This document shows positions 1 to 64,000 of a stretch of DNA of 64,000 nt, piece by piece. The DNA is taken from assembly GCA_002269645.1 (NCBI GenBank), contig NIVC01001096.1, positions 295,332 to 359,331 of the forward strand. The letters run 5' to 3'. The number at the start of each line of letters is the position of its first letter. Position 1 is the stretch's first letter. The notes beneath the pieces were generated by a model that saw nothing but the letters and a program-made list of their open reading frames with translations, made no database searches and was not told where the DNA came from. The stretch is from Macrostomum lignano (lineage: Eukaryota). The position numbers and the translations under genes were made by a program.

Positions 1-83
1 CCCTCAGACATGGCTCCGCTCTGTCTGCAGGGTGGCCTTTGCTAAAAACTGCACCGCTTATAACGGCTGGATGTCGTTATAAG

Positions 84-800
84 GCACTCATTCTGGCACC
101 GCAGGCACTCATTTTGGCACTGCAGGCACTCATTTTGGCACTGCAGGCACTCATTTTGGCACTGCAGGCACTCATTTTGGCACTGCAGGCACTCATTTTG
201 GCACTTCAGGCACTCATTTTAGCACTGCAGGCACTCATTTTGGCACTGCAGGCACTCATTTTGGCACTGCAGGCACTCATTTTGGCACTGCAGGCACTCA
301 TTTTGGCACTGCAAGCACTCATTTTGGCACTGCAGGCACTCATTTTAGCACTGCAGGCACTCATTTTGGCACTGCAGGCACTCATTTTAGCGCCGCAGGC
401 ACTCATTTTGGCACTGCAGGCACTCATTTTGGCACTGCAGGCACTCATTTTGGCACTGCAAGCACTCATTTTGGCACTGCAGGCACTCATTTTGGCACTG
501 CAGGCACTCATTTTGGCACTGCAGGCACTCATTTTGGCACTGCAGGCACTCATTTTGGCACTTCAGGCACTCATTTTAGCACTGCAGGCACTCATTTTGG
601 CACTGCAGGCACTCATTTTAGCGCCGCAGGCACTCATTTTGGCACTGCAGGCACTCATTTTGGCACTGCAGGCACTCATTTTGGCACTGCAGGCACTCAT
701 TTTGGCGCCGCAGGCACTCATTTTGGCACTGCAAGCACTCATTCTGGCGCCACAGGGACTCATATTAGCGCCAAAGACACTCATTTTTGCGCCGCAGGCG
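84..800. repeat. 21-bp minisatellite (GCACTGCAGGCACTCATTTTG), ~33 copies
   Basis: Directly visible; produces the artefactual ALILALQ / MSACSAK ORFs. Confidence 0.97.
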
Positions 801-1119
801 TTATGTTTTGTCGCCCTGCAGCAAAATTTTTGCGATTTCAAAAAACGGGTCACAAAGTGCGGGGTGATGGTACAGAGTATTGGCATGTCCCCCATGTGGC
901 GACGGCCTGCCTGCAACGTCGGATACTTTGGAGAGGGACTGGATGGGGGCTGGAGAGGGACTGGGGAGAGGTGACCACAATGGGAATTTTCGCTGGATCA
1001 GGCGGCAGGCAGGACATCCTGTGAGTTGGTTCTTGCGGCACAGAGACTGTAACATGACAATGATTGAATCAGGCCGCAACCTGTGTGAGACGCAGAGATG
1101 AAGACAATAAAGGAGAGAC

Positions 1120-1378
1120 TGGAGGCAGGACACAGCAGGGTGAGAGGCAGGACACAGCAGGGTGAGAGGCAGGACACAGCAGGGTGAGAGGCAGGACACA
1201 ACAGGGTGAGAGGCAGGACACAGCAGGGTGAGAGGCAGGACACAACAGGGTGAGAGGCAGGATACAGCAGGGTGAGAGGCAGGACACAACAGGGGGAGAG
1301 GCAGGACACAGCAGGGTGAGAGGCAGGACACAGCAGGGTGAGAGGCAGGACACAGCAGGGTGAGAGGCAGGACACAAA
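1120..1378. repeat. 22-bp minisatellite (GGCAGGACACAGCAGGGTGAGA), ~11 copies
   Basis: Directly visible. Confidence 0.95.
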
Positions 1379-1651
1379 AGTTAGCATTGGCTCATTGCAC
1401 AGCCCATGTACAATTAAAAGTGCTCAGTTGTACTTAGCATTCTGCTATCTGAAGCATATCTGCAATTCTCACCTCTAGAAGATCTTATCGCATGCAGGCG
1501 GCTGCTCTAGCCAGTTGACTCTACATGTATATTATTAAAAAGCCAAGAAAAACTTGGCTGCAGAAAAAGCAGGCAAGCAATCGACAACAGAAGAGTGCCA
1601 ATCCAGAAGCAGAGAGTCAAAGTTTGTGTCAGCTGGCCGACCTGACCCGTC

Positions 1652-1990
1652 ATGAGCAAGGAGCCGCAGCCACCGCCGCCGCCCTATCAGCAGCAGCAGC
1701 AGCAGCCGCCTCCGATGGGAGCCTACCCACCCAACACTGTGATTATCACCCCTCCTACTCTATTCAGAGATTTCCCAGTCAGCATCCAGTGCCCGCACTG
1801 TCACTGCAATGTCAGCACCCAGGTGACCAAGGACACAGGAGTGCTGCCATGGATAGCCTGCGGCGGCCTGGCGTTGCTTGGCTGTTGGCTCGGCTGCTGC
1901 CTGATCCCGTTCTGCATTGACGGACTGAAAGACGACATTCACTCGTGTCCCCAGTGCGGCAAGGTCGTCGGGCAGCACAAGAAGATTTGA
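1652..1990 (+). CDS. LITAF: LITAF/SIMPLE-domain protein, paralog 1 (112 aa, intronless CDS)
   Basis: Pro/Gln-rich N-terminus with PPPY, then CPHC...hydrophobic GCWLGCCLIPFC...HSCPQC, the LITAF zinc-ribbon signature. Confidence 0.93.
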   Translation: MSKEPQPPPPPYQQQQQQPPPMGAYPPNTVIITPPTLFRDFPVSIQCPHCHCNVSTQVTKDTGVLPWIACGGLALLGCWLGCCLIPFCIDGLKDDIHSCPQCGKVVGQHKKI

Positions 1991-2279
1991 TAACGCAAAA
2001 GGACTCTGATGACCTCAATCATGGATTATCTATCAACTTTTTTGTTACAGATTTTGATTGAGGATTAATTGGTGAACTTCATAGTTCCAAATTCTGATTG
2101 ATTAAATATTTTGTTCGTTCAAAATTGATTGAAAATATTCGACAGCGATCAAGCGTGGTCCGCTGCGAGAAATAAATGCGAATTACTAAATTTTGTCATG
2201 ACTGACTGAATGTTGTCATGACTCTGTGGAAAGGTGCAGTTAACGGAATATCTGGAAAATGTCTGTTGTATCTGATCCG

Positions 2280-3180
2280 TCTATATCTGGATGACGTCAG
2301 TGTTATACCTGGATGATGTCAGTGTTATACCTGGATGATGTCAGTGTTATATCTGGATGATGTTAGGGTTATATCTGGATGATTTCAGTGTTATATCTGG
2401 ATGATGTTAGGGTTATATCTGGATGATTTCAGTGTTATATCTGGATGATGTTAGGGTTATACGAGCTATCTGGATGATGTCAGTGTTATATCTGGATGAT
2501 GTCAGTGTTATATCTGGATGATGCCAGTGTTATATCTGGATGATGTCAGTGTTATATCTGGATGATGTCAGTGTTATATCTGGATGATGCCAGTGTTATA
2601 TCTGGATGATGTCAGTGTTATATCTGGATGATGCCAGTGTTATATCTGGATGATGTCAGTGTTATATCTGGATGATGCCAGTGTTATATCTGGATGATGT
2701 CAGTGTTATATCTGGATGATGTCTGTGTTATATCTGGATGATGTCTGTGTTATATCTGGATGATGTCAGTGTTATTTCTGGATGATGTCTGTGTTATATC
2801 TGGATGATGTCAGTGTTATATCTGGATGATGTCAGTGTTATATCTGGATGATGCCAGTGTTATATCTGGATGATGTCAGTGTTATATCTGGATGATGTCA
2901 GTGTTATTTCTGGATGATGTCAGTGTTATATCTGGATGATGTCTGTGTTATATCTGGATGATGTCAGTGTTATTTCTGGATGATGTCAGTGTTATATCTG
3001 GATGATGTCTGTGTTATATCTGGATGATGTCAGTGTTATTTCTGGATGATGTCAGTGTTATATCTGGATGATGTCTGTGTTATATCTGGATGATGTCAGT
3101 GTTATTTCTGGATGATGTCAGTGTTATATCTGGATGATGTCTGTGTTATATCTGGATGATGCTAGGGTTATATCTAGATC
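2280..3180. repeat. 22-bp minisatellite (ATATCTGGATGATGTCAGTGTT), ~40 copies, between the LITAF paralogs
   Basis: Directly visible. Confidence 0.96.
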
Positions 3181-3666
3181 TATATTACAGCTGGAAAATG
3201 CCTGTGCTATAAATAGATGTCAGTTTGATAGTCGGAAGATATCAGTGAAATCTCTGGGGTGTCAGTGAATTCTATCAAGCTCTAGGAGGTAGGCAATTAT
3301 TGATTAGGGGCCAATATTTAATTGCATGCTGCATGTGACTCTATTATAAACTTTGACGTCAACGTTGCTATGGTGACACGATAGAGCAATTATTATAATA
3401 ATTATCCAACTACACTAAATCTAGATTATACTTGATTGCCTATCCAGCTATATTCACATGCGCAGGAATGGCGAACTTCTATCTAAACTCGATCGTTTCT
3501 AAGCAATAGCTGGAGCCCTTATCTCTCTATGTACTCCTATGCGTCACGGCGGGGAGGGTTGTCAGTGAAGCCAGTTAACAGTATATAATACTGTAGCGGT
3601 TGCCGCTGCTCAAGTCGGACCTCAAGTCCAAACAGATTACAGTAATTGGAAAGCTATAGGCCAACC

Positions 3667-4050
3667 ATGAGTCAACCAGGTGAACCCGTTGTGCAGCAGC
3701 AGCCGCCGCCTGCCTACCCGATGCCGCCGCCGCAGCAGGGTGGCTACCCGCCACCTCCGCAGGGTTACCCTCCCGGTCCGGGCGGCTACCCCGGAGTCGT
3801 CACGGTTCCCCCGCCGGTGGTCTTCCGGGAATTACCTGTGACAATGACTTGTCCACACTGTCACGCCAGCATCAGCACACAGGTAACCATGGATACGGGC
3901 CTGTTGCCTTGGCTAATCTGCGGCGGCCTGTGCCTATTCGGCTGCTGGCTGGGCTGCTGCCTGATCCCATTCTGCATGGACGGCGTCAAGGACGCGATCC
4001 ACACCTGTCCGCAGTGCCGAAAGGTGGTCGGGCACTACAAAAGAATTTGA
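3667..4050 (+). CDS. LITAF: LITAF/SIMPLE-domain protein, paralog 2 (127 aa from ATG 3667)
   Basis: PPAY and YPPP motifs, CPHC...GCWLGCCLIPFC...HTCPQC. The track start at 3646 is TTG; the first in-frame ATG is at 3667. Confidence 0.93.
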   Translation: MSQPGEPVVQQQPPPAYPMPPPQQGGYPPPPQGYPPGPGGYPGVVTVPPPVVFRELPVTMTCPHCHASISTQVTMDTGLLPWLICGGLCLFGCWLGCCLIPFCMDGVKDAIHTCPQCRKVVGHYKRI

Positions 4051-4267
4051 TTGCTGCAGGGCTCTGCCGCGGAGCAAGACTTTATAATCAGTGTTTTATG
4101 ATTTCTCTTTACTAAATTTTTCCAAATAAACAGATATAGATCAACAGAATCAACTAATTAACGGCACCACATGCAGATGAATAAGCGCCTTCATCCTTTT
4201 AATTTCTAAGAATTGCAACACCGCATTCTTTTACTACTTTTATGCTATGCGATAGACAATCTCTATG

Positions 4268-4810
4268 CGAATTAGTAAGTGCAGGGAGCGACACAAGTGC
4301 AGGGAGTGACACACAAGTGTAGGGAGTGACACAAGTGCAGGGAGCGACACAAGTGCAGGGAGTGACACACAAGTGTAGGGAGTGACACAAGTGCAGGGAG
4401 TGACAAAAGTGCAGGGAGTGACACACCAGTGCAGAGAGTGACACACACCAGTTCAGGGAGTGACACACACAAGTGCAGGGAGTGACCCACATCAGTGAAG
4501 GGAGTGACACAAGTGCAGGGAGTGAAACACACCAGTGCAGGGAGTGACACACACCAGTGCAGAGTGACACACACACAAACACCAGTGCAGGGAGTAACCC
4601 AAACTAGTACAGGGAGTGACACACATCAGTGCAGAGTGACACACACACACACATACACACCAGTGCAGGGAGTGACCCAAACTAGTGCAGAGTGACACAC
4701 ACACACACATACACACCAGTGCAGGGAGTGACACACAGTGCAGAGTGACACACACACACACATACGCACCAGTGCAGTGAGTGACCCACACCAGTGCTGG
4801 GAGTGGCACA
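4268..4810. repeat. Variable-length minisatellite (AGTGCAGGGAGTGAC[AC]n)
   Basis: Directly visible; units differ in the length of the CA run. Confidence 0.9.
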
Positions 4811-5174
4811 CAATGTGCAATTAGCCACACCCCAAAGCGAGCAAAAGCTGGAGTTAGTCAGAAAATCTCAGCCAAGCGTCGTGAGCGAGGTTGGCTGTTA
4901 GCAACCAGTGGTATCTACTGTCAACATATGGCAAATCAATGCGCAGATAAGACTGTAAGAGACGTTGATAATGAATTTAGTCCCTCACAGCTATGGAATC
5001 GCTTCATTAGTTTTTATCGGTGCACAGCATGAGGCTAAATTTCGAAAAAAGGTCTTCTGAGTCGTGCGTGTGCGCAGAAAGCAAAGCCGTACTGAATTGC
5101 TTGATGTAAAACGCATTCAAACAAATAATTAATTGCGAAAGTCTTCTTTAACACGAGTAACTACCGATAGAAGT

Positions 5175-5700
5175 CTCACCCATAACTAAGAGAATATCCA
5201 AGATACTTACCCATAGACAGGGGAATATCCAACATATCTCACTCATAGACTAGAGAATATCCAAGATATCTCACCCATAGCTAAGAGAATATCCAAGATA
5301 CCTACCCATAGACAGGGGAATATCCAACATATCTCACTCATAGACTAGAGAATATCCAAGATATCTCACCCATTGATAAGAGAATATCGAAGATATCTCA
5401 CCCATAGCTAAGAGAATATCCAAGATACCTACCCATAGACAGGGGAATATCCAACATATCTCACTCATAGACTAGAGAATATCCAAGATATCTCACCCAT
5501 TGATAAGAGAATATCGAAGATATCTCACCCATAGCTAAGAGAATATCCAAGATACCTACCCATAGACAGGGGAATATCCAACATATCTTACTCATAGACT
5601 AGAGAATATCTGAGATACCCCACCCATAGATAGGAGAATATCCAAGATATCATCTTACTAATAGACAAGATAATATGCAATATATCCTACCCATAGACGA
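5175..5700. repeat. ~32-bp satellite with 127-bp higher-order repeat
   Basis: CCCATAGCTAAGAG recurs at 5274, 5401 and 5528; each 127-bp period holds four diverged monomers (31+32+32+32). Confidence 0.9.
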
Positions 5701-6149
5701 GAGATAATCTACAAATTGAAAAGACAAATGAAAGGACAAAATAAAATTTGCACAAACTCTTCACAAAAAGCAGCGATCTCAGCGAGAATCGGAATGAAAC
5801 CCGGCAACAGGAAAAAGCACTCGCTAAGAATTGGGTGCATCTTTTTAATTGGAAACAAAAAAAGAAAGAGATATTGATTTATAATCATAGAAATAATGTC
5901 GTATTGATCGAATAGGCCCGGTGCAGTTAAGGGAAAATTTATGATGCAGTGAAATTAATAATAAGTTTTGAAGCTGCAGTTATACATTAAAAGTAACTTG
6001 AAGCTTTGCGTTAAAACTTACGAGTAAGTTCAATTTTTTTAAAGTACTCAGACGGCAGAAAAACAAAAGTACAAACAGTTATAATTAAAATCGATGAAGT
6101 GACCTTCAGTTACATTTTTGATTAACGTATGGATGAGGTTGGGGCAGAG

Positions 6150-6897
6150 GGGAGAGAGGGTGAGACAGAGGGGAGATGTGAGACGGGGGGATGAGACAGG
6201 GGAGAGAGGGTGAGACAGAGAGGGGAGGTGAGACAGAGAGGGGAGGTGAGACAGGGGGATGAGACAGGGGAGAGAGGGTGAGACAGAGAGGGGAGGTGAG
6301 ACAGGGGATAAGACAGGGGAGAGAGGGTGAGACAGAGAGGGGAGGTGAGACAGAGGGATGAGACAGGGGAGAGAGGGTGAGACAGAGAGGGGAGGTGAGA
6401 CAGGGGATAAGACAGGGGAGAGAGGGTGAGACAGAGAGGGGAGGTGAGACAGGGGGATGAGACAGGGGAGAGAGGGTGAGACAGGGGAGAGAGGGTGAGA
6501 CAAAGGAGAGAGGGGAGACAGGGGAGAGAGGGTGAGACAGAGAGGGGAGGGGAGACAGGGGAGAGAGTGTGAGACAGAGAGGGGAGGGGAGACAGGGGAG
6601 AGAGGGTGAGACAGAGAGGGGAAGGGAGACAGGGGGATGAGACAGGGGAGAGAGGGTGAGACAGAGGGGAGGTGAGACGGGGGGATGAGACAGGGGAGAG
6701 AGGGTGAGACAGAGAGGGGAGGGGAGACAGGGGAGAGAGGGTGAGACAGAGAGGGGAGGGGAGACAGGGGAGAGAGGGTGAAACAGAGAGGGGAGGGGAG
6801 ACAGGGGAGAGAGGGTGAGACAGAGAGGGGAGGGGAGACAGGGGAGAGAGGGTGAGAAAGAGAGGGGAGACGAGACAGGGGAGAGAGGGTGAGACAC
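6150..6897. repeat. Purine-rich minisatellite (GAGACAGGGGAGAGAGGGTGAGACAGAGAGGGGAGGT-like)
   Basis: Directly visible; source of the SPLCLTLSPL artefact ORFs. Confidence 0.93.
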
Positions 6898-7849
6898 CGT
6901 GGTTTGAAAATAGATGGACGAACAAAAGCAAAAGCAAGCAAGCAAGCCAGACAATACATAGAAGCAAATAGTTGGAGACCAAAAACAAGAAGAGAACAGA
7001 CGTGGATACAGAGCAAAGTAGACATAAACAGTAGTTTAATAATAAAAAAACAATATAGAAAAACCTTCGAATGAAAATGGAGCCGAAAAATCAACTGGGC
7101 CTTTCGATGTGACAACTTAATTAATGACCTATTAAAATGATGCCAAAAAATATGGACAAAACTTTCGTTAGCCGAATAAAATATCCATAAAGTGTCGCCA
7201 TGGTAACAGTAATTTCGGCGTTTGGTTAATAAAAACAAAAAATAACCAAGCCAGAAAATGGTTAGCAAATAAAATTGATCAAGAGAAACACAATAATGTC
7301 GTTAATATAAACACGAGAAAACATTGACATACTACTGTTCACATAAAACTGTATCAGTAGTACTAATAGTGAACTAAAAAAAGCCATGGAATATGCTGGA
7401 AAATTTAAGATAAATGAAGTTAGCTCGTAAGTAAAACACAAATAAGGAATGATGATAATTTTTTGTTTAATTTAAATTCTTAAATTGTCAGAAAAAAACA
7501 AAGAAAAACGCGCTAGTAGCTACTTATCAGCCGGGACAAATGATTTAGTAGTATGATGCGCCTATTTCAGGTTAGACGGATTTTCAAAACTCCAGAAACA
7601 TTGGAAGAGACAAGGACACAATTACAAGGACAACAACGACAACAACTGGATTTGAAACGCCTTTAGAATTGAAACGATAATAAATGTGCGGACATTGGAA
7701 AATTGTCAACTGTGGAGCGCTAGATTGTTAGTGCCTGTTAAGCTAAGTTTTAAAACTGCTCGAATTCTTTTCAAACGCGATAACATGCACTACAGAGAAC
7801 AGTGGGAATTGATACGGAGAGGCGAGACATAGAGGTGAAACGTATGTAG

Positions 7850-8165
7850 AGGTGAGAGGGAAAGGTGGGATGGGGAGGTGAGATGGGGAGGTGAGATGGA
7901 GGGCTGAGAGAGATGTGGAGGTGAGATGGAGGGCTGAGAGAGATGGGGAGGTGAGATGGAGGGCTGAGAGAGATGGGGAGGTGAGATGGAGGGCTGAGAG
8001 AGATGGGGAGGTGAGATGGAGGGCTGAGAGAGATAGGGAGGTGAAATGGAGAGCTGAGAGTCAGGGAGGTGAGATGAGGTGAGATCGAGAGCTGAGAGTC
8101 AGGGAGGTGAGATGAGGAGGTGAGATAAAGAGCTGAGAGACAAGGAGAGGAGATGAGGAGGTGAG
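7850..8165. repeat. 30-bp purine-rich minisatellite (GAGGTGAGATGGAGGGCTGAGAGAGATGGG)
   Basis: Directly visible. Confidence 0.9.
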
Positions 8166-8315
8166 AGATGCAGAGGGGAGTTGGAGAAGTGGATAGGGAT
8201 GACCAACTGGCCTATTCAATGGCTGTAGATCAAAGACCAACCATTGCAAGAACCAACCCAACACTCGAACAGCAAAGCTAGACTTCATCAGCGCGTCTCA
8301 TCAACAATAGCGATA

Positions 8316-8732
8316 TCACAGGCTCAGATCGTCCATCTGCTCTGTGAGATTCAGATGCTCCACGTTGCTGCCGCCGCCGCAATCGCGCCTGCCGCCGGCT
8401 GACGGCAAGATGGACCGCTTGAGCTTGGACAGCACGGCCGAGCCGCCTGCGCCACCTCCACCGGATCGTCGACCACCCCGAACCGACACGTCCAGCTCGC
8501 CGTCGTCGTTGCCGGCGCCCCTGAACCGGTTGTCATCGTCGTCTTCGTCGTCGCCTTCGTTAACGGCGCAGGATTCTACGCCGGGCAGCTCGCCCTCCTT
8601 GGACTCCACCAACTGCATGTACTTGTATTGGAGGCTGCGGGAGGGAGGGGAATTGCGACTGCTGTAGGGCTGGGAATGACAGGCGGAGAGACAGACAGAC
8701 ACTAAGACAGACAGACAGACAGACAGACAGTA

Positions 8733-8807
<75 letters not shown>

Positions 8808-8982
8808 TAGACAGACAGACAGTAAGACAGACAGACAGTAAGACAGACAGACAGACAGACAGACAGAAAGACAGTAAGACAGACAGACAGACAGAAAGAC
8901 AGAAAGACAGTAAGACAGACAGAAAGACAGAAAGACAGACAGACAGACAGAAAGACAGAAAGACAGACAGACACTAAGACAC

Positions 8983-9038
<56 letters not shown>

Positions 9039-12000
9039 GCAGAGACAGAACTCACGTCTTATTCTTTCTGTAGCAGTGGCAGGCCAGGGCCAGAGACAAG
9101 AAGCCGATGAACAGCACGACAACCATAACAATGCCAACCGGCTTGTTCACCAGCGGACAGTCCACAACCTGCGTCTTTTTCGTTGGCTCTCCGCCAGGCA
9201 GGTAGCAGCGCCTGAAGTGCGGGCATTGGGAAGTATTGAAACGCAGATAGGGTTAAAAATTAATAGGTAAGAGAGGTGAGAGGGAGAGGCAAGTGGGAGG
9301 TGTGTGATAAAGGTGAGGAGCTGATAAGGCATATGAGGAATCTCATTAATACAGAGCCACAGTGCTTATTGCAATCAATCAGACTCACTTTGGCGGGTAC
9401 ATGTGTACAGTCTGCTTGCCCATGACGCACTCTCCGTTCACCCTTTCGTATTCCTTAGTCTGGCACAGTTTGCAGGCCTCCTTGGCCTCCATTAGCAGGT
9501 GAAAATTGCAGCCGTCGCAGGTGCCGTCGGGACAATTTGGCGGCAGGCTGAGGCGCGGAGTGGCGGCCTTGGGATCGCAGCGCAGAGTTACCAAGGTGAC
9601 GCGGTGCTTGGAGCAGACCTGGATTGGATTGCAATTGTTTTTAGTTAATTATTATAAACTTCGGAAAAAGAACCAATTATCGATCGATGGTGAGTTCCCG
9701 GAAAAAATCAATAATCGATCGATGGGGAACTTCAGGAAAAGAATAAATTATCGATCGATGGTGAGTTCCCGGAAAAATCAATAATCGATCGATAAGAAAC
9801 TTCCGGAAAAATCAAGAAACGATCGATGGAAACTTCCAAAAGAATAAAATTATCGATCGATGAGGAATTTCCGGAAAAATCAATAATCGATCGATGAGGA
9901 ACTTAATAGAAAAACATCAAATAAATGCATGAAAAATAGGAGAAAATCAAAGAATCAAAAAGAAACCAGCAACAAGTTTGTGATCACCTCAGTAGTATAA
10001 TCCGACTCAAAGAAGATGTGAGTGTCCATTTTGTCCGGATCGCTTTTCCAGCCGGACGCCTTGAGCATTGCCTCAGCGCCCGGGCTCTGCTCAGAATTGG
10101 TGGCGTTCACTAGCCGATCGGCGAAGGAGTTCGGCAGGGCGGCCAGGGTCAGACTGGAGTTGCCGTGATTCGGGACAATGGTGACGCGGCAGACAAAGGA
10201 TTCAACAGATTTGTCCGCCAACTGAAAGGGGCGTAGGTTTGAACTTCTAGTTGACATTCTTGAAGATGCATGGATGTTAAGGTATATAGGAATGTGGATT
10301 TCTGTAGGTTAGAGATTTGGGACCTTGGGGTGACTCAGCACTTCTGCTCATTCCACCATTCTTTAAGATTAGGGATTGATGATTCTAGTTTAGGGATTTG
10401 GGATTCTTGTAGATTATGGATTTTGAATTCTTGTGCATTATGGATTTGGGGTTCTTGTAGATTATGGATTTGGGAATCTTGTAGATTATGGATTTGGGAT
10501 TCTTGTAGATTCTGGATTTGGGAATCTTGTAAATTATGGATTTGGGATTCTTGCAGATTAGGGATTTAGGATTCTTGTAGATTATGGATTTTGAATTCTT
10601 GTGCATTATGGATTTGGGATTTATGGATTTGGGATTTTTGCAGATTTGGGATTTGGGATTCTTGTAGATTATGGATTTTGGATTCTTGTGCATTATGGAC
10701 TTGGGAATCTTGTAAATTATGGAGTTCCCTAATTCTTGCAGATTAGGGATTTGGGATTCTTTTAGATTATGGATTTGGGATTCTTGTAAATTTGGAATTT
10801 GGGATTCTTGTAGATTAAGGATTAGGTAATCTTGAGATTTGGGATTTGGGAATCTTGAGATTTGGAATTTGGGATTCTTTTAGATTATGGATTTTGGATT
10901 CTTGTAGATTCTGGATTTTGGATTCTTGTAGATTATGGATTTTGAATTCTTGTGCATTATGGATTTGGGATTCTTGTAGATTATGGATTTGGGAATCTTG
11001 TAGATTATGGATTTGGGATTCTTGTAGATTCTGGATTTGGGAATCTTGTGCATTATGGATTTGGGATTCTTGTAGATTATGGATTTGGGAATCTTGTAGA
11101 TTATGGATTTTGGATTCTTGTAGATTTGGGATTTGGGATTCTTGTAGATTATGGATTTGGGATTTTTGCAGATTTGGGATTTGGGATTCTTGTAGATTAT
11201 GGATTTTGGATTCTTGTAAATTATGGATTTGGGATTCTTGTAGATTATGGATTTGGGATTCTTGTAGATTATGGATTTGGGATTCTTGTAGATTATGGAT
11301 TTTGAATTCTTGTGCATTATGGATTTGGGATTCTTGTAGATTATGGATTTGGGAATCTTGTAGATTATGGATTTTGGATTCTTGTAAATTATGGATTTGG
11401 GATTCTTGTAGATTATGGATTTGGGATTCTTGTAGATTATGGATTTGGGATTCTTGTAGATTATGGATTGTGAATTCTTGTGCATTATGGATTTGGGATT
11501 CTTGTAGATTATGGATTTGGGAATCTTGTAGATTATGGATTTTGGATTCTTGTAGATTTGGGATTTGGGATTCTTGTAGATTATGGATTTGGGATTTTTG
11601 CAGATTTGGGATTTGGGATTCTTGTAGATTATGGATTTTGGATTCTTGTGCATTATGGACTTGGGAATCTTGTAAATTATGGAGTTCCCTAATTCTTGCA
11701 GATTAGGGATTTGGGATTCTTTTAGATTAAGGATTTAGGATTCTTTTAGATTATGGATTTGGGATTCTTGTAAATTTGGAATTTGGGATTCTTGTAGATT
11801 AAGGATTAGGTAATCTTGAGATTTGGGATTTGGGAATCTTGAGATTTGGAATTTGGGATTCTTGTAGATTCTGGATTTGGGATTCTTGTAGATAATGGAT
11901 TTGGGAATCTTGTAAATTATGGATTTCGGATTCCTGCAGATTAGGGATTTGGGATTCTTGTAGATCAAGGATTTGGGATTCTTGTTGGAATTCTTGACCG

Positions 12001-15000
12001 ACAAAATAGTTTTCTTTTTAAGACTCGGACTTTGAGAACTTTGCGAGTAATTCACAATACCTAATGACTACTCACCTTAGTAGCGTTGGACTCGCACTTA
12101 GCTTTAGTGCCAGCCGTCAGTGACACATTGTACACGTGAGTATATTGATTGCCCCGTCCAGTGAACAGTTTCGCTCCTCGAGCTAAATAATACTGACCGG
12201 GACTGAGCAGGTTAGTGAAATCGAACTCGGGACCGCCGAGGTGATCCGACTGTTTTGGTCCCTTGGGATTTAGCACGCAGGCGACGCCGTCAAGGGCTCG
12301 CATGCCGGCGGGGCAGGGAGCGCAGGAGTTCACGCCTTCGGCTGGGTGCTTGGCAACCACTTGGCCAGTTGGACAGGGGTAGCAGGTGATATTTTTCGAA
12401 TCGTAGTACTTTCCAGCAGGACAGGGGATGCATCTGCAGTAGCAGTGGCGGTGGGTGGATGTAAATAATTTACTATGGAATATGAGAATCTGGAAGCTGA
12501 AGACCTGCGGATGTGCGATATGGAAACTGGGAATCGAAGGTTTGAGAATTTGGGATTTGGCAATGTGAGAATTTGGGATCTGGGAATGTGAGAATTTGGG
12601 ATCTGGAAATGTGAGAATTTGGGATCTGGAAATGTGAGAATTTGGGATCTGGAAATGTGAGAATTTGGGATCTGGGATTCTGGGAATGTGAGAATTTGGG
12701 ATCTGGCAATGTGAGAATTTGGGATCTGGCAATGTGAGAATTTGGGATCTGGCAATGTACGAATTTGGGATCTGGGAATGTGAGAATTTGGGATCTGGGA
12801 ATGTGAGGATTTGGGATCTGGGAATATGGGAATTTGGGATCTGGGAATATGAAAATTTGGGATCTGGGAATGTGAGACTTTGGGATCTGGGAATGTGAGG
12901 ATTTGGGATCTGGGAATATGAGGATTTGGGATCTGGGAATGTTAAGATTTGGGATCTAGGAATGCGAGGATTTGGGATCTGGGAATATGAGAATTTGGGA
13001 TCTGGGAATATGAGAATTTGGGATCTGGGAATATGAGAATTTGGAATCTGGGAATGCGAGGATTCGGGATCTGGGAATATGAGGATTTGGGATCTGGAAT
13101 ATGAAAATTTGGGATCTGGGATTTGGGAATATGAGAATTTGGGATCTGGGAATGTGAGGATTTGGGATCTGGAAATATGAGGATTTGGGATCTGGGAATG
13201 TGAGAATTTGGGATCTGGGAACCGAAGATTTGGGACCTTAGAATGTGAGGATTTAGGATCTGGGAATGAGGATCTTGGAGCTGGAAACTGAGGATTTAGG
13301 ATCTGGGGGAATTTTAAGATCTGGGATCTGGGAATGTTAAGATTTGAGATTTGGGAATGTGAGGATTTGGGATCTAGGAATGCGAGGATTCGGGATCTGG
13401 GAACTGTGAATTTGAGATCTGGGGACTGTGGATTTGGGATCTGGGGACTGTGGATTTGGGATCTGGGAACTGTGAATTTGAGATCTGGGGACTGTGGATT
13501 TGGGATATGGGAACTGTGGGTTTGAGATATGGGATCGGGGAACTTGGTAAGTGAGGATGTGGCATTCAGAATTTGACGATTTAGAAATTTACTCACTTAT
13601 TGCCCTGAATGCCCAGAGGGCAGGCCTGACATCTGACTCCTCCGCTGCCAAGAGCATTGGGCGCCCTCACACTGTACACAGTGAGCACATTGCGCGACCA
13701 GTCTACACTTTCGCCGGTTGACGCAGCCGAACCAGCAGCGCTTTCATTGTCTTCAATAAATGGGGCCGGCTCGAAGATTAGGAAAAATTTGTGACGATCA
13801 GTTCGGCGGATTATGTACCTGGGAATTGCGTGGATTTAGGGTGATGCCATGTACGTAAGTACGTAGGATGTACATACGTGTAAGTACATGATAGATAGGA
13901 TGTACATCGGTTTGTGGATTCTTCTGTTGTATCTTATTCAATATTCAACTTACTTGAATTGCGATCTTTTCTGCGACCCAGCCCAGGTCTTGATTTCCAC
14001 GTGACGACGACTCTCGTACTGAATATAGAATAGTTTGATTTTATATAATATGACGCTGATAATACTGAGTGAAAAAGATCTAAGAGGCTTTACTTAGGAT
14101 TGATGGTTTGAGCTAGTCCTAGAGAATTAGCATAGTTTGTGACTTCATCCGGCAAAAGGTGATGGTTTTAGTGGCCTAGCAACTGAGAATCTGGGAGGCT
14201 GGCCCAGCAACTGAGGATGTGGGAGGCTGGCCCAGCAACTGAGGACCTGGGAGGCTGGCCCAGCAACTGACACTCTGGGAGGCTGGCCCAGCAACTGAGG
14301 ATCTGGGAGGCTGGCCCAGCAACTGACACTCTGGGAGGCTGGCCCAGCAACTGAGGATGTGGGAGGCTGGCCTAGCAACTGAGGACCTGGGAGGCTGGCC
14401 CAGCAACTGAGGATCTGGGAGGCTGGCCCAGCAACTGAGGATGTGGGAGGCTGGCCCAGCAACTGACACTCTGGGAGGCTGGCCCAGCAACTGACACTCT
14501 GGGAGGCTGGCCCAGCAACTGACACTCTGGGAGGCTGGCCCAGCAACTGACACTCTGGGAGGCAGGCCCAGCAACTGACACTCTGGGAGGCTGGCCCAGC
14601 AACTGAGGATCTGGGAGGCTGGCCCAGCAACTGAGGATCTGGGAGGCTGGCCCAGCAACTGACACTCTGGAGGCTGGCCCAGCAACTGAGGATCTGGGAG
14701 GCTGGCCCAGCAACTGACACTCTGAGAGGCTGGCCCAGCAACTGAGGATCTGGAAGGGTGGCCCAGCAACTGACACTCTGGGAGGCTGGCCCAGCAACTG
14801 AGGATCTGGGAGGCTGGCCCAGCAACTGACACTCTGAGAGGCTGGCCCAGCAACTGAGGATCTGGGAGGCTGGCCTAGCAACTGAGGATCTGGGAGGCTG
14901 GCCCAGCAACTGAGGATGTGGGAGGCTGGCCCAGCAACTGACACTTTGGGAGGCTGGCCCAGCAACTGAGGATGTGGGAGGCTGGCCCAGCAACTGAGGA

Positions 15001-18000
15001 CCTGGGAGGCTGGCCCAGCAACTGAGGATCTGGGAGGCTGGCCCAGCAACTGAGGATGTGGGAGGCTGGCCCAGCAACTGACACTCTGGGAGGCTGGCCC
15101 AGCAACTGACACTCTGGGAGGCAGGCCCAGCAACTGACACTCTGGGAGGCTGGCCCAGCAACTGACACTCTGAGAGGCTGGCCCAGCAACTGAGGATCTG
15201 GAAGGGTGGCCCAGCAACTGACACTCTGGGAGGCTGGCCAAGCAACTGAGGATCTGGGAGGCTGGCCCAGCAACTGACACTCTGGGAGGCTGGCCCAGCA
15301 ACTGAGGACCTGGGAGGCTGGCCCAGCAACTGACACTCTGGGAGGCAGGCCCAGCAACTGACACTCTGGGAGGCTGGCCCAGCAACTGAGGATCTGGGAG
15401 GCTGGCCCAGCAACTGAGGATCTGGGAGGCTGGCCCAGCAACTGACACTCTGGGAGGCTGGCCCAGCAACTGAGGACCTGGGAGGCTGGCCCAGAAACTG
15501 ACACTCTGAGAGGCTGGCCCAGCAACTGAGGATCTGGGAGGCTGGCCTAGCAACTGAGGATCTGGGAGGCTGGCCTCTGGGAGGGTGGCCCAGCAACCGA
15601 GGATCTGGGAGGCTGATGATGGCCCAGCCTAAGCATTAATGCCGACAGCAAAGAATCTCACCTTAAGCAGGAACAGCCTACAGCGAGTGTCGCAGGTAAC
15701 CTCAAAGTCGATAATCAGGGATCCAACAGGCGTGACATCGGCGGCAGCAGCAGCAGCGGCGGCAGCAGCAAATGACGCAGAAGTGTCGTCACCCTGCTGA
15801 GCACCCTGAGGCTGGTGAAATCCGGGCAAGTCCAAAGTCAAAACGCGCGAGTGGCGCGTACGGGTTGGCGCAGTCTGCACCCGGTCACCCATGAGCTGCC
15901 AGGCCTGCTCAGAGCAGGTGCTGGAGCCGTCCACTTGCAGCACCAGACAGGACAGGTTCATCAGCGGTGGAGTCACCAGCCAGTTGGAGGCCACGTATTC
16001 GTGCACGACCTGGCACAGGGGATCGGGGTCGGATTGGGATTGCGGATTACGGCGCTTCTGCCTTAGGTAATTAGGCGATTTTATTAATGGCTACTCTAAT
16101 TGGCGATTTAATTAGGCGATTTTTACATGACTACTTTTATTAGGCGATTCTTAAATGGCTACTCTAATTGGGCGATTCCTAAATGGCTACTCTAATTGGG
16201 CGATTCCTAAATGGCTACTCTAATTGGGCGATTCCTAAATGGCTACTCTAATTGGCTGATTCCTAAATGGCTACTCTAATTGGCTGATTCCTAAATGGCT
16301 ACTCTAATTGGGCGATTCCTAAATGGCTACTCTAATTGGGCGATTCCTAAATGGCTACTCTAATTGGGCGATTCTTAAATAGCTACTCTAATTGGGCGAT
16401 TCCTAAATGGCTACTCTAATTGGCTGATTCCTAAATGGCGGCTACTCTAATTGGCTGATTCCTAAACGGCTACTCTAATTGGCTGATTCCTAAATGGCTA
16501 CTCTAATTGGCTGATTCCTAAACGGCTACTCTAATTGGCTGATTCCTAAATGGCTACTCTAATTGGCTGATTCCTAAATGGCTACTCTAATTGGCTGATT
16601 CCTAAATGGCTACTCTAATTGGCTGATTCCTAAATGGCTACTCTAATTGGGCGATTCCTAAATGGATACTCTAATTAGGCGATTCTTAAATGGCTACTCT
16701 AATTGGGCGATTCTTAAATGGCTACTCTAATTGGGCGATTCTTAAATGGCTACTCTAATTGGGCGGTTCTTAAATGGCTACTCTAATTGGGCGATTCCTA
16801 AATGGCTACTCTAATTGGGCGATTCTTAAATAGCTACTCTAATTGGGCGATTCCTAAATGGCTACTCTAATTGGCTGATTCCTAAATGGCGGCTACTCTA
16901 ATTGGCTGATTCCTAAACGGCTACTCTAATTGGCTGATTCCTAAACGGCTACTCTAATTGGCTGATTCCTAAATGGCTACTCTAATTGGCTGATTCCTAA
17001 ATGGCTACTCTAATTGGCTGATTCCTAAATGGCTACTCTAATTGGCTGATTCCTAAATGGCTACTCTAATTGGGCGATTCCTAAATGGATACTCTAATTA
17101 GGCGATTCTTAAATGGCTACTCTAATTGGGCGATTCTTAAATGGCTACTCTAATTGGGCGATTCTTAAATGGCTACTCTAATTGGGCGGTTCTTAAATGG
17201 CTACTCTAATTGGGCGATTCTTAAATGGCTACTCTAATTGGGCGATTCTTAAATGTCTACTCTAATTGTGCGATTCAGATGGCATTTTTAATTCAAGCAA
17301 AGTTAATATAGGTAATTCCATAATTTCCTACACAGCTTGGCTGATATGAGAGCTCACTTGAGTCTTAGCCGGACACGGCTGGCACACGGTGCTATTCCCA
17401 TCTGAGTATTGGCCCTCTGGACAGGCCTCGCATTGCAGCGGATCTTTCTCGCCGTTCGCAGCAGCCGCTCGCATCCCCGGATTGCAATAAACTCCCTTGC
17501 ACGAGGCCGGCAGATTGCTGTTACCACCGGCGCCGCTATTGCTAGGCAAGGAGACTCCAGCGTCGCACACTTTCGGTTGAATCCAATTATAGCTAGGCCG
17601 AGTGACTTGATAATTGTTAGCCACAGTGCACGGCGATTGGGCATAAAACAGGGCATAGTCGGAGGCTGCACAAGCCGGCTTAGGCTTGCACGAGGCCGCA
17701 CCGGGGCCGGAGTACTGCCCGGCTGGACAGGCCTGGCAACTCTGTCCGCTAGTTGAGTAAGTGTTCGCCTGACATTTGCTGCACTTAGGGGCTCCGATAG
17801 CACTGGAGTAGCCGGGGTGGCAGGACTGGCAGCTGTACACGTACGGTATGCCCGACACTTCAATAGAGTGGATAGCAATGATGGAGCTCGATTTTGAGGC
17901 CGAAGACGAGCTTGAAGGTCGGATTCGATCGGCCACCGGTACGATTTGCCAGCGGAGAACGTTCATGCCTACTTTTAGTGGCACCTGCGTTTCGGTTGGC

Positions 18001-21000
18001 GGGGCTTGATAGGTTTTATTGCAATAGCGAATTGTAAAAATCTGATTAATATGGGACTAAGGGATTTGTCACTGAAATCCCCGAATCCTTATTTAGATTT
18101 TTGTGTCACTGAAATCCCCGAATCCTCATTTAGATTTGTGTGTCACTGAAATCCCCAAATCCTCATTTAGATTTCTGTCACTGAAATCCCCGAATCCTCA
18201 TTTAGATTTGTGTGTCACTGAAATCCCCAAATCCTCATTTAGATTTGTGTCACTGAAATCCCCGAATCCTCATTTAGATTTGTGTGCCAGCCACTGAAAT
18301 CCCCAAATCCTCATTTAGATTTGTGTGCCAGCCACTGAAATCCCCGAATCCTCATTTAGATTTGTGTGCCAGCCACTGAAATCCCCAAATCCTCATTTAG
18401 ATTTGTGTGCCAGCCACTGAAATCCCCAAATCCTCATTTAGATTTGTGTGCCAGCCACTGAAATCCCCGAATCCTCATTTAGATTTGTGTGCCAGCCACT
18501 GAAATCCCCAAATCCTCATTTAGATATGTCACTGAAATCCCAAAATCCTCATTTAGATTTGTCACTGAAATCCCCAAATCCCCATTTAGATTTGTCACTG
18601 AAATCCCCAAATCCTCATTTAGATTTGTGTGCCACTGAAATCCCCAAATCCTCATTTAGATTTGTGTGCCACTGAAATCCCCAAATCCTCATTTAGATTT
18701 GTGTGCCACTGAAATCCCCAAATCCTCATTTAGATTTGTGTACCACTGAAATCCCCAAATCCTCATTTAGATTTGTCACTGAAATCCCCAAATCCCCATT
18801 TAGTTTTTTGTTTGAAATCCCATTTATAGAAGTTTATTAGGGGAAGGTTTGTTGTATCACAGAAATCCTTATTACAGGAGATAAACATCATTAAAATGAG
18901 CTGAAGAGAGACTGAGACAAAAGAGAGAAGACAGATTTTAACGGACAATAAAAAAGGGAAAATATCAAGGCACTAAAAACACAAGCATCCAATTTGCAAG
19001 ACACTCAAAACGCACGTCGAGTCGAATTAATCCCTGTTCGAGGATTAGCGGATTAAAACATCGCATCGAATTTCTTGCTCACGCAAAAAGCAGAGAGTAG
19101 AAGACCAGAGAGAGGCCTAGGCAGAAAGCTCAAGATTAGTAAATTGACGCCCGTAATGAAAAAATATTTTTCATTCGATCTAGTCGATTTAGTCCACACC
19201 AAAACTGCCAGGGTTTTTATAGGCCTAAGATAACTGAAGGTACCAACGTAGCGAGCCTGATTTATTTTACGGTCTGACCACGGCTGGTCCTGCACGAAAA
19301 AGTGCGTAGATTATCAGGATGCTATGATACTGAATAAAATACAATATACCCGTAAATATATACACTTTAAGCCAGGGAAGCATGCAGACGGGAGCAGGAG
19401 GGCATCGCCTCCCATCCCCCTCTAGGAGACAGGGGCGCCCAACAAGATAAGAGACAGGGCCACCCACCCAAGAGACAGGGCCGCCCACCCAAGAGACAGG
19501 GCCACCCACCCAAGAGACAGGGCCGCCCACCCAAGAGACAGGGCCGCCCACCCAAGAGACAGGGCCGCCCACCAAGAGACAGGGCCGCTCACTAGGAGAC
19601 AGAGGCGCCTACCAAGCGACAGGGCCGCCCACCCAAGAGACAGGGCCGCCCACCAAGAGACAGGGCAACCCACCCAAGACAGGGCAGCCCACCCAAGAGA
19701 CAGGGCCGCCCACCCAAGAGACAGGGCCGCCCACCCAGAGACAGGGCCGCCCACCCAGAGACAGGGCCGCCCACCCAAGAGACAGGGCCGCCCACCAAGA
19801 GACAGGGCCGCCCACCAAGGGACAGGGCCGCCCACCAAGAGACAGGGCCGCCCACCAAGAGACAGGGCCGCTCACCAAGAGACAGGGCCGCCCACCCAAG
19901 AGACAGGGCCGCCCACCAAGAGACAGGGCCGCCCACCAAGAGACAGGGCCGCCCACCCAAGAGACAGGGCCGCCCACCCAAGAGACAGGGCCGCCCACCC
20001 AAGAGACAGGGCCGCCCACCCAAGAGACAGGGCCGCCCACCCAAGAGACGAGGGCGCCCACCTAAGAGCAAATAAATGCGATATTAAGAGGCTCACCGTA
20101 TGCCGTTTGATTTCATTTCTGTCAGTCTCGTCAAGAAGCGGACTGCCGCTGTCCTCACTGCTGCTAACGCTCTCGCACAGTCCGTTCTGCACTTCGAATG
20201 CAAATAATTCTAATTCACTTCGGTATTGATAGAGGAATGTCACGGAACCGCTGCTGACCACATTTACTGTGTAGGTGAGGCTGAGCTGGCAGTTGTTGTC
20301 GGACTGGCCAGATAAATACGATCCCATCGTCTTCCACCGGGCTCTGCGAAATTTGGAATTCGCTGGGATGTAGATTTCAAGTGCTTGGATCTAGATTGCA
20401 AATGCTGGGATCTAGATTGCAATGCTGGGTTCTAGGTTGCAAATGCTGGGATCTAGATTGCAAATGCTGGGATCTAGATTGCAAATGCTGGGATCTAGAT
20501 TGCAAATGCTGGGATCTAGATTGCAAATGCTGGGATTTAGATTGCAAATGCTGGGATCTAGATTGCAAATGCTGGGATTTAGATTGCAAATGCTGGGATC
20601 TAGATTGCAATGCTGGGTTCTAGGTTGCAAATGCTGGGATCTAGATTGCAAATGCTGGGATTTAGATTGCAAATGCTGGGATCTAGATTGCAATGCTGGG
20701 TTCTAGGTTGCAAATGCTGGGATCTAGATTGCAAATGCTGGGATCTGGGTTGCAAATGCTGGGATCTAGGTTGCAAATGCTGAGATCTGGGTTGCAAATG
20801 CTGGGATCTAGATTGCAAATGCTGGGATCTAGTTTGCAAATGCTGGGATCTAGTTTGCAAATGCTGGGATTTGGATTGCAAAATTCTTAAATCTGAATTG
20901 CAGAAGAGGGGATCTATTTTGAAAACACTGGGATCTAGTTTGCAAACACTGGGATCTAGTTACAAATGCTGGGATCTAGTTTACAAATGCTGGGATCCAG

Positions 21001-21855
21001 ATTGCAAATGCTGGGATCCAGATTGCAAATGCTGGGATCCAGATTAGAAATGCACATACAGGCACATCAATACTGTACGCACGCATGCACACACACACGC
21101 TCACACAGGGTGTACAGCAGCCCTGACTTTCTAATCGCAGGCATGTACACTCTGTGTGCCTTGAGGGCTGGCTGGTCCTCATGGGTGTGAATCGCGTGAA
21201 TTTTGAATCGGGTAGCCCTTAATTATATTAAAATAAAACTATTTGACGAACTAAAAGCCAAACTTCTAATACATTTTTGCAGCCAACGTGAAAATCAACG
21301 AGTACAAGTTTGAGATATCCGAACCTGGAGCAGCTTCCAGCATCCTTAGTGTCAAGCCGATCGGCAGACGAAGTAAATCCGTCAGGCAAGCCGGCAGTCC
21401 ACATGTCGAATCGAACTCCGGAGCCCAGAGAATAAGTGCCAGCCAAACAATTGGAGCAGTCGTTTTTTTCAACGTCCAGATATTGCCCAGATGGGCAGTT
21501 GATGTCTGAGTAAGGGGATTAAGTGGGAGACATCAGCAAGGGAAAACAGGCTGTTTTTCTACCTTCACATCATTTTTCAATAATATCAACGATGGACTCC
21601 AAGTTTTTATTCCATTCTTGTTGCCTCCCCAATGGGGGCGAAGATGGCTAGTCCACTATACTAAATTAAACGAGTTGTCTCTAGCTTATCTATGTGATTG
21701 ATGGTTAAAAATGACTCATTATGCAAACGATGCTTACCACACTTCTTGCCAGGTACAGGGAATTCTACTGCGCCACCACTGCAGGTCTCATTTGGCACCT
21801 GCACTCTCCATCTGGCATTGTTGTGACACTCTGTGTAGACATACTTCAGTTGCGA
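8316..21855 (-). CDS. ELAPOR: ELAPOR1/2 (KIAA1324/EIG121, UPF0577) family type-I membrane protein; 12 exons, ~1034 aa, signal-peptide exon not located
   Basis: Exons 21855-21738, 21505-21325, 20343-20097, 17984-17358, 16009-15662, 14018-13954, 13818-13597, 12433-12076, 10221-9988, 9618-9389, 9211-9056, 8634-8316; all GT-AG and phase-compatible. Recognised motifs: [29 protein letters not shown], Cys-rich repeats, [12 protein letters not shown], a TM helix and the tail LQYKY..L..ELP..ESCA. Confidence 0.92.
8690..9045. repeat. (GACA)n microsatellite in the last ELAPOR intron
   Basis: Directly visible. Confidence 0.97.
9670..9905. repeat. ~36-bp degenerate repeat containing ATCGATCGAT (intronic)
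   Basis: About 7-8 units of ATCGATCGATG..AACTTCCGGAAAAATCAATA. Confidence 0.85.
10380..11995. repeat. 24-bp minisatellite (GGGATTCTTGTAGATTATGGATTT), intronic
   Basis: Directly visible; source of the KNPKSIIY artefact ORFs. Confidence 0.96.
12540..13545. repeat. 23-bp minisatellite (GGGATCTGGGAATGTGAGAATTT), intronic
   Basis: Directly visible. Confidence 0.95.
14175..15630. repeat. 28-bp minisatellite (GGGAGGCTGGCCCAGCAACTGAGGATCT / ..GACACTCT), intronic
   Basis: Directly visible; two interleaved variants. Confidence 0.97.
16085..17280. repeat. 28-bp minisatellite (ATGGCTACTCTAATTGGGCGATTCCTAA), intronic
   Basis: Directly visible. Confidence 0.97.
18065..18800. repeat. 33-41-bp minisatellite (ACTGAAATCCCCAAATCCTCATTTAGATTTGTGTGCC), intronic
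   Basis: Directly visible. Confidence 0.95.
19425..20062. repeat. 20/21-bp minisatellite (GAGACAGGGCCGCCCACCCAA), intronic
   Basis: Directly visible. Confidence 0.96.
20385..21045. repeat. 21-bp minisatellite (TGCAAATGCTGGGATCTAGAT), intronic
   Basis: Directly visible. Confidence 0.96.
21050..21230 (-). mobile_element. Partial copy (central body) of the local tRNA-derived SINE family
   Basis: Reverse complement contains CAAGGCACACAGAGTGTACATGCC..GCTGTACACCCTGTGTGAG, shared with the copies at 43242 and 55575. Confidence 0.65.
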
Positions 21856-22240
21856 CTAGATATAGGTTTAAATTTAATGATTACAATGTTAAAAATTATC
21901 ATATTGTGTATACAAAGCAAAACAAATATTTGCGAATAAAGAGTTATATACACCATTAAAATGTTCATAACCTAATTTAAATTAATGCTGATGAAATTCA
22001 ATTTCAATAAATACTTTGGTTTAGCTCAAATGGCTATATTTGTTTACAAAATGAGCATTACTTTAAAACAAACAATTTCTATCAACTATTATTTTTAAAT
22101 TAGTGTCTTAGACTGCCAGTGGCAACACTAGTCTGAATTTAAATGCATGTTTAAATGAATTTAATTTGATTGATAAATTAATGATTTTTGGTTCTAGAAT
22201 AATTAACATATTTTTGTTGTCTATCATTAATGAGAACCTT

Positions 22241-25200
22241 TTATAGAAAACCCACAGTCCGTGGCACTGGCTCGTAGAAGGCGTCGGTCTTCTGCCGGGA
22301 TTGCAGAGGCCTCAGAACACGGTCGCTCGGACGGATGACGTGGTCTGCTGCCCTGGAGAGTCGGTCGGCGAGCCGCTTTATCTCCTCTTTCGTCTGGCGG
22401 TTGCGGTCGGCGATGGCCGCTCTTGTCGCGTCGATGGGTTGCGAGTTTTGGAGGCTCGGGATCACATCGTTGATTTGCCTGCCAAATAGCAGACTAGCCG
22501 GTGCGACGCCTGTGGCGCAGTGTGGAGTGCGCCTGTACGCTGCCAGGTATTCGTCCAAGGCCAGCGTCCAGTCCCGACCTTCGAGGACCGCCGCGCGAAT
22601 GGCTTTGTTCAGCCCCTGGTTGCACCGCTCCGTTGCGCCGTTGGCCTGAGGGTAGAGAGGCGTGATTCGATGGTGCCGGGCGCCTGATCCACCAGGAAGC
22701 TGCTGAACTCGGCCGATGCGAAGGGCGGGCCGTTATCCGTAGTTACCTTCGCCGGCTGCCTGAAGATGCTGAACCACCGGCGCAGCACCTTGATGACGGC
22801 GGAGGCGGTGGTGCTGGGCATGACCTCCACGAGCGGGAACCTGGAGAAGTGGTCCGTGCAGACGAGCAGCGACTTGCCGCTTACCGGTCCGAGGAAGTCC
22901 AGCCCCAGCTCGAGCCAGGGGCCCTCCGGTAGTTCGGTCGGCTTGAGCGGCGTGGTTTTCGGCGAGGTCTCGCGGGTGCAGGCCTGGCAGCTGATGCAGG
23001 CTGCCACGTGCGCTTCTACGGATGCTCGCATGCCGGGCCACCAGACCTTCGGTTGTAGGCGGTCCAGCGTTTTTCTGACGCCCTGGTGGGCCAGCTGCAG
23101 GCACCGGTATCGCAGAGCCGTCGGCATGTACAGTTGGCTGCGGCACAGCAGCAGGCCGTCCAGTTCGGACAACTCGTGGGCCACGCCGTGCAGTCCCTGT
23201 AGGCTCGGGTCGCTCTTGTCCCACTGGTTCCCGCGGATGGCGTGCAGAGCTGCTTGGACGGTGTAATCTTGGTCGGAGGCGGCCTTGATGATGGTCAGGC
23301 TGATGGACACCGGGGTGGCCGCCCGCACTGCCGTGGCCAAGTAGATCGCATCCGCCTGCTCGCCGACGTTGTTCGGCGGCATTGGCAGCGGCTGGCGGCT
23401 CAGGACGTCGGAAGGATTGCCGGCTCCGGGCTGGTAAACCACTTGGAAGACCAGGTCTTGCAGTCGCAGCGCCATGCGCTTAATGCGGGGCTACCAGCCG
23501 CAGGGATACCAGCGGCTTGTGGTCGGTGATCACCTTGAAGCTGCCGCCGCCGCTGAGGTAGTGATGAAACTTCAGGCCACCGTACTTCACCGCGAGCGCC
23601 TCCCGCTCCGTCTGGGAGTAGCGCTGCTCGGTCGGGCTCAGGCTGCGGCTCGCGTATGCCACCGGCCGCGTCGATCCGTCAGGTTGGACTTGGGCGAGGA
23701 TGGCGCCGACGCCCGTGGGGCTGGCGTCCACGATTAGCTGGGTCGGAAGCTTGCTGTTGAAGAATGCCAGCGCCTCGCTGCTGGCGATCGTTTGCTTGAT
23801 GTCCTTGAACGCGGCCTCCTGTTGTTCGCCCCCATGTCCACTCGGCGGCCTGCCGGGTCAGCTCTCGGAGCGGCCGGGCCATGTCGGACAGGTTGCTGAT
23901 GAAGCGCGCGAGGAAGGTGACGAGGCCGAGGAACGAGCAGACCTCGGTCGCGTTGGTCGGCCGCTTGAAACTGTTGATGGCCGCCACTTTCTCGGTGCTG
24001 GGGTGAATGCCGACTGCAGATAGCCGCATGGCGAGGAAATCGACCTCTCGCTGAGCGAATCAGCACTTTTTGGGGTTCAGCGTGATGTTGCTGGCCTTCA
24101 GCCGGGCCAGGCAGTCTCGCAGGCTCTGATTGTGCTCTTCAATGTTCTTTGCGTACACTAGGATGTCGTCGTGCACCCAGCGGACGCCGGGCAGGACGCT
24201 GAGGACGGAGGTCATCACCCGCTGGAGGATCTCGGAGGCGGATGTGTAGCCCATGCAGAGCCGGCGCAGCCGCAGGAGCCCGATGGGCGTGGAGAACGTC
24301 AGCAGATCCCTGGACTCCTCGGCGACTTCAATTTGGTGGAACGCTTTGGCGACATCCAGCTCCGAGAAATACGTCGATCCGGCCATTTCGTCAGTTACCT
24401 CTTCGAATGTGGGGATCGGCTGCTTCTCCGGGATGACGTACTTGTTCACCTCGCGGAGGTCCTCCTGGGTGATGCGCACCTCTCCCTGCTCGGCCTTCGG
24501 GACCGAGACCATCCTGGAGCACCAGGCTGTTGGCCCGTGCACTCGCTCGATGATTCCCAGTGCAAGCTGCTCTTCCAGCTCCTTGATGACGGCAGCCCTG
24601 AGGTGCACTGACACTCGGGATGGCGGTTGGCAGACTGGGGTGGCATCTGATCTCAGCTTGATGGTGATGGTGACGCCCTTCGCGCATCTGATGCCCTGAA
24701 AGCGGTTGCTGAAGTCCGCCAGGATGCTCTCAAGCTGCAGCTTCTTGGGCAGGTGCTGATCCTCGCATCTCGCTGGTTTGGCCAGGCTGGCCACCACCGC
24801 CGAGTTTGAGCAGGCCTCTGGGCCGACTCTCAGCATACCGAGCTTCGTGCTGGACGCTCTGCCGAGGATTGGGGTGCAGCTGCTCCGGATGACAATGAAG
24901 TTCGCCTGCAGCTCGCGGTGGTTCGCCCTGACGGTGAGCGTCGTTTGACCGGCTGCCTCCAGCGGCTTGCTGGCGCCGAGCGCGAAGACTCTGGTGCTGG
25001 ACGGCGCAAGTGGCATGCCGCGGCTGCAAATTCTGCGGAACGTCGCCATGTCCAGTACGTTGCAGCTTGCTCCGCTGTCGATCAGTGTGCAAACCTGCTG
25101 ACCGTTGATGCTGTTGGGGAATTTGGCGCTATCGTCCTTGCCGATGAGCGTGCAGAACACCTCGTTGACTGGCTGGTCCGCAGGCTGGTCTTGCTCGGGC

Positions 25201-26214
25201 TGTAGGGCGTTGATCTTCGAGCGGCTGAGGCAGGCCTTGGCCAGGTGGTTGAACTTGCCGCAGTTGGTGCACCGCTTGCCTAGCGCCCTGTTGCAGCTCC
25301 TGTGACCCGACTCGCCGCACCGAATGCACTTCGCGGATGGCTGCGGCTGGCGCGACGGTTTCAGCGGCGGGTGGCGCTGGCGGCGCACCTGCGCCACTTC
25401 CTCGGAGGCTGCCGTTGTCCTGGACATGATGGCCGCCTGCTTCTCTGCTGCCTCGTGCGTCCTGGCCAGTTGGAGGGTGTCCGCCAGGTTGATGTTGGGG
25501 AGGTTCAGCAGCCGCTTTCTCAGCGACTCGCTGCGGCAGCTGGCCACAATTTGGTCCCTGACGAGCGAATAACGTAGGCTCTCGAACTGGCAGGCTTCCG
25601 AGGCGCTCCAGAGTCTGCTGTGCCAGGCGTCTATTGACTCGCCTTCGTCCTGCACGCACTGGCGGAATTGGTAGAGGAGAAACACAATGTTGTCGCGACC
25701 TTGGAAATGCTTGGTGAACAGAGCGATCAGCTGGTCGACCGTGGGTTCGACTGTAGGTTCACCTTCTGTTGTGTCGGTCTCTGTTATTATGATCTTGCTA
25801 TACAGGTCGCTTACTTCTTTGCCTGCCGTGTATAGGAGGATCTGGCGTTTCTGTGTCTCGTTTGTGATGCCCGTGGCCGCCAGGTAGCGCGAAGGTTGGT
25901 TGACCACTAATGCCAGCGCTTACTTGTGGAGTGGGGGTCGTCTCTAATGCTAAAGTTACCTGGGGCCAGCAGTTGTAGGAAGGCCATGGTTCAGCCTTGC
26001 GACACCAATGTAATGACTCAGGAGTCAGGCAGTATTTGTGGCGTGCGAGAAAAAGTTCTTAACCCTCCAAGTAGGGTGGGACAATATTTATATATTTGGA
26101 AGCAATCTGATTGCAATGTGCACAAGAGCCGCATGCCTTACGTACATAAGTTGAGTAGCGACATGTACTTGCTAATACAATGTACAAGCTAGCACTAGCC
26201 AGAGTGGCATTACA
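22241..26214 (-). mobile_element. Decayed Ty3/gypsy LTR retrotransposon (Mag/K02A2.6-like), 3'-truncated
   Basis: Order is gag (ATG 25987; premature stop and frameshift; two CCHC-type knuckles), protease LIDSGA, RT (LDVAKAFHQI, WVHDD), RNaseH (DASPTGVGAIL, YSQTEREAL, TDHKPL), integrase (HQG..WWPGM..C..C, LDF, TDNGPPF). The pol region is split over 4-5 frames. No 3' LTR was found. Confidence 0.95.
26009..26214 (-). repeat. 5' LTR (206 bp) of the gypsy element, followed by a PBS-like TGGTGTCG at ~26000-26007
   Basis: On the minus strand it begins TGTAATG and ends CATTACA (7-bp inverted ends), contains TATATAAA, and is followed 1 nt later by TGG and then the gag ATG. Confidence 0.75.
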
Positions 26215-27464
26215 CAAATGTCCACAAATTTGTTTTACCATTTTATCCCACATTTTTGGATTTTGCCATGTATATAATTGAGGCCACGACTAGCTGTGGC
26301 CAGCTGGCCCCGAGCTTGTCCACTAGCTGCACTGCTGCCTATAAAAATTTCTAGTAAATTACTAGGTTTGCCATAGTCTAGAAAGTGGCCTTTATGCCAG
26401 GAAATTCTAATTGACAATCTTGTATACACTTGGCATATAGAATTTTCAGGTTCAATATGAAATGTACATAGTCAGCATACAAAAATAGCAGCATTCAGGG
26501 CTAATGTAATTATGTAGTTAAATATTAACCAACAAAAGCTCTTTGAAAAATAATTGGAAACTAGAATAAAAATACTAATAAAATTTATGAGAAAAAAAAT
26601 AAAACAAAGAATATCAGTTTTAGCAAACAATAGCCATTTTGAAATTAATAGAACTCTTTTATTTTTAATAATATATATTCTTTTGAAAAATTGGCATTCA
26701 AACAACTCTGGAATTGGCATAAAAAAATAAATTCTACATTGTCCTAAAATTGAAAGAATATGAAATTTCATTCCCGTGTATGCCTGCCATGATCTAAACT
26801 ATAGCAGGTTTGTCCTAATCAATTATAAGAATAGAGATACTAATGGAAGTGAGGTAGTCTATGCCAACAAGCTGAAGCATGTATATTAGCCCTATGCTCC
26901 TAACCTGTCTAGATAGCCAATGATTATAATAATAAAATGCCTTATAGTGGCTAGGTCCTAATATAAGTCTAATTGACTCTTTTATCAATGTTAATAACCT
27001 ATGTAGTTTATAGCTACGCCACACTTAGAGACATGGCTGCTATGTCTCTAAGTTTTGGCATTATAGACATGGCCGCCATGTCTATAAGTATGGACCTAGT
27101 CACTATTAGAGACATAGCTGTCATGTCAATGAAACTTGCACAGCAGCCGTGTCATTAATATTGAATGGGTTTACACTTAGACATGGTAGGTGGCTATGTC
27201 GTTAATATTGAATGGGTTCATACTTAGAGACACGGTGGGTGGCCTTGTCTTTAATATTGGAGCTTATAGGCACAACTGCATGTATATAATCATTGATTGG
27301 ATGAAAAAAGATTGATCGATTAAAAAGTCAGTTGTGACTTTTATAAAAATTAAATTAAACTAATTTTAATTTATTATTTTATTTTAATTAAAAACCTGGA
27401 AAAAGTTCAAGATGGAAAATTTTCTGTTTGCTAAAAAATTTCAAAGTAAAAAATAACTCTGACC

Positions 27465-27528
27465 ATTGAGGATTCAAACCCTTGCTATACGTGATCCCAA
27501 GGCAATTGACATATCCACTAAGCCACCA
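27465..27528 (-). pseudogene. Degenerate tRNA-like / SINE head (A- and B-box)
   Basis: Minus strand TGGCTTAGTGG...GGTTTGAATCC at tRNA-like spacing; no convincing cloverleaf. Confidence 0.45.
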
Positions 27529-29065
27529 TTTGCTTCTGAGAGAGCCCTATAGAACACGCGTTTTATATTGATGATTATTGCCATGCCTATAAGCTCAAAT
27601 ATTATAGACATCGCCACTGTGCCTATAAGTACTCTGTTATAGTTAAGTTGTATATTTGCCATAATTTATTTGGATCATATATTAGTATATACCAGGTTCA
27701 ATGCTAGAAAAAATGACAAGACCTCATTTGTATACTAGGTTTATATGCCAATACAAAACAATTGCCATTTGACACAATGTATATGCTATGTTATGTATGC
27801 TAGGATATATCCTAATGTATGCTAAAAAATGGTAAGACCCTTATTGTACATTGGGAAATCCTGGCATATATGTTGCCTTCCAAACTATGGCATTTTTGTA
27901 TATTGCTAATAGAGCTAAGGCCTACCTTTATTTGCATGGCATTAAGTTAAATATTTGTCTAATTTGTTTTTTAGAATTAAAATCAACTATTTTTCAGTTG
28001 TATTCTGCTTTCTAGACTAGTACTCATATGTAGATATCATATATGCGCAACCCCCCTGATTTACACTAGCCATGCGACTTACTTTTTGACCAAAAATGCA
28101 ACTTACCTGTGAAAGAAACCCTAATGCAATTTTGGCTAAATGGCAAGAGTAACTATAACTGTCTTATAAGGGCTAAATGCCTCATTATCTAATTAGTACT
28201 ATGTCTGTATTCTTTAGGCTAGGCATTTTTACAACTTACCCCTAGTCCACCACAATTTATGGTGGCCAGATCGGCCAGGGCAGCCAGCGGTTGCGCATGT
28301 ATGTAGATATTATATTTTAATTTTGCATTAACATAAGTCATAATTGTTTACATTTTAGTATTTAATTAATATTAATATACATTTATTATCATCTAATATT
28401 CTATTGAATAGGACTCAATATTTTTTGTTTCTCATTATATTACATTATGACCTCAGCAGTAGGTTAGGTTTTATAGATAAAAAATTATACAAAAAATTAT
28501 GCCAAAAAAATAAAATTTCAAATATAGTAGAAGTAAAAACTAGTTCTTTACCGGTTGACATGCTTTTGTTACAACTGCAGGTCCTAATACATGAAGGAAG
28601 TTTAGACTAAGAGTAACAAACAAAAAGATTTGAGTTTGAGCCTTCAGCTTCACACCTTCCATTGTTTAAATTGTTTACAAAGGATTTTCTGCCTCAGTAT
28701 TTAAACAGTCTTTGAAAAAAATTATTAAAAAGTAAACTGAAGGCGTATTTAATCTAGCCTTAAGCAAAGCCAGAACTTAGCTTAGTTGTTCACGGAGGCT
28801 TAGTTAAGCCTCTTAGGATAGGCCTAGACGGCTAGACCTAGTAGGCCTACTACAATTGTATAAAAATATTAAAAAGGAGCGAAATGAAAGAAGGATTAGG
28901 ATGATCGCAGTAAAAAAATTTCTATAACCTGTAAATTGCTTCTGTAAATTATATTTTCTTCATACACAGTGCAGTTGCTCAATGCTACTCTCCACTTAAT
29001 TAGGTACTTTTACTAAGCAACGTGTCCCCTAAATTTTCTTCGAAACAAAAGCAAAAGCAAGACAT

Positions 29066-32000
29066 GGGTGATTACTCATCGAGAGGTTTTGGAGGTTCTG
29101 AGGTTTTTCAGAGGTTTCATTTCGAACAAATATTTTTGCACAAAAATTTTAATACTGTACAAAAATTGAAATCTTACTGAAATTTATTAATGAATACAAA
29201 TTTTCTTTAGAATATAGCTCGGAGGTTTGGATTCTTTTTAATTTTTCTTCTGATAGGCACGCGCGGAAATTATTTAACTTAGGCAACTATTTTATGCTTA
29301 AGAAAGTGGTTTTTTAAAAACACTGCACGCAACACAACACACTGGTGGGTCGTTCGCAAATTCTAGGAGGAGCAAAAATTTTAACAATTTTCCGAACATT
29401 TACTATTGTTACTGCCATATTCAAAATAATAGGACACTTTTATCTGTGAATAAAGATAATTTTTGGGTTGAACTTTATCATGCAAAAGTGTTTTTAATCA
29501 TCTGGCGGTATTAAGCGATAATTAGCGATGAAAAAATTCAAATTCAATCATTTCACCGATGTTAATTTTTGATACTACAAGATGTCTGTAGCTAAAACAA
29601 GTTGTTGTTGTGTTGAAACCTTGCTATATTACATTTAAAATGAAAGCTTATATAAATTTAATTTAAGAATTTTTTAAAGCTCAATAAACTGCACTGTAAA
29701 TGATTTTATAGACGCTTAACTGGACGCCTAGCATTTCCGGTGGGATAGCCTCTTTGCGTCTCACAAAATGTATTTTTTAGCTGACGTCTAGAATGTGCGC
29801 TTAAAATGATACATTTTGATGCAGATAATTAGAAAAACATGTCTTATTATCTTTTTGTAAAAAATTATTATGAAATAGAGCACTATTGTTGATAAAAATA
29901 ATTAAAAGCAACCATGCATCGCAATTAACTCCTACTTTGAAGCACAAAATAAATATCCTGTAACCACACTAGCATTCTCCATGGAGCACCTTTTGAGCTG
30001 AAATTTTACACAGATATCCAGTAAAGTAAACTGAGCAAATGATTTTTTTTGTTTTTGAAAATACTTCAATTTGGCTATGTATCAGTTAGTTCATTGGACA
30101 TATTTATTATATTTTTATTAAAATCCTTGTAACCAAGCTACAGAGAAACATGTGCAAAACTGGACCTTGAAATTTGACCTGAATGATCAGCAAATGTGTA
30201 TCTCGAAATGATTTTTTTTTGTTTTCATCAAGTCATTCTATGCTAATTTTTTCTGAAGGGAAAGATACCATATATTTAGAGTCAATAGGGGAAGCATTTA
30301 GACTTATTCAATAGTCATTAAAATTGCAACTATATTATTATAATATAGTAATAATATTATACATGTATTATATAGTAATATTAACTTCTAAGATGCCCTT
30401 ATAAATTTAAGTAAAGACAACAGGCCTTAATTAATTAATCAGCATTTTGAAGAAACTGACCTTATACAGATGGGCCCCAAGCTAAGAAATGAATGTAGAG
30501 CTTATTTCGTGTAAGGTATAAAAATCGATTTATTATAATAAATACTCCTAATAAATTGGTTAAGTTAGTTATTTACCTTGAATTATTTTAATTTAATAAT
30601 TAAATATATAAATTTGTTTCACTTCTTACTGCATTTAAATAGAGTACCTCTCTACTATACTATAGAAGTATAGTAAAAGTATGGTAAAAAGGTATAGTAA
30701 AAATTTTCTTTGGTTTAATCCCAGCTTGCCTCAGTTTTTTAGTCTTAATACGAGCTAGATAGTAAGTGTTGATTAATTTGCTCCATCACCTTTTGCCACG
30801 GAAACAGCACATGTCGGACATGCAACACTCTTCCTGATCCCTGGATCCAAGATGACTGCTTCTGCTTCTTCAATGCTTGAAAACTGAGCTCATGGAGCTT
30901 TAGGTTATGCTGTCAGAGTGCTGCTGCCGGTGCTGTGTGTGTATGTGTGTGTCTTCTGTGGGTAGGTTCCCTGTCCCTCAGTTTAGCCACTGTTGTGGGC
31001 TAACTGGAGGAATTGCCGTTGTCGGTGCTGCAGGTGGCACTGCATGGTAGTATTGACGCTGTCAGTGACGCTGGCAAAGGCTTGGACGAAGCTAGGTGCC
31101 GTCATTGTCAGAAGGACATGCGTGTGCTGCTTAGACCAGTGCGCACATTCGACTGGACTCGTATCTGGTGCAGTCTGGTGTATTCACTGAGATTGTGTGG
31201 ATCTGCCTCCTCGCATCACCTCAACCAGGCTCAATTTCTTTTGTAGAATTTTCGTGCGCTGCTTAACTGCATCTTGTGCCTGCTGAGTGATGCCAAGAAT
31301 TGTGCCACACAATAATTTGGCCCATAAACTACTCGTATATTATACATATGTATGCACAGCACACACACACGCAGTTCATTCTTATTAAATGTACTAGTTA
31401 ATGGAATTCTCATCTCATGAGCTCTAGTCTATGGACAAACCTGAAATTACTAGAATATCTAGATAGATCTAAACTTCTTTGAGCAGCGCGCTGCGCTGCG
31501 AGCAAAATACATGTAGATTCCTTAGCGCAACTAATTAATAGTGTAGTACAGTCTACAGCCTGAAGTAGCCTGTGTAAGATGCGGAGGGATGATTTTTGCA
31601 TAGGAAGCCACTACGGTAAGGTTGATGGAACTATGGGGAGGTGAGAGATTCAAAGCGAGGGACGGAAGCCATGCATAGTTCGATCATAAGTTTAATTTTG
31701 CATGAGTCTGGGGATGCATTAACGAGAGGCGGACGAGAGCATAGAAATAAAGCGGGCTAAATATATTAATACACAAAATTACATGTACTAGCTAGTAATT
31801 TCAGAATGGTCAGCGACTCCTCCGATTTGTATCCGCGACCGCGTGCCCACAAATCCCCCGGCAGACCCTGTCGCAGTTGGTGGTTGTGCACAGAATACAA
31901 TGTTAATTTTCGAGCTTCTCTGCAAAAAATGCGTGATGCACTCAAGATGCGTGCTATAGTCTACTTCTTTGATTAGATGGCTGGGTTTTGCCTTTTCGCT

Positions 32001-35000
32001 TGTGATCATCAAAAGCGTGGGCGTCATTGCTACTGGTGTTTCAGTGTGCGCATTATGTCTGGTTATCATATTATGTGCATGTGCAGTGTCTTTTACCTAC
32101 ATTTTTGTTTGTCTCTGTTTCCTGCATGCTCTTTCGCATTTTTACACCTCGCACATCCTCATTTTTCTCAATTAACAAGTGAAATCTTTTCTTAAAGACT
32201 AATTGCTATTTTAGTTAAGCTAGTAGGTTTTTGGTAATTAAATAATTCAATTTTGTCTATTTTCCAAAAAGTTTCAAAAAATGAATTAATTAAAATAAAT
32301 TTGAATTATTTTAAGTTAATTGGAGTAAAATGTCTAATAAGTAACTATAATTTTTTATTTTAAGTACATGTAGCTTTGGTATAAGTATTAATGTAATAAG
32401 TACTTAAAGTAAAATCAAGCAAGTTATAGTTTTCAGAAATTATGCTACAAATAATCAAATATATACTAGTATCCGAATTCCTTTATTAAGGAACATGCAG
32501 TCGATATTAAATCCACAATGTGCTTTTTGGTGTTCAAGGATAGTTCCCTGACTTTTTCTATTATTAGTTAGATTTTATTATATTTAATGTAAAAATAAAA
32601 ACAATTCTATTCACCATAAAAATGAACATTCTTTATTTGTCGAATCATCTTAACTTTGAAAAGATACATAGTGAAAACTTGATTTTTAATTCAACCTTTC
32701 AAGACTTATTTAGACTTCTTAATTCAGTGATTAGTTAAACTGATCGAAGTCCTTTCGAGTGCATGCTATAATAATTTCGCACTTTTTCGCACACGATAAT
32801 TTTAAATGTCTGGGATTTAGAGCAGAGTAACAAAATGCTGTGCTCAAAAACATTTCCTTTGTCAATTTCTTGTTCTTTTATTTTTGCAAAAGAAATTTAA
32901 CTGCATATTTAAAGTAAAAATAGAAGAAAATTTTATTTTCTCTTTAATATTTTTGTCGTTTATTTTCCGCAACAAAGAATAACAAATAGCCTTGATTTCT
33001 TGTCAATTTCAAGTTTTCTTGTGGTTTTAGTAGCAGCTTCTTACAGAAATTGTCAAAAGAATTTTTTTGTACGATTATTGGTCGATGTATAAACTTTTTT
33101 TGCAATAACAAAAAGTTGTGACCTAGCTTTGAGAACGACCCTGGTAATGTCATCGTTGCCATTGGCATTTACATTCAAGGTGCAAAAACAAAATAAAAAA
33201 TATTCGACTTAAAGGCGCTGCTTGAAATATACTGAAAACATATAGACAGCTGTTTCATCCATTTCCTGTTTTTACTTTTGAGTGCTGCATACCATTTTGC
33301 ATTCGAATTATGTAATGACATTGACGACCTGCATGCATACTGCCTCAGAGAAGTAAATAGAAGAATTATTCTTGTCTCAATGTTTTTTATAAATATATGA
33401 TGGCCTAGAATTACAAGTATGCATTTTTATTACTTAAAGCAGAGCATTTAACTTTTAATCATAAAATTTATTTTAATTACTAAAAGCTATTAGCTTTTCT
33501 CTCAAAAAATAACACTAGTTGCACAACTGCTACTGCTGACAAAAGCTCTAACACCTTAGATTTAGTTCTTATACAAACAAAATGCTTGCAGTAAGACTTT
33601 GTACATGTATTGTATTGCACCACCTTTGTTTGATGCTAAAAATATATGTTGAGCAATAAGCTAGATAGCCGATACCAATATTTTTACTAGAATTAAAACT
33701 AAAAAGTCATTGGACACATTTTTGACATTGTTTATTTAAAAATATCATAATTTCTTCAATATAAATGTATTATTGGCATCTTTAAAGATTGCAAGAACAA
33801 ATGTATAGGAAAATCATTATGTTTATTGACTTTTGAAATTGATTGTTTATGAAAAGTTATAGATAAAAGTAATCATAATCAATGCCTTTTATTTCAACAT
33901 ACTTTGTTTCAGCTGCCAATACCATGCCTGAACTACCGCTTGCCTGGTCTCCTGCCTGCATTCTGAGCCTGTACAGGCCAACAATGCTTCATGTTTGTCT
34001 AATCTAATAACAGGCATTATGGCATTCCATGTCCTATACCCACTTATGTTGCGTCTTAGTGCAACCTAGCTCGCCACCCTTAGAGCTTTGGCAGGCTGGT
34101 TGCTTTTGTGGTGGCAATTGGTTTGGTTGTCAGCATACAGAAGATGGCTGTGCTCTAGCTACTAACCAGATGACATCAACCGACAGCCTAGGGGCTAATC
34201 TACTGCGCACTGCCTTCGAGATGAGTGACTGAAGTTCTTCAACTGCTTGCTGGCTGACGCGCTACAGCCTTCGTTTTTGCAGGCATCGTCTTTAATATGC
34301 GCATTAACTCCTAAAGTTAAGAACTTCACTTTCATCTGAGTAAATAACAAGAAAAGACTTATATTCTCTCATGTAAAGATCTGAAATGTGAACTTTTAAA
34401 CTGTTTTGATTTGACTCTCAAAGAATATTTATAATATAGCGTATTTAGGTAATGTAACAGCAATGTATAGATAAATATACATACTGATAGAGAAAATACA
34501 AAACGTTCCTTCTTTGTTTTTGAAATGCATTCTTGCAATGTTCGATGTTTTAAAAATGTAAAGCCTAAAAAATAAGGCAAGACCAATTGGCAACTACTGT
34601 GAAGCTCGTTTGCTTGTATCAAGTTGGCGTTCGCTGGCTGACATTGGGTTATCTATCAGACTTGGAGTCTCGCCGCACTAAACCCTTGAAAAAACATTAG
34701 CCAGCCTTTTGAGATGCAGCATAGCATTCCAGGTTCAATGACATGTCTATGAAGATGCATCCTACATCGTCAAGACCACCGAGGTGATCGAGACCTCAAT
34801 ATTGTAGGGTGAGGAACATGGGCGATGCTTCTCCAGTGCGCAGTTTCCGCTACGGCCAGCAAAGTGCAATTGGGCAGTCGCATTATGTCAGTTGTAGTGA
34901 GTTCCATTTGGATCAGCACTCGGCTGCTGCTGCTGTTGGACAAAAATGCTTGGTGTGAGTTCCCTTGACACAATTCCCGCAGGGCAATCAGGTGGGCTGC

Positions 35001-36808
35001 AAATTCCTCTCCAAGATTGGCACCAGCATGCCTGACATTGGTTTTCATGGCCTCCAATTGAGACTATCGAACCAGTTGATGCTGGAAGCCCAAAAATGCG
35101 ACAATGGGACTCGAGTGCTGCAATGATGAGCAACAACGCTGAAGTCGAGCTGCACCAAAATGTCCTGTAATGGGTAATAGTGAAATGAGGAATTTTATCT
35201 GTCTAATCATTGGAATGAACTTCCCTGAAAGGTCATGCCATAATTTTTGCTGAAAATCGCGCCATTAGGAATTTAGGGACACTAGCCATGTAACATGTAT
35301 GAATGTCATCTCTTGCCCCAACCATTGGCCTTTGCTTTCAGCTACCCTTGATCCTCATAACATGTATATTGGAAAGACAGCATTTAGAAAATTTACTCAC
35401 TTGTTGCAGTCAAATGTAGTGAAGACCTTGGGGTGTCAAGAAAGACACTTGGTGGATTAATTTAATCGACTTCTAGAAGCATATCATCTTGTGCAAAGGT
35501 ATTTTAGTAGGTCATTGCTTTGCACAAATTCCCATAGTTTGATGGGCTCTGGAAAGATGGCATGATTGATAAAGGAATACAATGTTAGTCTTACATTTTA
35601 GTATATGGATGTAGTGTAAGTACTTAACATCATAAGAAAATCTAAAGATTTATAACCTTCTCCCCAACATGGTTGGCACCATGCATTTCATTGGCATGAC
35701 AACTACTGTGGATGATAAGAGAGTATATTGGTTTAATATTAAAAAAATTCACTTATAAAGTTAATTAAAAACTGAATAAAAATGTGATAACTAGGCATAC
35801 ATAAGTACAAGCTACTATTTACTTTGAATATTTGCATAAAAAGACAAAAACCAAAGCAAGTTACTAATGTATAAGAGTAATAGAAATTGTACTCACCCAT
35901 ATCAACTTAAATTATAACTGAATATAAATAGCTATTAATAAATTATAATTAAAATTAAAAAGTAAAAATTTCAGTTCATTAGAGCTTTCAAATTTATACA
36001 TAGAGGTAGAGCAATCAAATAAAAAATTGCCATTTTTAAAGCCTGGTGAAGAGAATTATTCACTAGGATTAGAGACTTAGTCTTAGGTAATAAATATTTT
36101 TATCCTGTGCATAGTGTGTTAGGATTTAGGATGATGATGTAAAAATAGTAAAATAATATAAAATAAAAATAATTTTTTAGTAAATTGGATATAAAATAAA
36201 AAAAGAATATCAAATAAGTGAAATAAAAATAATATATTTTACATTAAATATGCCTAGTAAAATACTTAGGGCCTTTAGTTAGTTAGACTAACAATCTATA
36301 TTAAATAGCGACTGATACTGATTTGATGAAAAAAATACTGACTTGGTCTTGTTAGTGTTAGTCATAATTTAAGTCTGGCTTAAAAATTGATAGCTTTCTT
36401 AAGACCAAGTAAAAAACAATATGAAATTCGCATTGGTAAATAGTGTCTGTATTTAATTACATGGACAGGTCTAGTAGAAATTAGGATAGTTACGAATATG
36501 CATTGAAAGGGAACAACACACACTTGTGACGATTCGCAACTTTGCGCTTATGAAATGAAATGTCATGGAAGTCCCTACCACTTCGCACAAAAACAGTTAA
36601 ATAATTTTCGCGCGTGCCTATCAGAAGCAAAATTAAAAAGAATCCGAAACCTCCGAGCTATATTCTAAAGAAAATTTGTATTCATTAGTAAATTACAGTA
36701 AGATTTTAATTTTTGTACAGTATTAAAATTTTTGTGCAAAAATATTTGTTCAAAATGAAACCTCTGAAAAACCTCAAAACCTCCGAAACCTCTCGATGAG
36801 AATCACCC
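29066..36808. mobile_element. Mutator-like (MULE-type) DNA transposon, 7743 bp, no intact transposase seen
   Basis: ~214-bp TIRs (29066-29279 and 36595-36808, about 10 differences) starting GGGTGATT; identical 9-bp flanks GCAAGACAT at 29057-29065 and 36809-36817. Confidence 0.88.
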
Positions 36809-37999
36809 GCAAGACATCGCTTCAAGGCTTGCTCGCCAAAATTAACAAACTCTAATGAAACTACAAAGTAGTTACGTACTAATTGGTACTACTGATGAAA
36901 AAAAAATTTAAACATTTTTAATGAAAAGTGTTAAATTATAAAATTACTTATTATTTCTCAGATTTGACTTCCGACAATGAAGCATTAAGCCTCTTCGCAT
37001 TACCAATTCCAGAACAAGAATCGGTTCGAATATCCCAAGAAAAACAGCATTATAACTATTTAACTCTGTTAATATTTGACTGCCTTTACAGCCTCACTTT
37101 GCACAACTTTTCACTTTCTTCTTGGCGATTTTCATTCAATAATTAAGAGTTTATAGCAAGTATAAGCCCACTAGTTAAGGAGACAAAGTTATCCTTTACA
37201 AATTGGTTCTGGTTCTAGAACCAGAACAAGGAATATGAAGAGCCTCATTGTAAACTCCAGTACTTTGGCTTACGTCAGAAACTACTGCAGCTGAACTCTA
37301 GGTTTCTGTTGAAAGCGCTACTATAGCTCGTTAAACTATATTTAACCGAGTTCAGCACCACTTACTGGTATGGTCCGGCTTAATGTCTGCAACAAATTGG
37401 CAACAAAATCTAGCTTTACTGTCTAGAGAGTTGCATTAGACCGCAACTATTGGAAGCAGTTAATATGGTTTCTCAAGTGGATTGAAAAAAATTCTGAATT
37501 AGTCAACATGATAATATAAGTCTATAATAATTATGATTATTTGCATGACGGCTGCAACCCTGCAAACAAAAATACTATGCTTGCTATTTTAGTGTACGTG
37601 GTATTCTATACTGGTGGGACTACTCATTTGCAAATTTAATATGCAGGTTGGCAGGTATCTCAAAATTTATTGACTTTGCTTGAGTCGAGCTGGATTAAGT
37701 TTGGATTGTCACACTGGCGATCATGAAGTTGCTTCTTAGAGAAACTGCAGACTAGCGCAGCATGTAGAGTATGATTTGAAATAATTAAATGAAAACAAAG
37801 TTCGCAAGCAATAAAAATCTTTTATTCCATGCTTCTGTGCTTCCACGGATGCCAAGCCGTAAACGCCATGTTTAATATATTTGGATCTAACGCTTTATTA
37901 TATGGCTATGAATCCAACCAACGTAAAACAGCGCATTCGCGAATATGAAGGTAAGTTGAATATTCAATAATTATAGTTAGCATGTACTATTAGCATCGG

Positions 38000-38206
38000 T
38001 CAACGCAACCGACGCGCCTCCCGCTCAGACTCTAACAGAGTGAGAATATCGCCCTCGCGTACTGGGCCCTTCACGTTGCGAATAATCGATCTACTGCTCT
38101 CGTCGAGAAATTCAACGCGAACCTGGGTGCACTGGCCTTGGGATCCGGTTCGGCCAACCACCTTGGTGACGCGGGCAAGACGGGGCTGTCCGGTTTTTGA
38201 GTCCAT
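38000..38206 (-). CDS. RPS28: 40S ribosomal protein S28 (68 aa)
   Basis: [68 protein letters not shown] at 38206; the track start at 38260 is an upstream non-ATG codon. Confidence 0.98.
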
Positions 38207-38217
38207 TGTTATTTGAG

Positions 38218-38362
38218 CTGAAATTTTTTTTTTAATTTTGTTAGAAACGTTCAATGACAAAATCTACGCAAAGATTTCAAATTGAGTAGACAAGGTGTAA
38301 AATTAGAGTTCTTGCTAACAGAAAATAATTAGTGACATACGAGTCGTATAAAGAAAGCAAAA
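38218..38362 (-). promoter_or_regulatory. RPS28 5'-TOP-like non-coding exon and 5'UTR intron (38340-38218)
   Basis: Minus strand TTTTGCTTTCTTTATACGACTC|GTATGT...TTTCAG|CTCAAATAACAATG. Confidence 0.65.
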
Positions 38363-39551
38363 TCGCTTAAATCAAATTTACAAATATGTAAAAAAATAGA
38401 TTCGGAGTAGATAAATGGTAGGCTCAGAGTAGATAATTAGCGGACTCAGGGAAGATAATTAGCGGAGTCAGGGTAGATAATTGGTAGGCTCAGAGAAGAT
38501 AATTGTAGACTTAAAGTTGATAAATGTAGATTTAAAGCAGATATTTGGTTGTCACAAGGTAGATAACTGGTAGATTCAACGTAGATAAACTGGTAGTTTA
38601 TAAGTAGATAAATGGAAGCCAAAGGTTACGCTTAGATACGTGGATGGAAGCCAAATAAAATGAAGGAAGAGAATGATTACAGCTAAATACAGGGCATCTA
38701 AAAACAACCTGCAGAAGCCTATACAAAAAGGTAAATGAATATCGCAAATAAAAGCTTTTTTTCTATCATTCTCTTATCCAAAATAGGGGCACACAATGCC
38801 ATGGTGCCAATTGAATTACAGCAAAAAGCTGTAATTAATTATCAATTTACTTGTAGCAGACTTGTACCATGCTGCACTCGGGGACAATGAGTTGGTTTAT
38901 TGTTGCAATTTTATTAATATTAATTATAAGGCTGATCATACAATTAGAGATGGCCACAAAAATGTCGCGAAACTGCAATTTTAAAAGACAATAAATTTGG
39001 AGACAATTTCAAAAGTGCAATACTCGTAAAACTGCTGTCAACACACGCCAGTCATCAGCAACCTTAATAGTAGTTTTTTGCGAAGTTTCAATATCGCCAG
39101 CAAATATTTTTGCAGTTTAATTTGACGCACAAATTAAAGAATTCCCAACAAAATATTGAATGAAATGCGATGGTTAAATATTAGTTTGGAGAGAACAAAC
39201 GAAAAAAAACAGACAAAAAATAACAAATTTTAGCTGGGAATCGTTACGAGACTAGTATTGTTGGGAACTTGTTACGCCGAAAAAATGTGAGTTTTGTTAA
39301 GAATAGAAAGTGTCAAATTAGCTCGTAATTAAGAGGTTTTATTATTTAAAAAGCGTATGCAAACATGAGCCCCTCACCTCCCGTTCTCGAACCCAATAAG
39401 CGTTAAAACAAGCAGAAAAAACTACTGACAGAAAAATGCGGACGAAGTCGAAACTGCGCAAAACTAATTAACCAAGCTTATGACGACTCCGCTTTTTTAC
39501 CGAGGCTTTCCTTTGCGTCTAAAAATTTTTAGTCTAAAATTGACGTCACTG

Positions 39552-42500
39552 TTAAGCCTTCAGCGCTTGTTTCTTCTGTTGCAGCTTAGCTTTCTTATTC
39601 TTGTTCTTATTCTTCTTTTTGTTATTAGTAGTAGCTGGCTGTGACTGCTGCTTAGGGGCGGCAGGAGCGGCAGGCTGATTAGATGGTTTCTTTGGCAGAG
39701 ACGGCTGCTGCTCCGGCTTCTGTTTTACGCCAGCAACGTCGCCATTGGCATCGGCGGCCAATTTTCGCTGTTTCCTCTCGGCGGCCAGCTGATTCTTATA
39801 GCTGGCCGATCGGCCAAACGCTACGCGCAGCTTGCAGCCTCGCACAGCGGCACCCTGGGCGGATTTCAAAGCTTTCAAAGCGTCGGCAGGCTGTGCGTAT
39901 TCAGCGAACGCGTAGCCAGCCGTTGACTTGTCGCGCAGGGTTGGCACTTTAACACTAGTCGCGTTCGGGAACAGAGCGGCCAACTCCTCTTTAGTGGCGT
40001 CTTTGGCAACATTAGTAATAAATAGTTGGCGCGTATTCAAAGTGGCCACATCAACGCTGCCAGTTTGTGCCATTTTGGCTACCAATTCAGACCCGTTGAA
40101 CATTTTGCCATTGAGCATATTCACCCATTTGGCGGCCGTGGTCGAGTCTTTGTATTGAAGGAAAGCGTAGCTCCGATTTTCCGATTTATTCTTTGGATTG
40201 CAAGGAATTCGAGAGGATACAGTCTCTTTAGATAGCTCTTTTAGCATAGCCTGGGTGCAGCCCTTCGGAATCGGGGTGATGAACACAGTGCAGTTAAGCG
40301 ACTCAGTCATTAGACGCTTGATTTCTTCTACAACATCCGGCGGTCCCGGGTCCGACTCGGCGACGACAGAAGTGGCTGGTTGCTTTTTCTGCTTGTTGGC
40401 GGCTTGAGTAGAAGCTTCTTCGGCTGGACGCTTCTGGCCGCGCTGCTGTTCTTGCTGTTGTTGCTTTTGCTGCTGCTGCTGCTTGGCAGAAGCGTCAGTC
40501 TTTGCTAGCTTAGCAGGTGGCGCAGCCTCTTCTTCTTCATCGTCGTCGTCCTCGTCTTCATCATCGTCATCATCATCTTCTTCGCTGTCGCTCTCAGCTG
40601 GACGCTTCATGCGCGACAAAGCTAGCGGCTCCAGCTTCTGTTGACCTTTCTTTTGGACCGGGAGGGCAGCTGGCTCTTCTTCGTCGTCGTCTTCATCATC
40701 TTCCTCATCGTCCGAGGAGCCTGCGTCGGCCAGCAGCTTGGCAATGGATTCTTCGTTGACATCCTCGTCTAGTTCGTCGTCATCTAGATCCTCTTCGTCT
40801 TCGTCTTCTTCTTCCTCCTCGTCGTCGTCGTCTTCATCATCATCGTCGTCCAAATCGTCGTCTTCGTCGCTGTCCTCTTCCAGCTTTCGCTTGGCCTGCG
40901 GGCGAGAAAAAATATTATCACTTTTTTTTAAAATGGGATGAATACAACCAGAAATGCATCGAAAAATTGTAAGAGCAGAACTCACCGGCAGTTTGACAAG
41001 CTGTCCAGCAGGTGATTTATTACTGCCAGCTGTTCCTGCGGCTGCAGCGGTGGCGGGCGACTTAGCAGCGGTAGCAACGGCGGTAGCTGGCGACTTAGCT
41101 GAAGCGGCAATAGCCGGTTTCTTTGAAGGCGGCGGAGCTTCTTCGTCATCGTCATCGTCGTCTTCTTCATCATCCTCATCGTCTTCGTCGGAGCCGGCAG
41201 CGGCTAGCATCTTCTCGATCTTGTCCATGTCCATCTCCTCTTCATCGTCATCATCGTCGTCTTCCTCTTCGTCATCATCCAAATCTTCGTCGTCATCATC
41301 ATCGTCTTCCTGTTCGACCTTCTTCGCAGCCGGTTTCGCCGCGGCGGCTGGCTGGAATAAAATAGGGATTAAACTACTGAGATTGTGAGATGGGGAATAA
41401 GCTTCTGACATTGTGAGATGAGGAATAAGCTACTGACATTGTGAGATGGGGAATAAGCTACTGAGATTGTGAGATGGGGAATAAGCTACTGAGATTGTGA
41501 GATGGGGAATAAGCTACTGACACTGTGAGATGGGGAATAAGCTTCTGACACTGTGAGATGGGGAATAAGCTACTGACATTGTGAGATGGGGAATAAGCTT
41601 CTGACACTGTGAGATGGGGAATAAGCTACTGAGATTGTGAGATGGGGAATAAGCTTCTGACACTGTGAGATGGGGAATAAGCTACTGACATTGTGAGATG
41701 GGGAATAAGCTTCTGACACTGTGAGATGGGGAATAAGCTACTGACATTGTGAGATGGGGAATAAGCTTCTGACACTGTGAGATGGGGAATAAGCTACTGA
41801 CATTGTGAGATGGGAAATAAGCTTCTGACACTGTGAGATGGGGAATAAGCTTCTGACACTGTGAGATGGGGAATAAGCTACTGACACTGTGAGATGGGGA
41901 ATAAGCTACTGACATTGTGAGATGGGGAATAAGCTACTGACACTGTGAGATGGGGAATAAGCTACTGAGATTGTGAGATGGGGAATAAGCTTCTGACATT
42001 GTGAGATGGGGAATAAGCTACTGAGATTGTGAGATGGGGAATAAGCTACTGAGATTGTGAGATGGGGAATAAGCTACTGACATTGTGAGATGGGAAATAA
42101 GCTTCTGACACTGTGAGATGGGGAATAAGCTTCTGACACTGTGAGATGGGGAATAAGCTACTGACACTGTGAGATGGGGAATAAGCTACTGACATTGTGA
42201 GATGGGGAATAAGCTACTGACACTGTGAGATGGGGAATAAGCTACTGAGATTGTGAGATGGGGAATAAGCTTCTGACATTGTGAGATGGGGAATAAGCTA
42301 CTGAGATTGTGAGATGGGGAATAAGCTACTGAGATTGTGAGATGGGGAATAAGCTACTGACATTGTGAGATGGGGAATAAGCTTCTGACACTGTGAGATG
42401 GGGAATAAGCTTCTGACACTGTGAGATGGGGAATAAGCTACTGACACTGTGAGATGGGGAATAAGCTACTGACATTGTGAGATGGGGAATAAGCTACTGA

Positions 42501-45500
42501 GATTGTGAGATGGGGAATAAGCTTCTGACATTGTGAGATGGGGAATAAGCTACTGAGATTGTGAGATGGGGAATAAGCTACTGAGATTGTGAGATGGGGA
42601 ATAAGCTTCTGACATTGTGAGATGGGAAATAAGCTTCTGACACTGTGAGATGGGGAATAAGCTTCTGACACTGTGAGATGGGGAATAAGCTACTGAGATT
42701 GTGAGATGGGGAATAAGCTACTGACATTGTGAGATGGGGAATAAGCTACTGACACTGTGAGATGGGGATTAAGCTACTGACACTGTGAGATGGGGAATAA
42801 GCTACTGACACTGTGAGATGGGGAATAAGCTACTGACACTGTGAGATAGGGAATAAGCTACTGACACTGTGAGATGGTGAATAAGCTACTGACACTGTGA
42901 GATGGGGAATAAGCTACTGACATTGTGAGATGGGGATTAAACTACTGACATTGTGAGATGGGGAATAAGCTACTGACAAAGACTAAATGACGTGGACAAA
43001 ACCTTAAATACTGCCAATGTACGCAAATGTCGAGTGAACGAGACAAAATCTACTAAGCGCTAAAAGAAAGGCAAAGTTGAAACTCTCGTTCTAGTTTAAA
43101 GACACGACGAACTGCGTTGATGGACAATACTTTGCGCCGCTACGAAAACCGACGCGTTAACTGATTTTTTTAAATGAACGGACGGTGAGCAATGAGCGGC
43201 ATTTGGTTTAGTTTCTTTTAACAGACTCAATAGGATTCTTAGGGGCTGTAGCCACGTGGTCTAGCGCGGCGCTCTGATGTGCAAGAGGCCCAGGCTTGAT
43301 TCCAAGTGCAGTCACATTAATTTGGGGCTAAATTAGATTCTCGTAAGGCACAGTGATGCCGAACGATAAATAAAGTTAGGGGAGTTGTGTACACTCCTGT
43401 GTGAGTGTGTGCCTGGGCATTTGACTGTGTTCGTATTCGCGCGCTTATGCGCCTGCTCAGGGGAGTTGGCGAAATGGGCAGTATTGCCTCTCGCCGGTTG
43501 TATGACAATGTCGCTTAAAGTGCACACAGCCCCCTGCCTCTAATAATAAAAAACGGGCTCGTAAAACTACTTGTAGTAATCTAAATATACTAAAAATGAA
43601 AATCTTATTCACTAAAAATAAAGTAGGACGAAATGCAAAATGAAAAAAACTGAATTAAAAAGACCCAGATTGAACTACTTACTAAGTAACAAGCAGAGCT
43701 GATATTAGACAATGAATTAAAACACTTACAGATTTTCCTGCCGGAGATTTGGCAGCCGAAGCAGGAGCAGTCTGCTTCTGCTGTTTCTGCAGCTGCTTGA
43801 GCTTGCCCATCAGTTCCGGACTCAAATCGTCATCATCCTCGTCTTCGTCATCGTCATCTTCGTCTCCGCCTTCTTCATCGTCGCCGCTGCTAAACTCCAA
43901 TTCGCTGTCGTCTTCTCCTTCCATGCCTTCTTCGTCCTCGTCCTCGTCTTCCTCGTCATCATCGTCATCGCCACCAGACGATGGCTTTTTCTGTTGCGGC
44001 CTGTTGCCACCCTGTTAGGTGATTAAATAAAGCAGGTGATATTTGAACACATTTTCTGGCGTGTAGAAACAGCAGACATTGCAGATTCGAAATCTATCTA
44101 CGACAGGGGTTGGCAAACTCAGGCCCGCTGGCTACTCCCTCTGGCCCCTCTGGCCATTCAAAGTTGTGAATGGTCCCACTGGCCATTTAGAGTTGTGAAT
44201 GGTCCCTCTGGCCATTTAGAGTTGTGAATGGTCCCTCTGGCCATTCAAGAGTTGTGAATGGTCCCTCTGGCCATTTAGAGTTGTGAATGGTCCCTCTGGC
44301 CATTTAGTTGTGAATGGTCCCTCTGGCCATTCAGAGTTGTGAATGGTCCCTCTGGCCATTCAGAGTTGTGAATGGTCCCTCTGGCCATTCAGAGTTGTGA
44401 ATGGTCCCTCTGGCCATTCAGAGTTGTGAATGGTCCCTCTGGCCATTCAGAGTTGTGAATGGTCCCTCTGGCCATCCCTATCTCTACTGCCCGCAGTCAT
44501 ACACTAGATTCTCTATCTAATTGAGGTAAAAAAATTTGCCGACCCCTGATCCAAGAGAACATAAGGGAAGATCTTAAGACATTTATTAAAAAACTGACAG
44601 AGTTAAGATCTAACGTCTAGTGAACCTAGACCAAGAATGATCCCAGAGTCACTTGCGTCGCCCTACAATTGCTGCCTGTAACACAGGGAAAAATAGGAAA
44701 GAAGTGACTCTAAACCGACTTTAAACCGACGAGATATCACGATAAAAGTCGCCTAAAAGTCAATTTGAGGCACTTTATTGTCTGCGACTCTGTGGCCGTA
44801 CAGTCGGTCTCTGGGGCGTGCTAGTGTTGCTGTAAAGTTACTCAGCCCACCTGCGTCATCTTGTAGAACTAAGAATCGCATTTAGCATTTATAAAAACTC
44901 TATCTAGTCTACTAGAGTTAGTAGACAGTTAAGCACCAACACAACGACTCTTGGATGACTCTTCTACGATTCTATAACTCACGTGATTACGTGAAAGTCA
45001 CAAGAGTCGCTATAGTCACTAATTGGTTGTTTGCAGTAATTCTTTTACCGGTTCAAAATTGATCCAAAAATAATATCTGATTTGTAGTTGTAGAACATTA
45101 TTAATTGTTCATATAATTATCTGCGCACCTGAAATCCACCACCGCGCTTAAAAGCACTGGCGCTGCCACGATTGCCGTTGAAGACGCCGCCTCTTCTAGC
45201 AACCTGCTGCTTGCCGTCGCCAGCTTTAACGCCTTTGAACGGCTGAATCTGGGCGAATGGCTTTTTGTCGCCGGGCGTGGCCGGACTGCGGGATTGATCC
45301 TTTTGAAAGTAGCGACCGCCGCCACCGCCGCCGCCGCGGTTGCCGGGGCTGCCACGACCGCCGCGGTTGCCGGGGCTGCCACGACCGCCGCGGTTGCCGG
45401 GGCTGCCACGACCGCCGCGGTGTCCCGGGCTTGAACTGAATCGGCCGCCGCCGCCACCTCGGTTTCCGCCCCTGCCACCGCCCCCTCTGTTTCCGCCTCT

Positions 45501-45524
45501 GCCTCTATTGAAATTGCCTCGCAT
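39552..45524 (-). CDS. NCL: Nucleolin-like protein (~795 aa): N-terminal RGG/GAR, acidic tracts, two RRMs, Lys-rich tail
   Basis: Exons 45524-45129, 44011-43730, 41351-40986, 40895-39552 (all phase 0, GT-AG). RRM2 (LFITNV..FPNATSVKVP..GYAFAEY) resembles the nucleolin RRMs; several long D/E tracts. Confidence 0.82.
41390..42978. repeat. 28-bp minisatellite (TGTGAGATGGGGAATAAGCTACTGACAT), ~57 copies, in a nucleolin intron
   Basis: Directly visible. Confidence 0.97.
43242..43531 (+). mobile_element. tRNA-derived SINE with an internal deletion
   Basis: A-box TAGCCACGTGG and B-box GGCTTGATTCC; collinear with the inverted copy at 55575-55949. Confidence 0.8.
44104..44548. mobile_element. hAT-type MITE containing a 29-bp tandem array
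   Basis: TIRs CAGGGGTTGGCAAA / TTTGCCGACCCCTG; 8-bp flanks ATCTACGA and ATCCAAGA (6/8 identical); internal (GTGAATGGTCCCTCTGGCCATTCAGAGTT) ~11 copies. Confidence 0.85.
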
Positions 45525-48500
45525 CTGGAAATATTGAAGGCTTTGAAAATTAATAGAAGTACAAATGCAGTGAACTAAGTGATATGTTCTAGTTCTGATG
45601 CAATATTGCAAGCAAGGCACCATCAATTTTAGTTTCTGGCACTCCAGTGATTTTTAAGCTTGAGAATCTTTTAAGCAAAAAAACTATAAAAGAGCAAACA
45701 ATTTCCTATCTCTCCTGTGGGTCATGATCCTAATTTTAGTGTGGGAGAAGGGGGCAGCCCATCTCTTGATCAATAGATCTGCTAGTGTATGCATTTAGTT
45801 TTTTGTTTTCTGTTAATTTTTGGTAGTCTATTCTTTTGATCAAAATTTAGCTATTTCAGTTTTGCATATGGAACCAATGCCAAACTTGGACTGTTGTCAG
45901 TTTGTTTACCTAAGGTCAGTGCTAGGGTAAACAGTTTGTCTATTATTGTATCTAATGAAAACAATATCTAGCAATAAAGTGGTTAAAACATAAATTAGTG
46001 CAAAGAGCAATATTTGCTGCAAATAAAGCACTTTTATTTTTTACCATTTAGTGCTACTTTTGTTAGGGATAAATGTGGATTCATCTTAAATAAGTTTTAA
46101 ATCTTGTAAAAATTTTGCATGAAGTATAAAGTTAATGTAGTTTCTTAAGGCATTTCTTAGAGCACTACACAATGCAATGAATTGAAATGCATAGCATTGC
46201 TGAAGGTTATATTGTAGTGTTCTGCCATAAGGGCAGTGTTCCCACTCAGCAACCTTCATTTTTTCGCGCCATGGATATTTTTTGCGCCATCATCACTCTT
46301 TACCTCTAAGGCTCTAATGCAGTGTGATGCCCATTGAGATATTTAAAAAAACTAATATCTCAACTAATACCTAACATCTAGGGACCTTAATCATAAATCA
46401 TCCAATTTTAGACAAGATAAAACACTACAATTTGGCAAACATGGGTTGAAAAATGGCAACAACAACATGGGCATCAGACTATTAATTTCTCTAAATCAAT
46501 ACTGCAATTATAATTACAATTAACAGTAAAGTATAATTTGTATAGTAAAACATAGAAAAATGGAAAAAAAGGAAGGAAGCAAAAAAGTGCCATAACTGGC
46601 ACTATTTCCTGCAATCTCAACAGACAGCTGCTACAGTAGATCAAGAAAAAAGGCCAGTATTATTATTAAGGCATGCAATGCCTTAATAAAAGTATTCATT
46701 TCTCACTTCTGACAGAATTTGGAATATCATATGTCAATATATTCAATCATAAATTACAAATGGGGGCACCTCAATATCTAAACTTAAAACTTGAAAACAC
46801 CTAACAGGCTCTTACAATTACAAGGCTGCCATCCTGTGCCATAATTTAGTCAAATTGGATTGTAAAGTGTAGATTTTTTAATTATGCTCCTGGTCTTGGC
46901 ACATAATGTCACAATATAATTATATTATGCTCCTAGCCTCATAAATATCTAAGAATTATTACTACATGCTAATAGGCAATTTATGATTAAGGATACGAAA
47001 GTTTACTATAAACTAGAAAATGACAAAAATAAAACAAATGGATCTCATATTGCTGTCTCTACTGCAGATGAAACTTCTTGCTCTGCATGCTTTCAAAGTT
47101 TCAGGCAACCTTTTGCCTATCAAGGAAGACAACAGAATGTCAGTAGTAGCACACTTAAGTACAGACTTTGTTATACAATGACTTTCTTCTTTTTTCTTTA
47201 GAAGCTTTGTATGCTCGTGTTGTAAATCTTCTAGCTCCTTGTCTATTGACTGCATATTTTTTGCACTTCCTCTTGCAACCTTTGGCACTTCTCCCTCTCA
47301 GCAATCTTGCACTCAATTTCACTAGCCTTTGCCTATAGCGCCTCTTCAGCATTGCAAAATGTCTTGCTGGCCCTCTTCTCTGGTCTGTTTTGTTACAAAC
47401 AGTGCCAAATGTTAAAAGCTTCAAAAAAGCATCCAAAAATGTGGAAAAGGGTTATAAATTATGCACAAACTTTCCACATTTTTAGATTCACATCAAGCCT
47501 TACTAATCATGCATTGGCAAAATATTGCCTTATTTTTTAGCATGGCACAAATTTGTGCCAGAGTGGGAACATTGCATAAGGGGGATCCATATGTCAGCCA
47601 TAAACAAAACTATGGCTTCTTCCAATTTTCTATGTTTTATAGTCGTAACCCCAATATTACTATATTACCATAGTCTTTAAAGCCATAGTTCTAACAAAAA
47701 GTTAAATAAAGTTTGAATCAGGAGGATAACTTAGTACTTAAAAAATTAAAATAAAGGTAGAAACTCAAACTAACACTTAAATGCCTTTTGTTAGATTACA
47801 TTTCAATCTATCTAACTATACTAAAAATTGTCTGTTGGTATGTATGTGTGTGATCTTTTCAACAATAATTAAGAATTTGCTAATATTTTATTGTACTAAA
47901 TTTGGTATAATTTTTAAGTTTCTGAATCTATAATGCAGTTTATACTAAGTATCTTTGTTTTATTTTACCTTTAATATTTATTATTTTTTAATTTATAACT
48001 ATAGCTATAGGAATCTATAGAATATAATACAATTATTATATTTTTGCAGTCTTAGCCATAAGAACAGCTATCTACCATAGGCATATCTGTAGCTATCATA
48101 AACACTTATTTTACCATATTTGCCATAGGATCCTATAGCCATAGCCATAGCTATGGTAGAACACTAATTGTATTGTCTATTATATTACAAAAGGTTGTAT
48201 TTCAAAATTAAGTAAATACAAGCTAAATGAAATAAAAAAGTTAAAAATAATAAAAGCTAAATACATATCATCTTTTTAAGTTATATTATGTAGCCAATGA
48301 TACATAGGCCTAAACAAACTATAAATGTATAACAAATGATTTCCCTTTATTTTAAATATTGGCAACTAAAATAGACAAATTAATTAACTAATCATGTAAT
48401 TTTAGTATATAATATGATATATCATGCTAAAAAATAATTTATTATCAATCAATCAATCAACTATCAATCTATTATTGAACTATAGTAAAAAATGGCCTTT

Positions 48501-48980
48501 TTCATAGAAAATTCTGGCACAAAAGGGGTTAGACATGTGTTGCACTGGCATATTCCAGTGCAGAAACAAGCAAGGGAGAAAAATCTAGCATAGTATAGGC
48601 CTAAAATTTGCTAGAATTTGGTGCAAGAAGAAACTTTCAACAAGACAATATTTTCTACTGATAGAAAATTAGCATCTATAATTTCTTGTTATTAGCACTT
48701 TTTGTTTGCTAGTATATTGATGGCTTTTTATTTAATTTATGTGAATATTGCATTTTTTATGAAACAAATTCCAATATAAGTTTTTTCAGTATTTTTCAAA
48801 TAGAAAATTATTGGGCATAGTTCTAGTTTACTTCGTTATATTATTCTGCCTTTTGTTAAATTATTTTACCCCATTTTTCTGCTTCGCAATTATAAGCCAC
48901 TTCATGATGGTGAAGTCATCCCGACTGGCTTCTACCATCTTGCGAATTCTGAAGTTTCTTTTAGTATAGTTTAAAAGCTC

Positions 48981-51867
48981 CCCGCCAAACTCTGCAGCCA
49001 GATTTTGATCTGAAATTTATACTCCTTCACCCGGATTGTGCCGGAAAAGAGCTTGTTTTCGGACCACAACCGGACGAAACCGGAGCAGAACAAAACCGGA
49101 CAAAGACCGGTCCAATAAATTCCAAGAATCGGACAAATCCGGAACAATGAGCGCCGGTTATTCGTCCGGAATATTGTCCGCTTGTTTGTTATGTGAGCAT
49201 CCGTTTTGAGCGTGACGAAAAACTGGTGCAGGAGGGGTAATGCGTCATTTCTGTACCGGATTTTCGCCCGGTATTTTGACTGGGCGCCGAGCCGTCGTTT
49301 CACCGGTACGCAACGGACAATATTCCGGTTCGGAAAGCTGGTTTAATAATGGCTATAATTGCTATCCCGCTAAAAATGGGCTTCTTCTTCGGCTGCTTCT
49401 GGCTGGAAGTACCGATGCTTCCAGAAAATGAAGCAGCTGAGTGTAGGAAACACTGGCTGTCTTTAACTCCGCAAAGCCGGTCCCAAGCCTGGTTGCAAAA
49501 GGAGGAGGGTTGAAGAAGCCTTGACTCTCTTGTAAATTTACAAGAGAGTCGAGGCTTACGTTAACGTAAGTCGATCTGCTGAGATAACTGCGGCTAGCAG
49601 CGAGGGGTAATACAACCTCGCAGATGTTGGGGAGTTTGTTTGTCAAATAAATTGATGCGTTACTGAAGATGTAGTGGAAACATCTTCTGTTTTGGTTCAA
49701 TTTGTTTATCGCACTTGTTCTTTCTTTCCTGTATTATTTATGCCATACGTCGTACATCCGTTATCCAAAATCCAGCAACCCTAAATTTTTCTTTCTTTCT
49801 TTCTTGGCTAAGAGTCGCGTCCTATTATATTTTCAGGGCCATTAAATCTGCAGGGCCATTATATCCTACATAGGTCCTACAAGAAATAGCTAAGAAGTAT
49901 TTTAAATTAGGTCAAAGTCTAAGTCTAAGTTTGTCACAGAAGTCAAACCGCTAGATAAGTTTATAAACTTATAGCTCATTTACTCGTAGATTCTGTTCCT
50001 TCGACATGTACGCGTGCTAATGAATCAGTAATACCCCCGCCCTCAGCTGCCTAGACGTATGGAGGATGATGAAAAAAGGCTGCACAGGCGGTTGTACATG
50101 CGGGCATACCGGTTTCGAAGAAAGTTAAATGCAGCAACTCTAGCCCGATCGCGATCCCCCGTGGAGAAACGCGGCGCTGGCACGTCAGCTGACGCTGACG
50201 CTGCAAGTGCAGCTTCTAACGGCGCTGTTAGCAGTGACGATGACAGTGATGCTGTTACTGTTGATCCTGCTCCTGGTGACAGTGACGGTGGCACATCTGG
50301 TCAACAAGCATGCTGTGATCAGGTTGACCCATCGGCTGACAGTGACAATACCGAACCTGCGGATGACTGTAACAGTGAGTCTGCATCTGCAGACAACGAG
50401 ACTAATTGTGAGAGCGTTGATGTCGCATCCTCATCTGACTCTGGTAATAGCTTCTCAGATGTCGGTGACAGTAAGTAATGTCACATACATTATAATTGCA
50501 TATTGCGATGCAGATGCATATACACCTCCCTCTAAAGTCATTTCATTCGTTTCATTTTTGATCAAAGGCGACTTTGACAGTGACGAAGACGCACCGCTGC
50601 CGGTACCTGATGCACAACTGCATCAGCCGTTCCATCCAGCGCTTCCGGGAACGCTGGGCCAGGCTGCGTCAGACATTATGCTGTTTGTCATAGAGACTGC
50701 GTTCGGAACATTTGTCGCTGTTGCAGTGTCTCTTGCGGGCACTGTTCTCTGAGACGGAGTTTTCAGGCGCAAATTTCTCGGGCCGAAAGCTGGGGGACCA
50801 GCTGACTGCTGCCGCTAACCCAGCCAAACTGCTTATCGCTAAGCAGTGGCTGCAGAACGTTGGCGTCATCGCCACTAAGCGCCAACTACAACGCGCTTTC
50901 TCGCGTTGCCGTGAGACGGCACGCGTTCGCCAGGGTCTGCCGAAACTGAAGTGCCGCCGTATCACCGGCCCGAGGCCCGGATCGAGCGGCCCGAGGCCAA
51001 GCGCTACCAAGAGGCCGAAGAAGGCCTCCTCGACGACAGACTCCCATGCCATCGTTGTTGTCATGGAGGAGCCTGATGAGAACCATCCGGTTCTCATTTA
51101 CCCTTCGCCTGCGACTGCGGCTACGGATACGTTGGCGGCTTCAGTGACGACGGCTAACCTCGTCACGAGCATGGACGATTTGCAGTCGGCCGGTAGCCTC
51201 GTTGACTTGCTGAAGCTTGTGGTTGACGGTTGGTTCGGCCAATTGAACATCCTTTATCACCTTTATCACCTTTATGACTCATTTGTGAGTGCCAGAAGGG
51301 AAGCAACACATTTGTAAGGGACCATGTGTGATTTGCGATGTTCGGTGCTTTCGATGTTTCGGAAGTAAAAATAAATTGCCATGGAAATGGAAAGGTTGAC
51401 AAATGCCTGGATTGAAAAAAAGTACTTCCTTTTAAACTCTTCAATTTTCTTTTCATTTTCTATTCGCGTGGAAGACTGCCTCCTGCTCCGGAGAGAACGG
51501 TTCAAGATTAAACCGGGCCGGTCCGGCTTTCGGTCCGGTCTCGATCCCATTTGGATCGGTCAATGCCACGGTCCAGCAACCGGCGCAACATCTGGCTCTC
51601 TTTGACCGGATCAGGCACCGGAACAAAACTGGCGCAACATCTGGCTCTCTTTGACCGGATCAGGCACCGGAACAAACTTCGGAATAATCACCGGACATAA
51701 AACAGGGCAAAGGCGATAAAATCTGAACGCCTGGTCCTGAAACGTAACTTTTTGTCCGGCTCTGTTCCGGTTTCTTTACACTGTGGATATGGGCCGATTC
51801 CAGACAATAAACCGGATCAAGATACTGGTGCTAAAAGCAAAAAATCGGACGAATTAAGTTTGGCAGG
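48981..51867. mobile_element. Putative non-autonomous CMC/EnSpm-like DNA transposon with CCGG-rich subterminal regions
   Basis: Termini CCCGCCAAACT / AGTTTGGCAGG (10/11 inverted match), possible 2-bp TC target duplication; dense (A/T)CCGG(A/T) motifs at 49040-49340 and 51500-51830 with partial inverted similarity. Confidence 0.5.
50059..51317 (+). CDS. BEN-domain-like protein with basic N-terminus and acidic linker; one frameshift near 50711 or an extra intron
   Basis: Exon 50059-50470, GTAAGT..AAG intron, exon from 50568. Segment LLQCLLRALFSETEFSGANFSGRK..NPAKLLIAKQWL..LQRAFSRCRETAR fits the BEN-domain pattern by eye. Confidence 0.6.
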
Positions 51868-53869
51868 TCGGTGCAGCTGGGCGACAGGCCATAATGGCTG
51901 AAAGTGTTGTGGTAAGAGTACAGATGCAAGAAAATACATGAAATTAATATAACGAAGTAAAGTAGAATTATGAAATAATATAACAAAGTAAACTAGAACT
52001 ATGCCAATTATTGATTTTTGCTTTTTAAAAAAGTTGCAGTAGCCTACACAATGCAAACAAATTTTTATATAGGAATAGTTTTGGTGCATGGCACAAGCAA
52101 ACTTTTTTGATAAGAATTGTTTTAGTATATAATATATGAATATGGTACAATCAAACTTTTTTGATAGGATTCATTCTAGCACAGGCATACTATGATCTTG
52201 ACTATGGCCACTGAATAGTCATTTTGATTTTGTCTATTATAGTAATATAAAAGGGGCACATGATATATAACTCTCTAAGCTACTTGACAACTGTACTAGG
52301 CCCTATGCACAAACTATAATAGCTCAAGAATTAACCAATTGCTTGAATTATTAAAAGTTGACAAGCTTATGCAGTACAGATACCAACATACATGCGCAAC
52401 AGTCAGCCGAGTCAGCCGATCCAGCTGACTGATTTGGCAGCCAACCAAGGAAGTCGCAAAAATTCCATCCCGAAAAAATAACCAAGAAGTAGTACTAAGT
52501 AGCTGACAAGGCATGTTGGCTTAATAAGGCAGTCATAGTTACTCCTGCCGTTTACCCAAAGTTGCGTTAATTTTGCTTCAGGGTTTTTTTACATGTAAGT
52601 CGCATTTTTGGCCAAAAACTATGTCACATTTTTGTTAAAACTAAATCGCATGGCCGACCGAATTTTGGAGGTTGCGCATGAATGAATACCAACTAAACTG
52701 TACAGTGAGTGTACCAATTTATATAATTCTAGGCCTAGGCTACACTATGTCTGTTTTTAAGTAGATTAGAGTCTAGACCTATATCATTGACAAAAAAGTT
52801 AAATTCAAAGTGAAGTCTTGAATAAATGTTAGTCCTAGGCCTAAAGCTTAGATGAACTATGCTATGGATATAGCATATTATGGATATATGGATATGGACT
52901 ATGGTTATGATAACAGTGCCACTGCGGCACTGCCACTATTATTGGATAAGTTGTTTTATGACAAAGTCTAATTGTCTAACCAACTAGATACAAATTGCAT
53001 AGTCATAAGATAGTAAGAAAAAAATTAATTTAACTAAAACAACGGGAAAATCTTAACTTCTGGCAGCGCACTAACTTGCTTGCAACCGTTAGAAGCAGCA
53101 ACATGTGAATGCCTGCTGATCATGCGCCATGTGCGAGCCGTAAGTTGCGAAGAGTGAATTTTAAAACTGTTCAAAGTCACTATTGTTTGTGCATTTAAAA
53201 TCGAAGCAGTTAAACACCCATGCCTAGTAGATACCAAAGGTAGCCATAATTCTTGCAGTGCAAGCATAAAATAATATTTTTTGTTTCTATTGCTAAATAA
53301 TAAGCATCAGTAGACTCAAATAAAGCACATACTTAACGTTTTTGCAGCATCAGTAGGTGGTTTTCACAATGGGCAACGAAATGCAGCGGCAAAAAATCCC
53401 ATGTGCTAAACTGAGTATCAGCAGTCACAATTCTTAATTGTTCGCATGCTTCGAGTCTTTTTTGTTTTCCTACATGTACACTATAATATCAATAACTAGA
53501 ATTTAATCTAATCGTTGCCTAAGGCTAGCTTGCACACACGTCTTTCATAACTCACCGTTTGCTTTCGTTGATAGTTAAAAGGGTATGACTTTCCCCTTAA
53601 GTCTTCGGTCGTTAGTTGATGCTTTTTAATAGCGGTCAGTAGAGGTCAGTTTTATATATCCTCATGGACTTTTTTTGTTACATATGTAGATGACAATTAA
53701 CTATAAAAATGAAAACTCTGTCTATGGCCAAGATCCATTGCAAATCTTCTTACCTAAAAGGAGATGGAACAGAAGATTAGGAAGAGCAACAGGGGAGAGT
53801 CCAGAGACAAGAAAAAAGAAAATAAAGAAAATAAAAGTCCAGGGAGAGGCGAGAAAAGATATACATGTA

Positions 53870-54360
53870 AGAGAAGAGAAGAGGAGAGGAGAGGAGAGGA
53901 GAGGAGAGGAGAGGAGAGGAGAGGAGAGGAGAGGAGAGGAGAGGAGAAGAGAAGAGAGGAGAATAGAGGAGAAGAGAGGAGAGAGTGTAAAGAGGAGATA
54001 GAGAAGAGAAGAGAGGAGATAAGAGGGATGAGACAGGAGAAGAGAGAGAAGACAAGAGAGAGTAGAGAGAAGAGAGGAGCGATAAGAGATAAGAGAGAGG
54101 GGGGAAAGAAGAGAGAATAAAGAGGAGAAAGAAGAGAGGAGAGATGAGATATGAGAGAGAGGGGGGAGAGAAGAGAGAATAAAGAGGAGAAAGAAGAGAT
54201 GAGAGAAGAGGGATGAATGAAGAGAGGAGAGAGAAGACAAGAGAGAGAAAAGAGAGGAGAAAGCTAGGAGAGAAAAAATATTTGATAGATAAGATCAGAA
54301 AAGAAAGGAGAGAGGAAAGAGGGGAAGAGAAGGGAAGGGAAGGGAAGAGAGGGAAAGAAG
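53870..54360. repeat. (GAGGA)n microsatellite grading into a GA-rich low-complexity tract
   Basis: Directly visible. Confidence 0.93.
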
Positions 54361-55146
54361 TTTTAAAGGGCACGAGGGAAGTAGAGGCAGAGGCCAGAAT
54401 TTGCCAAGGCAAGGTTTAGACAGACGTTATTCTGCGCGGCACCCCAGCCGCGCTTTTGTTTTGTTTTTTAGTTTAACTTCAGGTTTGGGATTGCGATTGG
54501 AAACTAACATGAGTGCTGTATTACATGTATAGGGATGAAGCAGCGCTTATTAATTTTCTACCAATCTCTTGCAAATCGGTGACATGCAGTCCTAAAGATG
54601 GGCTTTCACCAATTGCTGCATTTGGTTGAAACTGTAACTTTGTTCTTGAGCTCAAGGCCAAGGTTTACCTAAACCTGTCGCAAAGACTTTCGACATGACT
54701 GGCTATATCAGAGAGAGCCAATTTGTGTCCATGAATGATGTAGGAATGACTTTTAAATTTAAAAATGCATGCAACAATATAGTTCCGAGGATTCGAATTT
54801 AGCGGGTTTAAAATATCGGGTTTCAACAGTTTGAATTCGATCTTATATGTATTTAATTATTAGTGATGTTAGTCATTGATTGTTCTCGAGTCAAAGCTAG
54901 TTCATGGGCGTAATATCCATTCTTTCCTTCAAAAATGAATGAAAAAGCAAGCATTTTAAATCGGCAAAAGAAAGGAATTTACAAATCCATCGGATCTATT
55001 TTATTAACAAAATAATTGGATTCATACACTTGAACGAAAACCTGACTCCAGGGTTTTGAAATCTCACCCAAAAGCGTAAAAAAAGTATTTTTTTCCCGAA
55101 AAAATGAGCAAAGGAGATCGAGAGGAGTTAAAGTTAAAAAACTTTC

Positions 55147-58100
55147 TTATTCGTCACATTCAGCATAGGCTGCAGACTCTTGTGTTTTCTCTGAAGCAGG
55201 AGCCGGGTTATTAGTCTTTGTTTCAGAGGCAGTCCCCTGTAAACTTTTAATTTTTGTTCTTATCTTCTCTGCTGGCGAATGCTCGAAAGATTTCCGGCCG
55301 TATACGAACGAATCCAGTTGCGTCGGGAAGGTATCAATACGGAAGTTCCTCAGATATAAAACGTAGTCATTTAAGTCTTCGTTGATGCGCCACTGTGTGT
55401 ACCAGTGAGGTGGCTTAGTTCGCTGGCGCTTTGGTCTGAAGCCGATGAGGCGTTCAGCATCCGTTGAGTACATCCAAACGAAGTTCTTCTGAGCGCAAAT
55501 TAGACCTATATGTAAAAAATGTAGAAAGCCAGTCGTTAGATTCAAGGTAGAAAACTCCGCTATTCGAGCCAGTGGCTGTGCGTGCACCCTGGCGCACTCT
55601 AAGCGACAAGCGACATAGGCGCACTCTATCTTGTCGCACAACCGGCAAGAGGCATTACTGCCATTCCACCGACGCGCCTGAGCAGGCACACAAGCACGCG
55701 GATACGTACGCAGTCATACGCACAGGCACACACTCACACAGGAGTGTACAGCGGCCCTACTTTATTTATAGTTCGGCATGTACACTTCACTGTGCCTTGG
55801 GGAGTTGGTCCTCAAGCTGGTTGTTAATTTCACGAGCAGAGCCAAGCCGAGATTCCAATTTAGCCTTCAATTAATGTGCATGCACTTGGAATCGAGCCCG
55901 GGCCGCTGGCACATTAGAGCGCCGCGTTAGACCACGAGGCTACGGCCCCTCCCAATCTATTTGCTCTAATTAAATCCCAATCCAAGAGCTTTCATTCACC
56001 AGGCTGATTGACTGGCACGTCGGGCAGATCTAGCCACAGCCCGGCATCTCTCGTGGCCTTGTCCCGCTGATTCAATTCGAACACAAGAGCCAGCGATTCG
56101 GTCAGCACGGCTGGCAGGACGCGATTCTGCGTGTCAGACCTTGCGTCCGGCTCATCGCATCCCGGATAAGTCATCACGTCATGCAGCCAGATCTCTTTAT
56201 TGGCGTCGAGCATCAGGTCCAGTCCAAACAGCTGCCAGCTGCCTGGCTTGTCGCCCACAATGCTGTCAATCTGGCTGGCCAAGTTGTTAACAATTCGATG
56301 CAAACGACGCAAAAATCGATGCTCCGAATTTGTCGAATCCGAGGTCGACGACGAAGGCTGATTTGACGATGACGAAGTCGTTGGCCAGAGTGCGGAATCG
56401 AGCTCGCGACTATTAGTGATAGACGGCAGGCCGAGAGATTCGCGCGCATCGTCGTATGGTCGGCAATAATCGGCCGAGCTGTTCGAGGCAGTCTTTTCCC
56501 GGCCATGTCTCGAATAGTCGGGGTCCCAGGTGAACGGCCACGTGAAGTGACAGCGCAGATCATTGCTTTTCTCTTCGTACTCGCGTTGAGCGATGCGAAT
56601 GTAGCCAGGGTGAAGGAAGGCAACGACCCGTCGGTCAGTGAGGACGGACACGAGTAGGAACATTCTCAAATCGAAACGTCGGCCTTCTAACAACTGAGGA
56701 TTTGTTAGGTGTCTGCAAGTGCAAGCGAAGTAGAATGACATATATAGCTGCAATCTTGATTCGAATAGTTTTACGCAGTAAAGATCATAGGACACAAGAC
56801 ACCAAGACAACAAAAACCAAGACAATTACACAGCCGCTAAAGAGACTAAGACACTAGATACTACGTGTAGGACACTAGGACACTTAAGGCACAAGAACAC
56901 AACACTTAATAATACACTAGGACCAGGAACCGTAAGATGTTACTAAAACCAAAGTTGCTATGAGATTGCAAACTAAAGACAGAGAAGCTATACAAAAGGA
57001 CACTTAGGACAACTAGGACATTTAAGACCACTAGGACACTTAGGTCCACCAGGACACTTAGGAAAACTAGGACACTTAGGACCACTCGGACATTTAGGAC
57101 AACTAGGACACTTACGACCACTAGGGCATATAAGACAACTGTCAATAGGATATTTGGGACCACTAGGACACTTAGGACAACTATCAATACGACATTTAGG
57201 TCAACTAGGACACTTACAACCACTAGGGACACTTATGACCACTATAAATAGGATACTCGGAACTACTAGGGCACTTAGGACAACTATCAATAGGACACTT
57301 GGGACCACTAGGACACATAGGACACCAAGACATTAGGATACTATTTCCATGTAGGTAGTTGAAGACACTAAGGACACTAGGCCTATAAGACACAAGACAC
57401 CAAAGCACAAAGACATTAGGTCACTAATGACACAGGGACAATTGAACACAAAGACGCATAATAGGACAATTGAGCAATAGGACACGCAGCCAGTTATCCA
57501 ATAACCTTTGCAGCACAAAGAACTGTCCTCGCAGCCGCCTATGCAGGTCGTAGCGCACAAAAGTCTCCAGCTCCGCGGCCGAATCGATCAGCTGAACTCC
57601 GTTGCCGCCTTTAAGGGAGGCGGCTCGAATCAACCAGCGCTGCTTGTCGCCATAGGCACCCTCTGAAAAGTGAACGGATTGAACTCAATTGTTCTACCTT
57701 AGAGCTCAATTGTCACTAGCTATCTTAGCTCTAGGTTTACTTACTGAGCATATTATCGCAAACATATTCAAATTTCTTCTTAGTAGCCAGTACAATCGTG
57801 TCCGGGATGAACAAATTCTCCTGGAAGCAGGTGCACATCCGTTTGCCACGCTGCGGACAATCTGGTTCACTGCACACCTGACCAAAGTCGTGCTTCATGT
57901 AGATGTGGTGGCACATCTGAAATAGAATCGATATCTAGAGGTGTTAACGAGCATTAAAGAATTTCTTATTTAAGGAATTACGAGCTAGGTTCATTCAATG
58001 AATTTTGAGTTTTTTTAGGGGCAATTAGAACCTACATGTAAAGGCTTGTTGACACTGCCAAAAAATGAAATCAATTTTTTGGTATTCTCCTCATCTGGTT

Positions 58101-61100
58101 TTCCCTCGTGTGATTTGATAGCTCATTTAATGGTGCTAACAGTGAATGTTGAACTCTAATGAACTTTAAGGATCTGCATAAGGACTGGGACGTCGATTTT
58201 CGCTAAGGTCACAACTTAATCGAACCCAACGGTATGAAGTTTTGAGCTTGAGAAGTGAAATCTGAGCTTGTGAGAAAACAGTCATTTTGCTTTCTTAAAG
58301 CTTCCAAAATTTTTTTTAAATATGGTAATATGATGATAATAAAAAGCCTGAAGATCTACCCCCAGCACCTTAATGCGTTTTTAACCGACTTTGTTTCGTC
58401 ACTTGGAAATGTAGGCTATGCTGGACTTTAGGAAATGCAAACTTTAGGACATGCTAAACTTTAGATTTATGCAAACCAAGGAGACCAGTACGTAAAACCA
58501 GCCATACTAAATTTTCCGAATCTCGGCTAGGATCCTTAGTGCAACACAATCCCCAATCGGGTAATGAATTTTTTTTATCAAGATTCGTCAATCGTACCGA
58601 CTGCTTTTCAATGAACGCCACTTTGGGCGGCTTGTCACTCGGACCCCGGTGCTGTTCGCGAATTTTCTCCGGATCTCGGCACCAGTGCCCCGGGTAGCAC
58701 TGGCCTTCGCTGGCCACGCAGCCGCTTAGTCGAGCCACCAGGCACTGCAGATCTGTCAGTACCCGGTCCAGGTTCACTTGGTTGATGAAAAACACCTGGC
58801 AAGGTGGATTAAGTGCACCCGAATCTCGCTAGCGGGCCCTGGTTGACTGGATCGTACTATTCAGAGAAGCACATTCATTGAATTACCTGTTCTGGCGATA
58901 CTGCATCCCTAGCTCCGCCAGTGCCTCCAATATCAGCCAGCATTCGCAGCGCCTGTTCACGGCTAAGCCACAGAAACATTCGCTCCTGATAAACTGGCAG
59001 CCTGCCCGCCTCCATCATGCCCATCCTCTGGCAGAATTCCACGACAAGCCGGTCTAACAGCGGGTGCACCGCGGCAAGATTTTGATCAGCGGCGTCTTCT
59101 TCGCCTTCGACGTTGCTGCCGCTGTCGCCTCGTCCGCGACGCCGCGATCGAGTGACAAGAAATCGCAACGACTTTGGTAGTACTCGAGGATTATTCAACG
59201 ATAGTCGTCTAGTATACCTCTGAGGGAGTTAGAGTTCGAGGGGATGCGTGTCGAGCGGCGGGCTTCTCTATTGTGCGATGAGGACCAACTGACAAGGCGG
59301 TGAGTATGTACATGCTCAAGAATGAGAAATTCAGCTATAGACCTTAAACAACCTTTTTACGTATCTGTATTCATGTGCAAGCTCAATATTCAACGTAATG
59401 GACATGACTGCTTGCCATGACGACATTCCAGACTAGTCAAATGCTTCACAGAGGTTTATCACCCTAGTCTCCAAAACTGACCTACATTTTGGCACACAAA
59501 AAGCTAGATGTGAGTAAATTTGTTGTCAAAAAACGTTATTTCTTACTGCAGGCTGTACAGTTCGGACTCGGTGCTATACAATTTCTCAGCTTTCTTCATC
59601 GCCAGAGCGGCCCGAGTCAGCTTCCGTCTGCTGGACGCAGTGCCGGTTGCCGCGCCACCTTCGACAGCCGCATTTTCATCGGTTTGGTCATCTTCGGGAG
59701 CTTTTTCGCCCGGACCAGCTTCCGCTAAAATCAATGCCAATGGTATATTCAGTTGGTGGTTTAGCATAGAACTTGCCTGAGTTAGCGGCAGTGATCCAGA
59801 CACTGTACTGGAGGCAGTGGTATGCTTAAACGACAATCGAAATTGAAAGTAGTAAGCTTGAGGTATAAAACGATTTGAGGTAAATTTTTAGGGCTTCTTG
59901 AAGTTTATGTTGATAAAATACTTCCAATTTTCCGATTTTTCTAAAACTTGTGGTGGACACTTATGGGACACCGAAAATCTCAAAATGCAAATAAAACAGC
60001 AGAAAGTTACCTGTACGGTTGGTGCAATCACAATTTACTCGATTTCCTATTCTCTTAATGAGGTTCGGTAAGCAAAAGTTTCTACAAATACATTTTTGAA
60101 AGTGTATCCACTAGACTTTTCATATAGTAGCACATGTGCTAGAACCTCATTAGGCCAATTAAAGATTAATATTAATATCTGAAAAATAATATGCAATTGT
60201 CTTTTATAGTTGATGATAATAGTTTTTCAATTTACTTATAATGCATAGACAGTGCCATGTCACTGTTCGCTTTTTTTAAAAACTGCCACGTCACGACCCG
60301 CCTGATCTTTGCACTTGCGCATTTTAACTGCACCCAGCCAAAGCAACTTTGAAGCACTTTGCACCTCTCTTCTCAAGTCTCAACCAATAACTGTACAAGG
60401 CTACTTTACTAATTCTAGTGTATTAAGGCAATAACAGCACTTGATTTCGGTAAGCAAATTCGGTCTCCATGCCTCTATTGAAGTTTATGTTTATATAATC
60501 AATCCTCATGAAGAATCTCCCCACCCTAAAACCCCCATTCCCCATGCCCCGGTGGTTGGTTTTAAGCTATAACGCCCCCCTATTAGGATTGAAAAAAATC
60601 AACACAATCTTCAATAGGTCTCCATGCCTCTATTGAAGTTTATGTTGATAAAATCAATCCTTATGAAGAATCTCCCCACCCTAAAACCCCCATTCCCCAT
60701 GCCCCAGTGGTTGGCTTTAAGCTACATATAATTGGGTTAAAGCTACCAAAAAATGGATCTCAAATTTGAAATCAGCACCATCAAAAACCCCTATAGAGAC
60801 GGAATTATGATCCTATCAAAATTGGAAGTATTTTATCAACATAAACTTCAAGAAGCCCAAATTGGCTATAACCCCTATAGAGACGGAATTATGATCCTAT
60901 CAAAATTGGAAGTATTTTATCAACATAAACTTCAAGAAGCCCAATTTTTAGGGCTTGATTCCCTTGTGGTTTAGGGCTCGATTCCCTTGTGGTTTAGGGC
61001 TCGATTCCCTTGTGGTTTAGGGCTCGATTCCCTTGTGGTTTAGGGCTCGATTCCCTTGTGGTTTAGGGCTCGATTCCTTGTGGTTTAAGGCTCGATTCCC

Positions 61101-61859
61101 TTGTGGTTTAGGGCTCGATTCCCTGGTGGTTTAGGACTCGATTCCCTTGTGGTTTAGGGCTCGATTCCTTGTGGTTTAAGGCTCGATTCCCTTGTGGTTT
61201 AGGGCTCGATTCCTTGTGGTTTAAGGCTCGATTCCCTTGTGGTTTAGGGCTCGATTCCTTGTGGTTTAAGGCTCGATTCCCTTGTGGTTTAGGGCTCGAT
61301 TCCCTGGTGGTTTAGGACTCGATTCCCTTGTGGTTTAGGGTCGATTCCCTTGTGGTTTAGGGCTCGATTCCCTTGTGGTTTAGGGCTCGATTCCCTTGTG
61401 GCTTAGGGTTCGATTCCCTTGTGGCTTAGGGTTCGATTCTCTGGTGGTTTAGGGCTCGATTCCCTGGTGTTTTAGGGCTCGATCCTCTGGTTCTCTAGTG
61501 GGATGGTTTAGGGCTCCCTTCTTAGGTTGTTTCGGGTGCATTCTTGCGAGATGTTTTAATTTAAGTTTCATTCATAGTATGCGTATAATGATTTAAGAAG
61601 GTACACAGGTAACCGCGTCACCAAATTAAGGATTACACTGACCGTTGTGGGCCTCTTTCAGCGAACCAGAAATACGCAGCAGACCTCCAATTAGCGACTG
61701 TTTGAACCTGTCAAGCAATCGATGCACTCGATGTCCGCTAATGTCGTTATTAATGTTAGCTAATTGTTGAGCACTGTCAGATGGGTCGGCCTCGGAGTTT
61801 GTGGCCTCAGCCGTGTAATCAGACACCGCCTTCAACAGTCTGGGCTCGAGAGATGGCAT
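55147..61859 (-). CDS. Tubulin-tyrosine ligase-like (TTLL) family protein, ~801 aa, divergent active site
   Basis: Exons 61859-61643, 59724-59547, 59208-58887, 58795-58508, 57916-57745, 57662-57506, 56712-56000, 55505-55147, all phase-compatible. TTL motifs: FIPDT.VL, WLIRA..GGNGVQL, VLQRHLTNPQLLEGRRFDLRMFLLV, FGLDLMLD..IWL. Confidence 0.85.
55575..55949 (-). mobile_element. Near full-length tRNA-derived SINE in the last TTLL intron
   Basis: Minus strand GGGGCCGTAGCCTCGTGGTCTAACGCGGCG..GGGCTCGATTCC (A- and B-boxes); body matches the 43242 copy. Confidence 0.85.
56790..57480. repeat. Degenerate 9/18-bp repeat (GGACACTTA/GGACAACTA) in a TTLL intron
   Basis: Directly visible. Confidence 0.85.
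60463..60944 (+). repeat. Two adjacent direct duplications (~106 bp at period 154; ~75 bp at period 84)
   Basis: GGTCTCCATGCCTCTATTGAAG.. at 60463 and 60617; ACCCCTATAGAGACGGAATT.. at ~60786 and ~60870. Confidence 0.85.
60950..61490. repeat. 23-bp minisatellite (TAGGGCTCGATTCCCTTGTGGTT), ~23 copies, in TTLL intron 1
   Basis: Directly visible; each unit carries TTAGGG and a B-box-like GG(C/T)TCGATTCC. Confidence 0.96.
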
Positions 61860-62184
61860 GCTGTTAACTTTCTTCAGGCTGTGATAGCGAACCTAAGTTC
61901 GTTCTATCAAAGAAAATTAAACTAATTAACTTACTGGACCGTTGTATAAAGTGGCTTAAGTGAGTTATTGTCTCAAATAGGAGTTTAAACCGTATTTGGA
62001 CCAAATTTAGACCATAGACAGTCAAACTATTGAATTCGTTCATCAATAAACTAAACCGGGGCTAAGTATAGCAGCTGTAAACCCATCTGTCTTTCGTGCC
62101 AAGATCCTTCGAAAGTAACTGCATGCTTATTTTTCTTGTAGGTTTTCATTCTTATTCAGAGGTACATCGGTGAGCTATTAATTC

Positions 62185-62400
62185 ATGCATAGGGGCCTAC
62201 CCTCAAGGCACACAGAGTGTACATCCCTAACAATTAGAAAGTCTTGGCCCACGCACACCTTGTTTGCGCGTGTGTATGGGTGTGTGCCTGCGTACCGTAT
62301 TGGCTCGTTTGTACACTCGTAGGTGCTCAGGAGGCAGCGGAATGGGCAGAATTGCCTAAGCGCTGGGTTTGTACATGTACGTTGGATGATGTCGCGCGAA
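62185..62400 (+). mobile_element. Diverged partial copy of the local SINE family
   Basis: CCTCAAGGCACACAGAGTGTACATC..ATTAGAAAGTC..TGCTCAGG..AATGGGCAG matches the other copies. Confidence 0.6.
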
Positions 62401-62899
62401 GGCGTTGCATTGTGGTCACAGTGTGGTCACAGCCCTCCTGTAATTATTATTATTGTTCTTATCGGGACTACACTGCACTGGATACGATAGGACCAAATAG
62501 TAGTAGTTACTATCGCCTTTTATAGAGTTCCACCAGGGCTTAAAAATGAAGCCCCTTTTTGTAGTTGTCTAGCTTCGTACTTTTTTAGGTTCCCCGATGC
62601 AGAGCCACGAGTAGAATCGAAAAAAACAAGTCAATAACTAATTTAATTTACTAAAGTATTCTTAGAAATCTAGCTTATTCCACGTGTGGAACTTACTTCG
62701 TCTCACTGCCCATGTGATAGGGATAGAATAGTATCTTACTTTTATACTTCACATATCCTGTCGCCTCAGTCATTAATAATTGGATGGGTACTACAAGATA
62801 GCTAGTTTTATCCACGACTGACGAACCTGATTAATTATATAGCTAGCTTATGATATTAACTCACTGGTGGACGTTGCCATGATTAAGGACTTTTTTAGT

Positions 62900-63630
62900 T
62901 ACGAGGGATATCTGACTGGAAATTGATGCCTACTAGCAAATTTTTGTCCCACCGATAGCTGGAGGCAACTAGGAAAGGAGTAAAAGTTATCAAAGTTTTG
63001 TCGTTTACATAGTAAGAGCAGAAATTTCGGAATAATGTTGCATTATTTTTCAACATAAGTCCCCCTGGCGATCAATGCACTTCTGCCATCGGTCGCGCAG
63101 CGCCCGGATACCGCTGGTGAAGAAGTCGGCCGGTTGGTCCTCCAGCCACTGGTTGGCGATGGTGATGACCTCTTCGTTGGACTCGAAATGGTGCCCACGA
63201 ATTGGCCGCTTGAGCTGACGGAATAGATGGAAATCAGAGGATGCCTGCAGGTCTGGTGAATAGGCCGGATGGGGGAGGATTTCAAACCCGCAGTGGTGCA
63301 GCATTCACCGCAACCTGGGCGGTGTGAGCTGGGGCATTGTCGTGAAGCAGCAAGGGGCCAGCACTCAGCTTCCCCCGCATCTTCTGGACAACTGCCTGAC
63401 GAAGCCGGCCAAGCTGTTCAGCGTACCGGACACCTGTGACAGTATATCCAACAGGCAGGTACCCGCGAGCAGGATCCCCTGACAGTCCCAGAAGAAACAG
63501 CAAAGATCTTTCCAGCTGACTTCGCTTGCTTAAACTTGCGGGGGGGCCTTCCAAGGGAGCCGCTACTCCATGGAATCTCGCTTAGACTCGGGGGTCATAG
63601 TGGTAGATCCAGCATTTATCCCCAGTTAAG
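62900..63630 (-). mobile_element. Mariner (Tc1/mariner D,D34D) transposase remnant, 5'-truncated, with frameshifts and stops
   Basis: TGDKCWIYHYDPESK, LLHDNAPAH, ILPHPAYSPDL..SDFHLF, WQKCID; TIR-like TACGAGGG at 62900. Confidence 0.92.
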
Positions 63631-63659
63631 AGCATTTTAACTGAAGGGCCAGATAGAGA

Positions 63660-63865
63660 ATCTAACAGAAGACTGCGGATCAGAGAGATGAGAGTGGAGG
63701 GGAGAGAAAAGAGAGTGGATAGAAGAGAGATGGGAGAGAAGGGCAGAGAGGTGAGAGAGTAGAGAGAGGCGGGATGAGAGATGAGAGATGAGAGAGGAAG
63801 GCTGGAGATGAGAGGAGAGAGGAAAGAGGGGAGAGGGGAGATTAGTAAAGAGAGGAGATTGGAAA
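63660..63865. repeat. GA-rich low-complexity tract
   Basis: Directly visible. Confidence 0.85.
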
Positions 63866-63884
63866 AAACTGAGAAGAGACAAAC

Positions 63885-63993
63885 CTTGAGCGGGCCGCGT
63901 TGCTATTGTGTTGTGAAGTTTCAAAGACCGAGGGCCGGATCGAGAGGTTTTTCGGGCCGCATGTGGCCCCGTGGCCAGAGTTTGCGACCCCTG
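63885..63993. mobile_element. One end of a hAT-type MITE
   Basis: CGGGCCGCATGTGGCCCC..AGTTTGCGACCCCTG resembles the 44548 terminus; the opposite TIR was not found. Confidence 0.45.
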
Positions 63994-64000
63994 CCCTGCC

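What the first reader, a model, noticed from the sequence alone, without database searches (positions are those of the whole stretch)
29057..36817. Hidden 7.7-kb Mutator-like element: 214-bp TIRs and a perfect 9-bp TSD around decayed cargo
Seen: the apparently featureless AT-rich region is bounded by ~95%-identical inverted repeats and the exact duplication GCAAGACAT. Known: long TIRs with a 9-bp TSD are the Mutator/MULE hallmark, and gene-fragment-carrying Pack-MULEs are best known from plants. Inside are several stop-ridden, coding-like minus-strand segments (~30.8-31.3, 31.8-32.2, 33.0-33.2, 33.9-34.3, 34.6-35.6 kb), some with splice-like boundaries. The TIRs look well preserved while the interior looks old. 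Inference: a non-autonomous, Pack-MULE-like element in an animal, mobilised in trans.
Basis: partly seen in the sequence, partly recalled or inferred. Interest (0 to 1): 0.8.

Follow-up and report, generated by a model that had tools for sequence, protein, structure and literature searches.

The report
Non-autonomous DNA transposon in a flatworm
This is a real 7.7-kb cut-and-paste transposon copy in the flatworm Macrostomum lignano that inserted after the recent genome duplication, but it encodes no transposase and shows no captured genes, so it is an ordinary non-autonomous element, probably Mutator-like.

Summary
The structural observation holds. There are 214-bp terminal inverted repeats (29066-29279 and 36595-36808, 95.3% identical) flanked by an exact 9-bp duplication, GCAAGACAT.

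The window is Macrostomum lignano contig NIVC01001096.1:295332-359331. Two homeologous contigs of the same assembly carry the target 9-mer once and lack the element. The insertion lies in the RPS28 / ELAPOR1-like spacer, about 395 bp upstream of the ELAPOR1-like gene. It is younger than the roughly 2.3% split between the two closest copies.

The element is non-autonomous. No Pfam domain appears in any of six frames, and a positive control worked. The GC-richer "coding-like" islands have no protein homologue. Their open frames are no longer than those in composition-matched shuffles. The Pack-MULE / gene-fragment cargo idea is therefore not supported.

The 9-bp duplication, long repeats and 5'-GGG tips fit Mutator best. 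They also fit Merlin (8-9 bp duplication, 5'-GG tips, repeats of 24-462 bp). I could not reach an autonomous partner or another copy, so the superfamily stays unproven.

Each repeat carries five GAGGTT motifs, which are candidate transposase-binding sites. One homeolog has a different GGGT-tipped element inserted 3 bp away, which hints at a hot spot.

The parts
29057..29065 (.). Left target-site duplication, GCAAGACAT
   Evidence: Exact 9/9 match to 36809-36817. Present once in the homeologous loci L005 (14022-14030, reverse complement) and L007 (one substitution).
29066..29279 (+). Left terminal inverted repeat, 214 bp, tip 5'-GGGTGATTACTCATCGAGAGG
   Evidence: 95.3% identical to the reverse complement of 36595-36808, E 2e-93.
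29083..29116 (+). Cluster of four GAGGTT(T) subrepeats, 8-11 bp apart, near the TIR tip. A fifth copy lies at 29222-29227. These are candidate transposase-binding sites.
   Evidence: Five copies per TIR in the same orientation and none in the 7.3-kb interior. The window has 22 copies on both strands, 10 of them in the two TIRs. Shuffle P<5e-5. The binding function is inferred.
29280..36594 (.). Interior, 7,315 bp, AT-rich, with no detectable coding capacity, internal repeats or RNA genes
   Evidence: Six-frame Pfam scan empty at E<=1 apart from one chance-level hit, Sensor_TM1 at E 0.44, far below its cut-off, with a positive control. No direct repeats. No Rfam or tRNA hit. No similarity to the rest of the window, L005 or L007.
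30700..32200 (.). GC-richer island 1 (GC 0.39-0.52).
   Evidence: Composition. ORF lengths equal those of shuffles. No protein homologue.
33850..34350 (.). GC-richer island 2
34600..35500 (.). GC-richer island 3. It holds the 97-aa and 104-aa open frames on the minus strand.
   Evidence: The 97-aa frame (34773-35063, minus) had 0 hits in a full HMMER scan of 1.84 billion representatives.
36595..36808 (-). Right terminal inverted repeat, 214 bp
36759..36792 (-). GAGGTT(T) subrepeat cluster of the right TIR. A fifth copy lies at 36648-36653.
36809..36817 (.). Right target-site duplication, GCAAGACAT
   Evidence: with the empty sites.
28341..28662 (-). Context: 5' end of the ELAPOR1-like gene. 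The annotated gene start is at 28662, about 395 bp from the element.
   Evidence: Gene table of L008, which is the window itself, and of L005. Alignment. ELAPOR1 Pfam domains on downstream exons.
38000..38215 (-). Context: ribosomal protein S28 gene, ending 1.18 kb from the element
   Evidence: PF01200.

Best explanation
The feature is a 7,743-bp non-autonomous class II (cut-and-paste, DDE-type) transposon.

Shown:
- It integrated into the spacer between RPS28 and an ELAPOR1-like gene in one of the three homeologous genome copies of Macrostomum lignano.
- Integration duplicated the 9-bp target GCAAGACAT.
- It happened after that copy diverged from its closest homeolog.
- The element encodes no transposase.

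Inferred:
- A transposase made elsewhere in the genome recognised the 214-bp terminal inverted repeats and moved the element. The five GAGGTT(T) subrepeats in each repeat are the likely binding sites.
- The 9-bp duplication, long repeats and 5'-GGG tips make a Mutator-superfamily (MULE/Phantom-type) enzyme the most likely partner.
- The interior is non-coding DNA of unknown origin: either a long-decayed remnant of an autonomous ancestor or acquired non-genic sequence. It is not recognisable gene fragments.
For: - TIR and TSD anatomy.
- Organism and locus: 99% protein match to M. lignano BOX15_Mlig031596g1. The window is 100% identical to NIVC01001096.1.
- Precise empty sites in homeologs L005 and L007, with flanks collinear across the junction.
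- Timing: the window differs from L007 by 2.0-2.4% in substitutions and from L005 by 3.3-7.1%. This matches the published S/L1/L2 subgenome divergences of 1.9-2.4% (PMC10733133).
- Non-autonomy: six-frame Pfam scan empty apart from one chance-level hit (Sensor_TM1, E 0.44), with no transposase family. The same procedure finds RVT_1 at E 9.5e-23 in the neighbouring Gypsy element.
- No protein homologue for any stop-free stretch of at least 30 aa in the islands, nor for the best ORF in a full HMMER scan.
- GAGGTT motif enrichment confined to the TIRs.
- Literature: MULEs have 8-11 bp TSDs and TIRs often hundreds of bp long, and occur in Platyhelminthes with 9-bp TSDs (PMC6446971). The animal Mutator/Phantom family Tm1 has non-autonomous members, 9-bp TSDs and TIR pairs about 93% identical (PMC3169594).
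Against: - No autonomous element sharing these TIRs was found.
- No second copy of the family was found in the roughly 110 kb of M. lignano DNA I could read, so membership of a repeated family is not shown.
- Merlin elements have the same structural diagnostics: TIRs of 24-462 bp, 5'-GG termini, 8-9 bp TSDs (PMC8101967). They also occur in flatworms.
- The TIR pair differs at about 3.8% of aligned sites plus two indels. This is slightly more than the 2.3% expected if the repeats were identical at an insertion younger than the window/L007 split, so either they were already unequal or the dating is loose.
- The binding-site role of GAGGTT is inference only.
Confidence: 0.6

Rival explanations
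1. Same anatomy and mechanism, but the element belongs to the Merlin (IS1016-like) superfamily and was mobilised by a Merlin transposase.
For: Merlin is defined by TIRs of 24-462 bp with a conserved terminal 5'-GG and 8- or 9-bp TSDs (PMC8101967). The element has 5'-GGG tips, 214-bp TIRs and a 9-bp TSD. Merlin occurs in flatworms such as Schmidtea and Schistosoma, which are mentioned in the same paper.
Against: In the families described in that paper, 8 bp is the commoner Merlin TSD and most TIRs are 23-40 bp. By contrast, 9 bp with TIRs of hundreds of bp is the modal Mutator pattern. No DDE_Tnp_IS1595 remnant is present in the element.
Confidence: 0.22
2. One reading: a Pack-MULE-like element whose interior is made of captured, now decayed, host gene fragments on the minus strand.
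For: GC-richer, exon-like islands lie in an AT-rich interior at the stated coordinates. The local codon-usage score reaches values seen in real genes at 30.9-31.2 kb.
Against: - No hit at E<=0.1 for any stop-free island translation against 5.8 billion proteins, a set that includes the M. lignano proteome.
- No hits in a full HMMER scan for the best ORF.
- No Pfam domain.
- ORF lengths are indistinguishable from shuffles.
- The codon score is positive on both strands, so it reflects GC content.
- No similarity to the three homeologous loci or the rest of the window.
Confidence: 0.06
3. The element is an internally decayed former autonomous copy. On this reading the interior is the remnant of a transposase gene with introns, mutated beyond recognition.
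For: Its 7.7-kb size is typical of autonomous animal MULEs with introns. The GC-richer islands are spaced like exons.
Against: The insertion is younger than a roughly 2.3% divergence. A gene intact at insertion should therefore still be easily recognisable, yet nothing is detected. The copy was therefore already non-coding when it moved.
Confidence: 0.1
4. It is not a transposon at all, but an assembly artefact or a local inverted duplication that happens to be flanked by a 9-bp repeat.
For: None specific. Mlig_3_7 is known to contain chimeric scaffolds (PMC10733133).
Against: The repeats end exactly at the duplicated 9-mer. Two independent homeologous contigs show the uninterrupted target with base-pair precision.
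Confidence: 0.01

Closest known systems
Non-autonomous Mutator-like elements of animals, e.g. the Tm1 Mutator/Phantom family of root-knot nematodes (PMC3169594) and the MuDR1_SM / Curupira MULEs of flatworms (PMC6446971)
   Same: 9-bp TSD. Long TIRs containing short subrepeats. TIR pairs a few percent diverged. Non-coding members mobilised in trans. Paralogous empty sites. Host is an invertebrate, and some of these families are from Platyhelminthes.
   Different: No transposase-encoding relative with these TIRs has been identified. The TIR sequence matches nothing I could search. At 7.7 kb it is much larger than typical MITE-like members. Most of the TIR is unique sequence rather than tandem subrepeats.
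Pack-MULEs of plants
   Same: MULE-like ends and TSD, no transposase, and a large interior of non-transposon sequence. The insertion is close to the 5' end of a gene.
   Different: The defining feature, recognisable host gene fragments inside, was tested and not found.
Merlin / IS1016 superfamily
   Same: 5'-GG termini, an 8-9 bp TSD, a TIR length within the reported 24-462 bp range, and presence in flatworms.
   Different: 9 bp and TIRs over 200 bp are the less common state for Merlin. No IS1595-type DDE remnant is present.

Membership tests
Mutator / MULE superfamily | Target-site duplication of 8-11 bp, typically 9 | tested here: met
   Exact 9-bp TSD, delimited by an empty site.
Mutator / MULE superfamily | Terminal inverted repeats, often 100 bp or longer | tested here: met
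   214 bp, 95.3% identical.
Mutator / MULE superfamily | MURA-type DDE transposase (Pfam MULE / Transposase_mut, often with SWIM or FLYWCH) in the element or in an element with the same TIRs | tested here: not met
   No such domain in six frames of this copy (control). This is expected for a non-autonomous copy. An autonomous partner elsewhere in the genome could not be searched.
Mutator / MULE superfamily | TIR sequence shared with a known or autonomous MULE family | not testable with these tools
   No M. lignano genome, Repbase or Dfam search was available. The terminal 20-mer gave only chance hits in metagenome, prokaryote and viral collections.
Pack-MULE | Interior carries fragments of host genes, recognisable by homology | tested here: not met
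Merlin / IS1016 superfamily | 8- or 9-bp TSD, 5'-GG termini, TIR of 24-462 bp (PMC8101967) | tested here: met
   9-bp TSD, GGG tips, 214-bp TIR.
Merlin / IS1016 superfamily | DDE_Tnp_IS1595 transposase in the element or in an autonomous partner | tested here: not met
   Absent from this copy. A partner could not be searched.
hAT / P / other 8-bp-TSD superfamilies | 8-bp (or 7-8 bp) TSD | tested here: not met
   The TSD is exactly 9 bp and cannot be shortened or extended, given the empty site.
Foldback-type elements | TIRs built largely of tandem subrepeats | tested here: inconclusive
   Four GAGGTT(T) repeats lie within 35 bp of the tip and one lies further in. The other roughly 170 bp of each TIR is unique sequence.

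The most novel reading that the evidence does not exclude
The window's element and the unrelated GGGT-tipped element in homeolog L007 have overlapping ~9-bp target sites, offset by 3 bp. Both lie about 400 bp upstream of the same ELAPOR1-like gene, and both inserted after the recent genome duplication. This could mean that M. lignano harbours recently or currently active Mutator-like transposases with strongly targeted, promoter-proximal integration. That would parallel the 5'-gene preference of maize Mu. Such enzymes would help drive the large indels that differentiate the three subgenomes, and could serve as an endogenous transposon tool in this transgenic model.
Probability: 0.2. Interest if true: 0.5.

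Novelty: new member of a known kind. Interest (0 to 1): 0.3.

Why it matters
DNA transposons of Macrostomum lignano are essentially undescribed. Literature searches found work only on its LTR retrotransposons and on piggyBac used as a vector.

This copy is a cleanly delimited, post-duplication insertion with an internal control, the empty homeologs. It therefore documents that a TIR family with a 9-bp target-site duplication was mobile during the neopolyploid phase of this genome. It is a concrete example of the large indels reported to make up most of the divergence between the three subgenomes (PMC10733133).

The practical value is modest. It offers a seed sequence for finding the family and its transposase. 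It may also affect the promoter of one ELAPOR1-like homeolog. It is not a new kind of element, and the most exciting part of the original claim, gene capture in an animal MULE, is not supported.

Tried and rejected
- **Pfam scan.** I scanned all six X-masked frames of 29057-36817. The only hit was Sensor_TM1 at E 0.44, which is noise.
- **Protein search of the islands.** A chimeric query of every stop-free stretch of at least 30 aa from the three GC-richer islands, both strands, against 5.8 billion proteins gave nothing at E<=0.1.
- **Full HMMER scan.** I ran the single best ORF instead and got 0 hits.
- **TIR tip in public collections.** The terminal 20-mer found four loci in the metagenome and prokaryote collections and none in the viral one. 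All four are chance 20-21-mers with no extension.
- **Sampling the genome through Gypsy copies.** The window's Gypsy RT has no near-identical annotated copy in the protein database (best 41-54% identity), so this route failed.
- **Exact-product look-ups.** The 619-aa RRM ORF and the 68-aa RPS28 were not on record. The 71-aa RPS28 model worked.
- **Subterminal repeats inside the TIRs.** Local alignments scored no better than shuffles.
- **Internal repeats and RNA genes.** No internal direct repeats, Rfam families or tRNAs.
- **MULE transposase query from the literature.** I considered building an external query from the Dupeyron et al. supplement to fish out M. lignano MULEs.
- **TIR divergence as a clock.** Rejected, because the TIRs of one DNA transposon need not be identical at insertion.
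Full report
**Observation**

The region is bounded by inverted repeats at 29066-29279 and 36595-36808. They match over 214/215 nt at 95.3% identity, with eight substitutions and two 1-nt indels (blastn E 2e-93). Directly outside the repeat tips lies the exact 9-mer GCAAGACAT, at 29057-29065 and 36809-36817. On the + strand of the 64-kb window this 9-mer occurs only at those two places. The neighbouring bases differ, so the duplication is exactly 9 bp. No other copy of the repeat exists in the window.

**Organism and locus**

The window is eukaryotic. It has dense 20-30 bp minisatellites, a Gypsy-type gag-pol, a LITAF gene, an ELAPOR1-like gene, RPS28, an acidic RRM protein and a TTL-like gene.
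- The C-terminal part of the RRM ORF is 99% identical to Macrostomum lignano BOX15_Mlig031596g1.
- Looking up the 71-aa RPS28 product returned two contigs of assembly GCA_002269645.1 (Mlig_3_7). One of them, L008, is 100% identical to the window over 20,216 bp.
- Together, this places the window at NIVC01001096.1:295332-359331 and the element at 324388-332148 of that record.
- The element occupies 7,761 bp of the 9.3-kb spacer between RPS28 (stop at 38000, minus strand) and the annotated start of the ELAPOR1-like gene (28662, minus strand). It sits about 395 bp upstream of that gene.

**Empty sites**

M. lignano is a neopolyploid whose assembly holds three homeologous copies of most loci. These are S, L1 and L2, with SNP divergence of 1.9-2.4% and most differences being large indels (PMC10733133). 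I recovered the two other copies of this locus: L005 (NIVC01001974.1) and L007 (NIVC01000732.1).
- In L005 the alignment to the window jumps from 36809 to 29065, and the 9 bases ATGTCTTGC (reverse complement of GCAAGACAT) are present once.
- The window with the element and one duplicate removed aligns straight across the junction, matching 706 of 767 columns.
- L007 likewise has the 9-mer once, with one substitution, and none of the element.
- Substitution divergence is 2.0-2.4% between window and L007, and 3.3-7.1% between either of them and L005.
- The window and L007 are therefore sister copies, and the insertion post-dates their split.

**Coding capacity**
- All six frames of 29057-36817, with stops masked, were scanned against Pfam-A at E<=1. 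No transposase or other family was found.
- The same procedure applied to the neighbouring Gypsy region recovers RVT_1 at E 9.5e-23, so the negative result is meaningful.
- Every stop-free translation of at least 30 aa from these islands, on both strands, was searched as one query against 5.8 billion proteins. That set contains M. lignano proteins. Nothing scored at E<=0.1.
- The best single ORF (97 aa, 34773-35063, minus strand) had no hit in a full HMMER scan of 1.84 billion cluster representatives.
- The longest open frames in the islands (102-104 codons) are what block-wise dinucleotide shuffles give (P about 0.5). Three real exons of the window exceeded every shuffle.
- A codon-usage scan scores both strands positively at the islands, which is a GC effect.
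- The interior has no internal repeats, Rfam families or tRNAs. It has no similarity to the rest of the window or to the homeologs.
- The element is therefore non-autonomous. The idea of decayed gene-fragment cargo has no support. What the interior is derived from remains unknown.

**The ends**

Each repeat starts 5'-GGGTGATT(A)CTCATCGAGAGG. Each contains the hexamer GAGGTT five times in one orientation, at positions 18, 27, 35, 46 and 157 from the tip. The hexamer is absent from the 7.3-kb interior. Ten of its 22 occurrences in the window (both strands) are in the two repeats, and the shuffle P is below 5e-5. Short phased subterminal repeats of this kind are the usual transposase-binding sites of cut-and-paste elements. 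That role is inferred here, not shown.

**Mechanism**

The most likely history runs as follows. A transposase encoded elsewhere bound the repeats, excised a copy and integrated it with a 9-bp staggered cut into the promoter-proximal spacer of one homeolog. The steps that are shown are the insertion, the 9-bp duplication, the absence of a transposase gene, and the timing relative to the homeolog split. The steps that are inferred are trans-mobilisation, the binding sites and the identity of the enzyme.

**Superfamily**
- A 9-bp duplication with repeats hundreds of bp long is the modal Mutator pattern. MULEs with 9-bp duplications are known from flatworms (PMC6446971).
- The nematode Tm1 family shows that animal Mutator/Phantom families include non-coding members with 9-bp duplications, composite repeats and about 93% identity between the two ends (PMC3169594).
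- Merlin elements are defined by the same kind of features: repeats of 24-462 bp, terminal 5'-GG, and 8- or 9-bp duplications (PMC8101967).
- Membership of either superfamily ultimately rests on the transposase, or on sharing ends with an autonomous element, and I could not test that.
- The M. lignano genome is not searchable by DNA with these tools. The terminal 20-mer gave only chance matches in the public collections. TE proteins of this species are barely annotated. No second copy occurs in the roughly 110 kb of M. lignano DNA I could read.
- I put Mutator at about 0.6, Merlin at about 0.2, and the rest on other or unclassified.

**Dating caveat**

The two repeats differ by about 3.8% in substitutions. 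That is slightly more than expected if they were identical at an insertion younger than the 2.3% window/L007 split. The counts are small, and the ends of one DNA transposon need not be identical at insertion (Tm1 pairs average 93%). I therefore do not use repeat divergence as a clock.

**Second element at the same spot**

In L007 a different ORF-less TIR element of 4.95 kb sits 3 bp away from the window element's target.
- It spans L007 11410-16353, and its ends start GGGTCTCCCTAAAACACGC.
- It is flanked by CCTTGCTTT / TCATTGCTTT. This looks like a decayed 9-bp duplication of TCTTGCTTT, which overlaps the window's target ATGTCTTGC by 6 bp.
- Nested in it is a perfect 197-nt inverted-repeat pair with tips GGGTGCGTTCGAG.
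- Two independent insertions within 3 bp in a roughly 1.6-kb spacer would be expected by chance about 0.4% of the time. This estimate is post hoc. It hints at a promoter-proximal hot spot and at a set of GGGT-tipped families with 9-bp duplications active after the genome duplication.

**Verdict**

The structure is real and precisely delimited. There is no evidence for Pack-MULE-type gene capture, and the Mutator label is probable but unproven. It is a new member of a known kind, of modest interest.

Noticed in passing
L007:11410-16353 (NIVC01000732.1, homeolog of window 29057-36817): A different 4.95-kb ORF-less TIR element is inserted 3 bp from the window element's target site. Its tips start GGGTCTCCCTAAAACACGC, and it has a decayed ~9-bp TSD (CCTTGCTTT / TCATTGCTTT). 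The two target sites overlap by 6 bp, so this may be an insertion hot spot about 400 bp upstream of the ELAPOR1-like gene.
   Followed up: partly
L007:11654-11850 and 15965-16161: A perfect (100%) 197-nt inverted-repeat pair with tips GGGTGCGTTCGAG is nested in the L007 element. A further 186-nt, 95% inverted pair lies at 11841-12026 / 13021-13206. This is a foldback-like architecture. The flanks match only 7/9, so a TSD is not clear.
   Followed up: partly
window 22612-25904 (minus strand): A Gypsy-type LTR retrotransposon (RVT_1, integrase, protease) lies in the first intron of the ELAPOR1-like gene. It is shared with homeolog L007 but not aligned in L005. The best database relatives of its RT are only 41-54% identical.
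   Followed up: partly
L007:3524-7108: A non-LTR retrotransposon with an intact 1,194-aa ORF interrupts the RRM / nucleolin-like gene in this homeolog. From the sequence it looks like endonuclease plus RT plus C-terminal zinc fingers, but I did not scan it against Pfam. It is absent from the window and from L005.
   Followed up: no
window 82-21053, 41365-44475, 56997-61483 (many arrays): There is an extraordinary density of 20-30 bp minisatellite arrays, several longer than 1 kb (for example 10386-11985, 14172-15575 and 41365-42978). Most lie in introns of the ELAPOR1-like and RRM genes. Array lengths differ between homeologs.
   Followed up: no
window 52384-52685 and 28038-28303; L005:3267-3427; L007:1064-1363 and 17204-17376: A short dispersed repeat of about 160-300 bp has at least five copies (70-90% identical) in roughly 110 kb. 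It may be a MITE or SINE family. It was not characterised.
   Followed up: no
window 38000-38215 versus L005:12690-12905: The RPS28 homeologs differ by one residue (EFLDESS versus EFIDESS). The annotated gene models start at a non-ATG codon (QITMDSK...), so the deposited CDS is 5'-partial.
   Followed up: no

What the first reader, a model, noticed from the sequence alone, without database searches (positions are those of the whole stretch)
48981..51867. BEN-domain gene packaged in a CCGG-rich putative transposon
Seen: a GC-rich, spliced ORF (basic N-terminus, acidic linker, BEN-like domain at ~50712-50945) sits between two ~300-bp regions dense in ACCGG/TCCGG motifs, with short inverted ends and a 46-bp direct duplication (51582 and 51631). 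Known: BEN domains are DNA-binding chromatin regulators also found in viruses and transposons, and some BEN proteins recognise CG-containing motifs. Inference: a small transposase-less element encoding a protein that may bind its own subterminal CCGG arrays. Removing one T at 50710-50713, or an intron at 50603-50726, restores a single frame.
Basis: partly seen in the sequence, partly recalled or inferred. Interest (0 to 1): 0.7.

Follow-up and report, generated by a model that had tools for sequence, protein, structure and literature searches.

The report
Transposase-less DNA transposon carrying BEN-like gene
The 2.9-kb GC-rich island is a decayed, transposase-less copy of an apparently undescribed animal cut-and-paste transposon family, whose full-length relatives encode a large transposase plus a BEN-fold DNA-binding-type protein and carry arrays of an AACCGGA motif at both ends.

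Summary
These are the spliced GC-rich ORF, two CCGG-dense subterminal regions (13 and 14 CCGG against about 2.5 expected), short inverted ends, a 49-nt tandem duplication and a frame shift near 50710.

The transposon reading holds up. A Macrostomum lignano locus (L001) and a 10-kb marine metagenome contig (L002) have the same layout. Both have CCCGC... inverted termini (22 nt perfect; 33 nt at 97%), AACCGGA-rich arrays at both ends, and a homologous ORF just upstream of the 3' array.

L002 also encodes an 863-aa protein with a D..D..C(2)C..H(3)H-E motif order, as in CACTA/Mirage/Chapaev transposases. The window has no trace of that protein.

The conserved 80-aa domain gets no Pfam BEN hit. However, an AlphaFold model (pLDDT 82) has BEN domains as its 12 best PDB matches, and the only profile hits in PDB are the NAC1 BEN domain.

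This copy looks dead: the frame is broken and the 5' terminus is degenerate. Binding of the protein to the arrays, by analogy with En/Spm TnpA, is inferred and untested. The superfamily and the target-site duplication remain unresolved.

The parts
48981..48991 (+). 5' terminal inverted repeat core, CCCGCCAAACT. A degenerate extension runs to about 49010.
   Evidence: Inverted match to 51857-51867. It aligns with the CCCGC termini of L001, L002 and L003.
48981..49340 (.). 5' subterminal array: 13 CCGG, mostly AACCGGA in forward orientation.
   Evidence: Enrichment is about 5-fold over dinucleotide shuffles, 0 of 300 reaching the observed count.
49516..49557 (.). Internal 21+21-nt palindrome in the non-coding leader. 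Function unknown.
   Evidence: 95% complementary, no spacer.
50059..50470 (+). Exon 1: basic N-terminus (RRLYMRAYRFRR) followed by an acidic Asp/Ser tract.
   Evidence: The N-terminal motif resembles the start of the L002 transposase (score 45; 9 of 2000 shuffles reach it).
50471..50567 (+). 97-nt intron, GTAAGT...AG, phase 1.
   Evidence: Read directly from the sequence. No RNA evidence.
50568..50752 (+). Exon 2 as read in frame 1. It ends at TGA 50750-50752, before the BEN-like domain can be translated.
50694..51317 (+). Frame-2 ORF. BEN-like domain at 50715-50945, then a basic and Ser/Thr/Ala-rich tail. Stop at 51315-51317.
   Evidence: Homologues. AlphaFold model. BEN-only top Foldseek hits. 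NAC1 BEN profile hits.
51370..51375 (+). AATAAA, a candidate polyadenylation signal.
   Evidence: Read from the sequence. Inference only.
51480..51867 (.). 3' subterminal array: 14 CCGG in mixed orientation. It includes the 49-nt tandem duplication at 51578-51675.
51857..51867 (-). 3' terminal inverted repeat core (AGTTTGGCAGG). The adjoining ATCGGACGAAT matches the family consensus AAWTCGTCCGG.

Best explanation
Window 48981-51867 is a non-autonomous, internally deleted copy of a TIR-type cut-and-paste DNA transposon family.

Shown:
- The family has CCCGC... inverted termini and 300-650-bp subterminal arrays of an AACCGGA(N2)AA motif at both ends.
- It carries a gene for a BEN-fold protein just inside the 3' array.
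- A full-length relative additionally encodes an 863-aa protein whose motif order (D, D, C(2)C, H(3)H, E) matches CACTA/Mirage/Chapaev-type DDE transposases.
- The window copy lacks that gene.

Inferred:
- The window ORF is a deletion fusion. It joins the 5' end of the transposase gene (basic RRxYMRxYRxR start plus acidic tract) to the 3' BEN-like exon.
- The frame break at about 50694-50713 lies at or near the deletion junction.
- By analogy with En/Spm, the transposase would act on the termini, while the BEN-like protein would bind the repeated subterminal motif. That binding would assemble or regulate the transposition complex.
- Copies like this one could be moved only in trans.

This particular copy is probably inactive, because its frame is broken and its 5' terminus has diverged beyond 11 nt.
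For: Same architecture in independent loci:
- L001 (M. lignano): element 9273-11385 with a perfect 22-nt TIR. It sits inside a (CTGT)n microsatellite and has TCCGG arrays on both sides of the homologous ORF.
- L002 (marine metagenome): element 97-10043 with a 33-nt TIR at 97% and arrays at both ends. It encodes an 863-aa ORF and a BEN-like gene.
- L003 and L005: a 3' array, and in L003 a terminus, lie downstream of the homologous ORF.

The termini align across all loci, with consensus CCCGCY-N5-AAWTCGTCCGGTTTTT. The arrays are enriched 5-10-fold in all three elements.

Transposase link:
- M. lignano protein model P0004 joins a fragment 43% identical to the L002 protein (E 1e-25) to a BEN-like domain.
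- Motif positions in P0012 are D286, D372, C391-x2-C394, H553-x3-H557, E558. This is the pattern described for EnSpm/Mirage/Chapaev/Transib in PMC12730594.
- The window has no transposase remnant.

BEN fold.

En/Spm precedent: TNPA binds the subterminal repeats, TNPD is the transposase, and the DNA-binding proteins of different CACTA elements are non-homologous (PMC2613891).
Against: - No Pfam family matches either the BEN-like domain or the 863-aa protein.
- The termini are CCC...GGG rather than the CAC...GTG typical of CMC elements.
- The target-site duplication is unresolved. A 2-bp duplication fits the window (TC/TC) and L001 (CT/CT) but not L002 (AT/CC).
- Only one copy is present in the 64-kb window, and copy number in the source genome could not be measured.
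- The N-terminal similarity to the transposase is short (9 of 2000 shuffles reach it). The rest of exon 2 shows no significant similarity.
- DNA binding by the protein is untested. The transposase itself could be what recognises the arrays.
- All relatives were found by searching with the BEN-like domain. The apparent preferential retention of that domain in deletion derivatives may therefore be ascertainment bias.
Confidence: 0.7

Rival explanations
1. Same transposon, different role. The BEN-like protein would be a repressor or regulator rather than a cofactor. Deletion derivatives that keep only the DNA-binding module would occupy the subterminal sites and damp transposition, as KP-type P elements do.
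For: Three differently deleted copies keep the BEN-like domain but lose the catalytic core: the window, L001 and P0004. In En/Spm, TNPA is both a positive and a negative regulator (PMC2613891). The KP analogy is from my own knowledge.
Against: Ascertainment bias, since all copies were found through the BEN-like domain. The window copy cannot translate the domain from its ATG without a frame correction. There is no expression data.
Confidence: 0.2
2. The subterminal arrays are bound by the transposase itself, as in hAT, P or Mutator elements. The BEN-like protein would then have an unrelated job, such as acting on host chromatin or in silencing evasion, or would be a passenger gene captured early in the family's history.
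For: Many superfamilies use transposase-bound subterminal repeats (titles and abstracts listed, e.g. Herves, Kat1, Muta1). No direct evidence links the BEN-like protein to the motif.
Against: The BEN-like gene keeps the same position and orientation next to the 3' array in elements as far apart as a flatworm genome and marine metagenome contigs. That argues for an ancestral, element-specific function. The solved BEN domains that match the model are all sequence-specific DNA binders crystallised on DNA.
Confidence: 0.15
3. Not a mobile element. It would be an ordinary host gene whose promoter and terminator regions happen to carry clusters of CCGGA(A) sites, for example ETS-like factor sites.
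For: There is a single copy in the window. The inverted ends in the window are only 11 nt with one mismatch.
Against: Relatives have long perfect or near-perfect TIRs that start with the same CCCGC. One has sharp boundaries inside a microsatellite. A full-length relative carries a transposase-like ORF.
Confidence: 0.03

Closest known systems
En/Spm (CACTA) two-protein transposon system of maize, and other plant CACTA elements (Tam1, Tgmt*)
   Same: - Short TIRs plus several hundred bp of reiterated subterminal motifs in both orientations.
- The autonomous element encodes a large DDE transposase upstream and a separate DNA-binding-type protein at the 3' side.
- Non-autonomous copies are internal deletions.
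- The accessory DNA-binding proteins are not homologous between CACTA families (PMC2613891).
- The motif order D..D..C(2)C..H(3)H..E is present in the L002 protein.
   Different: - Termini are CCC...GGG, not CACTA.
- A 3-bp TSD is not seen.
- No Pfam Tnp2/Transposase_21 hit.
- The accessory protein has a BEN fold, unlike TNPA or TNP1.
- The host is an animal.
Animal CMC elements (Chapaev, Mirage, ENS1_Cis, CMC-NA MITEs)
   Same: They are animal hosts' elements. A 2-bp TSD is reported for some (PMC6004678), which is compatible with the window and L001 flanks. The C(2)C and H(3-4)H motifs are shared (PMC12730594).
   Different: Those elements share invariant 5'-CAC...GTG-3' ends, whereas this family starts with CCCGC. 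No alignment of the L002 protein to a bona fide CMC transposase could be made here.
BEN-domain DNA-binding factors (Drosophila Bsg25A/Insensitive, human BANP, BEND6, NACC1)
   Same: These are the best structural matches to the model: TM 0.47-0.62, rmsd 2.0-3.2 A over 74-82 columns. Several relatives share the architecture of BEN-solo proteins, with an N-terminal coiled-coil-like region and a C-terminal domain (the comparison to BEN-solo proteins is from my own knowledge).
   Different: There is no Pfam PF10523 match and sequence identity is only 13-24%. The protein is encoded inside a transposon rather than by a host regulatory gene.
KP and other internally deleted P elements encoding only the DNA-binding module
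   Same: A transposase-less deletion derivative that still encodes a putative DNA-binding domain able to recognise the element's own sites (my own knowledge of KP).
   Different: In KP the module is the N-terminus of the transposase itself (THAP). Here it is a separate accessory gene, and in this copy it is out of frame.

Membership tests
BEN domain (Pfam PF10523) | Significant match to the Pfam BEN profile | tested here: not met
   No BEN hit at E <= 1 for the window protein or at E <= 10 for five homologues.
BEN domain (Pfam PF10523) | BEN fold: a compact, mostly helical domain superposable on solved BEN domains | tested here: met
   AlphaFold2 with a 7-sequence alignment gave pLDDT 82.2 and pTM 0.70. 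The 12 best Foldseek PDB hits are all BEN domains (Bsg25A, BANP, BEND6, NACC1), with probability 0.72-1.00 and TMq 0.47-0.62. E-values are only 0.1-1.6.
BEN domain (Pfam PF10523) | Sequence-profile relationship to known BEN proteins | tested here: inconclusive
   The profile of A1 searched against PDB returns only two hits. Both are the NAC1 BEN domain and both align in register, but E is 0.17-0.2.
BEN domain (Pfam PF10523) | Sequence-specific DNA binding | not testable with these tools
   Needs EMSA, DAP-seq or PBM.
TIR (cut-and-paste) DNA transposon, non-autonomous copy | Terminal inverted repeats shared with an autonomous relative | tested here: met
   Window ends are 11 nt with one mismatch. 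L001 has 22 nt perfect and L002 has 33 nt at 97%. All begin with CCCGC and align.
TIR (cut-and-paste) DNA transposon, non-autonomous copy | Autonomous relative encodes a transposase; this copy does not | tested here: met
   An 863-aa ORF lies inside the L002 TIRs. A homologous fragment sits next to the BEN-like domain in M. lignano P0004. tblastn finds no match in the window. The catalytic nature of the 863-aa protein rests on motifs only.
TIR (cut-and-paste) DNA transposon, non-autonomous copy | Target-site duplication of fixed length | tested here: inconclusive
   Flanks are TC/TC (window), CT/CT (L001, within a repeat) and AT/CC (L002).
TIR (cut-and-paste) DNA transposon, non-autonomous copy | Multiple copies or empty sites in one genome | not testable with these tools
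   No eukaryotic genome collection was available. There is one copy in the window, and at least two related loci in M. lignano (L001, P0004).
CMC (CACTA/Mirage/Chapaev) superfamily | [quoted passage not shown] | tested here: inconclusive
   The motifs occur in the right order in P0012: D286, D372, CDKC at 391, HYRGH at 553, E558. The definition is taken from PMC12730594. No alignment to a known CMC transposase was possible, there is no Pfam hit, and the AlphaFold model was unusable (pLDDT 34).
CMC (CACTA/Mirage/Chapaev) superfamily | 5'-CAC...GTG-3' (CA..TG) termini | tested here: not met
   Termini are CCCGC...GCGGG in all loci.
CMC (CACTA/Mirage/Chapaev) superfamily | 2-5-bp TSD | tested here: inconclusive
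   A 2-bp TSD is compatible with two of three insertions.

The most novel reading that the evidence does not exclude
A previously undescribed lineage of animal DNA transposons, possibly a divergent CMC branch with CCCGC termini, uses a BEN-fold protein as its sequence-specific subterminal-repeat-binding factor. That protein would be the functional counterpart of En/Spm TnpA. If so, BEN would join THAP, BED and Myb/SANT among the DNA-binding domains that move between transposons and host regulators. BEN-only deletion derivatives such as this one could then be raw material for host BEN-solo factors, or could act as KP-like repressors.
Probability: 0.35. Interest if true: 0.65.

Novelty: new variant of a known kind. 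Interest (0 to 1): 0.5.

Why it matters
If the BEN-like protein does bind the AACCGGA arrays, this would be a transposon that uses a BEN-fold protein as its end-binding accessory factor. I found no report of that in the literature searches I ran.

It would give a concrete, testable protein-motif pair for a very divergent BEN domain. It would also suggest a transposon reservoir for BEN-domain regulators.

On the practical side, neither protein matches any Pfam model, and no paper retrieved in my searches describes this family. Its copies may therefore go unclassified in flatworm and marine-invertebrate genome annotation.

For this particular locus the consequence is modest. It is a dead copy in an AT-rich intergenic region.

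Tried and rejected
- **Pfam on the window protein and five homologues:** no BEN or other meaningful hit.
- **Word-indexed protein searches:** the joined ORF and the domain alignment found nothing. The 863-aa protein found only itself.
- **Exact look-up of two window ORFs in public assemblies:** not on record.
- **phmmer of the domain region and of the 863-aa protein against PDB:** nothing relevant.
- **Pfam on the 863-aa and 242-aa ORFs at E up to 10:** nothing.
- **AlphaFold of the 863-aa protein from a single sequence:** pLDDT 34, unusable, so no fold search was run on it.
- **Foldseek against viral models:** an uninformative mix. Two BEN-domain viral proteins appeared at ranks 18 and 23.
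- **Metagenome and viral-contig scans for more copies:** none found.
- **Array-pattern scan of metagenomes:** mostly GC-rich bacterial contigs, plus a few eukaryote-like arrays without either protein.
- **Best phmmer hit P0001 (E 4e-24, 11 stretches):** rejected as a repeat and low-complexity artefact against the Ala/Thr/Ser tail.
it does restore the frame, but it would remove about four residues (SLLQ) that align with the conserved first helix of homologues, and its donor (GTACCT) is weak. I rate it less likely than a 1-nt indel or a deletion junction, but it is not excluded.
- **The outer 90-nt inverted repeat as the true ends:** rejected, because the relatives' termini align to 48981 and 51867.
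Full report
**Context**

The window is animal nuclear DNA. It carries a LITAF-like gene, ELAPOR1-like cysteine-rich exons, an acidic RRM protein, a TTL-family gene and an LTR retrotransposon. No tRNA or Rfam matches were found.

The only named relatives of the ORF are from the flatworm Macrostomum lignano. A 20-kb M. lignano locus shares a few repeats with the window at 70-85% identity. I infer a Macrostomum-like flatworm genome, but this is not proven.

The island at 48981-51867 is 51% GC in a 32-37% GC neighbourhood.

The ORF reads as follows:
- It starts at 50059 with a basic N-terminus and an acidic Asp/Ser tract.
- Exon 1 ends at 50470, followed by a 97-nt GTAAGT...AG intron (50471-50567).
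- Exon 2 runs in frame 1 only to a TGA at 50750-50752.
- The conserved domain is in frame 2, open from 50694 to the stop at 51315-51317.
- The frame break is therefore real in this sequence.

CCGG occurs 13 and 14 times in the two subterminal regions, against 2.5 +/- 1.4 in dinucleotide shuffles (0 of 300 reach the observed count). The 2.1-kb interior is not enriched. The oriented motif is A(A/C)CCGGAnnAA.

The ends are CCCGCCAAACT and AGTTTGGCAGG. The direct duplication is a 49-nt tandem pair at 98% identity.

**It is a transposon**

An exhaustive phmmer search of 1.84 billion representative proteins gave six genuine homologues of the frame-2 ORF. All share an 80-residue domain: LLRALLRALFxDEEFxxSNFSGRK...ANPAKL...ELQRAYTRCRETA.

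*L001, M. lignano (PAA73791.1).* The gene lies in a 2.1-kb element at L001 9273-11385.
- The TIR is perfect over 22 nt: CCCGCCTGGCTTTTTCATCCGG.
- TCCGG-rich arrays lie on both sides.
- The boundaries are sharp, inside a (CTGT)n microsatellite.

*L002, a 10.2-kb Tara Oceans contig.* The homologue lies in a 9.9-kb element at L002 97-10043.
- The TIRs are 33 nt at 97% identity and start with CCCGCTG.
- The 5' array is about 650 bp and is built from 153-nt units. The 3' array is about 440 bp and is built from 111-nt units.
- There is an 863-aa ORF upstream.
- The BEN-like gene there has an upstream exon. The 242-aa ORF splices from GTAAGT at 8185 to AG at 8566, in phase. This is my reading of the sequence.

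*L003 and L005.* Two further short contigs show the 3' array. L003 also shows the terminus ...GACGAATTTTGCAGCCGGG downstream of the homologous ORF.

All termini align, with consensus CCCGCY-N5-AAWTCGTCCGGTTTTT. The window's 3' end fits this well. Its 5' end fits only for the first 11 nt and looks decayed.

**The transposase**

The 863-aa protein (P0012) has no Pfam match, no PDB match and no usable AlphaFold model.

It does contain D286 (SDGF), D372 (FDAPA), C(2)C at 391, H(3)H at 553 and E558, in that order. That is the signature given for EnSpm/Mirage/Chapaev/Transib transposases in PMC12730594.

From memory, the stretch DGF...PVYL...G.W.G...FL.P...L..L...G...FDAPA...GC.KC also resembles Tnp2-type proteins. 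That is a lead, not a test.

M. lignano protein model A0A1I8FVG9 (P0004) contains a fragment 43% identical to P0012 residues 163-289 (E 1e-25). The fragment stops right after the first D and is followed about 130 residues later by a BEN-like domain. This is a second, differently deleted copy, and it links the two genes in a flatworm genome.

The window has no transposase remnant.

**Origin of the window ORF**

The start of the window ORF (RRLYMRAYRFRR, then an acidic tract) resembles the start of the L002 transposase (RRRYMRLYRLRG, then an acidic tract). The local score is 45, reached by 9 of 2000 shuffles. It does not resemble the N-terminal exon of the L002 BEN-like gene.

I therefore infer a deletion that fused the 5' end of the transposase gene to the last BEN-like exon, with the frame break at or near the junction. 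A simple 1-nt indel, or an assembly error in the T run, would look the same.

**Is the domain BEN?**

Pfam says no.

A profile of the seven sequences finds only the NAC1 BEN domain in PDB. The alignment is in register but E is 0.17-0.2.

An AlphaFold2 model built with that alignment has pLDDT 82 and pTM 0.70. Its 12 best Foldseek matches in PDB are all BEN domains: Bsg25A, BANP, BEND6 and NACC1. Probability is 0.72-1.00, TM 0.47-0.62, rmsd 2.0-3.2 A, and E 0.1-1.6.

The model's first sequence used a one-base frame correction for residues 1-18. The matched core is the frame-2 part.

I conclude that this is a divergent BEN-fold domain, and I do not file it under PF10523.

**Mechanism**

Shown:
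- The element's anatomy.
- The conserved linkage of termini, arrays and BEN-like gene.
- The presence of a transposase-like gene in the long copy and its absence here.

Inferred, by analogy with En/Spm: there, TNPD is the transposase, TNPA binds the subterminal repeats, and the DNA-binding proteins differ between CACTA families (PMC2613891). By that analogy the BEN-like protein would bind the AACCGGA arrays.

Two rivals remain. The protein could be a KP-like repressor. Alternatively, the transposase itself could bind the arrays while the BEN-like protein does something else.

The TSD is unresolved. A 2-bp duplication fits the window and L001 but not L002. Some animal CMC elements do make 2-bp TSDs, but they have CAC...GTG ends (PMC6004678). 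This family does not.

**Verdict**

The locus is a dead, non-autonomous member of a transposon family that matches no Pfam model. None of the papers retrieved in my searches links a BEN domain to a DNA transposon's end-binding function.

Interest is moderate. The copy itself is ordinary junk, but the family offers a testable pair of a BEN-fold protein and a repeated DNA motif.

No step had to be referred.

Noticed in passing
window 48792-48880 and 51929-52032: An AT-rich inverted repeat of about 90 nt (83% identity) brackets the element, 100 bp and 61 bp outside its ends. The right arm carries a 31-nt tandem duplication. The element may have landed inside a MITE- or foldback-like repeat. No other copy of that repeat is in the window.
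   Followed up: partly
window 49516-49557 and 49645-49707: A near-perfect 21+21-nt palindrome and a second 28-nt hairpin lie in the non-coding leader between the 5' array and the ATG. Their function is unknown.
   Followed up: no
window 22609-25907 (- strand): LTR-retrotransposon pol genes: aspartyl protease and reverse transcriptase at 24060-25907, and integrase (zinc-binding plus rve core) at 22609-23475.
   Followed up: partly
window 39-974, 6048-7268, 8316-9137, 10846-11706, 12061-13596, 14145-15596, 19422-20071, 53722-54412: Long tandem or low-complexity repeats produce spurious ORFs of 130-500 aa in several frames on both strands. This fits a very repeat-rich genome.
   Followed up: no
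window 3646-4050, 17328-17984, 39552-41411, 55992-56825: Host genes or exons: LITAF-like zinc ribbon, ELAPOR1-like TNFR-type cysteine-rich repeats, an acidic protein with two RRMs (nucleolin-like), and a tubulin-tyrosine-ligase-family fragment.
   Followed up: partly
L024 1-950; L063 3070-3306; L010 100-300: Other metagenome contigs carry dense arrays of the palindromic form TTCGTCCGGACGAA or of CGTCGTCCGGAAA, without either protein on the contig. They may be ends of related transposon families.
   Followed up: partly
L002 7509-8237 and 8567-9342: In the full-length relative, the 242-aa ORF appears to be the upstream exon of the BEN-like gene (GTAAGT at 8185, AG at 8566, in phase). The intact accessory protein would then be about 480 aa, with an N-terminal half of unknown function and no Pfam match.
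   Followed up: partly
L001 18943-20498: A gene with Pfam DUF1258 lies 7.5 kb downstream of the M. lignano element. Whether it is transposon-related was not examined.
   Followed up: no
window 51060-51290 (ORF residues about 120-199): The Ala/Thr/Ser-rich tail of the ORF draws a strong but spurious multi-stretch phmmer hit (E 4e-24) to a 925-aa repeat protein, P0001.
   Followed up: yes
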